This document shows positions 1 to 64,000 of a DNA stretch of 64,000 bases, one piece after another. Location of the stretch: assembly GCF_032191835.1 (NCBI RefSeq), contig NC_083227.1, positions 30,566,001-30,630,000 on the forward strand. Reading direction: 5' to 3'. A program made the translations under genes and the position numbers. How positions within the stretch are numbered: the first letter of the stretch is position 1; each line of letters begins with the position of its first letter. The notes under the pieces are model-generated. The model had not been told where the DNA came from and searched no databases. It saw only the letters and a list, made by a program, of their open reading frames with translations. The DNA comes from Heteronotia binoei (lineage: Eukaryota).

Positions 1-590
1 GGGTGTCTTCTGTGGGGAGCAGAAGGGAAGATGTTTCGGCATTTCTCTTAGTGTCCAAGTGAAGGGCAACTTCTTGTTGCTCTTGGCGTTTCTTCCTGAT
101 TCATGGTCCATGCACAACCCAGGCCGATCTCTGTTCACATGAACCTCTTGCCAGCCAACCCCCTTAGCCCTGCCACACGCCAGTGTTGTTGCTGCTGTTG
201 CCTCTCGCCAGGAAGCCCTCCAATTAAATCGAATAAGCAAATGCAAGCCCCGGCTGCACCTCCAATCCCATGCCACTGCTGCTCTCCGTCTCCTGAGGCA
301 AGATGGAGAGTGAGACTGAGATATAAGCCAGATATAACATTGAAGCAAACTGCACGGATTTTAAAAAGCATTGCCTTGAGAGTCTTTAGGCAAAGTGTGA
401 TATTTTAAAATGATACTTCTAATACTATTTGGTGGGGGGGGGGGAAGGATGAAATGGTTGGAGTATGGGGGCGGGCAGATAATGAATCAAACTTCAGATT
501 TTTTACAATCTCTGAAAATCTGCTCAGAAGCAAACAAAACAAAACAACCAATCAGCCCTTTGTGTCATTATTGCTTTGAGCAGGGCTTTT

Positions 591-769
591 TAAAAAAGAA
601 AAAGTCCAGCAGGAACTCATTTGCATAGTAGGCCACATCCCTTGACAGGACCATTATTTCAAATGGCTTTTTTGCAGGAAAAAGCCCAGCAGGATCTCAT
701 TTGCATATTAGGCCACACCCCCTAATGCCAAGCCAGCCGGAACTGCGTTCCTGCTCAAAAAAAGCCCTG
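591..769. mobile_element. Palindromic non-autonomous DNA transposon (MITE, CAGGGCTTTTTT termini)
   Basis: Termini cagggcttttt (591) / aaaagccctg (769). Internal inverted ctcatttgcata blocks. Flanks gctttgag / gtttgaga resemble an 8-bp TSD. The same family recurs at 2691, 9124, 27396, 34253, 36752 and 62008. Confidence 0.75.
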
Positions 770-1380
770 GTTTGAGAGAGAAACAAAAGATGTCTGTTGT
801 GGTAAAGAAGATGGAAATGTTATCACTTAGTTGCCTGGGGTGGTAGCTTAAGACAGTCGTCAGGACACTTGAGTGGGTAATGGAGGCCTGCTGGGTCATG
901 AGCCTCTTTAAAGCATCTGTTTCTCTTCTGTTGCTCTCTGGAAGGGTCCCCTGTCCATGGGCATTGCATCTTCTGCCTTTCTTGATGGTAGGAGGCCAAT
1001 GGTGGCCAAGCGGACTTGTTTTAACACAGGGAGATTGAGAGATGTCCCTCACCCCAAAAGCTGTCCCTTGTCCTCCCAGTTGGGCTGCCACTCAATCCAC
1101 CTGCGCTTTGCATGCATTTGAAGGGCATGGTTCTGCTCCCCGCTAGTGAAGTTGTCACAGGCTCCTCCCCTTCCTGTCAGGTGCTTGTAGTTTGGTAGGC
1201 TCTGTGCTTTGGCTGCCTGGGCATTAAAGGTGAATCTGGAAAGTTTGAAGATCACAGTCTCAGAGGGACCATGGCTTAGTGGTGGAGCATTCGTTTTACA
1301 TGTGAAAGTCCACCGTTTCAGTCCTTGAGTATTTTCAGTTAAAGGAAATGGCCATCTTCTGGTACCTCTGTGGTAGTTAC

Positions 1381-1690
1381 ATAAGAACATAAGAGAGGCC
1401 ATGTTGAATCAGGCCAATGGCCCATTCAATCCAACACTGTGTGTCACACAATGGCCGAAACTCAGGTGTCATCAGAAGGCCCGCCAACAGGGCCAGAACT
1501 TCAGAAGCCCTCCCACTGTTGTCCCCTCAAGCACCAAGAATACAGAGCATTTCTGCCCCAGACAGGGCTCCCTCTATACCTTGTGACTAAGAGCCACTCA
1601 CGGACTTTGCTCCACGTGTTTATCCAGTCCCCTCTTGAAACTGTCTATGCTTGTAGCTGCCACCACTTCCTGTGGCAGTTCTTGGAGATC
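1381..1690 (-). mobile_element. CR1 LINE 3' fragment
   Basis: Begins ataagaacataagagaggccatgttgaatcaggccaatggccc, the reverse complement of a CR1 3' tail. The same block recurs at 12342, 15496, 18118 and 57632. Confidence 0.75.
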
Positions 1691-2029
1691 CTATTCTGGA
1701 AGGTGAAACAAGATTGTACCACAGAGACTTGAGTCAGTATAAGGCAACTTTGTATGAAAGCAGCCTTCAGGCTTCTCAGCATAAGGAAGAAGTGAAATCC
1801 TAATTAGTGATACAGCAGCCCACTCACAATAAAGAACTGACAAATGGTCTGGTGGTGATAACGAACAGAACCTCTATATGCAAAGGCAGTATACCTGTTA
1901 CGCGCCCCAAGTCTGTTTTTAAAGACCCAGTCCATTTTCCCTTTTCATCCTCCTGCCCCACACACTACTGTGTATATGACAGCTTCCTGTCACTTCTGAC
2001 CCTGTCACTACCAGCCGCTCTCAGTTGAG

Positions 2030-2222
2030 AGGGATGGGCTGTGACTCAGCGACAGTATCTGCTTGGCATGCAGAGGGTCAACCCCCGGCATCTCTACTTA
2101 AAAAGACCAGGAGGTATCTGATATGAAAGACTTGCCTGAGACCTTGGAGAGCCGCTGCCAGTCTTGAGTAGACAATACTGATTTCGATGGTCTGATTCAA
2201 TATAAGGCAGCTTCATGTGTTT
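2030..2222 (+). mobile_element. tRNA-derived SINE (Squam3-like)
   Basis: tRNA(Ala)-like head (gggctgtgactcag...cccccggcatctc), body ccttggagagccgctgccagtc, tail tataaggcagcttcatgtg. Confidence 0.8.
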
Positions 2223-2690
2223 ATTTGAGAGAAGATCTGCACTCACAAAGACAACTGCATGTGTGTGGCTCTGTCTGGATTTAGCTATACCCCACCCATC
2301 CCCCCACATGGGGACTACCTGATTCAATCATCCCTCTGTTTTATCCTCACCACAGCTCGGTGAGGTAGGTTAGGGGGAGATTGGCTCCTGGTGACCTTAT
2401 AGAGAGAATGACACACCTTGTATTGAGGGTGAAATCTTGAATTTGTGCAGCCAATCAGCACGTAAGGATGGATCTGGCCTCCAGGTGATTGGTCATCAGA
2501 GTTGCTGAAAATCAGGCTTTTGTCTTAGCAGACATGCCAACTTGATCTGCTGGACTTCGTGAAAAGGAAATTGAAAGATTTTCAGATTTGGGTCCAAAAG
2601 TACGTAGTTTATAAATTACCATTTGAACACAAATGGCTTGGGTTTTGTTCCTATTTTAATAGATTATTGCTTAGCCATAAAAAATACGTC

Positions 2691-2857
2691 TAGGGCTTTT
2701 TTTGGTAGCAGGATCTCCTTTTCATATTAGGGCACACACCCCTGATGTAGCCAAGATGTACCCCTGTACTAAGAGCCCTGTAAGCTCTTGGAGGATTGGC
2801 TACATCAGGGGTGTGTGACCTAATATGCAAAGGAGATCCTGGTTCCCAAAAGCCCTG
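2691..2857. mobile_element. Palindromic MITE (hAT-like)
   Basis: tagggctttt...aaagccctg termini. Internal cctgatgtagcc / ggctacatcagg inverted repeat. Confidence 0.75.
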
Positions 2858-2964
2858 CTTATGTCTGTGCATCAAATGCAAGAAAGATAGTGTTAATAAA
2901 ACTGACATTATATTGTTTTCATTAATTATAGCCTATATGGTCTAATCAAGCCTTGAATTTTCCC

Positions 2965-3230
2965 TAGAAGGTAAAATGACTAAATGGAGGCTATTGTGCT
3001 TTGGGCTTATCATGAGAAAATGTTAACTCATTGGAAAAGACAATAATGCTAGGAAAAGTTGAAGGCAACAGGAAAAGAGGAGGGCCCAACATGAGATGGA
3101 CCTAGTTTAGGAAGCCATGCCCCTCTATTTGCAAGACCTGAGTAAAGTTCTTAATGATAGTACATTTTAGAGAGCATTTATAGAGTTGCCACAAGTGGAA
3201 GCAACTTGTCAGGACATAAAACCCACCACA
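2965..3230 (+). mobile_element. RTE/BovB-like LINE 3' fragment
   Basis: ggaaaagacaataatgctaggaaaagttgaaggcaacaggaaaagaggagggcccaac encodes the EKTIMLGKVEG.RKRG RTE C-terminus. Paralogous to 32575-33055 and 37763-38062. Confidence 0.75.
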
Positions 3231-4719
3231 AGGTCAAAAGTTATCTAGAATTAGCGGCTTTCTAACAGCGTAAGTTGACTTTGTTAAAGAGTACCATGAA
3301 CTTAAGGAAAAACAGCAGCATTTTCAATAATGTTTCTATTTAACATCATTAAGAGTGATGCTGTTTTCCTCTGAAAAGACCAGCTTTTAATGTTCAGTTT
3401 AAAAATTGCCTTCCATCCATTAGAATTGCAGACATTGACAAATTCTCTGCTTGGTTTTGGACAAACAAGTCCTTTAAATCTGGTTCTGTCCCAATACCAA
3501 TGGAACTTTTTAACGTAATGTTGCTTTGTGTTCTTACCAGCACATCTTTGTACTATAAGATCCAGACTAATGGGTGTGGGATCTCATTTTTTAAAGATTC
3601 ATGTTGCTGTATTGCTGTCATAAATGTTTTTATTCCTGGATCTGATGAAGAGAAATACATTAAAGAGAGTTTTTCCTTCTATAATTGCAACTTTTATTTG
3701 TTACATCAGAAGATATAGGTGGATAATCAAATTAATAATGTTTTGCATGGTACCTCTGCCTCTTGTTTCCAACTAACCCTACTCGGTAACAGCCGTTCCA
3801 CCTTCTGGGTACTTATGAGGCCTGTTGGGTCCTCATTCTGATTTGTATCTGACAAAGTGAGCTTTGACTAATGGAAGCTTGTACTCTGAGTCTGGAGAAT
3901 TTTGCTGGTCTTTAAAGGGCTACTGGACTTGAACACTGGAAGGTATAATCGTTTACTGTTTTTATTTTACACAGATTGGCAGTCCACATATCTGTAAAAT
4001 TCTCCATCAACACTACATTTCAAATGAATCAACTTTCTTTCCTGTCAGCCTTCTTCATAGTCCAACTTTCACACCCATATAGGGTAATGGAGAAATTGAA
4101 TACTATGTCACAAATTAACTTGGTCTTGGCTTTCCTTTAAAATGCAATCTGATCTAGAACTACTGCTGTTGATTTCAGGGGACATATAGAGTAACTTTAA
4201 GGTGGGACTGCATTGTGACAGGGCTACTGCCTTCTAAAACAATTGGAGTTCAGAGGATTTAGAAGGGCATAACTCTTAAGACGCTTGAGTCCAGCAAGCT
4301 CCGTCCTCTTCTAGAGCTAGAAAAAGGGAAAGATGATGCAATCAAATAATATAGTGATGGACGGTGTATATTTTATTTTTGTAAGTCTGTTGAAGTACTG
4401 GTTTTTGCAGGATATTTTTTCCCTTCCTGTACTTTCCTAGAAAATTGGTATTACATAACAACATAGAAGAGAAGAGAAAAAATAGGGTTACCAGATGCCC
4501 TCTTTTTGTGTGTGTGTGTCAATCCTCTTGGTGTTTTTTAAAAATGATTTAAATGCCTTATTTTGGGGTTGGGAGGCTTAGTAGCAATTACCACAGCTTA
4601 AATAGTTGGGGCATTTAACATGAGACTCTTGTCATAGAGTGATCAGTTGTTAGAAGTAGTCAGTGGGGAACTGTGTCCTCATTTTTTCCTTTCAAAATAT
4701 GGTAAATCTCCAGATAAAT

Positions 4720-5200
4720 TAGACTGTTAGCAAAAGTAAACTCTGCCTCTGAGGACGTACAGAGCGCCTCATCCCCTGGACCACACCCTCCTTCCCCCTC
4801 CCCGCTCCCTCTGAGTCGCATCCAAGACTCCTCCTGCCCCGGGACTGCTTCCGGGTGCCTTTTGTTGGCTTGTGGGCGGCGGGGGGAGGGTTGCATCGCG
4901 GCGGATGCTGCCACGGCCTGGAGCAGAAAGGAAGGCACGGTGCAAAAATCCAAGAGCACTTAGGGGCGGCTTGACTGGGAGACAGCAAAAGAGAGGGTGG
5001 GAGAAGCCAGATCGGCGGAGAAAAGAGCGCTTTGTGGACGAGCTGCCGGTGCAAACGCTGGAGAAAGAAGCAGGCGGAAAATCGGCAGGGCGAGCAGCAA
5101 ATCTGGCCATGATGCTGGTAAAAAAGGCTGGGGTGGAAGGAGGATACGCGGGGCCGGGGGGTAGTATTTGCGTCCCCTATATGGGGCATTGCTTGGATGC
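4720..5200 (+). promoter_or_regulatory. CpG island / likely promoter of KRAB-ZNF gene A
   Basis: Local GC and CpG enrichment in CpG-depleted surroundings. ETS-type cttccggg motif near 4848. Lies ~2 kb upstream of the KRAB-A exon. Confidence 0.7.
4905..5117 (+). CDS. Candidate first coding exon of gene A (ATG 4905 or 5109; ends ...AANLAMML)
   Basis: Open frame to CTG|gtaaaa (gt at 5118). Phase 0 matches the KRAB-A exon (AMML|[10 protein letters not shown]). The donor is only moderate and the start choice is uncertain. Confidence 0.4.
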
Positions 5201-5704
5201 ATCCCAGGTGTAGGTGTGTGAAAATGTAGTTCTCTCCGTAGTATTTGCCCAACTGACATCAGTGCATTTAGGTTAGAGGAATCGAGTGCAGGATTGCTTT
5301 ACAATCTCCTGCAGCTAAAATTACAGACAGTACCTTAAAGATAGAAGGGCCAGTGGCGTGATGGGGTCGCGAAGAGTCAGACTCGACTGTGCGTTAGGAG
5401 GCATTAAGGTCGTCCTCACGATAAACGTGCCAGTTTTGCTCCTGTCGCTAAATGTTTAGATGTCAGTTGGTTTACAGTGGGAAAGAAATGCCCTCTTTTT
5501 GACCCAGGGTTATTAGCAATAGAATAATTAACAGGCATTCTCACATTCTGACATACTACTGTTTTATGGTTTCCCACGCTAATGCAACCCAGATTAGAGG
5601 TTTTCTGAATTTGTTAATTTTACTATTCTGCTATTGGATTTTAACTTTGTACCACTATTCCAATCCCCACCAGCTATATGTGGCTGTGCTTACTGTACCT
5701 CATT

Positions 5705-5830
5705 CCTCGTCTGAAGAAGCGCGCATGCATACGAAAACTTACGTTCTGAATAAAATTAAGTTGGTCTTAAAGGTGCAATCGACTCCTATTTTGTTCTACT
5801 ATTTTAGACCAACACGGCTGCCTACTTAGA
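5705..5830 (+). mobile_element. Penelope-like element terminal fragment with minimal hammerhead core
   Basis: ctgaagaagcgcgcatgcatacgaaaacttacg...ttggtcttaaaggtgcaatcgactc. Related copies at 3845, 15270, 25916 and 58710. Confidence 0.65.
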
Positions 5831-6345
5831 TAGCTTTACAGTGGAGTAATTCTGCCCAGGATCTCACTGTCAGAGCCAGGGTACATTTATTGGAGCAAAA
5901 ATAAAAGACTAAGAGTTTGATTTCACTATAAGCTTGGTTTATAGGTAATACAGGGTGGTGGTGGTTGTTTTAAGCAGGAACGCGGTTCTGGCTGACTTGG
6001 TTTCAGGGGGTGTGGCCTAATATGCAAATAAGTTTCTGCTGTTTTTTTCCTAATAAAAAAGCCCTGAACTAGAATTCACTTCTTCAGGTGCAATGAGCGG
6101 ATCATTGCTGAGTAGATCATTTATGTAGGAATATGGAACAAACTAACAAACAGCAGGATCAAAGGGTCATGAAATGCTGGAAGAACCTGGTGAAATGTAG
6201 TTGTGTAAAATTAAAGTCTAATCAGGAAAAAGGCAAAGGCCCTTCGCTAGTGAGATTTTAGACCAAGGGCGCCTTAGAGGTGTAAGCTTTTGAGAGTCAA
6301 AACTCCCTTCATCTTTGGCTCTTAAAACTTGTAAAATGTGAAACA

Positions 6346-6613
6346 CCAGTCGTTTCTGATGATGGGGTGATGTCACATCATGACATTTTCATGGTAGACT
6401 TTTTAGGGGCAGTTTGTCATCGCCTTCCCCAGTCATCTACACTTTCCCCCCAGCAAGCAGGGTACTCATTTTACCGACCTCGGAAAGATGAAAGGCTGAG
6501 TCAACCTTGAACCGGCTACCTGAACCCAGCTTCTGCCGGGATCGAACTCAGGTCGTGAGCAGAGGGCTTCAGCTGCAGTACTGCAGCTTTACCACTCTGT
6601 GCCATGGGGCTCT
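6346..6613 (-). mobile_element. Sauria SINE (Squam1-like)
   Basis: The reverse complement reads agagccccatggcacagagtggtaaagctgcagtactgcag...gttcaggtagccggttcaaggttgactcagcc...gactggggaaggcgatgacaaac. Paralog of 26124-26430. Confidence 0.85.
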
Positions 6614-7059
6614 GAAAACTTATAACCCCCCCAAAATCTTGTTGGGTCTCTAAGATGCTACTGGATTCAAATCTAGCTGTTACGGTGCCGACCTCCTGAA
6701 ACTGTCTTCTCTAGCTATGCTAAGCTAGTTAATGAGTGGAAAGTTATAGGTTTTGTTGAAGAATTTGTGGTTATAATGGAATAAAAAACTCTAAATCCTG
6801 GTTCAGTCAATGGGCGGGGGGAGTATATTGTTAGTAAACTCTTAAACAATAAACCACAAAATAGCTGTATCTGGGATTTAGCTGTATCTTTCCTCCCATT
6901 GAATCTGGATTTGGTATTTTTCTTAACTGTGACTTCATCTGAGCCTGTGAAGCTTTACAAAGTCTATGGGCTGTATAGATCTTTGTGTTAATGGAGCAAC
7001 GGCATTGTTCTCAGGGCAGCAGGCACTGTGGAGGCATTTGCTTTTTTTCTTTCTTTCAG

Positions 7060-7186
7060 GGCCAAGTGACTTTTGAGGATGTGGCTGTATATTTCACAGA
7101 GAGTGAGTGGACTCTGTTAAATCGAGGGCAGAGAGCCTTATACTACGAGGTCATGCAGGAGAATCATGAGAATGTGGTCTCTTTGG
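7060..7186 (+). CDS. Gene A KRAB-A exon
   Basis: Acceptor tttctttcag|, donor G|gtaag. Exactly 127 bp, phase 0 to 1 (canonical KRAB-A). [42 protein letters not shown]. Confidence 0.95.
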
Positions 7187-7624
7187 GTAAGGATCCTGTT
7201 GTCACTGGACATAATGATCTCTTTTGCAGGTGTGTACGTAGAGTAATACTACAAGGACATTTCTGAGGGATGTGGAATTGTGATTTCAAAGTCATGATAC
7301 GTAGAAATAAGGACTATCCCTTATGTGTGCTGAAGAATTGGTGCATGCACATCTTTCCTCAGCAAATCCTTGCTTCCATGGATTTGTACTGTCTCTAAGC
7401 GTCTCTGTTACCTAGAAGAAAAGCCCTGTAGGGTTTTGTGGCTTGCATATTTTTCTTCTGCAGAGCCTCAATTCAAAATGAAACCATAAAACCTCTCCCT
7501 ACTTTCCAGCTACAGACTCCATTCGTTTAGCTGCTGTACACTAAGAGTGGGAAGTAAAAGGGAGGAAGAGAAACCCTTGTGTAAATATATAATAATCAGC
7601 ATTCAGTGCCTTTACATTCAATAT

Positions 7625-7815
7625 TGCTCTGACAAGGATGGCCCAGGGTAGCCCGATCTCAGAAGTGAAGCAGATTCTGCCCTGGTTAGTACTTGGATGG
7701 GAGACCACCAAGGCAGTCCAGCATGGCTTCAGAGAGACAGGCAATGGCAAATCACCTCTTGCCTTGAAAACCCTATGGGATCGACATAAGTCAGCTATAA
7801 CTTGATGGCACTTTC
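7625..7815 (+). mobile_element. 5S rRNA-derived SINE with RTE/Sauria-type tail (5S-Sauria-like)
   Basis: gcccgatctc...gaagtgaagcag...ccctggttagtacttggatgggagacc matches the 5S rRNA internal control region, followed by a gcaatggcaaatcacc...taagtcagc tail. Confidence 0.8.
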
Positions 7816-7855
7816 TGCTACCAAATGCAATCTGATGCTATTTGTTTCTGCACAG

Positions 7856-7939
7856 GATTTCCTGTCATCAGATCCCGCTTGATCTCTCGGTTGGAACAAG
7901 GGGATGCACCATGGATTCCTGATCCAGACACTGTGGAAG
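7856..7939 (+). CDS. Gene A KRAB-B exon (B1), GC-AG donor
   Basis: Acceptor tttctgcacag|. GFPVIRSRLISRLEQGDAPWIPDPDTVE matches the KRAB-B box. 84 bp, phase 1-1, ending at AAG|gcaaga. Confidence 0.85.
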
Positions 7940-8134
7940 GCAAGAATTCTTTTCTCTGCTCTATCGCACCTCAGTCAAAAAAACACCAAGGCTGGTTTGT
8001 TCTCCATTCTCAAAAGTCTTCAGTGTTGAGCAAAGGCCTAGAGTTTTCACGAAAGCAAGGAGAAAACTACCACTGCTACTTCCAGTTAGAATATGAATCA
8101 TTGCTTATTCACCTTGCCTCTTTCTTTTAACCAG

Positions 8135-8236
8135 GGTTTCCTGACATGAAAATGAAGGTGGGCCTGGAAGAGGAGCCATGGGCCCCCATTTGCCAGGGTC
8201 CTGAGGGACGAGGTGCCTCCCTAGTTGCCTGTTCAG
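8135..8236 (+). CDS. Gene A second KRAB-B-like exon (B2)
   Basis: Acceptor tttcttttaaccag|, donor TCAG|gtgagt. 102 bp, phase 1-1. GFPDMKMKVGLEEEPWAPICQGPEGRGASLVACS. Confidence 0.75.
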
Positions 8237-8584
8237 GTGAGTGGCAAGGCTTAAGCAACCATGAGGATCTCTTTAACTGTGTGCCATTTCTCCATGATCA
8301 AACTTTACTATAAATAAGTGGCAGAAAAATGTTTGTTTTTATGACCAGTATTGTTAGGTTTATTTCAAAAATCACTTTTCTACCACTCAGGCTTCTAAAT
8401 ATAACAGCCATGAAACATCGGCGAAGGCCTTGTCTCTATGCCTTGCTGTTAGCCCTCCATAGTAACAGGTTAGTCACCGTGTAAAACAGGATGCTGAACA
8501 AGATGGATGACTGGTCTGATCCAGCAAGGCTCTTCTTTTATTTATAAAATATGATTGTGGTATAGTGGTTGCTGGTTAGTGTAG

Positions 8585-8805
8585 TGCCCTGACCTGGACA
8601 ACCCAGATTAGACCAGACCTGGATATCCCAGGCTAGCCCAGTCTTGGAATCTAAAGCAGGGTCAGCCCTGATTAGTATTTGGAAGGGAGACCACAAGCAG
8701 GCAAAGTCACCATGCAGATACAGGCAATGAGAAACCACCTCTGAATGTCTCTTGCCTTGAAACCCCAAAGGGTTGCTGTCAGTCAGCTGTGACTTGACAG
8801 CAAAA
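8585..8805 (+). mobile_element. 5S rRNA-derived SINE
   Basis: tgccctgacctgga head, aagcagggtcagccctgattagtatttggaagggagacc, and tail cagtcagctgtgacttgacagc. Confidence 0.7.
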
Positions 8806-9123
8806 AGAATAGTTGTGGTTAGGTTATCAGACTAAGGTTGGGGAGATCAGAAGCTGACTGGGTAAACTTGGGCCAGTCATTCTCAGCATAAGCCACCTCA
8901 CAGAGTTGTTGTAAGGATGAAGAAGGCCCTCTCCCTTGAGGTTTGCCTTGTACTTAAGTTACTTTTTCTGTGGGGAGGCACTGTAGGTCAGTGGAAGAGC
9001 ATCTGCTTGGCTTACAGAAGGCCCCAGGTTCAATTCACACTGGTGGATACATCCTCCTTTATTTCCAATTCCCTTTCCACATTGGGTATGTTTTCCAATT
9101 GTCTTCCATTATGTACGCATAAT

Positions 9124-9291
9124 CAGGTGTGGAATTCCAGCAGGAGCTCCTTTGCATATTAGGTCACATCCCACTGATGTAGCCAATCCTCCAAGAGCTT
9201 ACAAGGCTCTTTTTTGTAAGCTCTTGGAGGACTGGCTACATCAGGGGTATGTGGCCTAATATGCAAAGGACCTTCTAGAATTCCACCCCTG
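9124..9291. mobile_element. Palindromic hAT-like MITE
   Basis: caggtgtggaattc...gaattccacccctg termini. Flanks cgcataat / tacataat (degenerate 8-bp TSD). Confidence 0.8.
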
Positions 9292-9481
9292 TACATAATC
9301 AATTTCATATGGTAAATTCCATCTATCCCTCTGCATGATTTTCGAGGCTTAAGCTTACCCTGATCCCCCAGTTTGAACCAGTAGAAGAGCTATGGATACT
9401 GGATCACAGAGGCTTGAAGGGACACAAAATAAAGTACATGAATTTCTGTTAGAACACAGTTCAGCCAAACACGATTTTATT

Positions 9482-9711
9482 TTTATTTATTCATTTATAC
9501 CCTGTTTTTCTCCCCAGTGGGGACCCAAAGCAACTTATATCATTCTTCTCTCCTCCATTTTATTCTCACAACAACCCTGTGAGGTGGATTGGGCTGAGAG
9601 AGTGTGACTGGTGCAAGGTCACCCAGTGAGTTTCCATGGCACGAGTGGGGATTCAAGCCTGGGTCTCCCAAATACTAGTCTGACACTCTTAACCACTACA
9701 CCACATTGGTG
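9482..9711 (-). mobile_element. tRNA-derived (MIR/L2-tail-like) SINE
   Basis: Ends taaccactacaccacattgg (reverse complement of the head). Contains acaaccctgtgagg and a tttatttattcatttata tail. Confidence 0.7.
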
Positions 9712-9750
9712 TTTGGATTACCAGTCCTCACTTCTTCTTCTTCTTTTCAG

Positions 9751-9852
9751 TGTTTTCTAATGTGGTGATAAAACTGGAACCAGAAGATGACTCATGCCTG
9801 CCAGATCAGCCATGGTTTGAGGGAAAGGAGACTTTTTCAGCTGCCAGCAAGG
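9751..9852 (+). CDS. Gene A third KRAB-B-like exon (B3)
   Basis: Acceptor (ctt)n ttcag|, donor AAGG|gtaag. 102 bp, phase 1-1. VFSNVVIKLEPEDDSCLPDQPWFEGKETFSAASK. Confidence 0.75.
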
Positions 9853-9884
9853 GTAAGAAGGGACAGATAATTTTATATGTAGCC

Positions 9885-10141
9885 CAGGGATCCCCAACCT
9901 TTTTGAGCCCATGGGCACATTTGGAATTCTGACACAGTATGGTGTGTGAAGCAACAAAATGGCTGCTGCAGAAGGCAGAGCCAGACATAATGGTTGCTAC
10001 AGCTTAACCTCAATAACAGTGCAAATCCTTCAGCTGTGGTAGCAGCCTCTGCCAAAGCATTTTTAAAAAATCATCACAGAGTGCTAGAAAAGTTGTTGGT
10101 GGGCACCATGGTAGCCACACGTAGCACGTTAGGGATTCCTG
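9885..10141. mobile_element. hAT/Charlie-like MITE
   Basis: cagggatccccaacc...gttagggattcctg termini. Flanks atgtagcc / acatagcc. Confidence 0.7.
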
Positions 10142-10517
10142 ACATAGCCTTCTGCAGTCCTTTGTGACTTATGTTTTTCCTGAATGAAACATTCTCTTTG
10201 GTAGTAGTTGTTCTTATCTCAGTGGGGAGGGGGGCAAGAGCAGAGAAGAAGAGCTGCAGTATAAGTGCAGTATAAAATGTAGCAATTCCAAATTGCACCT
10301 GATGTTTCATGGTCCCAATACGGAGGTAAGGGGAACAGAGTCTGGGAGAACAGAGGAGGTACTGTGGTTATTTTTGCGAGACATAGAGGGTTAACTTTCT
10401 TGCAAGGTTTCATGTCCTTACAACTGACTCTTAAGTTCCTGTTTACTTTGAATCCTGATATTAAAATATCCTATCTGAAGCATTCCTTAGGTTATAGATT
10501 TTTGTTTCTTCCAATAG

Positions 10518-12232
10518 GCACTGGGTTTGTAAAAGAGGAAGATAATCTCCCTCCAAAAGACACTTCTCAAGCAGAATCAAATGAGATATTTATTGGAACT
10601 GACAGTATCTTTCAGCATCCCAAGATGGCAGATCAACGTGGAGAGAAAAAACAAAAAGAAAATTCCCTCAGAAATAGAATGAAAACGCTTTTATCATATA
10701 GAGGAGCAGGCAAAGAAATCGAGGAAGCTAAAATGCAAAAGACTGTATTTGGGGGAAAAAACAACCTTGGTGCACATAAAAGAAAATGTATGGAGGATAC
10801 ACTTCATCAGTGTTCCCACTGTGAGAAAACTTTCTGTAAGAAATTTCTCCTTATCGCTCATGAAAAATCTCATACAGAGGAAAAACCATATAAATGTTTA
10901 GTCTGTGGGAGAAGTTTTAGTCGAAGGTCAAATCTTGTTGAGCATGAAAAAAGCCACACAGGAGTAAAACAGCATGGATGCTTAGTCTGTGGTAAAAACT
11001 TCAATAGAAGATACCATCTTGAGGCACACATGAGAATTCACACAGGAGAAAAGCCATATAAATGCTCAGATTGTGGGAAGAGTTTCAGTTGGAAAACTTA
11101 CCTTATTGTCCACAGGAGAAACCATACAGGAGAGAAGCCGTTTAGATGCTCAGTCTGTGGGAAAAGCTTCAGTCAGAGTTCACACCTTTCTGGTCATGAA
11201 AGAAGTCACAGAGGTGAAAAACCATACCCATGCTCAGCTTGTGGGAAAACTTTTGGTAAAAGCTCACAGCTTCGTGTCCATGAGCGAATTCACACTGGTG
11301 AGAAACCATACAAATGCTCAGTCTGTGGGAAAAGTTTTAGGCATAAATCAAGTGTGGTTACACACAGGAGGATTCATATGAAAGAAAGTCCGTCTGTGCC
11401 CTCCATTTTTCCCACCAGCTTTAGATGTGAAAATATACAGGAAGATGAAAATCCATATACATGCTCAGTCTGTGGAAAAACCTTTGGTAATAAATCAATC
11501 CTTAGTACCCATGAGCTGATCCATACAGGAGAAAAACCATATACATGCTCAGTCTGTGGTAAAAACTTCACTCAGAAATCATCTGTTATAAGACATGAAA
11601 AAGTTCATTCACCAAAGAAGCAATATAAATGCTCAGTCTGCAGTAAAAACTTCAGTGGTAAAATGCATCTAGTTAAGCACACAAGAGCCCATTCGCGAGA
11701 AAACACACACAAATGTTCTACCTGTGGTAGCAGCTTCAATCAAAGATCAGACCTTATTGTACATGAAAAAATTCACACAGGAGTCAAACCATATACATGT
11801 TCAATCTGTGGGAAAAGTTTCAACCAAAGATCTCAGTATAGCCAGCATGCTAGAGTTCATAAAGAAGGAAAACCACATATGTGTTCATTCTGTGGTAAAT
11901 GCTTCAACCGCCAATCTTACTTCATCAGGCACGAAAAAAGTCACACACAAGAGAAACCATATGCATGCTCTTTGTGCGGTGAAAACTTCAGCTGCAGGAC
12001 CCACCTTATAACACACAAGAGGAGTCACAGAGGAGCTGTACCATTAGCATGCTCAGTCTGTGGTAAGAGTTTCAGTTGTAAAGCACACCTTGCTGTTCAT
12101 GAGAGAATTCACACAGGAGAGAAACCCCATTCATGTTCTGTCTGTGGTAAAAGTTTCGCTCAAAGGTCAAATTTGACTTGTCATGAAAGAATCCACAGAG
12201 AAAAGAAAAATGTCTCATGTCTTCCTAAATAA
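10518..12232 (+). CDS. Gene A terminal exon: spacer plus 16 C2H2 zinc fingers (7 + 9)
   Basis: Acceptor tttgtttcttccaatag| (phase 1). Uninterrupted frame with 16 CxxC...HxxxH units and TGEKP-type linkers. Stop taa at 12230-12232. Confidence 0.95.
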
Positions 12233-12626
12233 CACAAGGACAAAGAACTTCCACAGCCAGCAACATGTACTGGTTAGACTAGAGGATGAGATTAGAACCC
12301 GATTCAAATCCTCACTCTCCCAAGGAAGCTTGCTGTATGACATAAGAACATAAGAGAAGCCATGTTGGATCAGGCCAATGGCCCATCCAGTGCAACACTC
12401 TGTGTCACACAGTGGCCAAAAAATGTCATTGAGTTAGTCGCTCTCTGAGAATCTATAATATGGTTTCATCACCGAACAGTAAGTGTTCACATGGAGCATG
12501 TGCTTTGAAGTGGTTGAGGGGAGAGCGACTGAGAAATTAATGCATGTCCTTAATCTCTGAGGAAGAAGACAAGCAGTGTCCCTTGACCTTTCAGATGTGG
12601 GCATGAAATAACAAAATAATTCTTAG

Positions 12627-13214
12627 CTGAGGTGTCAAACATGTGGCCCAGGGGCCAAATCAGGCCACTGGAGGGCTCCTATCAGGCCCCTGAGCAACTG
12701 GCTTTCATCTGCTTCGTTCTCCCTCTCTCTTGCTTCCTTCTGCAGCACAGCATGCTTTGCCAGTCTTGCTCAATTGCACAGGAGCTACAGAGTGAAGCCT
12801 CTATCTTCTCCATTGGCTGAGGCTTCTCCGTTGCCATGCTCTCTCAATCACACAACAGAGCTACTGAGCCGAGCCTGTCTTCCTTCTATTGGCTGAGGTC
12901 CTCCCCCTCCTCAGTCTCCTGGGGAAGGAAGGAAAGAGCCAGAACTTCCTTTGTCTAGTTCCTGGAATCCCATGGGAGAGATACAAAGAAAGCACCTTTA
13001 AGACCATGTGCTAATGTTTTAACCATGTTTTATTTTTAAGGGTTTTTTAAAAAAAATTACTTAATTGTGTTGGTCTGTGTCTTTTATAAAGTTTATATCT
13101 CTGCTACCTAATCTTAAATAGGAACACACATGGCCCAGCCTGATATGGCCATGCCCATCAAAGTCTCATTTATTTCAGATCCAGCCCTCGTAACAAATTA
13201 GTTTGACACCCCTG
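12627..13214. mobile_element. hAT/Charlie-like MITE
   Basis: ctgaggtgtcaaac...gtttgacacccctg termini. Flanks attcttag / atttatag. Confidence 0.7.
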
Positions 13215-14361
13215 ATTTATAGTACTTTCCTTGCTGAGGTACATCGTTTTGAGACCATTCATTTCAGTGGACTTAGATGGGTGTAACTCTGCATATGGCA
13301 CTATTAGTGGACCACTAACCCATCTCTGAAGTTAACGTAGTAGGAATCTCCCTGGTGAACTGTACCATTGAACAATTACGCACACATTTCATGATTTAAA
13401 ATAGTGTTTGTGGTAAATAGCCTGGTTTCAGTTGTCTTTAAAATCAAATGAAGGACAAATAAGTCCCTTTACAATTTCCATCTTTAGGTTTGAAATTTTA
13501 TCCATCTAGGGTTTTTTTTAAAGAAATCCTAATGTATTTTTTAATACAAGATATACAAAAGAACACTTGTCAGATTGACCAAAGATTTAACTTGAGAACT
13601 GTATTAAGGATAATGTATTATACAGTGCCTTGGCATTGTAAAACATGCAGTTTTATGAATCCAATAATATTTTTTGCAAACAATTTTAATTAAATGAGAT
13701 AGTTTCTATAAGATTGCAGTGGGACTAGTTCTGCTTCGGTGTTGTTAAGAGGTTGAAGGTATGTTGTAACCGGTATCAAATAGGTTCCTCTGCACAGTGA
13801 TTTCTTGCTTGCAAATTGTGACTAATTATGTAACAGAAATTAATCAGATAGCTTTTGGTGAAGGTATGGTATCTATGAAAGCTATTTGTCTCTTAGCAAG
13901 TGCGCTATTGGAGGAACCAATGTCATCTCACATGCATCTCACCCACTGCTGCGTAGTTTTCTTCAGAGGAAGAAGGAACAGCAAAAAAAAATTTCTGCTG
14001 TTGATGAAATTAGGGGAGCTGAACTGCCCTGAAGCTTCTCCTTTGGCTGCCTCTGTCCAGGCAGACTTGAGGGACTGAGCTATGCAACATGGGGACACAG
14101 GCCTAAACTACATAGAGGCCTGAAATTCCATGACGAGCTCCAGGTCTGTCTTTTGGCCCTAGAAAAGCAACTTTGTCACACTACATATAATTAACTTGTC
14201 AAATTCCCTACTAAAAATGGCAACAATAGTAACCAGATGGCCATTGGTTCTGTTATAGAGCTTCCACTTTGCATGTGGAAGGATTCTGAGTTCAAGTTTC
14301 TGATTACAAGGATCCCAGGAAACCGGTAATGGGAAAGACCTTTACTGAAATAATAATACAA

Positions 14362-14863
<502 letters not shown>

Positions 14864-15269
14864 GTCTGATGCATAACCATTGGTCTCGTCTCCCCCCCCC
14901 CCGCCGCCCCCTCCACACACACTGCACAAGAGAAACTTTAGAAGCACTCATCAGGCAGGTACCCATTCCTTCCCTCCAACCTTTGGAGACAAAAGGAATT
15001 CAAGATTGCTAAGGAACAGGGCATGGAATATGTCACCCTATGATAATTGGGATAGAGCATGAAAGGACTGATAAGACCCCAAAGCTACAAAAAGGTTGCT
15101 GGATTACTTTGGCTCCTAATGTATTAAGCTGCAAAAACTTAGTATTTCTGTAATAATTCAGAACCAACTAGATTTCTGGGATATAAAGTTTTGAGAGTCA
15201 AAGCTCCTTTTGCTAAAAAGCGGGGGGGGGGGGGGGGAGTATCAGTACTCACATACGAGTATGCTTCAC

Positions 15270-15400
15270 ATATATGAAGAACTGTGCATGCACATGAAAG
15301 CTTATACCCAAAATTAAACTTTGTTGGTCTTAAAGGTACTACCGGACTCAAACTTTGTTGCTTCAGAAAACACAACTACCCACCTGACTCTGTCTTCACA
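15270..15400 (+). mobile_element. Penelope-like terminal fragment
   Basis: atgaagaactgtgcatgcacatgaaagcttataccc...ttggtcttaaaggtactaccggactc. Confidence 0.65.
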
Positions 15401-15727
15401 TATCTGAATAATTGTTTCAACAACCCAGTAGGGTAGGACACTTGGTACTGGGAGCAATGTCTAGTGAATTAAATCAACTGAAACTGGATTTGAACATAAG
15501 AGAAGCCATATTGGATCAGGCCAGTGGCCCATCTAGTCCAGTGCTCTCTCACACAGTGGCCATGCTAAACAAAGCTACATGTTTTTAAGGTGTAACTTGA
15601 TATAGGATAACACTGTTGGTCTACCAAAGGATGACCCTAGTTTTTTAAAAAAATATATAAATGCAGGTTCTTTTTTAAAAAAATTATGGGTGGCAGTCTG
15701 TTTGCCCTGAACCAGGAAGGAATGTTT

Positions 15728-16200
15728 CTTAATTTATTTTATTGGATTTATATCCCACTCTCCCCGCCAAAGCAGGCTCAGGGCGGCTCACAGGCCAATG
15801 ACAGTGTAAAAACGTACAGCATTATAAAACAAAAGCATAAAAATATTAAACATAACAGGTGCTATTTCATTCATAAAAGAATTAGCTAAGCAATATCCAG
15901 GGTTATTTTGTTGCCACAGTTTGCACCCGGTGGTCTGGCGATCTTATATATAAGTTGTTTCTACAGTTTACTCGGTCCGGTTCCATAATCAGTTGAATAC
16001 CAGATGGAATAATTCAGTCCTGCAGAACTGAGAGAGGTCCCACAAGGCCCTAATGTCATCAGGGAGTTTGTTACACCAATAGGGTGCAGCTTTGGAGAAG
16101 GCCCTGGCTCTAGTAATTTTTAGCCTGGCCACTTTCAGGCTTCAGCCCAGAATCAATAAGAGATTTTGTGTTCCTGAATGTAATACCCTCTGGGGAATAT
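15728..16200 (-). mobile_element. L2 LINE 3' fragment
   Basis: tttattttattggatttatatcccactctcccc...ggctcagggcggctcac tail (reverse complement), followed by decayed ORF2-like sequence. Confidence 0.55.
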
Positions 16201-16257
16201 ATGGGGAATAACGGTCCCTAAGGTAGGCAGGAATTATTGTTTTACTGACATAAAAAT

Positions 16258-16536
16258 GCAAGAAGAAGAATTGCAGATTTATACCTCGCCCTTCTCCCTG
16301 AATCAGAGACTTAGGGCGGCTTACAATCTCCTACGTTTTCTCCCCCCACAACAGACACTCTGTGAGGTGGGTGGAGCTGAGAGGGCTCTCACAGCAGCTG
16401 CCGTTTCAAGAACAAGTCCTGAGATAGCTTTGGCTAACCCAAGGCCATTCCAGCAGGTGCAAGTGGAGGAGTGGGGAATCAAACCTGGTTCTCCCAGATA
16501 AGAATCCACACACTTAACCACTACACCAAACTGTCC
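16258..16536 (-). mobile_element. tRNA-derived SINE with L2-type tail and (AAG)n end
   Basis: aagaagaagaattgcagatttatacc...cacttaaccactacaccaaactg. The family recurs at 19395, 27940, 29116, 33157 and 35843. Confidence 0.8.
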
Positions 16537-16582
16537 TTCCCCCTCCTCTTTCTTTGTGGAAAAAAGGCAGAAGAGTATAGCC

Positions 16583-16777
16583 TAGGGGTGGCCAAACTCG
16601 CTTAATGTAAGAGCCATATAGAAGAAATGTCAGATGTTGTAGGAAGGAAGAAAGGCAAATAGATGGGGGAGAGGTGAGGAAAAAAGTAACTTTAAATGCA
16701 TTATCCAAGCTGCCAACTGGTGGGTGCTTTGAGAGCCACACAATATGTGTGAAAGAGCCACAGTTTGGCCACCCCTG
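16583..16777. mobile_element. hAT/Charlie-like MITE
   Basis: taggggtggccaaact / agtttggccacccctg TIRs. Perfect 8-bp TSD GTATAGCC. Confidence 0.9.
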
Positions 16778-16947
16778 GTATAGCCCAATCTTGTCAGATC
16801 TCAAAAGCTAACCAGGGTCCATACTTGGATGGGAAATAATCAAGGAAGGCAATGGCAAACCACCTCTGCTTCTCTCTTGCCTTGAAAGCCCCTTTGCTGG
16901 GGTCGCTGTAAGTTAGCCGCAACTTGATGGCACTTCACACACACATA
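16778..16947 (+). mobile_element. 5S rRNA-derived SINE
   Basis: gcccaatcttgtcagatctcaaaagctaaccagggtc...tacttggatggg, then aggcaatggcaaaccacc and a (CA)n tail. Confidence 0.75.
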
Positions 16948-17763
16948 AACACACTCCTTTGAGAATTTAAAGCCCTCCCCCAGACCCAGTTTTGTTGGCT
17001 CCTGTTTTGAAGGAAGAGTTTTAAGGAAATGAAGCAATCTGCATACAGTCGTGGGGTGGCAGTTTCCCCCACCCTTCTGTGTTGTCATCTGTTGTTTTTG
17101 GTGAGGAAAGGGGAATATATGTTGCATTTAGAGATCTTAAGGGCTTCCCTGTATATTGATCGTGGTCTTTCACATCAGCTACTCACTGCCTACTCCTTTT
17201 TTAAAACTGGAGCTGCCAGAACAGAACCTGAGACTTTCTGCCTGCAAAACAGATGGTCTACCACGGAGCCATCCTGTGCAAAATGCCATTTAATTGCTTC
17301 TCTATATATCCTCTTGATGTTAAAAATAAAAAAGGCAGCAAATGAAGGTAGTTTTGCTAATCTTGGAGGCATAAGGAGGCAGGTCCCCAGGAGATCTTCT
17401 AGCTGAAGCCAAATCACTATTGATTTATAAGTGAAACTGTGGCATCCCTTGGGCATACCAGAAATAAGAGAATTAATTTAGAAAGGGCACGTAATAGAAA
17501 ATTGTTCCAGGGGATTGGCATGGAGATACGAGTTGGAAGTGACAAGTTAATTTGGGGGTTGACTGGGAAGTTCCTATACCTGCAAGCTCAGTAAGGAACC
17601 AGATTTCACCTTGTTAGGTAGGGATATCAGATCTGTGTTGGAAAATACCTGGAGACTTTGGGGGTGGATCCATGAGAGGGTGGGATTTGGATAGGGGAGG
17701 GGCGTCAGTATGGTACAGTGCCATAGAGCCCACCCTTTAAAGTAGCCATTTTCTCCAGGGAAT

Positions 17764-18203
17764 AGGGCTGCCAATCCCCAGGTGGGGGCAGGGTATCCCC
17801 TGGTTTGGAGGCCCTCCCCCTGCTTCAGGGTCATCAGAAAGCAGAGGAGGTGAGTGGAGGGAAATGTCTGCTAGGCACTTCATTATTCACCATGGAGACT
17901 GATTCCCATAGGAAATAATGGAGAATTGATCTGCAGGTATCTGGGACTCTGGGGGGGGGCTGTTTTTTTAGGTAAAGGCACTAAACTTTCAGTATAGCAT
18001 CCAGTGCCTCTCCCTAAAATACCCCCTAAGTTTCAAAAAGATTGGATCAGGGGGTCCAATTCTATGAGCCCCAAAAGAAGGTGCCTCTATCCTTCATTAT
18101 TACCTATGGAAGGAAGGCATAAGAACATAAGAGAAGCCATGTTGGATCAGGCCAACAGCCCATCCAGTCCAACACGCTGTATCACACAGTGGCCAATAAT
18201 TTT

Positions 18204-18241
<38 letters not shown>

Positions 18242-18540
18242 TATATACACACTGTGGCTAATAGCCACTGATGGACCTCTGCTCCATATTTTTATCTAAC
18301 CCCCTCTTGAAGCTGGCTATGCCTGTAGCCGCCACCACCTCCTGTGGCAGTGAATTCCACATGTTAATCACCCTTTGGGTGAAGAAGTTTAAAGTTTAAG
18401 GCATTTAAATAGGAGTGTGGCCCCTTTTAAATGTGATGGCCAGAACTCCCTTTGGAGTTCAATTATGCTTGTCACACCCTTGCTCCTGGCTCCACCCCCA
18501 AAGGTCCCAGATATTTCTTGAATTGGACTTGGCAACCCTA
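17764..18540. mobile_element. hAT-Blackjack-like MITE (AGGGTTGCCA termini) interrupted by a CR1 fragment at 18118-18388
   Basis: tagggctgccaatcccc...ggacttggcaacccta. The internal CR1 tail is flanked by aaggcat duplicates. Paralogs at 22765-23262, 23915-24232 and 50054-50410. Confidence 0.75.
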
Positions 18541-19394
18541 CCAGGGCAGCTGATTCTGCCAGCTGGAGATCAGTTGTAAAAGCAAATCTCCAGGACTCAC
18601 CTGGAGAGTGCAATCCTAAACTTAGGTATATGTATAGTGGTGGGGGAGGCAGCCCAATGCACAGAAGTACTTTCCCTTGCTCCACCTCCAAAGCACCTAA
18701 AGTGCAAATAATAAATAGGCCTTCCAGTGAAACAGGTTCATCTTGCACACCTACGTTCCTTGCCTGTAGGGCAAGATGATTCTTACATTCTATTTGGGTT
18801 ATTCATTCCTTCTGTTCACAGAACACAAAGACCAGAAATATTTTACTATATTTTATCAAATAGCAGAAAGGGAATAAGAAAGGAAATAGCAGAAAGGGAA
18901 TAAGCTACTTCAGTGTTTAATATTTCATGTTTAATATTTATGCTTCCAAACTGCCAGAAATAAACATATATTATGCAAAGTATTGACAGATAAGGAACAA
19001 AAAACTCAAAACCACACACTTATGTTTCATTTATTCCAGTTGTAGGACAGAATTTTTAGTGCAGAAGTCACACAGAGTTCACATGTCATGCACTTCCTTC
19101 CGTCTTCCATTTCGAATGAATAGAGGCCTACTTAAATTACTTCCGTTTAACAGATTCAGTTTTTTCCTTTTTAATTTCCTGTTCTTTGGGAGGAAATTAA
19201 GCAAGGTGAAGAGAGGGAAAAAATAGGTTGTCCCTCATTGTATGGTGCCAACTCTAGAAATTCCTGGAAACTTGGGGTGGAGTCTATGGAAGGTGGGGTT
19301 TGGGAAGGTGGGGACCTCAGTGTGGTATAACGCCACACCACAGTCCTCCCCCCAAAATGACCATTTTCTCCAGCAGAACTGATCTCTGTAGTCA

Positions 19395-19670
19395 GGAAGA
19401 AGAAGAGATTGGATTTATAACCTGCCCTTCACTCATAATCTCAAAGTGGTTTACAGTCTCCTTCCCTTCTCCTTTCCACAACAGACACCCTGTGAGGGAG
19501 GTGGGGCTGAGAGGGCCCATACAGAAACTTGTCTTGAGAGAACAGCTCTGCTGAGAATTTGTGGCTGACCCAAGGTCACACCAGCAGCTGCATGTGGAAG
19601 AGTAGGGAATCAAACATGGTTCTCCCAGATTGGAGTCTGCACACTTAACCACTATACCAGACTGGCTCTC
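19395..19670 (-). mobile_element. tRNA-derived SINE (L2-tail family)
   Basis: gaagaagaagagattggatttata...cacttaaccactataccagactggctctc. Inserted into a tagggttg-type MITE starting near 19222. Confidence 0.8.
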
Positions 19671-20514
19671 CAGATCACCTATAATTCAAGGATATTGTTT
19701 GTTCATTAAAATGATCAGGGCAGGGGTCATTTTGTAGAAAAAGAGGTGCTGCAGCTCATTAGCACAAATCATTTACATATGCCACACACCCCTGACATCA
19801 CCGAAAGGTGTACTAAATTATATCAGCTCAGCATCTACTTTAAAATGCTTCCTGAATTATATTGTCATAATAAAACCTTACTCCCATCATACTTTTTAAA
19901 TTGCTTTCTCCTACGTGGCCACAGTGGCATGATGAAAATTTCTATCTGTCTGTTTTATATGTTGTGGTTATTTTCCCATTTTTTCGTGGGGGAAAATATG
20001 TTTGTCAGATTTTAGAGTTCAGCAACATTCTCACTGAAGGTTTTGAACAGTGGAGCCCAAAAGCAATTTTTGAGGAAGGAGGGTAAGAAAGAAAGAGCAC
20101 AATAAAATTGAGAGGTACCGAAGTTCCACTCCTGTGAGCTCCTACCCAAAATGAGGCCTGGATCAGGGCCTACTCTTCTCCAGCCCAATCCAGGGCACAT
20201 TTGAGAGATGAAAGATGATATGATTGAACAGGATAGCTCTTAAGAGTAAACATAGACTTCATTCCCTGAATGTGTGAACAATACTGATATAAGACATCCT
20301 ATTCTTGGACAAAACCTTCAACAGTAATGCAGTGCTGTTGTCTCTCCTTGACATAAAAATACAGTGCCATGCCAGCTGATAGACAGCCTAGAGCTGGTAG
20401 ATTCAATATGTCTCTGGGAGGGTCTGGCTCAGAGTACAAACCTGTTCCCACCTACCCCACCATCTGTTATGAACCTTTTTTCTTGCATGGGAGGGAAGGA
20501 AGCAACAAATCAAA

Positions 20515-21022
20515 GAATTATAGACTTGGAAGGGACCTCCAGGGTCATCTAGTCCAACCCTCTGCATAATGCAGGAATGCCACAAATACCTTCCCTACAC
20601 ACATACTTTCCCAGTGACTCCTGCTCCAAGCCCAGAAAATGGCAAAAACTTCTAGGATCCTTTGCCAAACTGGCATGGAGAAAAATTGCTTCCTGACCCC
20701 AAAGTGTCAATCAGCATTTCAGTGGACACGTAAGAAAAGATCACAAGAACTAAGCACTGATGCAATCCTTCCTGCCCTCCTTCTCATGATATCCCTAACT
20801 TCATAGGATCAGCACTGCTGTCAGATTGCCATCTAGCCGCTGTTTAAAAACCTCCAAATCAGGAAAGCCCACCACCTTCCGAGGAAGCCTGTTCCACTGA
20901 GGAACAGCTCTGTCAGGAGGTTCTTCCTAATGTTGAGCTGGAAACTCTTTTGATTTAATTTCAACCCGTTGGTTCTGGTCCAACCTTCTGGGGCCACAGA
21001 AAACAATTCTGCACCATCCCTC
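20515..21022 (-). mobile_element. CR1 LINE 3' fragment (second family)
   Basis: tagacttggaagggacctccagggtcatctagtccaaccc...ttctggggccacagaaaacaattc. Paralogs at 30803 and 38495. Confidence 0.8.
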
Positions 21023-21173
21023 CCCCTCCATTTTATTCAAACCCTGAATGGTAGGTAAAGCTGAGAGAGACTGACAGGCCCAAAGTCACCCAGTGAGCTT
21101 CCATATCAGAGTGGGAATTGGAACACGGGTCTCCTAAATCCTAGTCAGCACTTTAACCATGCAAACTCTAAAC

Positions 21174-21439
21174 CAGGGGTGGCCAAACTGTGGCTCGGGA
21201 GCCACATGTGGCTCTTTCACACATATTGTGTGGCTCTTGAACCCCCACCACCTCATCAGCTGGCAGCTTGGAGAATGCATTTAAAGTTGGTTCCTTTCTA
21301 CCACTCTTCCTTTCCCCTCCCCATCTATTCTCCTTCCTTCCTGCGGCTCTCAAACATCTGACATGAATGTCTTGCAGCTCTCAAACATCTGACATTTATT
21401 CTATGTGGCTCTTACATTAAGCAAGTTTGGCCACCCCTG
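21174..21439. mobile_element. hAT/Charlie-like MITE
   Basis: caggggtggccaaact / agtttggccacccctg. Perfect 8-bp TSD CTCTAAAC. Confidence 0.9.
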
Positions 21440-21542
21440 CTCTAAACCTTTCCCACTCTTTGTTTCTAGATAATGTCAGTGCTGTACATTCTATTAAAGT
21501 TCAGAGCTCTCATCTGACATTTTTCACAACAAACAGGGAATA

Positions 21543-22687
21543 TTAAGGGGTTTCGCTGGAATGGGTCCGCTCGTGTATCCCGAGGTGTGATCTCTGGTTG
21601 AAGCTCTTTCCACAGTCAAAGCATTTATATGGCTTCTCCCCTGTGTGGCTTCTCTCGTGGATGATGCTGTAGGAGCGTTGGTTGAAACTCTTCCCACAGT
21701 GCGAGCATTTGTATGGCCTCTCCCCTGTGTGGATCCTTTTGTGTTCAATGAGAGCTGAGCTCCGGCTGAAGCTTTTCCGGCAGTCCAAGCAGTTGTAGGG
21801 TTTTTCACCAGTATGCATCCTCTCGTGCCTGATCAGGTGTGACTTCTGCCTGAAGCGTTTCCCACAGTCACAGCATTCATATGGCTTCTCCCCTGTGTGT
21901 GTTCTCTCATGTTGACTTAGGCTGGACCTAAAGCAGAAGCTTTTTCCACACTGGGGACATTTATACGGTTTTTCTCCTGTGTGAATTCTTTGATGCTTAA
22001 TCAGCTTAGAGCTCTCATTGAAAGACTTCCCACAGTCCGCGCAAGCATAAGGTTTCTCTTCCGAATGAGACCGCTCATGTTTAATGAGGCTTGACCGGTG
22101 ATTGAAACACTTTCCACAGTCCTGGCATTTGTAGGGCTTCTCATCAGTGTGGATTATTTTATGTGTCATCAACCAAGAGCTCTGGCTGAAGCATTTGCCA
22201 CAGTCTGAGCATTTGTATGGTTTCTCCCCTGTGTGGGTTCTCTTGTGGGCCATGAGGTTTGCCCTGCGGTTGAAGCTTTTCCCACAGTCTGAACACCTGT
22301 ACGGTCTCTCTCCTGTGTGAGTTCTCTCGTGTGTAATGATGTGAGATCTCTGGCTGAAGCTTTTCCCGCATACTGAACATTTGTAGGGTTTTTCTCCCGT
22401 GTGAGTTCTCTCATGTCTGATAAGGTAGGATTGCTGTTTGAAATCTTCCCCACAAAAAGAACATGTGTACAACTTGTCTCCCAGGTCTACTTTTTGACAA
22501 TTCAAGCTGTCAAAGCTCTCTTGGAAGCTTCTTGCACAATGTGATTCTTCCACATAAAGAAGGGCTCTTCTCGATATTTCCCCAGGATGAGTTACATCCT
22601 CTTTCAATGATTCCCCGTTGACTACCACTTGCTGCGGTCTTTCCAGCAGATGATTTGCCTCGCTTTCATTCATTTGCACATTAACTG
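21543..22687 (-). CDS. Gene B terminal exon: spacer plus 11 C2H2 zinc fingers
   Basis: Minus-strand acceptor ttctttgtttcttccag| (ctg at 22688-22690), phase 1. 11 intact fingers from YTCSFC to HERTH. Stop at 21543-21545. Confidence 0.95.
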
Positions 22688-22764
22688 CTGGAAGAAACAA
22701 AGAATCATGAAATGGGTGCAAGAGAAGTAAGGAGATACATAGGGAAAAAAACATATTATAAATA

Positions 22765-23262
22765 GGGTTCCCAAGTCTAATTCAAGAAATATCTGGGGAC
22801 TTTGGGGATGGAGCCAGGAGTAAGATTGTGACAAGCATAATTGAACTCCAAAGGGAATTCTGGCCATCTCATTTAAAGGGACCACACACCTTTTAAATGC
22901 CTTCCCTCTGTTGGATAGGGGCATCTTCTTTGGGGGCATCTTCTTTGAAGGATAGGGGCATCTTCTTTGGGGGCTCATAGAATTGGACTCCTTGGTCCAA
23001 TCCTTTTGAAACTCAGAAGGTGTTCTGAGGAGAGGCAGTGGATGCTCTGCTGTAAATTTGGTGCCTCTACTTCAAAAGACAGCTCCCCAGAGCTTCAGAT
23101 ATCCATAGATCAATTCTCTATTATATTCTATGGGAATTGATCTCCAAAGGGAATAATGGAGTGCCCAGCAGATATTTCCCTCCCCCCACCATTTCTGATT
23201 ACCCTGAAGTGGTGAGAGGGCCTCCAAACTGAGGGATCTCCTGTCCCCACCTGGGGATTTGG
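22765..23262. mobile_element. hAT-Blackjack-like MITE
   Basis: agggttcccaagtctaattcaagaaatatctgggg...cccccacctggggatttgg. Same family as 17764-18540. Confidence 0.75.
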
Positions 23263-24252
23263 TAAGACAAAAGAAACACCGCATACCAAATGTAGCAATA
23301 TAAGTGCGCATGCACTCTTTTACTCAAACACTTTAGCAAAATAATTCTTAAATGTCCTTTAAAGCAAAAGAGCAGAAACTCAAATTTTAAAGATTGTCAT
23401 GTACATAGAATCTGCTGTCTCCTCTTCCTTCTGTTGAAAGACGCAGATGGACTCGACTGCTCCTCTTTGAAGAGTAATTCAACAGGTGTAGTGGTGGCGA
23501 CACGAGTCCTAGGTTCAAATTCATGTTTCCTTTACACTTCCTCTGGCCGCAATTTTACACTCCAGAACCCGTGCTTTAAGGCAACAGGTCACAGTCTAGG
23601 TCAGACAAAAGCTTAGCCGATACTCAGTCTGTCAATCTTAGTCATATATAGGTAACATCTTTTAAGTACCTGCCTGTATAACAATCATTTTCAGACAGTG
23701 TTTGTGGGAGTCATATCAAGCTTTCCTCAAGGGAAGATCAATGAGGGCAGAAAAGCTTCCCAGAGAGATTACCAGATTGCAGGGCAGGGTTCAGCAACTT
23801 TCGTCAACAACCTTTATTTCTACAAGGCAGATCTCAGAGCACAAAGCAAAATAACCAAAAGGAGAGTTACTGACTTGGTATTTACAGTCTGTGGCATATC
23901 TGGCCTTAGATACCATGGGTACCCGGGGCTCGGTGGGGGGGCTGTTTTTTGAGGTAGATTCACCAAATTTTCAGCATAGCACCTGATGCCTCTCCTGAAA
24001 ACACTCTCCAAGTTTCAAAAAGATTGGACTGGGGTTCAATTCTATGAGCCTCAAAGGAAGGTGCCCCATCCTCCATTATTTCCAATGGAGGAAAGGTATT
24101 TAAAAGGCATGTGGCCCCTTTAAATGTGATGGCCAGAACTCCCTTTGGAGTTCAATGATGCTTCTTACACTGTTGCTCCTGGCTCCACCCCCAAGGTCCC
24201 CAGATAGTTCTTGAACTTGACCTGGCAACCCTAGTAGTTTGCATTGCGCTAC

Positions 24253-24367
24253 CTGACAGGAAACAGAGATTTCTTTTAGCTGCTTCTATTATGGGATGCT
24301 GCTGGAGCAACAGGGATGAGCATCCAGTAGAGTTCATAAGGATGTCTGGCAGACATTGGCTTTTCTG
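24253..24367 (-). CDS. Candidate internal exon of gene B (possible highly degenerate KRAB-A-like exon)
   Basis: Acceptor atatctgcag|, donor TCAG|gtagcg. 115 bp, phase 0 to 1, the same size and phase as gene C's degenerate exon. QKSQCLPDILMNSTGCSSLLLQQHPIIEAAKRNLCFLS. Confidence 0.4.
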
Positions 24368-24994
24368 CTGCAGATATGTATTTATTTCTGATATTTATTT
24401 ATTACTTTCAATTTCTATCCCACCCTTACCTGTACTGCAGGGCTCAGGGTGGGTTCCAACATAGTGAAAATAGTTAACCTGTAACTTTACAATAATAAAA
24501 ATATAACAATTGACATTGTCATGACTTATGATAGCACATAAAAACTGCAACATTACATTTACAGTTTGCTAACCAAAAGGGATATCTTAGGAGAAACAGC
24601 GCTGTAATATGAGGCTTGAGTGTCTCTGGGACTTATGCCTCAAAAATTATTCAGGCAACAAAGTAGCCCAAAACAAAGGAAACCAGCCAGTTTCCTGCCC
24701 TGTCAAACAACTGAGCAGAAAAAGGCTTTCTAGGAAGTGCAACATCTGTCACCCTTGCCTAAATCCCTTCCTGTTAAACCACAGGGAAAAGCACTGCTTC
24801 AGGCATCTGATCTAGAAACAAACGCAGCACAGAATGATAACAGAACAGAAGGTAAGCTGAGCAGGACTTGGGTTCAAATCTCACTTCCGCATTTCACCAC
24901 AAACTCACTTCTTTACGGGGGCATTACAAGTTCTGCATCAGCAAACCCACAAAACACATTTAATACTGAAAGCTCTAGATAAATGTAGTGTTAA

Positions 24995-25210
24995 GGGGAA
25001 GGACGGTGGCTCAGTGGTAGAGCATCTGCTTGGTAAACAGAAGGTCTCAGGTTCAATCCCCGTTATCTCCAACTAAAAAGGGCCCAGGCAAATAGGTGTG
25101 AAAAACCTCAGCTTGAGACCCTGGAGAGCCACTACCAGTCTGAGTAGACAATACTGACTTTGATGGACCCAGGGTCAGATTCAGTATAATGCAGCCACAT
25201 ATGTTCATGT
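24995..25210 (+). mobile_element. tRNA-derived SINE (Squam3-like)
   Basis: ggacggtggctcagtggtagagcatctgcttgg...ggttcaatccccg head with A and B boxes, plus body and tail as at 2030. Confidence 0.9.
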
Positions 25211-25915
25211 TATTGGTTTCACATCTTAGCTACTTGCTTTCCTCTGTGGCCAGCATCATCCATTCATTCAGAAACCAGAGTCTCTCTCCTCCATCCTTTG
25301 TCAGGTGGTTCCTTATCTTTATAAGCTCCTGATCTGCAAAGGAGAGAGGGAGGGAAACCCTAGATGAGCTGTACTGACAACCTGTGTTTTAGCAAGAAGT
25401 TCTGCTGCAAATTTGCCTGCTTTGACCATGGATTTTCCTGCTTTCCCCTATTCTTTGTGCCCCATATCCAGGTGCCCCCCTCTTTAAAACTCACCAGCTT
25501 CTTCCATGTTCTACATTACACCCCCTGGAGGGAATCAGCAACCCACGATTGCTACAAACACCCCCAAGAGAGGGGAAGAAGGTGGGACAGGAAGAAGTCT
25601 CCCCCTCATCCTTTTTTACATTGCCCAATCAAGTGTCTCAGTCTTTCTAGGAATTGCACCTCTGCTTGTTTAACCATTTGAGACTCTTTTATATATAAAA
25701 AACCGAACACACATATGAGCATCCTTTGTATAACATAATACTTTTCTGGGAAAGTAAAAAGCAAGGTTTAAACACACCAGGATATTTCTGGAGGCTAGAT
25801 GGTAAGCAAAGGAAAGTAAAGCAAAACTGAATTATTCAAGAGGGCTTTCCTATACAGGTAACAGGGTTGTACTGTATAGAACATAGATTCAGGTGGGGAT
25901 GTGTTGGTCTCTAGC

Positions 25916-26050
25916 AACAGAACAAAGTTTGAGTCCAGTGGCACCTTTAAGACCAACGAAGTTTTATTCCGGGTATAAGCTCTTGTGTGCTTGAAGTGTG
26001 CATGCACACAAAAGCTTATACCTAGAACTCAGGCTCAAACTTTGTTCTGT
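25916..26050. mobile_element. Inverted pair of Penelope-like terminal fragments
   Basis: acagaacaaagtttgagtcc...ggctcaaactttgttctgt, and gggtataagct.ttgtgtgc / gcacacaaaagcttatacc. Confidence 0.7.
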
Positions 26051-26123
26051 ATAGAATAGTTTAGAAAGTACTTGGATACAAATTTAGAGGTGGTGGTGTA
26101 TACTACTGTGTACAGATTATATT

Positions 26124-26430
26124 AGAGAGCCCCGTGGCACAGAGTGGTAAGCTGCAGTCCAAGCTCTGCTCATTACCTGAGTTCAATCCCAGTGGAAGCT
26201 GGGTTCAGGTAGCCGGCTCAAGGTTGACTCAGCCTTCCATACTTCCAAGGTCGGTAAAAGGAGTACCCAGCTTGCTGGGGTAAAACGTAGATGACTGGGG
26301 AAGGCAATGGCAAACCACCCCATAACAAAAAGTCTGCCAAGAAAACGTACTGATGTGACGTCTCTTCATGAGTCGGTAACGACTTGTAATGAGTTCGGTG
26401 CTTGCACAGGGGATTACCTTTCTGTTTTGT
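26124..26430 (+). mobile_element. Sauria SINE (Squam1-like), full length
   Basis: agagccccgtggcacagagtggtaagctgcag...gcttgcacaggggattaccttt. 10-bp TSD AGATTATATT (26114-26123 / 26431-26440). Confidence 0.9.
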
Positions 26431-27142
26431 AGATTATATTGCCTGTGGCTGTAGATTCTGCTATGTAATTATTTCATTGTTTAATGTGTCAAGTCCATAT
26501 TTTTGCTTCAGTTCTGTTTTCAGATTTCTAGTTGATTTTAGACAATCCAAATCCTATTTCATTGTTTATTGCATGCCCCTTCCTACTGATTGTACAGTCC
26601 ACTCTGAGTCCTAGTGAGAAAGGTGGACTATAAATAACATAAATATTTTTAAAGGGTGGGAAAAAGAAATAAGATTATTAGGCATAACAGAAGGTCCAGT
26701 AAATATAATAGGAGCTTGAAAGCCAGTGTTGTACAATAGTTAAAGTATCCAACACGGACCTGGCAGATCCAGGTTCAAATTCCCATTTTGCCATGGAAAC
26801 TTGTTGGGTGACGTTGGCCCAGTTGTGCTCACTCAACCTAACCTACTTGCAAGTCGGCTTTGTGAAGAATAAAAAGAGGGAGGGGCAACCAAGTATATCA
26901 CCCTGGCCTTCCTGGAGAAGGGCAGCATAAATATGTACTAGATAGCTAGAAAGACCCTGGAGAGCCACTGCCAGTCTGAATAGGCAATACTGACCTTGAC
27001 AGATCAACGGTCTGTGTCATTATAAAGTAGCTTCATGCGTATGCCAATAGACTTGACTGGGCTCTGTTGAAAGACACTGAAATGTACTACAAAGGTACAG
27101 AGCAGATAAATAAAAAAGGGCAGGGCAAGAGACATAATGAAC

Positions 27143-27354
27143 ATGAACATATGAAGCTGCCTTATACTGAATCAGACCCTCAGTCCATCAAAGTCAGTAT
27201 TGTCTTCTCAGACTGGCAGCGGCTCTCCAGGGCCTCAAGCTGAGGTTTTTCACACCTATTTGCCTGGACCGTTTTTTGGAGATGCCGGGGATTGAACCTG
27301 GGACCTTCTGCTTCCCAAGCAGATGCTCTACGACTGAGCCACTGTCCCTCCCCC
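27143..27354 (-). mobile_element. tRNA-derived SINE (Squam3-like), young copy
   Basis: Near-consensus head (reverse complement ends actgagccactgtccctcccc). TSD AATGAAC. Confidence 0.9.
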
Positions 27355-27395
27355 AATGAACCAAAGACTGTACCTGGGAATGCAATAATGACCTC

Positions 27396-27563
27396 CAGGG
27401 GTAGAATTTTAGCAGGAGCTCCTTTGCATATTAGGCCACATACCCCTGATGTAGCCAGTCCTCCAAAATCTTACAAAAAAGAGCCTTGTAAGCTCTTGGA
27501 GGATTGGCGACATCGGGGTGTGTGGCCTAATATGCAAATGAGATCCTGCTAGAATTCCACCCG
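27396..27563. mobile_element. Palindromic hAT MITE
   Basis: caggggtagaatttt...agaattccacccg. Perfect 8-bp TSD ATGACCTC. Confidence 0.9.
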
Positions 27564-27939
27564 ATGACCTCCAAGGCTGGAATGAAATGACAGTCTCTTG
27601 GTATAAGCATCAGTGCCCAATGTCTGGATATTGGTCCTTTTCAGATGGAAACAACAGCCCCAACATGGACTGGGCTGACAGTCATTGGTGATCCTTGGGG
27701 GTAGGGGTGGGGTGAATGGTTATTCTTGGGAGTGTGGGAATGATGGTCCCTCAGATGACAATGAATGGACTAAATTTGGGCTGACAATCCCTGGAAAGGA
27801 AGGACTGGCTGATGCCTGGGATATCTGTCCCAGAAAAAAGAATGACAGTCCTAATGAGAGGAATTGAGTGTCACAAATCCAGTATAGCGATCCCTGGGAG
27901 ATGAATTAGAGGTGCTTAGAGGTAAACTAGGGACCTTAG

Positions 27940-28204
27940 GAATGAAGAAGACTAGATTGGATTTATACCCTGCCTTTCAGTTGGAGTCTTAGAGTGGCTT
28001 ACAATCTCCTTTCCCTTCCCTTCCCCACAACAGTCACCCTGTGAGGTAGGTGGGGCTGAGAAAGCTCTGAGAGAACCACTCTTGAGAGAACAGCTCCGAG
28101 AACTTGTAACAAGATCACAGCAGCAGTTGCATGTGGAAGAGTCAGGAATCAAACCTGGTTCTCTCAGATTAGAGTCTGTGCTCTTAAGCACTACACCAAA
28201 CTGG
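27940..28204 (-). mobile_element. tRNA-derived SINE (L2-tail family)
   Basis: gaagaagactagattggatttatacc...taagcactacaccaaactgg. Confidence 0.8.
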
Positions 28205-29115
28205 AATGATGGTTGTTGGAATGAAACAAGGGTCCATGGAACCTGGAACAATGTCCCAGTGTAAGGATGTCTACCTGTGGGAGTAGAATGATGACTCCTG
28301 GGAATAGAGTGGGTGTCCCAGATCTGGAAGAGTGGGTGTCCTAGATTTGGCCAAGATCCCATCCTTGTTGAACACAGGCATTTCATGGCTCCATGGGTTG
28401 TTTCTTCAGACCTTCTATACAAAATGAAGGCGCAGTGAGGACCCTTTCACTGCATCCAAAGAAGCATCCACAAAAGCTTACACAAGAATGACATTTTGTT
28501 AAGGTACCACAGAAATAGTTCGGTAGCACTTTAAATATTCAGTTATTTACTTTACTCAGTCTGCTTTCCTTGCTGAGACTCAAGGCAGATTGCATGATTA
28601 TAGCAACAGTGTAATGAAGAAAAACAGCATGGCCTAATATGTAAATAAGATGCTGCTAGGTTTTTCTGTGGCTTAATATGCAAATGAGTTCCTGCTGGGC
28701 TTTTTCTACAAGTTCTACAGTTTTGGTGCCATGACAGAGAAGGCACTTTCTCAGGTTACCGCCTGTCTCTGAAGTGGGTGGGGCATGTTCTAGGTTGTCA
28801 GCTGTGAGTTGGGCAACTCTTGAAGATTTGAGGGGGTGGGGTCTGGGAAGGCAGGGTTTGGGGAGCATGCTGTGATGCCACAGAGTCCACTCTCCAAAGC
28901 AGACAATTTCTCCAGAGGAACTGATCTCTGTTGTCTGGAGATCAGTTGTAATTCTGGGAGATTTGATTGCCAGGTCCCATCTGGAGGTTGGCAAACCTTT
29001 AGTGTTCATATGAGAGATAATGATCCTTAAGGTATGGTGGCCCCAAGCCATCTATGGCCCCCCTGAACATTTCTGCTTTATACATTTGGCAGAATAGAAG
29101 TGTGGGAGCCTTCTT

Positions 29116-29395
29116 GTGAGAACCAGTTTGGTGTAGTGGTTAAGTGTGCAGACTCTTATCTGTGAGAACCGGGTTTGATTCCCAACTCCTCCACTTGCAC
29201 CTGCTGGAGTGACCTTGGATCAGCCATAGCTCTCAGAGATGTCCTTGAAAGGGTAGTTTCTGGGATAGCTCTGTCAGCCCCACCTACCTCACAGGGTGTC
29301 TGTTGTGTGTGTGGTGGGGGGGGGGGGGAAGCTCTGAGATTCAGAGGATAGGGTGGGATGTAAATCCAATGTCGTTGTCTTCTTCTGCTACAAGA
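29116..29395 (+). mobile_element. tRNA-derived SINE (L2-tail family)
   Basis: gagaaccagtttggtgtagtggttaagtgtgcagactc...gggtttgattccc...gggatgtaaatccaatgtcgttgtcttcttc. Confidence 0.85.
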
Positions 29396-29599
29396 TGGAA
29401 GCCACAGTACAGAATGCACATATAAAGGGGTTGTTAGATCCTGGTTGGGAAACTCTTGGCGATTTGGGGATGGATCCTGGGGAATACAGGGACTGCCATA
29501 ATTCCAGGGGATCCCCAGGTCTCACCTGGAGGCTAACCACCCCTAGCTCTTATCCATTCGCAGACTAACACCTTCAGAAAGCTTTGCTTGGGATAACAC

Positions 29600-30600
29600 A
29601 CCTTGCTATCGCTAAGGGACGTACAGGAATTTCGTTCCAGCATCTTCATTCGCTCAGGAAGGCTGTTTCCACGCTGCCTCTCCAGAGTCCCGCTCCAGGC
29701 AGCGCGAGACTTTTCCCGAGCCAGAGCGCACTTCATGATCTGACTCCCCGCCAAAACCTACACTAGAATGAACACATTTGGCCTTTAAGGTGCTGCTGAC
29801 TGGACACCCTTTCTACTTTTCGCCGCAAGCCACGGGACAAGCACGCCTGCGCCCCCACTGGAGCATCCAGGAAAGCGCCCCACGCTTTTGGCTTACATGC
29901 AAGCTGCCTCACTCCGGATTTGGGAGCTGGCGGCAAACCACCTTCCCCTTCCCGCTCAGCAACCGAGCCTGGGAACTCCAAAGGGCACTTTCCCACGGGT
30001 GTTTGTGTGTGTGTGGAAGAACAGGGAGGAGGAGGAGCCCGTTTCACCCGTTCTAGACTCCCCTCCCCAAATGGCTGGGCCTCTCTAGGAAGCGGCTGTT
30101 CTCTGTGCCTCTTTCAACCTCCCCCCTCCCCAAATGGCCCAGCGAGAGACCCTCTCTCACTGCGCGCGAGAAAGGAAAGAGCGGGGCGCCCAGGTAGGGA
30201 GCGAGCAGGTGGCGCCTCCCTCGGCGAGGCAAAGACTGCTGCTGCCCGTGCCAAGGTGAGTTTTTGCCCCCAGCGAGGAGGTGGGACCCGGCGGCGGGGA
30301 AGGAGGGACGGAGCAGCCAGGCAGGAAATCCGTGGCGTGGCGTGGCGTGGCCCGGGAAGGGGAGCGGGGCTGCGGGCCGGGAAGCGGCTCTCCCCCGGGT
30401 GAGGAGAGGAGGGTTCCAGGTTTGCTTTACTGACCGCCTGCCTCCAGAATAGAAGCGGCGCCAAAGCGTCCCGAAGCCCAGGAGGCGACCCGCGAGGGGG
30501 CTCCCTGGTGGCCGCGGGAACGCAGACTCTTCTCAAGTATGTGTGAAGCGTCCGCAATGAAATAGGGCGGCGGGCAGTGCAGCGTGACCCCAGTCCAAGG
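29600..30600. promoter_or_regulatory. CpG island, bidirectional promoter for genes B (-) and C (+)
   Basis: Strong CpG enrichment. Outward-facing donors: minus CAT|gtaagc at 29897/29896 and plus AAG|gtgagt at 30255/30256. Confidence 0.8.
29602..29757 (-). CDS. Candidate first coding exon of gene B (ATG at 29736)
   Basis: Acceptor ttctagtgtag|, ATG 29736-29734, 45 codons MKCALAREK...SLSDSK, donor AAG|gtgtgt (phase 0). Confidence 0.45.
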
Positions 30601-30720
30601 CCGTAGATTTGGACAGGCTTGTAAAGAGGAACTCTGCTTGGGGGGGGGGGTGCACTATTGGGGGGGGGGGGTCGGTGGCTCTGTGCCTGCTTTAAGAATG
30701 CCTGTCACTGACTCGTCAGC

Positions 30721-31228
30721 AAATGTTCCCTCTAAGCTGCAGAGTCTTGTGTGCAAAAATTCTACTTTGTGAGCTGCTGCGTAAATTCGTGTGCTCTGAG
30801 GCCATAGAATCATAGAGGGAGGGATCTCCAGGGTCATCTAGTCCAACCCCCTGCAGAATGCAAGAGGCTCACAAATACCTCCCCCTAAATTCACAGAATC
30901 TTCATTGCTGTCCGATGGCCATTTAGCCTCTGTTTAAAAACCTCCAAGGAAGCAGAGTCCACCACCTCCCAAGGAAGTCTGTTGCACTGGGGAACGGTTC
31001 TAACTGTCAGGAAGTTCTTCCTAATGTTGAGCCGGAAACTCTTCTGATTTAATTCCAACCCACTGGTTCTGGTCCTACCTTCTGGGGCCACAGAAAACAA
31101 TTCCACACCATCCTCCATATGACAGCCCTTCAAGTATGGTACTTCCTGAGCTCAGACAAAAAATGTGTGAGCTGGAGGCTAAAAATCTGTGAGCTAGCTC
31201 GCGCTAACTCAGCTTAGAGGGAACACTG
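30721..31228. mobile_element. hAT MITE interrupted by a CR1 3' fragment (30803-31137)
   Basis: aatgttccctctaagctg...cagcttagagggaacactg TIRs. The halves match the intact 14671-14863 copy and enclose a CR1 segment. Confidence 0.85.
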
Positions 31229-31234
31229 TGTGTC

Positions 31235-31415
31235 AGATGTCTGAAGCGAAGGGCCGATCCTGGTTCATACTTGCAGTGGAGACCCCCAAGGAAGCCCAGG
31301 GTTGCAACGCAGAGGCAGGCAGTCGTGGCAAGCCACAGCTGTCAGTCTGTTGCCCTGAAAACCCCCTACGGTGTCGCCATAAATCAGCTGCAACTTGACA
31401 GCCCTTCACACACAC
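31235..31415 (+). mobile_element. 5S rRNA-derived SINE (degenerate)
   Basis: cctggttcatacttgcagtggagaccccc 5S-like core, RTE-type tail, (CA)n. Confidence 0.6.
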
Positions 31416-31644
31416 CATTGACCCTGCTTCTGCTGGCTCCGCTGGTTAAACGCTGGCCGGTCCTCATGGAAGTTTTATGGAGATACACTGCTCAGGTAGC
31501 CGTCCCATCCCTTGGGGCATTAGTGTGGGATGGAGTTCAAAATGTCCCAGAGGGTAGCTCTATTCAGCCTGCTGCAGCGAAGCCAAGCCACAGGTGCTTG
31601 TGGCATTTGAAAGGAGACCTGAAGGCACACCGGGGGGGGGGGGC

Positions 31645-31909
31645 GAACTGTGGCTCAAGAGCCACATGTGGCTCTTTCACAAATATATTGTAAGGCTCTC
31701 AAAGCCCCCATCACCCTGTTGGCCAGCTTGGAGAAGGTATTTCTCTCTTTAAAGTTGCTTTCTTTCCACCTCTCTCTCTCCCTCCCCAAACTATTTTCCT
31801 TCTTCCCTCCCTCCCTCCCTGTCTTGTGGCTGTCAAACATCGTTTCAGCTTTCAGATATCTGACATTTATTCTATGTGGCTCTTATGTTAAGCACGTTTG
31901 GCCACCCCT
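31645..31909. mobile_element. hAT/Charlie-like MITE
   Basis: gcgaactgtggctcaagagccacatgtggctc...gtttggccacccctg. Paralog of 21174-21439. Confidence 0.75.
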
Positions 31910-32574
31910 GTGCCGCACAAACACCATGATTCTTCCAAGCAGGCTTCTGTATTTACAAGCCACTGATGAAAAAAGGGGTGAGGGAGATGGTGGGCCCTGA
32001 AAGGGCTGGTGGTCTATATTATTTTTTACAAAGGAGAATGAGGATAGAGCAGCATAGAGCAACAAATATTTGTTACCTAAGCTTAGACAAATGGACAACT
32101 TTTCCACTGCAATATAACATATATAAAAAATAATAGGCCAGGCCCTTGATAAGGCTTCCCCTACCCACATTGAGTGACAGTCATCTGAGGGAAAATTCTC
32201 CTCAGCCTCACCCCCCACTTTCCCAGTACAAGAGGTTGGGCTAGCTGAATTTCCTGCCAAGCAACTCTTTTCCTCATGGTTGTAGAACAGGCAGGGGCAA
32301 GTTGGGTTATTAATCAACCAGGGGGGGAAAGAAACTAGCCTGGCCAGATTTTTTGCTTTTAGAAAACTTGCTTGAAAGCCTAAGGGGCAGGGCCGGGTGT
32401 TTTTTCCCCTTTCTGGAGGTTTTGTTACCTAATCTTAGACAAAAGGACAACTTTTCCAGTGTTTGGATTTTCAGGGGGGTGGGAGGGTTCCACTGTCACT
32501 CCTAAATTTTATGATGGCCCATTTAACTACTAGATCAAAGCAAGCCTGGACTCTCACTAGAAGCTAAAATTGAC

Positions 32575-33055
32575 TTAAATGTGGCTGTCATACTTTTGGT
32601 CACATCCTGAGAAAACCAGAATTCACTGCAAAAGACGATAATGTTAGGCAACATTCTCTCTAAGCTGCAGAGTCTTGTGAGCAAAAATTCTACTTCTTGA
32701 GCTACTGGTAGTAAAGTTTTGAACTACTAGCATTAAAGATGTGAGCTACTACAAAAATTAGTGTGCTCTGGGGTCATCCTTCCTGAGCTAAGGCAAAAAT
32801 GTGTGAGCTGGAGGCTAAAAATCTGTGAGCTAGCTTATGCTAACTCAGTTTAGAGGGAACACTGACGCTAGGTAAAGTTGATGGTAGCAGAAAACGAGGA
32901 AGGCCCAACACCAGAGGTACTGACTCAATAAAGGAATCCACTTAGGCTTCCGTTAGCGAGGCCTGAGCGAAGCTGTTAATGATAGGACATTGTGGAGATC
33001 ATTGGTTCTTACACTCACTGTTAGTTGAAAGTGACTTGACAGCATGTAACATACA
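32575..33055 (+). mobile_element. RTE/BovB-like fragment interrupted by a hAT MITE (32650-32862)
   Basis: RTE halves aagacgataatgttagg | acgctaggtaaagttgatgg flank the MITE caacattctctctaag...ttagagggaacactg. TSD atgttagg / acgctagg. Confidence 0.8.
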
Positions 33056-33156
33056 AATTTAACTAAGTGATTTTTGAAGACTGTTCAGCAAGGTTAAGAT
33101 TTAAACCCTCTGGCTTTATTTGTATGCAAGGGGTAGGGCTGGTGGATTTTAACAAA

Positions 33157-33428
33157 GGAGAGCCAATTTGGTGTAGTAAAGTGCACGGACTCTTATCTGG
33201 GACAACAAGGTTTGATTCCCCACTCCTCCACTTGCAGCTGCTGGGATGGCCTTGGGTCAGCCACAGCTCTGGCAGAGATTGTCCTTGAAAGGGCAGCTGC
33301 TGTGAGAGCCCTCTCAGCCCCACCACCTCACGGTGTTTGTTGTGGGGGAGGAAGATAAAGGAGATTGTGAGCCGCTGTGAGATTCTGAGTGGAGAGCGGG
33401 ATATACATCCAATATCTTCTTCTTTTAC
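33157..33428 (+). mobile_element. tRNA-derived SINE (L2-tail family)
   Basis: gagagccaatttggtgtagt...gatatacatccaatatcttcttctttt. Confidence 0.85.
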
Positions 33429-33474
33429 TGAGGCCTTCCCCAGTCCTTGCATTCCATAGCTCAGTCATTTAGAG

Positions 33475-33849
33475 CAGTGACCCCCAACCTTTTTGGCACC
33501 AGGGACTGGTTTTTGTGGAAGACAATTTTTCCACGGTCCAAGCGGGGGGGGGGGGGAGCGCTGGAGCTTTTGCCACCCCAGGCTCCCCCCCTGCCCACGC
33601 CACATCCCTGCCCCCCATGGGAGTCTTTAAATGGAGGGGACTGGTTCTGGCTCCCCCGTCCATTTAAAGAGTCTATAAATGAGGCATAGGCTAAAGTCAC
33701 AGTAGCGCTGCCCCTTCTACTTATCCAGAACCCTGCAAGAGGTGGCAGCTTTGGAGTGAGGCCGTGCTGCCACTTTAGTCCAGGGCTGCTCTGCCTCACT
33801 CCGCAGCCTGGTTGCTAGCAGGCCATAGACCAGTAGTTGGGTACCCCTG
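33475..33849. mobile_element. hAT/Charlie-like MITE
   Basis: cagtgacccccaacc...gttgggtacccctg. Perfect 8-bp TSD ATTTAGAG. Confidence 0.85.
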
Positions 33850-34252
33850 ATTTAGAGCACCTTCCATGCCTGGATGTATAAAAAGTAGCCTCTCGCACTG
33901 CTCAGGTGACAGAGCTTTCATTTTAAAAATATTTTCAAGAGTAATCCTATTTACAAGAGTAACTGAATAGGGTTTATTCCCAACTATTTGTTTTGCCGTG
34001 TCCTTCCTCTCTGAGGAGGTCAGAGTGGCATAAAGCATTATTTTCCTCTCCCCCTCATTTTATCTTCACAACAAAACTGTGAGGTGGGTTAAATTGAGAG
34101 ATCATTTCTGGCTTGGTGTAATTAGCATAGTGATTGAGAAGCAAACTGAACTTGGCTCTCCCCAGTCCACGTCTATATGCCATGTTAACAAATTTGCAAG
34201 TTTATTTACAAATAAATATTACTGTGCTTTGTTAGTGTTGAATAAGTGTGTG

Positions 34253-34439
34253 CAGGGCTTTTTTTGTAGAAAAAGCCCAGCAGGAACTCATTTGCACATT
34301 AGGCCACACCCCCTGATGTCACCATTGTTTCACGCGGGACTTTTTGTAGCAAAAGACCAGCATGAACTCATTTGCATATTAGGCCGCACCCCTGACACCA
34401 AGCCAGCTGAAACTGCGTTCCTGCTAAAAAAAAGCCCTG
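34253..34439. mobile_element. Palindromic-family hAT MITE
   Basis: cagggcttttttt / aaaaaagccctg. Perfect 8-bp TSD AGTGTGTG. Confidence 0.9.
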
Positions 34440-34649
34440 AGTGTGTGAAAAGTTCACATTTGGCTGAATCTTTTCCTTGGAAGCTGAAAGGCATTGTTAG
34501 GTGTATATGCTGCAGGACTGAGGTTTGAGAAGAACAGGAACAAATCATGCCAAAATATTGACTGGAAATTCTTTTTGTCTGATTTTATTTTTATAGTTAC
34601 CAGATTTCACCATTTGTTTCCAGGACTAGATGTTCAGTCAGAAATAAAA

Positions 34650-35306
34650 ATGGAGTTCCATAACTCAGCTATCCAAGTTCCAGAGGAGAAAATGGAGGGA
34701 GAAGAAAGAGACTCTCGAGTTCTTCAGGTTGAGGCCACTGGGAAGTTCCTGTCTGGTGTGGATCCCCAACAAGTTAAAGGGGAATCAGATGAAGAGATCT
34801 ACCTCAACCCAGATGGCCAGTGGCAGGATTTCCAGAAGACTGTGAGGCCTCTTCACTCAGAAAGCGGGAAACCCCAGCAGCCTGGATCTGTAGACTGGGA
34901 CCATATGACATCTTTTTCAGCATCTCTGACAGCCAACCAGGAGCCTAGAGGAAAAGCTGCCCAGGTGCCAAAAAGTCCAGAAGAGAGAGAAGGAATCCTA
35001 GATACGGATGTTACCCACCTAAACGTATGTTGCCAACAGTTCAGGCAATTTTCCTACCAAGAGGCTGATGGGCCCCGAGAGGTTTTCAGGCATCTCCAGG
35101 ATCTTTGCCATCTATGGTTGAAGCCAGAGACCCACACAAAGGAGCAAATTCTGGAGCTGGTGATCCTGGAGCAGTTCCTGGCCATTTTGCCTCCAGAAAT
35201 GCAGAGCTGGGTCAGGGAAGACAACCCTATAACCTGCTCCCAGGCGGTGGCCCTGGCAGAGGATTTCCTGCTGTGGAAGGAAGAGGGGGAACTGCAGGAA
35301 GAGCAG
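34650..35306 (+). CDS. Gene C first coding exon: N-terminal extension plus SCAN domain
   Basis: Acceptor tttgtttccag| at 34623, ATG 34650. [62 protein letters not shown]...AVALAEDFL is a SCAN domain. Donor CAG|gtgaga (phase 0). Confidence 0.95.
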
Positions 35307-36067
35307 GTGAGAGGATTTCGGTTTGGCCTTCCCCTGTACAAGCAAAATCTGTTCCACTCAGTGTGGAAGAAAGGGGATCATGGGAACTGAGCATTCTCCC
35401 ACCTCTTGCAGGCTTTTGACCAGGATCTAGTGCCACTCTCCGTAGAATTACACCCTTCTTGAGGTTGTTGATTCCCATGGACTTAGAAGGGTGTAACTCT
35501 CTTTAGAATGGCACTGTAAATGATCGCACAGATAACCTTTCTTCCTCCATGTCTAGCTTGTAATGAGAGCTGGAAAAGGTTTAGGAAAGAATAACTAGAA
35601 TAATAAAGTCTGCTTTTATTGGGAGGGGAAAGACATCAAGAGGAAATAGGAGAAAAGGTAAAGCTTCCTCCACTACTGTCCAGCCTAATTGTTAAGATCC
35701 TCTTCCCAGACTCTGTGCTCCTGCCTACAGAGTTGAAGCACAAGCTGAACAGACACAGGGCTTTAAATGGGGGGTGGGGGGGAGTGTCCTCTCCCTTGAC
35801 AACAGTGTCACAGTTTTTTAGGCACCAGGTCAAAAAGTTTCCATTTATTATTTGCTTTATTTATGTCCCACCTTTCTCTTCAGTGGGGTTCCAAAGAAAC
35901 TTACATTTTTCTCCTTACCTCCTTTTAAATCTCACAGCAACCCTGTGAGGTAGGTTAGGCTGAGAGTGTCTGACTGGTCCAAGCTTCCATAACAGAGAGT
36001 GCTGGTTTCCCAGATCCTAGTCCGACACTCAAACCATTGTGTCAAATTGGGTCGCTTTTTGCCCAGG

Positions 36068-36362
36068 ATTTGAACTTCTTCACCCAAAGGGTGATTAACT
36101 CTTGGAATTCACTGCTATAGGAGGTAGTGACAGCTACAAGCATGGGCAGTTTCAAGCGGGGATTGGATAAGCATATGGAGCAGAGGTCTGTCAGTGACTA
36201 TTAGCCACAGGATATAGATGAAGCAACAGTGGGAGGGCTTCTAGTGTCCTGGTCACATTAATGGACCTCCTGATGGCACCTGGTTTTTGGCTACTGTATG
36301 ACAGCATTGGACTTAATGGGCCATTGGCCAAATCCAACATGGCTTCTCTTATGTTCTTATGA
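36068..36362 (+). mobile_element. CR1 LINE 3' end
   Basis: ttcttcacccaaagggtgattaac...gggattggataagcatatggag...ccaacatggcttctcttatgttcttatg. Confidence 0.8.
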
Positions 36363-36751
36363 ACTGAGAGTTTCCATCTTTGTTGGTTGTTTTAATGGCT
36401 TGCTTCTCACCTAAGGTCAGTTTAACAGGTATTGTTGCATTGTTATTTTTGTAATGATTCATGGCATTTTTTATAAATAAATTCCCGCCTTGAGCTGATC
36501 TTTGGAGAAGATGGCATGTACTTTATCTGAATTAATAAACGATTTAACATTGTGAGTGGTATGGAGAGAGTGAAGCAGGCCTTGAAACACTGTATCATCA
36601 GTGTGCTGAGTTAGCGATTAATTGTGCTGGATCATAACGTGAATCATCGGAGCTAGTATCCTGTTTCTCACGGGGGCCAGAAGATGGTTCAGAAAAGAAC
36701 CCAAGCAGAGCATGAAGGCAATACCCCTTCCCAGCTTCTGGTACTTAGAGG

Positions 36752-36921
36752 CAGGAGTGGAATTCTAGCAGGAGCTCCTTTGCATATTAGGCCACACACC
36801 CCGATCTAGCCAATCCTCCAAGAGCTTACAAAAAAGAGCCTTGTAAGCTCCTGGAGGATTGGCTGCATCAGGGGTGTGTGGCCTAATATGCAAAGGAGCT
36901 CCTGCTAGAATTCCACCCCTG
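36752..36921. mobile_element. Palindromic hAT-like MITE
   Basis: caggagtggaattctagcagg...cctgctagaattccacccctg, a near-perfect fold-back. Confidence 0.85.
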
Positions 36922-37539
36922 CCTCTGGATATGGAGGTTCCATTTAGCTACTGTAGCTGGCTGCAGGCTTATCTGAATTTGTTTATAAAAATGGAGGAGG
37001 AGGGCAGTGAAGCTGGGAGGCATGTTTTCTACCACTGTCATCAGCTGCTATAGGATATGATGATAGCAATAAGTATGGGCATTTGTGTGTGTGTGTGTTT
37101 TGAGGGACCTACAGCCGGGAAAGCCCTGTCTAGGGTTATAATATCCTAAAGCTGTAGAGACTCTTAGAGGTCATCTAGTCAGCCGTGGGCCAGTGCAGGG
37201 AACCCAAACCTAGCACATTCTCAGTAGCTAACCTTTCTGTGTGTTCAGTGAACGCACAAAGTGAGGGAGCGGGTACTGGTGTGCCCCACCTGTGCAATCA
37301 CTGGCTTGTGAGTATGGCATCTGTGAGCAGTGGAAGCATATGCCCATTGGGAGAGTAGCATCCCTGGTCGTATGCAGAGAGCGTATGTGCGAACACTTCC
37401 TCCACACATACTCCCCCCTTGGCCATGCTCTGGCAGTTGCGCTGCGTTGGACCAACTTGCTTGTAATCAATCCCTCTCTATGTGTTTAGGTTATTTGCCA
37501 ACGAGTCACCTTGGTTGTTTTTTTTTGTTTACATTTGTG

Positions 37540-37753
37540 TGTGTATGTGTCCTTGTCTGGAAGTCATGGTGACCCCCTAGCAATTCCTGCTGGGACATGG
37601 AGGACGTTCAGAGAAGTGGCTTGATACAGCCTGCCTCTGCCTCCCGGTCTCGTATTCCTTGGAGGTCTCCCGTCCGAGTATTTACCAGGGTCAGCCTCGC
37701 TTAGCTTCTGAGCTCTGACAAGATCGGGCTTGCCTGGGCTATCCAGGTCACGG
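37540..37753 (-). mobile_element. 5S rRNA-derived SINE
   Basis: ggtctcccgtccgagtatttaccagggtcagcctcgcttagcttctgagctctgacaagatcgggc is the reverse complement of the 5S core. Confidence 0.75.
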
Positions 37754-37762
37754 TACCATCAA

Positions 37763-38062
37763 GTCACTTGTGATGTATGGAGACTCTATGAATTAATAAC
37801 CTCCAAGATGTCCTATTTCTGACAGCTTTGCTCAGGTCTTGCAAACTGAGGGTCGTGGCTTCCTTGATTGAGTCAGTCCATCTCATTTCGGGTCTTCCTT
37901 TTGTACTGCTGCCTTCAGCTTTTCCTAGCATGACTCTTTTCCACAGTGCGTCTTGTCTTATGATGATGTGACCAATGTACAATAGCTTCAGTTCAGTCAT
38001 TTCAGTTTCTAGGGAGAATTCAAGCTTGATTTTATCTAGAAGCCACTTATTTGTCTTTTTGG
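37763..38062 (-). mobile_element. RTE/BovB-like LINE 3' fragment
   Basis: ORF 37764..38147 reads WLLDKIKLEFSLETEMTELKLLYIGHIIIRQDALWKRVMLGKAEGSSTKGRPEMRWTDSIKE (RTE ORF C-terminus). Confidence 0.85.
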
Positions 38063-38164
38063 CAGTCCATGGCTGAGCACATGGAGGGGTCATGTGCAGA
38101 GGGTTTCTCCAACCTCCTGCTTGGAGACCCCCAGAGGGTGAGAGCACAGCATTTGCCCCTGGAG

Positions 38165-38285
38165 AACAGGCTTCAATGAATTTGAGCAGACTTCGGAGGA
38201 CAGTGGAAGACAGGAGGGCCTGGTGTGACTTGGTCCATGGGGTCGCAAAGAGTCGGACTCAACCGTGCGACTGAACAACAACAAA
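38165..38285 (+). mobile_element. BovB-type 3' tail
   Basis: gacagtggaagacaggagggcctgg...ccatggggtcgcaaagagtcggactc...gactgaacaacaacaa. Confidence 0.75.
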
Positions 38286-38494
38286 CGGGTTTCAGTGCTG
38301 AAGCTCTATTGCCTCTAGAAGTTTTTCCTAATGTTCAACCAAAACCTGTCTTCCTATGACTTAATTCCATTGGTCTTTCCTTCTGGAGAAAACAAGTGCA
38401 AGACTTGGCCTTTTTCCTAGTTTATCCAGGCACAGTTGTGCAGCTTTCAGTAGCTGTTATAGCTAAGTGGAACAGAGGAAGGAAGGTAAGTTGA

Positions 38495-38866
38495 ATCATA
38501 GAGTTGGAAGGGACCTCCAGGGTCATATAGTCCAACCCCCTGCACAATGCAGGAAACCCACAAATACCTCCCCCTAAATTCACAGGATCCTCATTGCTAT
38601 CAGATGGCCATCTAGCCTCTGTTTAAAAACCTCCAAGGAAGGAGAGCCCACCACCTCCTGAGGAAACCTGTTCCACTGTGGAACCTCTCTAATGGTCAGG
38701 AAGTTCTTCCTAATGTTGAGCCGGAAACTCTTTTGATTTAATTTCAACCCACTGATTCTGGTCCTACCTTCTGGGGCCACAGAAAACAATTCCACACCAT
38801 TCTCTATATGATAGCCCTTCAAGTGCTTGAAGATGGTAATCATATCACCTCTCAGCCACCTCCTCT
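38495..38866 (-). mobile_element. CR1 LINE 3' fragment
   Basis: ORF 38580..38843 reads MITIFKHLKGYHIENGVELFSVAPEGRTRISGLKLNQKSFRLNIRKNFLT (CR1 ORF2 C-terminus). Confidence 0.9.
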
Positions 38867-39053
38867 AGGCAGGTAGATAGGGAGGGGAGAGAGGTGGAAA
38901 GAAAGCAACTTTAAATGCCTTCTCTAAGCTAGCCAATGGGGTGGTGGGGACTTCAAGAGCCTCACGATATGTGTGAGAGAGCCACATGAGGCTCCCAAGC
39001 CACAGTTCGGCCACCCGTACTATATAACTATCATTTATTTGTTTCTGTTTCAG

Positions 39054-39168
39054 GTGTCGGAGTCCTTGGAGAAGGTGGCTGTGAAATCTTGCAAGACAGA
39101 GCAGGCTAGGATGACACAGCTCTGTGGGAAGGCCAAGCAAAAGACTGAGGGGGAGATCAACTTGCTAT
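39054..39168 (+). CDS. Gene C internal exon (degenerate KRAB-A-like)
   Basis: Acceptor tttgtttctgtttcag|, donor T|gtaag. 115 bp, phase 0 to 1, which bridges the SCAN and ZF exons in frame. VSESLEKVAVKSCKTEQ resembles VTFEEVAVYFTEEE. Confidence 0.85.
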
Positions 39169-39364
39169 GTAAGGCTGCTCTGATATGATGTGAATTTCTA
39201 AAAGGGCTTCTGCAGACACTCTCTCTCTCTCTCTCTCTCTGTTTTTCCTCCAAGGATGCTCTGAATTCAACATTTAAGCAAGCAAATGAGGCAGTCAGTG
39301 CAACTCAGCCCTGGGTGTATTTCTTGTGCTAGCAGATAATTTTTACCCTCAGTAAATAATCGTG

Positions 39365-39581
39365 GTGGTGGAAAGTGCTATCAAGTCACAACCAGCTTAT
39401 GGTGACCCTGTAGGCTTTTCGAGGCAAGAGACAAACAGAAGTGGTTTGCCGTTGCCTGCCTCTGCATAGCAACCCTGGACTTCCTTGATGGTCTCCCATC
39501 CAAAGACCAACCAGAACCAACCCTGCTTAGCTTCCAAGATCTGACAAAATTGAGTTATCCTGGGCCATCCAGGTCAGGACA
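39365..39581 (-). mobile_element. 5S rRNA-derived SINE
   Basis: gtctcccatccaaag...ccctgcttagcttccaagatctgacaaaattg...gggccatccaggtcagg. Confidence 0.75.
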
Positions 39582-39671
39582 TTATGATTATGAAGATTAT
39601 GTATTATACAAATTGCTGTCCAATCCTAACTTTGGCTGCACATAAAGTAGCCTTATACTGAGAGACGAGAG

Positions 39672-40112
39672 GGGATTGGATAAACATGGAGCAGAATTCC
39701 ATCAGTGGCTATTAGCTGCAGGGCATAGATGGAACTCTCTGTCTGGGGCAGCAATACTAATCATACCTTATGAAGCTGCCTTATATGAATCAGACCCTCG
39801 GTTCACTAAAGTCAGTATTGTCTACAGACTGGCAGCGGCTCTCCAGGGTTTCAAGCTGAGGTTTTTCACACATATTTGCCTGGACTCTTTTTAGTTGGAG
39901 ATGCTTGGAATTGAACCTGGGACCTTCTGCTTACCAAGCAGATGCTCTACAACTGAGCCATCCCTCCCCAAATACCCTGTATTCTTGGTGCTCGGGAGAG
40001 TGGCAACAGTGAAAGGGCTTCTAGTGTCCTGGCCCCACTGATGGATCTCCTGATGGCACTTGGGGTTTTTTTTGGACTGGATGGGCCACTGGCCTGATCC
40101 AACATGGCTTCT
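39672..40112 (+). mobile_element. CR1 3' end interrupted by a minus-strand Squam3-like SINE (~39765-39969)
   Basis: CR1 tail halves ...ctctgtctggggcagcaatac and cctgtattcttggtgc... enclose a full reverse-complement tRNA SINE. Confidence 0.75.
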
Positions 40113-40519
40113 CTTGTTCTGATGTTAAGGGGAAATCCCACTGATTGGGACCAGTCCAGAATTTTGTTTATTTAATGGTATTATCCGTTTGTGAACCATT
40201 TTGGGACCTTCTGAGAAGAAAAGCAGCACACAAATACTGTAAATAAATATATCAAAGAAATCCTGTACAACTGCAGTAGACCCTATTGTGTGTAGGCCCC
40301 AGCTGTGTACTCTGTGCATGCTGTGGTTTTCTGGTATACAGATAATGTGTTTGGGGCAGGTAGATACTGGAGTTCAGTGTATATATAGCCCTTTGTGCAA
40401 ATGTGCCAGTCCAACTTATAGATGCTGAGCACAGGCTGCCTGAGTAAGGTGGGGGATGAAACCATTTTTGCACACAATATCAAAGGTTTTGACTGCTCAC
40501 GTTCTCTTCTTTCCATCAG

Positions 40520-41910
40520 GTGATGAACAAACAGGTAGAAAAGATCAACACCCAATTTATCCCAAAACATCTAAAGACATGGAAGTTGGTGGTGCTGTAT
40601 CTGACAAAGCTCAGTGGAATGCTTTCCAGTTTTCTGAAACAGAAAACATGTCTGGAATTCAGCAAAATCCAGAGAGGCATGACAGAAATTACACTCCGGG
40701 GAATAAAGATAGAAACTCTTTGTGGGAGGAAGCTCACAGAGGTGGTGAAATCATAAACAAAAGTGCCTTGCCCGAGAGAATCCATAAACAGAACAGGACA
40801 CGCTCTGGCTGTGCAAAGAACACTAGCCAAAATTCTGACCTTCTGAAGCATCAGATAATGCTGACTGAAGAAAAAACATGTCAGCATACTGATGGTCGGA
40901 CAAGTTCCAGCTGGAAATCAGGCATTCAACAGGAGAAAACACAAACAGATAAGCTGCCTACCAACTCTTATTGTGGAAATAACTTCAGTCCAGCAGAACT
41001 CCAAAGCAGTCCTTGCAGAATACTTGCAGGAGAGAAGCCACAGAAATGTTCTGAATGTGGGAGTACTTTCAGTCAGAGCACAGGCCTTCATGAAGAGGAT
41101 ACAGGAGATAGACTTTATATATGCTCCAACTGTGGTAAAAGCTTTGTTTATGGAAAACAGGAAAGTCCATACCCACAAGAGAAACCATCCAACCCTTCAG
41201 AAACTGAAAAAAGTATTCCTCAGACCTCTGATCTTCCCACAGGAGAAAAACCATTTACGTGTTCAGATTGTGGGAAAACCTTCAGCTTTAGGTCCAGCCT
41301 TGTTCGTCATCAGAGACTCCACACAGGAGAGAAACCATATAAATGTTTAGACTGTGGGAAAAATTTCAGTCAGAGTTCCAACCTTCTAAATCACCAGAGG
41401 ATCCATACAGGAGAGAAGCCGTACAGCTGTATAAACTGTGGGAAATCCTTCAGTAACAGTTCGAGCCTTACATCTCATGAGAGAACCCACAGAGGAGAAA
41501 AGCCTTATAAGTGTTCCAGTTGTGGGAAGAACTTCAGTTGTAATTCAGTCCTCAGGATACACGAAAGAATTCACACAGGAGAGAAGCCGTATGAGTGTAC
41601 AGAATGTGGGAAGAGCTTTAGCCGGAGAGAATTCCTGATCGGGCATCAGCGAACTCACACAGGTGAGAAGCCATACGAGTGCTCGGACTGTGGGAAAAGT
41701 TTCAGTCAGAGGTCAAACCTTATTAATCATCAGAGAAGTCACACTGGAGAGAAGCCGTTTGAGTGCTCAGACTGTGGGAAAAGATTCAGTCATAAAGCAT
41801 CCCTCCTTAAACATGAGAGACACCATATAAAGGTGCCAGAAAAGAGCAAAGTTCAAACCATATTGCCCATGGGAGAGCAGACACAAGAGATCAAACCAGA
41901 TCCATGGTGA
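40520..41910 (+). CDS. Gene C terminal exon: spacer, about 6 degenerate fingers and 7 intact C2H2 fingers
   Basis: Acceptor ttctcttctttccatcag| (phase 1). Intact fingers from FTCSDC to HERHH. Stop tga at 41908-41910. Confidence 0.95.
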
Positions 41911-42904
41911 GCCTGCAGGGAGAGTATACATGGTTAGCAGAAAACCCAGAGGAGAAAACCGAATCAGATTGTGAAAACTGCTTCAATCTGAGCTGCCCCA
42001 CATTCAGCCTGAGAAAATATGTGCAAAAAAGAACCTATGTAGTTGCTCAGACTGCAGGAAAATCTTCATGAATGAGCTCTGTAGCCCTTTTTTTTTCACT
42101 GTCAAAATCACCTTTGAAAGTGTCCAAGGGATCCATTTGATCTGAAGGCCACTATTCCCAGGTTACTTCATGCTCCTTCATTTCTGTGGCATCCTGTAAA
42201 AGTGTTGTCAGTTAGCAAGCTCAGTATCAAATGTGCCTGGATCTTCACATCTCTTCAGTCTGAAACACTAACCAAGCTGAAACACTAACCAGGCTGCTAT
42301 CCCAGGAGTGTGGGGCAATGGTTAAAGCAGCAATCCTCCCAGACTCTGTACATGGAGAGCTGTGTGTGGACTGTTCTCTAGAAGGTCCTGGTATAAATTT
42401 TCCTTCTCCCTCCCGTTGCCTTGATGCTGTGAACTGGCCAAGCTTTTGTCAAGTATCTCCACTGGTTCTTGTATTGGTACACAAGCCGCCCCCAGAAGAA
42501 GCAGGCCTTGGCTAGATGAAAGTGGCCTGGCTGAGACGCAGAATCCACAGGTAGTCGGTGCTGAGGGAAGGGTTTGCACTGAGTCCTGAGGGGAGCCGCA
42601 CCACATGTTCTACTTTCTGTGCACATAAGGTGCAGAATTGCGGCCTTATAACACAAGATGAGAAGTTTTAAATTCTGTCTCGGTTGTAAACTCAGTCAGT
42701 ATTTTGTTGCCAAGCCAAAGCAACAGAATACAAGTTAAAATAAAGGCATTTTAAACAAATTCTCTCACCTCAGTATGTGCTCCCCCACCACCACTGCCAT
42801 TGAGACACCAAGTCTGAAGAGATAAGATGGGATATAAGTATTTTAAATGAATGTCAGGATTGCTGAGGTAATGTATGGGAAGTTCTATGAATCACCATAT
42901 AAGT

Positions 42905-43395
42905 ATTGGGTTTGGGACTTTCCAGTTTGGAAAAGAGACGACTAAAGGGGACATGATAAAGATTTATAAATTATGCATGAGGTGGAGAGCGTTGACAAAG
43001 AGAATTGTTTTCTCCCTCACAAAATTCTAGGGCATCCAACGAAGCTGATGGGCAGTAGGTTTGGGATGGACAAAGAGAAATACTTCTTTACACAAAGAGT
43101 GATTAAAATGTGGAATTTGTTGCCAGAGGATGTAATGATGGCTGCAGAAATAAACAGTTTTAAAAGGGAATTTGATAGATTCATGGAGGATAAGTCTGCC
43201 AATGGCTACTAGCCACAGTGGCTGAGGGGAACCTCCACATTCAGAGGCACTGAACCTCTGAATCCCAGAGCTAGGAGGCAACATCTGGGGAAAGCCTTGG
43301 CCTCTATGCCCTGTTGTGGGCCATCCAGAGGACTGGGTGAGACAGGATGCTAGACTAGATGGACCATTGGTCTGATCCAGCAAGGGCTCTTCTTA
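42905..43395 (+). mobile_element. CR1 LINE 3' fragment (ORF2 C-terminus plus 3' UTR)
   Basis: ORF 42973..43212 reads ...GSRFGMDKEKYFFTQRVIKMWNLLPEDV...SFKREFDRFMED. Tail ctgatccagcaagggctcttcttacattct. Confidence 0.85.
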
Positions 43396-44569
43396 CATTC
43401 TCAAACACAGTTGTGTTATTACATTGTTTTCCTCACAGTTTGTTCTTTCCTGACTATGTGAATCTGCCTCATATGGATTCAGACAATGGCTCTGTCATGT
43501 GGTCTCCAGGGTATTGGGTAGCAAAAGGTCTTTCACATCACTTACTGCCTAGATTTTTTTAACTGGAGGTGCCAAGCATTGGACCTGGGGCCTTCTACGT
43601 GGAAAGCAAGTAGTGCCCTTCCCCTTACCTCTTGTGTAGGAAGCAGAGGAATCCCAGCATCTTCTTCAGGGCCATGAAGTTACTTTGGTTGTACATGTCA
43701 AGTAACAAAGGCCATCAGAAATGTAGCAGCTGTGTTTTCAGCTGAATTGTATGTACGGTTGCCAATTCCAGCCCGGGAAATTCCCAGATATTTGGGGGTT
43801 GTGCTTGGGGAGGGGAGACAGCTCAGTGGAAATGAATAACTTAGAGTCCACCCACTGAATCTGCCATTTCTTCCAGGAGAGTTGAACTCTGTAGCATGGG
43901 GATCAGTTGTAATTCCAGGAGAACGCCAAGGCCCACCTGGGGACAGGTAACCCTAGCTGCACATTTTTTACTATGCTATGCAAGAGTAGAAACAAGTTAG
44001 TATTGAGGATCCAGAGAAGCTCAGTTTTCCGTTTAAAAAATAAGTTTCTAGTTCTTCAGGTGTTCAAATAGGTATGTCAGCTATACCGCGTAAAGCTTCA
44101 AGGGGCTGGTCTGGGTAGTAATTTCAATATTTTGGGATGGGATTTCTCTCCCCTTTTTGATTAGAAGTGGCAGAACCATTAAAAAGGGAAGTGTGGGTTG
44201 CAAACTTTAATTGGTTTAGTGGATCGACTGATTTGCCAGATCTTTAGCTGGTTAAATAGTAGAAAATTGTAATTGGTAAAGGGCAACCATAATCTGCAGG
44301 GGCTGCTAGTAAAAAAGCGCACTTGTTTGATTCTCATGGGGGCGGGATTGGAAGCCTATTAGATTCTGTTGTGTTACTGGAATAGGGAATGAAAAAGAGA
44401 ACATTAAATATGGCCTTTTCTTCTCATGAATATTTGTGTTTTTGTGTATCAAAGTGTAAGTTACATCAACCATTCTTTCAGTATTTCAGAAATGCTAAAG
44501 TTTTGGTCATAAACTGATCTATAGAAAATTATTCAATTAAAATGATGACTCACCTTTTCTCCCTTTTTT

Positions 44570-45085
44570 TTGCTGTCAAGTCACTGAGCTGACTTATGGC
44601 GACCCTGTGGTGTTTCCAGGGCAACAGACTTCCAGAGGTGATTTGCTTCTGTAGAGTGATCCCTGAGTTCCCAAGTGGAAAGCCATCCGAATACTCCTCA
44701 GGGCTGACCCTGCTTAGTTTCCAGGATCCGATGCAATCAGATTAGCATGGGCTATCCAAACCTATGCATCCTTTTATTATTTATGGCCCTGAAAATGCTG
44801 GATACACAACATTTGCATCCTTTGCATCATTTATATCAGAATTAGCTTATCTTTATGCAGAATCTTGATTTTAAGTACTCAGCCCCAACTGATTCTCTCA
44901 CCCCTAATTCTCCCCTCGGGGAGTTTGGTAAAGTAATCGAAAATGCTATCAAGTCACAGTCAGCTTACAGTGACCCATAGAGTTTTCAAGGCAAGAGACA
45001 AACAGAGGCGGTTTGCCATTGCCTGCCTCTGTGTCATCCTTGTTGGTCTCCCATCCAAGTATTAGCCAATGCCAACCCTGCCCCC
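44570..45085 (-). mobile_element. Two degenerate 5S-derived SINE copies (44570-44760 and 44940-45085)
   Basis: ccctgcttagtttccaggatccgatg and gtctcccatccaagtattagcc cores with reverse-complement RTE-type tails. Confidence 0.6.
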
Positions 45086-46375
45086 TTACTTCCAGGCAGG
45101 GCCCCTGACTCCCAGGTGGCCCCACTGGGGTGAAGCCTGCTTTTTGATTTTTCTTTGCCGTGGCTGAATCAGTGAAGCATCAGCAGCTGGAGCTGGGAGA
45201 GCTAATCAGGGCACACAGTATATTGCAGCAGCAAGAGCAGCAGGCAAAGAGGAGGGAGGCGGAGGAGCAGAAGGTGGAGGAAGCTGTGTGGAATGGGCCG
45301 GACAGATGGAGCTGCTGGCTGCAAAGTGCTTACAAAACATACAAACCTGCTTGCAAGCAAGGTGCAGTCACTTCTTGACTCCAAAGTTTAAGGGCTGGCT
45401 GCCTTGACTTGGCCACATTCAGAGCCTCCAGGTTTTGCCCTACCTCAGAAAGCTTCTGATAAGTGGCAAGCCTTGCAGTGGATGGGAAAGGGTGCCATCT
45501 TGGGCAGGTTTTTAAAAAACTTTTAAAATCCCAGCTACAGCCCTGGCCTTACCGCTGCTCCACATGAACTGAGGTAGGGATGCAAGCTTCCAGGTGGGAC
45601 CTGGGGATCCCCCAGAATTACAGCTAATCTCCAGCCTACAAAGATCAGTTCCCCTAAAAAAAAAAAAATGGCTGCTTTGGAAAGTGGACTTTGTGGCATT
45701 GTACTCCACTGAGGTCCCTGTCCTCCCTAGGCTACACTTCAAGTCTCCAGGAGTTTCCCAACCTGGATATGGCAACCTTATCCCACAGTGGAATCTGCAT
45801 ATTCCCTTTCTGCAGACACTCCACTGGCCACGGAGCAATTATGAAATTCAATTAATTGTTCTAGTTACCACAACAAAGCCCTTAAAAGCACTGGAATCAA
45901 ATACATGCAGGACTATCTCTTGTGTTCTGTCGTGAGTTGTGACATCTCCACTTGTTTCAGCAAAGCCCTCTCAAGGTGCCAACCTGCAAACAGGTAAGAT
46001 TGGCAACTGCCCATTCACATACTCTCTGCGTTAGCTCCTATATTGTGGAACAGTCTACCTGAGGGTCTTAGGAAGGTCCCCACATGTCTATTGTTTTGCA
46101 AAATGTGGGAAATAGTATTGGTCAGGCAGGCATTCTTGTCAAGGCAGCAAAGCAGCAGCATAATGGATCAGCTCCAAAGAGGACTTTTATCAGGGATAAA
46201 GGTTTCCCAACATTGATGGTCTTGTTGTCTTAAACAGAACTTTCACTTGCACTGTTCTTGTTTTTCCCATTGTACAGTTCCAGCCCAACTGCATTATTTT
46301 GTTTTACTAGGAAACTTTGCTGTTAAGATTCAAATGTTATCTTGCAATTCACTTACTCATTCACTGAAGTTACTA

Positions 46376-47138
46376 TGGCCCTTTTCACACTTACCAGTGG
46401 AAGCCGGAAGGGAGTCGGTATTGTGCCGCCTTGCAGTAATCCGAGACAGGGATGGGAGTTTTCAGACACATGTTTTTTTTTCCGATAGGGTTCCGTGATT
46501 GAAGCGATCCATTTCACACTGTTCCGCTCTTATCTCGCTTCCACCAGCGCCAGCTGTTTTCGCCTGCCGGCTCGCGATCTCCAGCTTATCTTTTTTTTTT
46601 TTTGGAACGTCCGGCTGAGATCGCTATAGCGCTATAGCGACGTATCACAACAGCAACACCATAGAGATGGCTAGGCTCTATTGAGATAAGTTACCAGATT
46701 TCAGCGGCGGCAATATCTGGCATTTTAATGGAGCCCAGGCATCCCTATGGTGATGCTGTTGTGATACGTCACTATAGCGCTATAGCGATCTTAGCCGACG
46801 TTCCCCCCCCCAAAAAAGCCGGAGATTGCGCGCGCCGGCGGGCGAAAAAGGGCGCGAAAACTGCTCCCGGGTTAGATACTGGACATTTCACACAGCATCC
46901 CATAGCGATTTCAACCCGGAAGAAGGGGTTGAAAAGTGGAAGAAGCTGCTCTTTGTTAGTAACGACTCAGGCATGCCTCACTACCGGGACAGCCGCGGGA
47001 CTGTGTGAAAAGGTGAGAGTATTCCGGTAGCAGCCAGTTACTGAATCGGGTCTGTCTGAAATGCCAGCAGAAACCCGTTACTGATCAGTAACTGACCAGC
47101 TGGCATACCGGAATACTTAGGCTGTGTGAAAAAGATCA
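46376..47138. mobile_element. PIF/Harbinger-type non-autonomous element with internal hairpin
   Basis: TIRs tggcccttttcacac / gtgtgaaaaagatca (12/15). Flanks cta / taa are TWA-like 3-bp TSDs. CpG-rich, with internal inverted arms 46556-46669 / 46740-46848. Confidence 0.75.
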
Positions 47139-48801
47139 TAATCTTTAATGCCCTTACTGACTGAGAAATTATCATACTTTGTAATACCCCTTGAGTACCA
47201 GGGAGAAAGGTGGACTACAAATGAAAATAACTCAATAATTTGCAAAGTTTAATTTTGTTGAGCGCACTCTATAAAGATATGCTGTGAAATCCAGACCCAA
47301 AATAGATGAAAAAGTATAAGACTAAGGGATCATCACCCTCTGTTGTTTCTTTCACTCCTCTTAACTTCAAATGATGGCATCTACAATCTAAGACCTCATA
47401 TTTTACCTCCAATGAACTCAGTTATGTTTTATTAATAAGATGAGACCTACCAAGACCAAATTAGCTGCTACCTGAGCTATAAAATTTGAAAAAGGCTAGT
47501 GGTCATGGCACACAAAGGGTGCTGCTTAAAGGGTAAGGGCAATTAGCAGGAGCAGAAGCAGCAGGTCTGTGAAAGAGGCTCTGTCCCTTTCCTATTCTCT
47601 TTTCCTTTTCCACCTTCCCTTTTCTTGTTTTTCTCTTCCCTAATTTTTGTTCTTCAGTTTTTGTTATTATTTATATGTCTATACAGCATTAAAACTAAAT
47701 TAGATGGAACGCATACTGTGTCAGTACTAGAGAGCTGTAAGCATTTGTTGAAATAGGAATTTATAATACCTCAACAAAATGTTTTAACAAAAATTTGACA
47801 TTTTGAAAAATGAGCTAGATTGGAGATTAAATAATTTGAAAACAGCCAGGAATCTTATATAATTTCAGCTTTAAACTACCAAACTCCCAAGTGGTGAAAA
47901 TGCTAATCTTTCCAAAGATACTTTTTCTTTCCAAAACTGGCAGTATTTGTACCCACTATAACTGTTGGATTGCTACAGAATCATACATAATTTTACAGGA
48001 AATTCACAATTCCTTCCCCTTAAGTTCACAGAATCAGCATTCCCGTCAAATGTCCATCTAGCCAGTGTTTCCTATAGTGGGTGATATTGCCCCCTGGGGG
48101 GGGGGTGCTGAAACAATCCAGGGGGGCGGTAGTAGCCTTGGGTGCAATTGGGGGGCGGTGAATAAAAATAAGGGGGTGGTGGAAGCATAAAGGGAGAAGA
48201 GAAGAGGGCAGGAGGTGTCAAAACATCAAGTTTCTGGGAGGTATCCAGAATTTCTAATTTAGAAAAAAAATTCCCATTAACAAAAATAGAGAGTTCCTTT
48301 TTGTCTTCTACTTAGTGCAATTTCACCCAATTAGACTAATAATGAGGCCCAGAACTCCTTCCATTTAAAATATAAGAAGGATGCAGTTTATTTACAAGAC
48401 TGAATAAGAAATAGATGTGTATAGACCCATAAACAAAGGAACCCATAAACAAAAAATCTTACTAGCTATCCTAGCCAATACAGCTAGCAGCTAGCAGCTT
48501 CTCAAGGTTGCTTGCAGTTTCTCAACGATACAGTTCCAGTCAGGACAGTGGAAGAACTAAGGCAATTGCACAAGCTTCTCTGAAGAGTTCCAACCTGCAG
48601 CTTTCTCCTCACAAGGTTTTCTGCAGAGCATTAAGCTTCTTACAGTCCTGTGGTTACCAGGTGGTTGCTTCTGTTGATTTCAGCCAACTGCAGTGCCCCA
48701 GACACAAGAGTGTCTTCTGCAGGAGCAGCACGTGGAAGTAGGCAGGGTAGACGACTGCCTAGGGTGTCTCCTTATTCCCTCTTCCCATGTGGCACGAACT
48801 T

Positions 48802-49183
48802 GCCAGCCAGCAGGCAAGCTGAGAGCCCTGGGTGGTGCTACAGGGCTGCTTTTCTTTGTAGGGCAAATGTTGTCTGTGCTTGTTGGAGGCTTCCAAGGAA
48901 GAGAGCCCCATTTTACCGCTGCCTGCTGCTTTCAGGTTGAAAGCGGCTGGGTGGCAGCACCTTCCCATTGCACTAGTCAGAGCTGATGAGTGCAATGGGA
49001 AGGTGCTGCCCACCCAGCTGCTCTCAACCCGAAAGCAATGGGCAGCAGTAAAATGGGGCACTCTTCAGAGGCTTCCTTTGAAGCCTCTAACAAGCACAGA
49101 CAACATTTGCCCTGTGAAGAAAAGTGGCAGTGCGGCAGAACTTGCATGCACCGCCCGGGACTCTTGGCTTGCCTGCTGGCTGG
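48802..49183. repeat. About 380-bp imperfect inverted repeat (fold-back MITE core)
   Basis: cttcccattgcac (48961-48973) / gtgcaatgggaag (48990-49002). Arms extend to ccagccagcaggcaagc / gcttgcctgctggctgg. Confidence 0.85.
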
Positions 49184-50053
49184 TACGATAATGTCATTGC
49201 CGGTGTGTGAAGAATATCCCTCTGTTAGGAGCTCATGGGGGGGGGGGGGGGCATGGCTAGGGCGACGGAACCCCTAGTGCCAGCACTGATCTTCTGCTCC
49301 TTTTTTTGAGTTTGGATATTTTACTAATCCACTTATATCCCTGACTGGCAAAGTGCTAGAATTGTGGAAACAATCATTGGTACAAAACTAATTTAGCTGG
49401 GCCCATCTAGATCTTCTTCTGTCAAATAACTGTCAAACTAGATAGCCTGTCAGTTGGAATTGACAGTTCACAGGTGTTTGCCATTAAGAACATGGTCTCT
49501 AGGCTTATTTAAGGTGATATCAACCTACACAAACACTTAGAACTTGGGTATTGTCATTTTCCAGGTAATGATGCAGACAAATACACACATGGTTGATGAA
49601 ATGCTCAATTTCTTGACAGGAGGCTTCTGCGACTTGTGGATGGGGCATTATGGCAGTCTAGTCTGCCCTCCCAACCCAATCCTGTAGCTATGACACAGTG
49701 ATAAAAAACTAAGCAATGACCAACTGGCATTACATCAAAGAAGCCTCTCTATCTCCATAGTAGTAAAGCCTCTTCAAAGAAACTTCCTTATTCTTTTATG
49801 TCATTCTGTAAGCAGTTAAGTGCTTTCTGAATAGCCTGAAGCCAGGAGCCCACTGCTGGCTGCCTGCTTCATTCATTACTTCATGTTTCCCACGCTCTGA
49901 CCTTACTTCCCACGGAGCTGACTGAGATAAACAGATATAAACAGATGCTGCTTCAAATACTACTCTAATCTCTGCACTGATAATGATAAGTAATGATTTC
50001 AAAATTAAAGAAATTGCAAAGGTGGCTTTTCCCCAACTATTCATGTGGGGGGT

Positions 50054-50410
50054 AGGGTTCCCAAGTCTGACTCAAGAAATATCTGGAGATTTTGGGGATA
50101 CAGCCAGGAGACTTAGGGTGGAGCCAGGAGCAAGGTTGTGACAAGTACAATTGAACTCTGAAAGAAGTTCTGGCAATCACATTTAAAGTGACTGCACATT
50201 GTTTAAATGCCTTCCCTCCATTTGAAACAATGAAGGATAGGGGCTCCTTCTTTGGGGCCTCATTGAAATGGACCCCCTGGTCTGACTGTTTTGAAACTTG
50301 GTGTTTTGAGTAGTGGCATTGGACGCTATGCTGAACATTTGGTGCCTCTACCGCAAAAAACGGCCCTCCCAGAGCCCCAGATACTCATGGATCAATTCTC
50401 CATTATACCC
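50054..50410. mobile_element. hAT-Blackjack-like MITE (partial)
   Basis: tagggttcccaagtctgactcaagaaatatctggag...ggatcaattctccattatacc. Paralog of 22765. Confidence 0.7.
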
Positions 50411-50825
50411 TATTTTTATTTTAATATTATCCTTTGTTATCTTAATTTTCTGTGTGTATAAATTTTCAAGTTGGAGACTGCAGGGCTGCCAGTTTGCTGA
50501 AACTGAATCTATTTGAAAGAGGTGGATGAGCAAGACTGAGAAGTAGGTCTTAACTGACCACAACATTTTGCAAGCCAGAACTAATTGGTGAATTGAACTC
50601 AGACTGCCTGTTGCTTTTCCTGTTTACTGCTACATGCATATTTTATCTTCATTGGTTTTGTTGAATTGTTCTGTATGATGGAAGTGATGCATTGTATACT
50701 ATATTTCAATTGCTGTTACCTGCCCTGAGCCCACTTGCAGGGAGGGTGGGATAATAATTATAAATAAATTTCAAAAATTCTCTGTGTATGCAAATGTTAC
50801 TATGGTTGATTTTATAAAATTATTT

Positions 50826-52493
50826 CTATGCCCGGTTCGAAGTGGATCGCAAGGAAGCGGAATTACTAGTAACATCACTGCTGGGGACTGAGCAAGGTTC
50901 TCCTTTCGTTGTGAGGGAGCACGATGTTAGGCGCATAATGCAAGCAGTAAATTCTAGAAAGGCTGCAGGTCCTGATAATATCCCGGGTTGTGTAGTAAAG
51001 GAATGTGCAGGGCAGTTAGCTGGGGTGTGGACTGAGATCTTTAATCGTTCTTTGTCACAATCTATTGTTCCCACTTGTTTGAAGGCTTCTCTTATTGTCC
51101 CAATACCAAAGAGGACGCCAGCAAAGGTTTTAAATGACTATAGGCCAGTGGCCTTGACTTCTGTGATAATGAAGTGTTTTGAGCAATTAGTTCGAAAATA
51201 TATTATTTCCTGCCTGCCTGTTACTTTTGATGAACATCAATTTGCTTACAGGAAAAACAGATCTACTGAGGATGCTGTTAATACTGTCCTTTATACTGCT
51301 TTATCGCATTTGGATAAAAAGGGGACGTATGTTAGAATGTTGTTTGTGGATTTTAGCTCCGCTTTTAATACAATATCACCCCATAGATTGTTGTTTAAGC
51401 TTAAGGATTTGAAGCTGTCGGACTCTATATGTGAGTGGATTTTGAACTTTTTATCAGGTCACTCACAAAGGGTTAAAATGGACGGATATACTTCTTCCGT
51501 GAAGATCTTAAACACTGGCACTCCTCAGGGATGTCTTGAGTCCACTTCTTTTCACTATTTATACGTCTGATTGTGTTTCTAGTAGTCTGAGTAACAAAAT
51601 CATTAAGTATGCAGATGATACAACGTTAGTGGGGCTCATCTCCGAGAATGATGAGTCTGCGTATAGGAGGGAAGTTCATCAGCTGTCCCTTTGGAGTAAA
51701 GTAAATAACCTTATTTTTAATGTAAATAAGACGAAGGAAATCATAGTGGATTACAGGAAGAGTAGTCTGGATATTCAGCCATTGTTTATTGATGGTGTTA
51801 TGGTAGAACAGGTGACAGAATGGAAGTTTTTGGGAATTACTATGAAACAGGATCTAACATGGGGGGCAAATACTTCAGCTCTAGAGAAAAAGGCCCAGCA
51901 ACGACTATACTATTTAAGACTCTTAAGATCACAACAACTGTCAGGGAGTCTGCTGGTTGCCTTTTATCGTAGTTCCATTGAGAGCATTCTATCTTATTGC
52001 CTCTGCATGTGGTTTGGGAGCTGCACGGAAGCAGAGAGAAGGGTGCTCCAAAGAGTGATGGTAAGAGCACAGAAGATTTGTGGATGCTCTCTCCCCTCAT
52101 TGGTGGATCTGTATAATATGGGATGTAAAAGGAAGATACAAATGATCTTAAAGGACCCTTCACATCCGGGCCACTTGCTATTTGAGATCTTACTGTCGGG
52201 CAGACGATACAGAGTGTTGAAGGCTAAGACAAATAGATTTAAGGGCAGCTTCTATCCAAGTGCTGTGGTTAGGCTAAATGCAGGGCTATGAATGGTTATT
52301 TGTTTTAGATGTAGGCTAATGTAGGGTCATGAATGGTTATTTGTTTTAGATGTATTTAAATCGTTTATGTATATGTCTTTTCTTTAGTGTTGATGTGTTG
52401 GTATGTTTGTGGAAGAGCACCTCATTTCGTTGCTCTCATTTTCCTTTTTTGAGAAAATGACAATAAATTTATCATATCATATCATATCATATC
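50826..52493 (+). mobile_element. 5'-truncated Rex1/Babar non-LTR retrotransposon (reverse transcriptase), young
   Basis: Starts at the FYARFE motif. RT motifs KAAGPDNIPG, NDYRPVALTS, FVDFSSAFNTI, GTPQG and KYADD (51608-51619). One 2-bp deletion at ~51534. AATAAA at 52462 and an (ATCAT)5 tail. 12-bp TSD ATAAAATTATTT. Confidence 0.95.
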
Positions 52494-53048
52494 ATAAAAT
52501 TATTTTTGGAATTTCAAGCTTTAAAGTGTCTTCTTTACAATATCTTTGTTAACCCTGTGTGCAAATATGTCACTGCATCTTTTAGTCCACTCCTTGAAGG
52601 TAGATTTCTAGGGGGGCGCTGAGTAATTTTTTTCCTGAAAAGGGGGTGTTAGGCCAAATAAATTTGGGAACCTCTGATCTAGCCTCTGTTTAAAAGCCTT
52701 CAAAGAAGAACCCACCACCTCCCAAGGAAGCCTGTTCCATATTATATACAAGACTTGCCTCAACCTATCCTCAATTCAAGTTTCCATGACAGATTAACCA
52801 AAATGCCAGCAGTTGTTTTCTGCATTTGGCCTTGTTGTTGGCATAATCCCAATTGGAGGAAATCCAAAAAAGAAATCAGATACTAATACAAATAATTCAC
52901 ATGATGTGGCTATGATTATATAAAAGGATTTTTGAAAAACAGCCAAAAAAACACCACTCTTAGTTACATTTTGAGTCCAAACGAGAATCTATTCAAACAC
53001 TTCTCTACTCTGTCAATATCAGTTCTCTTCTGTTTCAAATTTCTACTA

Positions 53049-54980
<1,932 letters not shown>

Positions 54981-55227
54981 CTGGAATAAAGTGAGCAGCT
55001 GAGGAATAAACACCACCTGCCATCTTGAGTCTGTAAACTATAAATCCAATAAAAACAGAAGAGATATTTAAGGATTATTATTCCTTCAATAGGCCTGGAG
55101 AAAGCTCTGCAAACTCTAAATTTTAGAGTCTTTTAAAGGGAAAGGAAAGGGGTGGGAAATTACTCCTCTAGGTCTCAGAAGCCAGATGCCTAATTCTTTT
55201 ATTTAGTGACAAAAGAATAATTACTTA

Positions 55228-55444
55228 CATTGAACATATGAAGCTGCCTTATACTGAATCAGACCCTTGGTCCATCGAAGTCAATATTGTCTACTCAGAC
55301 TGGCAACAGCTCTCCAGGGCCTCAAGCTGAGGTTTTTCACGCCTACTTGCCTGGACCCTTTTTAGTTGGAGATGCTGGGGATTGAACCTGGGACCTTCTG
55401 CTTACCAAGCAGATGCTCTGCCACTGAGCCACCATGCCTTCCCT
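55228..55444 (-). mobile_element. tRNA-derived SINE (Squam3-like)
   Basis: tgaacatatgaagctgccttatactgaatcagaccc...ggagatgctggggattgaacctgggacc...ccactgagccacc. Confidence 0.9.
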
Positions 55445-55630
55445 TCATGGCATGGGACTTGTTTTACAAACCTGGAGCCCCTCCCTCCAAATGTGGAGCC
55501 CCTCCCTCCAAAGTCTTAACTCCTCCTTTTCCTTTCCTGTCTCCATGGAGTCCTCACAGGAGTTGAATGTGAGTCTGAGGACAGGAGAGGTTGAAAGTCA
55601 CTTCTCTAGTCAACTTTAATGTTTATATAG

Positions 55631-55985
55631 TGTTGGGAAATTCTGTGAGGGAAATTGTTTAAACTTTCCCACACAGCTCAATGGACCGCTGGATCACGAA
55701 AGAGATTGAGAGATCTTTAGTATTTAAAAATATATACTTTATTTCTAAAGGGATAGGGACATTGGGATGAAAATAATAACACTCATTACATCCTTACTTT
55801 AACACTAACAAGCTTGGTACTCAGTCAGCTCTCCCCAGATCCAAAACTGCCAACTGCTTCTTTAACCGTCGTTTTTCAACCCTCTGCTTAACATTCCATC
55901 AGCTCTCATCTCATTGGCAGTGAGCCAGATATCCCTTCCTTAGTCAGCCAAACAATACAAACTGGTAAACATATTAAACCCTACA
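55631..55985 (-). mobile_element. Candidate solo LTR
   Basis: On the minus strand it reads TGTAGGG...AATAAA...CCCAACA. No convincing TSD. Confidence 0.4.
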
Positions 55986-57631
55986 ATGACTGAACTTAGA
56001 TATTGCCTAGACATGCAATATAAATACTCAGAATTCCAACAAATGGGACTGCCTTAAGTCCCATCATCCAACACTGCACTACTGGTCTCTTCCGATCTTC
56101 AGGAGAAGTGCCCTCCCCCAAGAAGTCCCACCCACCCAGCAAGCAGGGTTGGAAAGATTCACTTGGGAGAATGAGCACAATCATCAGGATTTAAAATCCG
56201 AACAGTGTAGGCACTCTGAGTCATAGGGAATAAATAGTTACATTTCTTAAGGGCTCTATATAACAAAAAGCATTACAGAGATATGAGCGAACTCTGAACC
56301 AACAGTCTCCTCTGAACTTAAGAAAAGAAGGTTTAATTTTCCTGGTGAACCATGTGAAAAAGATTTATATGAGAGAATGGTCACATGAATTAATTATTAA
56401 TAATTAAGCACAGATTTTCTCGAGATTTGTCCAGGGAACACACTAGCATTTCTTCTAATGCAAGGCTTTCCTGATTATAATTACTTCATCTCTCTCCTGT
56501 CTTTTTCTCTTGGAGAGAAAAGTGGACTCTTATACAAAAAGGGAGGAGAAAACATTTCCATCTTGACTTTGGCTATTGCTTGTCTGTTGGAAGGCTTCTT
56601 TGCAGAAAGCAACAGCAGCCCAGAATGCCGGCAGCACAGAGCTTGAAAACTGGCCCAGGTGTCTGGGAGGGCTGCCATCCATCCTCGAGGTGGGGGCTGG
56701 AGATCTCCTGGGTTCACAGCTTGTGGTCTCCAGACAACAGGTCAGAGCAGGGGTGGCCAAACTGTGGCTCTTTCACACATATTGTGTGGCTCTCAAATGG
56801 CTGGCTTGGAGAAGGCATTTCTTTTTTCTTCTTTTCTAAAGATATATTTTTTTACTTATAATAAAAACATGTTTAAAACTCTTGCAATATTTTGTTTAAA
56901 ATTGAAAGGTGGGGGAATAGTGGGATTTGACAATGCAATTTTTAAAATAAAACACCCAGAAAAAGCACAAGTATCATAGCAGAAACTAAAAATATAAAAT
57001 GCTCTGAGCCTAGGAAAACATGAAATGGCTGGCCATTACAAGCTTCTCCCCCCCCCCCAAGGTCTACTCAGAGTGGCAGTGGCTCTCTAGTATAATGTCC
57101 CCCTTTGGCTGTGGGTTCTCAGGTTAGTATACTTAGGCAGGCACTCATTCTCAGGTTCATTCAGCAGGGACAAGCTGGCTCAAAACATCAACCATTTATT
57201 TGCAAGGAGACAACTTTAGCAAGTAACAGCTACAGCTAGCATACAAATGCTGGAAAGTGAAACCACTGGAGCTCCACTCCATTGAAATATATCACAGCGC
57301 AAAGTTGCGAGGAAAATGTGGAATGGACATCCGGGCCCAAACAGACTACTCTGGTAATGGAATGACAGCCCCCAGAGTAAAACCAGGCATTTCTCTATTT
57401 AAATCACTGATCCAAGCCAGCTGGTGACTGGGAGAATGTTTAAAGTTGTTTTCTTTCAGCATCCCCCTCCCCCATCTTGCTTCCTTGCAGCTCTCAAACA
57501 TCTGACTTTATTCTATATGGCTCTTAAGTTAAGCAAGCTTGGCCACCCTGGACCTAGAGAAGGTGGACTGTATGGCATTATTTACCCTATTGAAGCTTCT
57601 CCCCAAACTCTGTCCTTTTCAGGCTGCACCC

Positions 57632-57830
57632 CCAAAGCTCCATTGATGGACCTCTGCTCCATATTTTTATCTAACCCCCTCTTGAAGCTGTCTATGCTTG
57701 TAGCTGCCACCACCTCCTGTGGCAGTGAATTCCACGTGTTAATCACCCTTTGGGTGAAGAAGTACTTCCTTTTATCCGTTTTAACCTGACTGCTCAGCAA
57801 TTTCATTGAATGCCCCCGAGTTCTTGTATT
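57632..57830 (-). mobile_element. CR1 LINE 3' fragment
   Basis: ORF 57582..57848 reads NTRTRGHSMKLLSSQVKTDKRKYFFTQRVINTWNSLPQEVV. Confidence 0.85.
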
Positions 57831-58140
57831 TATAAAGGACACAGACAAAACACCATTAAAGATTTTTGTTTAAAGAAACTTAAAACAATAGGTGCCTTGA
57901 GGGTCTCCTGTGATTCGCTGGCATTGTATTTCCCCTGTGGCAAGTCTCTTTAATGTCAGAAAATATGCTTTCCAAATTGAGGGAGGGACATAATTAGCAC
58001 TCTTGCAATAGTTTCTGATAACTGACACCTCTTGATCTGAATAATTGTATCAAAATCTAGAGACAATATCTGTGCTGTAGCAATCTTGCTTATGCTGTTC
58101 AGGTGTGGTTCAGGTATGCATCTGTAAGTTGCAAACCTAC

Positions 58141-58280
58141 TTTTGATTTATTGACATTCATTACAGAAATGCTTTGAGCTTTTGATTTACATTCATTACA
58201 TTCATTACAGAATTTACATTCATTACAGAAATGCTTTGAGCTTTTGATTTATTGACATTCATTACAGAAATGCTTTGAGC
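58141..58280. repeat. 39-bp minisatellite, 3 copies (middle copy expanded by slippage)
   Basis: ttttgatttattgacattcattacagaaatgctttgagc at 58141 and 58242. The middle copy carries extra acattcatt units. Confidence 0.9.
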
Positions 58281-59445
58281 CTAAGACCCAGGGGAAAACA
58301 TGAAATGGCTGGGCATTGTAAGCTTTTGTACATAAGTTGCTTCATGTGTTGGTCAGCCAATGGGAAAAATAGAGGCTTTGCTCTGTAGCTCCTGTCTGAT
58401 TGAGCAAGCCTGGCAAAGCAAGTTGTGATGCAGAAGGAAGCAAGAGAGTGGGAGAAGGAAGGAGATGATAGTGAGTTGCTCGCGGTCCTGATAGCAGCTC
58501 TCTGGGGGCCTTATCTGGCCTCTGGGGGCATGTTTGACACCCCTAGTAGAAAATACTGATCCTTGTGTTTCAAAGCTGTTGTCTACCAGCAGATAAACCT
58601 AGACTAAACAGACACTGGGTCTCATACAGCAGACCTATCTATTTATAGTTGGGGAAGGTTGCAAACAGCCCACACAATATCCAAAACAAGAAACCACATA
58701 ATACTTTTTTATTCTAGCCAACCAAAATGACACAAAATACAGTGCAAGCTTTTGAATTTGTTAGAACCCTTCCTCAGGCTGCTACAAGGACAAGTTCTCA
58801 TGCCACCTCTGGTGGAATTAGATGTTGGCAGGCATACAGATTAGTTCAACTGCTGTAGGTGTTACATTCTGGCACATATTTTCGGCAGAAGAAGGCAACA
58901 ACAAAGACCAGCCAAATTCAAGTCCCCCTTCCCTAGATGCTATTTTCTGTGTATAAACCGCTAATTTATTAATTAATTACATACCAGACTTGCCTCACTC
59001 AGTCATCAGTAACAAGTTTTCATGATCGGTCGCTTCATATTTTACCAGCTGTTAATAATTTCAGGATCTATTTTTTGCTGTTATTTGACATGGTTGTTGA
59101 CACAATCCCCCGTTAAAGCTAATCCACAGAAGAAATCAACTGCTAAAGCACATAACTACCATTGTGTGTCTACAAGAAAAGATCTGTCCATAGAAAGTGG
59201 CAATTAACATTCCGTCTGCTTCCATTTTGACTCTAGAACAGGACCTATTCAAAGACTTCTCTGTCCTGACAGTATTAGTTCTCTCCTGTTTCAGATTTCT
59301 CCTACAGTCAGTTACTTTCTTTGTCTGATGTGTTATCAGGCACAAGCCTTTCCTACAACCAGAACACCTATATGGCTTTTCTGATGTAGGAAGGACAGAC
59401 AGAATGGCAGATATGGTTTGGGAAGTAGATTCGGATTTATTTGTT

Positions 59446-60890
59446 TCATGGAGAAATTGGGTAAAGAGGAATTACGGGAACTTCTTTCAGCAACTGTAAC
59501 TGACATGGTTCCTCTCTTGTGTGAACCCTTTGGTGGGAAGTAAGGCTTCTGCTGTTTCTGAAACACCTTCCACACTCCAGGCATTTGTTTGTTTTCTCCC
59601 TTTTATGAATGTTTTGATGTGAAGTTAGCCTGCTGCTCCGACTGAAGCTCTTTCCACACTCAAAGCAATCATATGGTTTTTCCCCAGTGTGAGTCCTCTT
59701 GTGAAAAGTAAGAGCTGCGCTCCAACAGAAGCTCTTTCCACATTCCAAGCACTGATATGGTTTCTCACCTGTGTGAATCCTTTGATGTGAACTTAGATTG
59801 TCATTCCTACTGAAGCTCTTTCCACATTCTAGGCATTTATATGGTTTCTCCCCAGTGTGAATCCTCTGGTGGGAAGTAAGTTCTGCACCCCAGCTGAAAT
59901 TCTTTCCACATTCCAGGCATTTATAGGGTTTCTTGCCTGTGTGAATCCTTTGGTGAAAAACAAGTTCCGCAGTCCTTCTAAAGTTCTTTCCACATTCCAG
60001 ACATGTATATGGTTTCTCCCCAGTGTGAATCATTTGATGTGAAGTGAGGTTGGCACTCCTTCTGAAGTTCTTTCCACACTCTGGACATTTATATGGTTTC
60101 TCCCCTGTATGAATTCTTTGATGTGAACGTAAATTGTCCCTCCATCTGAAGCTCTTTCCACAATGCAGGCATTTATATGGTTCCTCTCCTGTGTGAATCC
60201 TTTGGTGGGAAGCAAGATTTGAACTCTGACTGAAGTTTTTGCCACAATGAAAACATGTATATGGTTTCTCCCCGGTGTGAATCATCTGATGTGCAGTAAG
60301 CTTTGAACTATGACGGAAGTTTTTTCCACATTGTAAGCATTTATATGGTTTCTCCCCACTGTGAATCATTTGATGTGAATTAAGGTTCCCACTCTCACTG
60401 AAGCTCTTCCCACACTGCAAGCACGTATAAAGTTTCTCTCCCATGTGGATGCGTTTGTGAGAAGTAAGTCTTCTGCTCTGACTGAAGCTCTTCCCACACT
60501 CTGGGCATTTGTATGGCTTCTCCCCTGTATGAATCCTTTGATGGGTAGTCAGATGGTCACTTCGGTTGAAACTCTTTCCGCATTCTGGACATTTATATCC
60601 TTTCTCCCATGTCTGAGTTCTCTCTTGTTTCTTAATGTTAGATTTGCTGCCAACCTTTTTCTCACTCACAGAGTAACAGTTTCCTTGATCCCCTTCCTCT
60701 ATTTTGTCTTCAAACAGAATCTGATGAAAGTCACCCTTCAACAAGTAAAACGATTGCTTCCTCTGCTGGTTTGCTTCTCTGTTCCTTCTCTGATGCTTCT
60801 CTGAGATCTCTTGATTCCCAGCTTCTTTTTTCACCTCCAGTTCTTTGTCTCCTTCCACATCCATTAGACATAATTCTCTCTCATCTTCTG
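59446..60890 (-). CDS. Gene E terminal exon: spacer plus 13 C2H2 zinc fingers
   Basis: Minus acceptor ccttctgttccag| (ctg at 60891-60893), phase 1. 13 fingers from YKCPEC to HQRVH. Stop at 59446-59448. Upstream exons were not identified in the window. Confidence 0.92.
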
Positions 60891-62007
60891 CTGGAACAGA
60901 AGGAGAAACCGAATGAGAGATGCAGGAGCAAACACCACAAAGCAGACACAAACATTAATGAATGATTCTTACTCCAACAGGCATAGAACAGTGATATTCA
61001 TTCGGTGACTCAGTCTTTGAGTTGCTACCTGGGGCTCTTCTAACCTAATGCAACACCCACCACCCACATTTCAGGAAAGTGGACAAGGTCTTTCTCTAGT
61101 GGGGCTTGTGGTTGGCAGGTGGTTTCCACCTTGAAACAGCCATCACTGAAGAACTGGTAAGCTGTGAGCTTCCTTCAGTGGCAGGCCTCATGTCAGACAG
61201 GAGTAAGTGTGGTTTTTTTCATTGATGGTAATTGCAAATGCAGTTCTCTGTAAGCTGTGGAGTGAGTACCGCTGGCCTTGAGAAACTTTTGCAACCTCTA
61301 TCCTAGACATTTTTAAAGGGAGGAGAGCAGAGCTGTGGAAGGGAGAGGGGGGAATTGCAACCTACAGTTACTTCTCAGGGGTCCAAAAAAGAGCAGACAG
61401 TTGTGTCAACATTCTACTCATTTTCTGCTCCAACAGCGAGAGAATGAATGCACACATTAGGGTTTTGTTTACTTTAATAGAAGCATCTTTTGAAAAGGAA
61501 AAGCTTCAAAGCAGAAGCTGCCCTTTCCATCTCGCCAAATCCATGCTTAAGTGGCACCCTCCACCCCTGAAGATCATAACTCAGTTAACAGGAATGCAAA
61601 CCTGCAGCTCTACTAATGCCAAAACTTTAATGATTAAATAGATCATCCTTAAGGCCAATAATCAATAGCCTCTGATCTTAAGGAGAGGAAGCTTTCTTAT
61701 TGGTGGTGAAGCATGGGGCAAAGATCTGCATAGAATTACATTATTCAGGATTTAATGTCTTGATAGGATAAGCACTCTGCATCAGAAGGGAGGGGAAGGC
61801 ATTTCTGAATTATTAATCAAAGATGATCTCAGCCTCTGTCTAAGGAGTTTGGGGAGGTGCAAATCATCCTCCCCTCCTCTATTTCTCCTCCCCTCCGTTA
61901 AGAGGTAGGCAAGGCAGAGGAGGGTGACTGGCTCAAAGCGAGTTTCAAGCCTGAGCCAGGACTTGAACCTGGGTCCTCTCAGTATGGTACTCTAAGCATT
62001 ACCACAC

Positions 62008-63110
62008 CAGGGCTTTTTTTGTAGCAGGAACTCCTTTGCATATTAGGCCACATACCCCAGATGTAGTTTACAGTAGGCCCTGTACTAAGAGCCCTGTAAG
62101 CTCGAAGGATTGGCTACGTCAGGGGTGTGTGACCTTGTGACGGAACCGGCCCGATTCTGCCTTCAGACCCGATCCCGTCAACTCCCTATTGAGTCGCCAA
62201 CTCCTGGAGGGAGCTATTTCTCCTCCGGCCACTTGGGCTCGCTGCCACCACCTGCTCAGTCTAGAGGTTCAGATTGAGAGGAACAGGACTCCCAATCCCC
62301 GTCTCCAGCTATGAGGCCAGGCCTCAAGGTCCTCTGCCACCCTGTACTTGGGTATCACAGAGACCACAGCACTTCTTTGGGGAACCCCTGGAGGATTGGC
62401 ACCTTATCCAACTGCATGCCTTCCCCCTTCCCCGGGGCCCCCTTCATAAAGTAGCGTGGTCTAAAGCGGTTGGGGATCTATGTGGTACAGAGTTTGACTG
62501 CCAGCATTCAAAACAGTAAAAATATTTAATTAAAAGAGAAAAACAAAACAAAACAAAAACAGTTGCATGTAAAAGTTTAGCACAGCACAGCACCCGCACA
62601 GCAACCAGCATGACAAATAAAAGGTGGTTTTAAACGCATCCTACTGTCTCTGGTCTAAACTTGCCCTGCCTTGGGAATGACTTACTCGGTCTGACTGCCT
62701 GGGGTCCTCCTCCTCTTGAGTAGGCCTCTCCCACAGTCAGGAGCCCACAGACTCACAACCTCTCTCGTGGAGGGCCAGCTGCAGACTGCCCTTTTCCCGC
62801 CTAACTCAAATAATAGAACAAAAGAACTTCCTGCCCCTCTAGGAGGCTTTCCCCCCTAGAGTTGCTGGTTTAACTCCAGAAGGGAGGAGGGAATGAGGGG
62901 AAGGCTAAAGAACTTCCTGCCCCTCTAGGAGGCTTTCCCCCTAGAGTTGATGGTTTAACTCTGGAAGGGAGGAGGGGATGGAGGGAGGCTAGGCCAAAGC
63001 CTACTTTAGTAGTTTAATGTTCCCTTCCAATGAAGCACCAACATTGACTAAGATGGCATTTCTCCACAGACCTAATATGCAAAGGAGTTCCTGCTACAAA
63101 AAAAGCCCTA
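62008..63110. mobile_element. Palindromic hAT-like MITE split by a solo LTR
   Basis: cagggctttttttgtagcagg...gtgtgacct | gacctaatatgcaaaggagttcctgctacaaaaaaagcccta. Flanks taccacac / caccatac. Confidence 0.85.
62136..63068 (-). mobile_element. Gypsy-like solo LTR (933 bp)
   Basis: TGT...ACA termini and perfect 5-bp TSD GACCT (62131-62135 / 63069-63073). Internal ~86-bp tandem duplication at 62821-62990. Orientation is inferred. Confidence 0.85.
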
Positions 63111-63128
63111 CACCATACTGTTTAATAG

Positions 63129-64000
63129 GATCTCGAGATCCGGTTCCGGCTCTGAGGGAGCAGACACCTGCTGACTGAGCTCCATCGAAGGGGAGTACTG
63201 TTGTTTGGTTTTATTTCAGTTTTAGCCTTTACACTCCTTTATACTCCTATAGTAATCTTATCTGCAACCTTTCATAATGGTGAAGGCTTTTAATGAGCAA
63301 ACAGTAATGAGACTGCTGCTCCTCACTCTCCACGGACTTTTTGACTGCGTTACATTTGGTCTCTGACTGCTGGAGATTTTAGCCTTGAGATTTATATCTC
63401 AGCAGAAGGAAAGCTTTTACTGAAAAAAGTTGAACTTTTACTGAAAAAAGTTGAGCTAGGCTTTTCTTTTCTTTTTTTTAAAAGAACCTCAGTACCTTGT
63501 GTCTGACATTACGGCTTTTAGAGTTTTTTTTCTCTCCCCTTCTGAGCCTAGGTCTGAATCCCAGTTCTTCATTATGGGCATCAGCAAAAGAACTCGTGAC
63601 CTAGATGACTCTTTCTCTCAGCTAGCACGTAAGCAAACTAAAATTAATGACTTCTATGCTTCAAGTCTATTCCCACCAACCTGCAATATTCCAACTTCCA
63701 ACCGCTTTACACCCCTCATAAATCTTGAGGAAGATACCAACTCCACTGATGGGAGGGAAGATAAATCTCTCCTGATGCAAACAGTTGACAAAGACTTTGA
63801 ACTTGCTACAAGTGATCATATACAGCTAACTGCTAAAACTGTTGAATCTATTTTTGAGAGACTTGGACAAATTGAAAATAAAATTGACCACTTATCTCAG
63901 AAATTCTTGCTAAATACCAGTTAAAGCAAACCCTGGGAAATTAGCAAGTGAAGAGTTGAAGAGCCCAAAGAAGAACTTGGTACAGCAGCAGTGTGAGGAG
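63129..64000 (+). mobile_element. 5' end of a LINE-like element with a decayed ORF1-like frame (ATG 63574, stop 63924)
   Basis: CpG-containing start (ccggttccggctctgagggagcagac) and a T-rich UTR. ORF MGISKRTRD...KQTKINDFY...SNRFTPL...LGQIENKIDHL contains the SNRF.PL motif common in LINE ORF1 and a coiled-coil-like end. Clade not determined. Confidence 0.55.

Follow-up and report, generated by a model that had tools for sequence, protein, structure and literature searches.

The 64-kb stretch of Heteronotia binoei DNA analyzed here (the window) carries a KRAB zinc-finger gene in which the KRAB-A exon is followed by three small exons, termed B1, B2 and B3, and the question raised by the locus is what these exons are and why they are kept. 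An initial annotation had read them as the product of an exon triplication that gave a modular set of KRAB-B cassettes, any of which could be skipped on a single finger domain. The sequence comparisons described below favor, with a probability of roughly 0.55, an old triplication of the B exon in which B1 would be the working B box and B2 and B3 would be included as frame-preserving spacer exons.

Organization of the Gene

The plus strand of the window holds what is predicted to be an intact and complete KRAB zinc-finger gene with 16 fingers and without a SCAN domain, the features of which are listed in Table 1. The exon coordinates, lengths and phases of the initial annotation proved exact, and its count of 16 fingers is confirmed by the 16 finger motifs of the last exon, all of which lie in that one exon (Pfam zf-C2H2, E = 9.6e-72; zf-H2C2_2, E = 1.4e-102). 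The coding length summed over the exons is 9+127+84+102+102+1715 = 2139 nt, corresponding to 712 codons plus the stop, in frame. The KRAB-A box is recognized by Pfam PF01352 both in the window (7060-7185, E = 1.6e-21) and in its orthologue at the Gekko kuhli locus described below (L001, E = 2.2e-23), and in the window it has the VMQEN form found in two turtle KZFPs (P0033 and P0023), the mammalian form being VMLEN. No SCAN exon was found in a search upstream of KRAB-A. The CpG-rich stretch ahead of the gene is the probable promoter and first-exon region, with the promoter role putative. The nine bases at 5109-5117 are assigned as the probable start because they run in frame into KRAB-A, the exon of which begins in phase 0, and because they are kept, together with their GT donor, in G. 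kuhli.

Table 1. Features of the predicted KRAB zinc-finger gene in the H. binoei window with the corresponding positions in G. kuhli locus L001. The dN/dS values compare the two geckos (Nei-Gojobori; one species pair with 9-13 changes per exon).
Feature	Window	Strand	L001	dN/dS	Description
CpG-rich stretch (probable promoter and first-exon region)	4751-5500	+	6637-7497		GC 0.46-0.64; CpG observed/expected 0.55-0.81 versus 0-0.4 in the surroundings
Start codon and end of exon 1 (putative)	5109-5117	+	7280-7288		ATG ATG CTG, then GT donor, phase 0; within the CpG-rich stretch
KRAB-A exon	7060-7186	+	8879-9005	0.27	127 bp, phase 0 to 1; acceptor ag, donor gtaagg
B1 exon	7856-7939	+	10001-10084	0.45	84 bp (84 nt in G. 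kuhli), phase 1-1; acceptor ag, GC donor (gaag/gcaaga); canonical KRAB-B exon
B2 exon	8135-8236	+	10349-10438	1.00	102 bp (90 nt in G. kuhli), phase 1-1; acceptor cag, donor gtgagt; diverged B-exon copy
B3 exon	9751-9852	+	12204-12305	0.99	102 bp (102 nt in G. kuhli), phase 1-1; acceptor cag, donor gtaaga; diverged B-exon copy
Last exon	10518-12232	+		0.44 (linker); 0.22 (fingers)	570-codon open frame; linker of ~97 residues, 16 C2H2 fingers, stop at 12230-12232

The introns contain repeated DNA. Part of the KRAB-A/B1 intron (7675-7713) is SINE-like and was masked or left out of the searches and scripts. The B2-B3 intron is packed with SINE-like repeats (8392-9030 and 9483-9704) that match L001 at several other sites and lack a collinear counterpart in it; with the intron filled in this way, the exon copies were probably spaced much more closely at first. 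None of B1, B2 and B3 is situated inside repeated DNA, the SINE-like copies lying between the exons, as at 9483-9704.

Further zinc-finger material is present elsewhere in the window. A SCAN-domain exon on the plus strand at 34632-35318 has 41-63% identity to squamate SCAN-ZNF proteins and is followed downstream by a finger array at ~41000-41800, also on the plus strand, and together these are predicted to be a SCAN zinc-finger gene in its own right. The minus strand carries a further three C2H2 finger arrays, at 53190-54350, 59490-60513 and 21546-22226; in the first of these, tblastn alignments reveal one or more in-frame stops, and it may be a pseudogene. A short segment at 14565-14661 has 88% identity to finger-coding DNA in the G. 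kuhli orthologue, at L001 13563-13665.

Exon Quality of B1, B2 and B3

All three small exons are open, have phase 1-1 and are multiples of three in length, and B1 alone stands directly behind KRAB-A. This symmetry means that each could in principle be skipped in frame, as the initial annotation had pointed out. The exons were ranked against every AG..GT or AG..GC interval of 60-180 nt within 7187-10517 with a length divisible by three and an open phase-1 frame, which gave 149 candidates, using a rough splice-site matrix that serves for ranking only. B1, B2 and B3 take ranks 1, 2 and 3 of the 149, with B2 the best and with summed splice scores of 12.9-15.6, and the best candidate sharing no end with any of them scores ~2. 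The splice sites are good, as the first reading had them, except that the B1 donor is GC and not GT. An in-frame GT replacement for this donor was sought, and none of similar strength was found; the other B1-anchored candidates are weak GC donors further downstream. When the same candidates are followed into G. kuhli, B1, B2 and B3 all remain open AG..GY intervals in the right phase, compared with 8 of 53 alignable decoys (~15%), a rough baseline that carries no p value as the decoys overlap. B1, B2 and B3 are thus predicted exons that exceed chance expectation.

Relationship to the KRAB-B Box

A KRAB-B profile was built from 16 boxes of unrelated proteins, with E values calculated at Z=3890. 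B1 matches the profile with 22.8 bits (E 9.3e-6) in the window and 33.0 bits (E 6e-9) in G. kuhli, and by BLASTP it has 54-59% identity to turtle and mammalian B boxes. B3 is a weak match, with 14.4 bits (E 0.004) in the window and 17.1 bits (E 0.0006) in G. kuhli, and B2 is not significant, with 4.3 bits (E 5.7) and 5.3 bits (E 2.7), respectively. The earlier view that each exon carries B-box-like text consequently stands for B1 and, more weakly, for B3 but is not borne out for B2. In a six-frame scan of the window and L001 with the profile, covering 3890 segments, the four best matches are B1 and B3 of both geckos. B2 aligns with the long turtle B exon over its full length, although weakly (34%; E=0.013 against a database of 120 proteins), and both B2 and B3 match the long reptile B exon in length. 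Pfam returned nothing for B1, B2, B3, the linker and the G. kuhli protein P0121 (introduced below), its KRAB model spanning box A only and no B-box model being included, and no PDB sequence was matched by B1, B2 or the G. kuhli copy of B3.

The relationship between the three exons is clearest in the DNA. B2 and B3 align end to end with 61-66% identity over 88-100 nt (shuffle p<0.0005), and B1 and B3 have 62-72% identity over 71 nt (shuffle p 0.0005-0.005). The B1/B2 pair gives a shuffle p of 0.003 in G. kuhli and 0.11 in the window, and comparisons of the three peptides give p 0.002-0.08. In G. kuhli, B1, B2 and B3 start with identical GFP codons and carry, at similar distances, a run of acidic residues that ends in PW. 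The triplication of a KRAB-B exon claimed by the initial annotation is therefore supported, as most of the shuffle tests on DNA give p <=0.005; B1 appears as the canonical exon, B3 as a recognizable diverged copy, and B2 as a copy recognizable mainly through B3. The kinship of B2 to the B box is drawn from its end-to-end paralogy with B3 and its weak match to the turtle B exon.

In both geckos the I-K-L-E-P encoded by B3 at 9768-9782 of the window (L001 12221-12235) has acidic residues behind it, with an extra preceding proline in G. kuhli. We take this motif to fit the psi-K-x-E sumoylation or synergy-control consensus, for which a chance match in 33 residues is not unlikely.

The Gekko kuhli Orthologue

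Word searches with the unique linker led to a single relative, P0121 (KAL8213200.1), a partial hypothetical protein of Gekko kuhli. An exhaustive comparison of the linker with 1.84 billion representatives returned P0121 only, plus one spurious repeat protein, and a linker word search restricted to proteins of 313-997 amino acids gave no match. With the whole finger exon as the query, the matches are generic ZNF proteins of at most 51% identity. P0121 has B1, B2, B3 and the linker in the same order as the window; its model is partial, has an odd ending and may be purely ab initio, making it supportive but weak evidence. AlphaFold2 run on P0121 without an alignment was uninformative (pLDDT 37).

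The locus of P0121, L001, is collinear with window positions 873-19400 (~19 kb) at ~75-88% identity, and it is identified as the orthologous locus because this collinearity includes the introns. The borders of KRAB-A, B1, B2, B3 and the finger exon are kept, as are all five splice-site pairs and the start codon, and the B1 donor is still GC. The only indel in the B exons is a 12-bp in-frame deletion in B2. The G. kuhli linker has 4+14 = 18 extra bases near window 10751-10762, with the frame kept overall, close to where the gene model leaves the open frame. The KAL8213200.1 model (10001-15853), which is partial and flagged UNVERIFIED_CONTAM, begins at B1, and an intact KRAB-A exon and start codon are located 1-2.7 kb upstream of it in L001. 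The contamination flag looks unfounded at this locus, given that L001 is syntenic with the gecko window over ~19 kb. Taken from the two sequences, this is a putative gene maintained by selection and common to at least two gekkonid lineages.

Rates of Evolution

The dN/dS values in Table 1 place KRAB-A and the fingers lowest and B1 and the linker at intermediate values, with B2 and B3 close to unity. B2 and B3 combined show 16.5 non-synonymous and 4.5 synonymous changes, so that an omega of 0.22, the level of the fingers, is rejected (p=0.003) and an omega of 1 fits. The nucleotide identity of B2 and B3 between the geckos is 88.5%, compared with 86.3% for the pooled introns. These values indicate that the gene works, that the amino acid sequence of B1 is constrained and that those of B2 and B3 are essentially free. 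The first reading had named neutral decay of the exons in orthologues as grounds for doubting it, and the G. kuhli comparison divides on this point: the sequences of B2 and B3 are unconstrained, yet as predicted exons they are not decaying, since splice sites, frame and length class are kept in both geckos. Free sequence combined with kept frame and splice sites fits exons in which presence and reading frame count and sequence does not.

The paralogous copies are ~35-40% apart in DNA, compared with a neutral divergence of ~14% between the species. This several-fold greater distance between the copies suggests that B2 and B3 have been open and spliceable for far longer than the time since the species split.

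Interpretation of the B Exon Series

The reading that we favor proposes that the KRAB-B exon underwent two tandem duplications, well ahead of the split between the H. binoei and G. kuhli lineages. B1, directly behind KRAB-A, would have stayed a B box, its match to the KRAB-B consensus and its purifying selection being the reasons to regard it as the working one. B2 and B3 would have shed most of the B-box sequence constraint and yet would remain strongly spliced and frame-preserving. The most likely reason for their retention would be that they are normally present in the mRNA, where a frame or splice defect would ruin the downstream finger array. Together they would add ~68 residues of flexible, probably disordered, spacer between the KRAB module and the fingers. 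We infer the inclusion of B2 and B3 in mRNA, their constitutive use, their disorder and their spacer function from the genomic comparison. In three RNA runs, 9-19% of the words sampled from 7000-12300 are present, and these may match intronic SINEs and not the exons. In the KRAB-KAP1 structure the KRAB-B box is an accessory, disordered element that makes no visible contact to KAP1, and its mutation barely affects recruitment (PMC9753469); relaxed copies acting as a spacer would fit this disordered and accessory nature.

An alternative that we consider unlikely is that B2 and B3 are dead relics that are no longer spliced in, the protein consisting of KRAB-A, B1 and the fingers and gene finders having been deceived by the exon-like appearance of the copies. 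The intron-like rate of B2 and B3 is, at such a short distance, also what dead relics would be expected to show, and among 5.8 billion clusters and 1.8 billion representatives only one partial hypothetical model contains these exons. Relics would however have to have kept near-consensus acceptors and donors as well as open frames in both geckos, with the 12-bp deletion as the sole indel, against a neutral retention baseline of only ~15% per candidate, and it is difficult to see how copies that are ~35-40% diverged could be intact had selection not acted on frame and splicing. Far less probable, and close to dismissible, is a separate origin of B2 and B3 as ordinary spacer exons that resemble the B box by chance. 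The KRAB-B profile misses B2 and some peptide pairs are marginal (p 0.05-0.08), as such an origin would predict, but B2 and B3 align across the whole 102 nt, B3 is the top match after B1 in the six-frame scan in both geckos, the G. kuhli exons share the GFP start codons and the acidic-PW motif at a matching distance, and the length of both exons is that of the long reptile B exon.

The proposal closest to the initial annotation, in which B1, B2 and B3 would be alternatively spliced cassettes, giving up to 8 isoforms, whose combinations tune KRAB-A/TRIM28 repression on one DNA-binding domain, is in our estimate rather improbable. The symmetric phase 1-1 exons would allow it, GC donors such as that of B1 are enriched in alternatively spliced genes (PMC2490688), TRIM28 binding strength can vary with the B subdomain (PMC3912051), and alternative splicing is known to yield KRAB-ZNF isoforms (PMC3731817). 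Against it, a dN/dS of ~1 is unexpected for distinct tuned modules, and together with the intron-like nucleotide identity it speaks against the idea that every copy is tuned to modulate TRIM28. The B consensus is moreover lost in B2, the splice sites of B2 and B3 are the strongest in the region, which is more typical of constitutive exons, and the B box has no visible KAP1 contact and mutations in it have little effect on recruitment (PMC9753469). Slightly more doubtful still is a functional series in which B1 would pack on KRAB-A and B2 and B3 would act as regulated cassettes or as carriers of short motifs, such as I-K-L-E-P in B3, altering repression strength or partner choice; if this were true, one finger array would come in several effector strengths.

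Comparison with Known KRAB Genes

The KRAB subfamilies described consist of A only, A+B and A+b, with one exon per box, and alternative splicing of KRAB exons is known (PMC3731817). The gecko gene resembles KRAB(A+B) genes such as ZNF10/KOX1 and ZNF93 in its layout, which starts with a short coding exon and continues with KRAB-A on a 127-bp exon of phase 0 to 1, a small B exon of phase 1-1 and a single large exon for the linker and the C2H2 fingers. It differs from these in the addition of two diverged B copies between B1 and the finger exon, and in B1 being 84 bp long with a GC donor. A KRAB(A+C) subfamily reportedly exists besides KRAB(A+b). In common with both, the gecko gene has a divergent small exon after KRAB-A, which in those subfamilies replaces or supplements the classical B box and is accompanied by different repression potency. 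Unlike in these subfamilies, where one variant box takes the place of B, the gecko variants follow an intact B box and derive from it, a comparison made by description.

Tandem duplication of N-terminal effector exons is a feature shared with multi-KRAB genes, examples being P0005 of Euleptes (two A+B units) and P0021 (two A boxes), both from geckos. Each extra B box in multi-KRAB genes has its own KRAB-A, whereas the gecko gene described here has multiplied the B exon alone. In the KRAB-AB of Xenopus XFIN the sequence of the B subdomain can set the strength of TRIM28 binding (PMC3912051), which is the premise of the cassette proposal; XFIN itself has one B box. None of the 120 proteins examined places more than one B box behind a single A, and a small survey found no published description of tandem multiplication of only the B exon in a KRAB gene. 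As far as a survey of this size can tell, the tandem B-only exons may be new.

Significance

No family of vertebrate repressors is larger than the KRAB zinc-finger genes, in which the function of the B box is still poorly understood. The weight of the present case would rise if RNA showed regulated skipping of the exons; at present it is a neat evolutionary oddity, seen in a lineage-restricted gecko gene, and offers no new regulatory principle. The locus, in which a conserved B box is followed by a series of two relaxed copies, provides a small and clean case of the multiplication of a phase 1-1 exon, and it also appears to show a duplicated effector exon decaying into linker while the frame is held.
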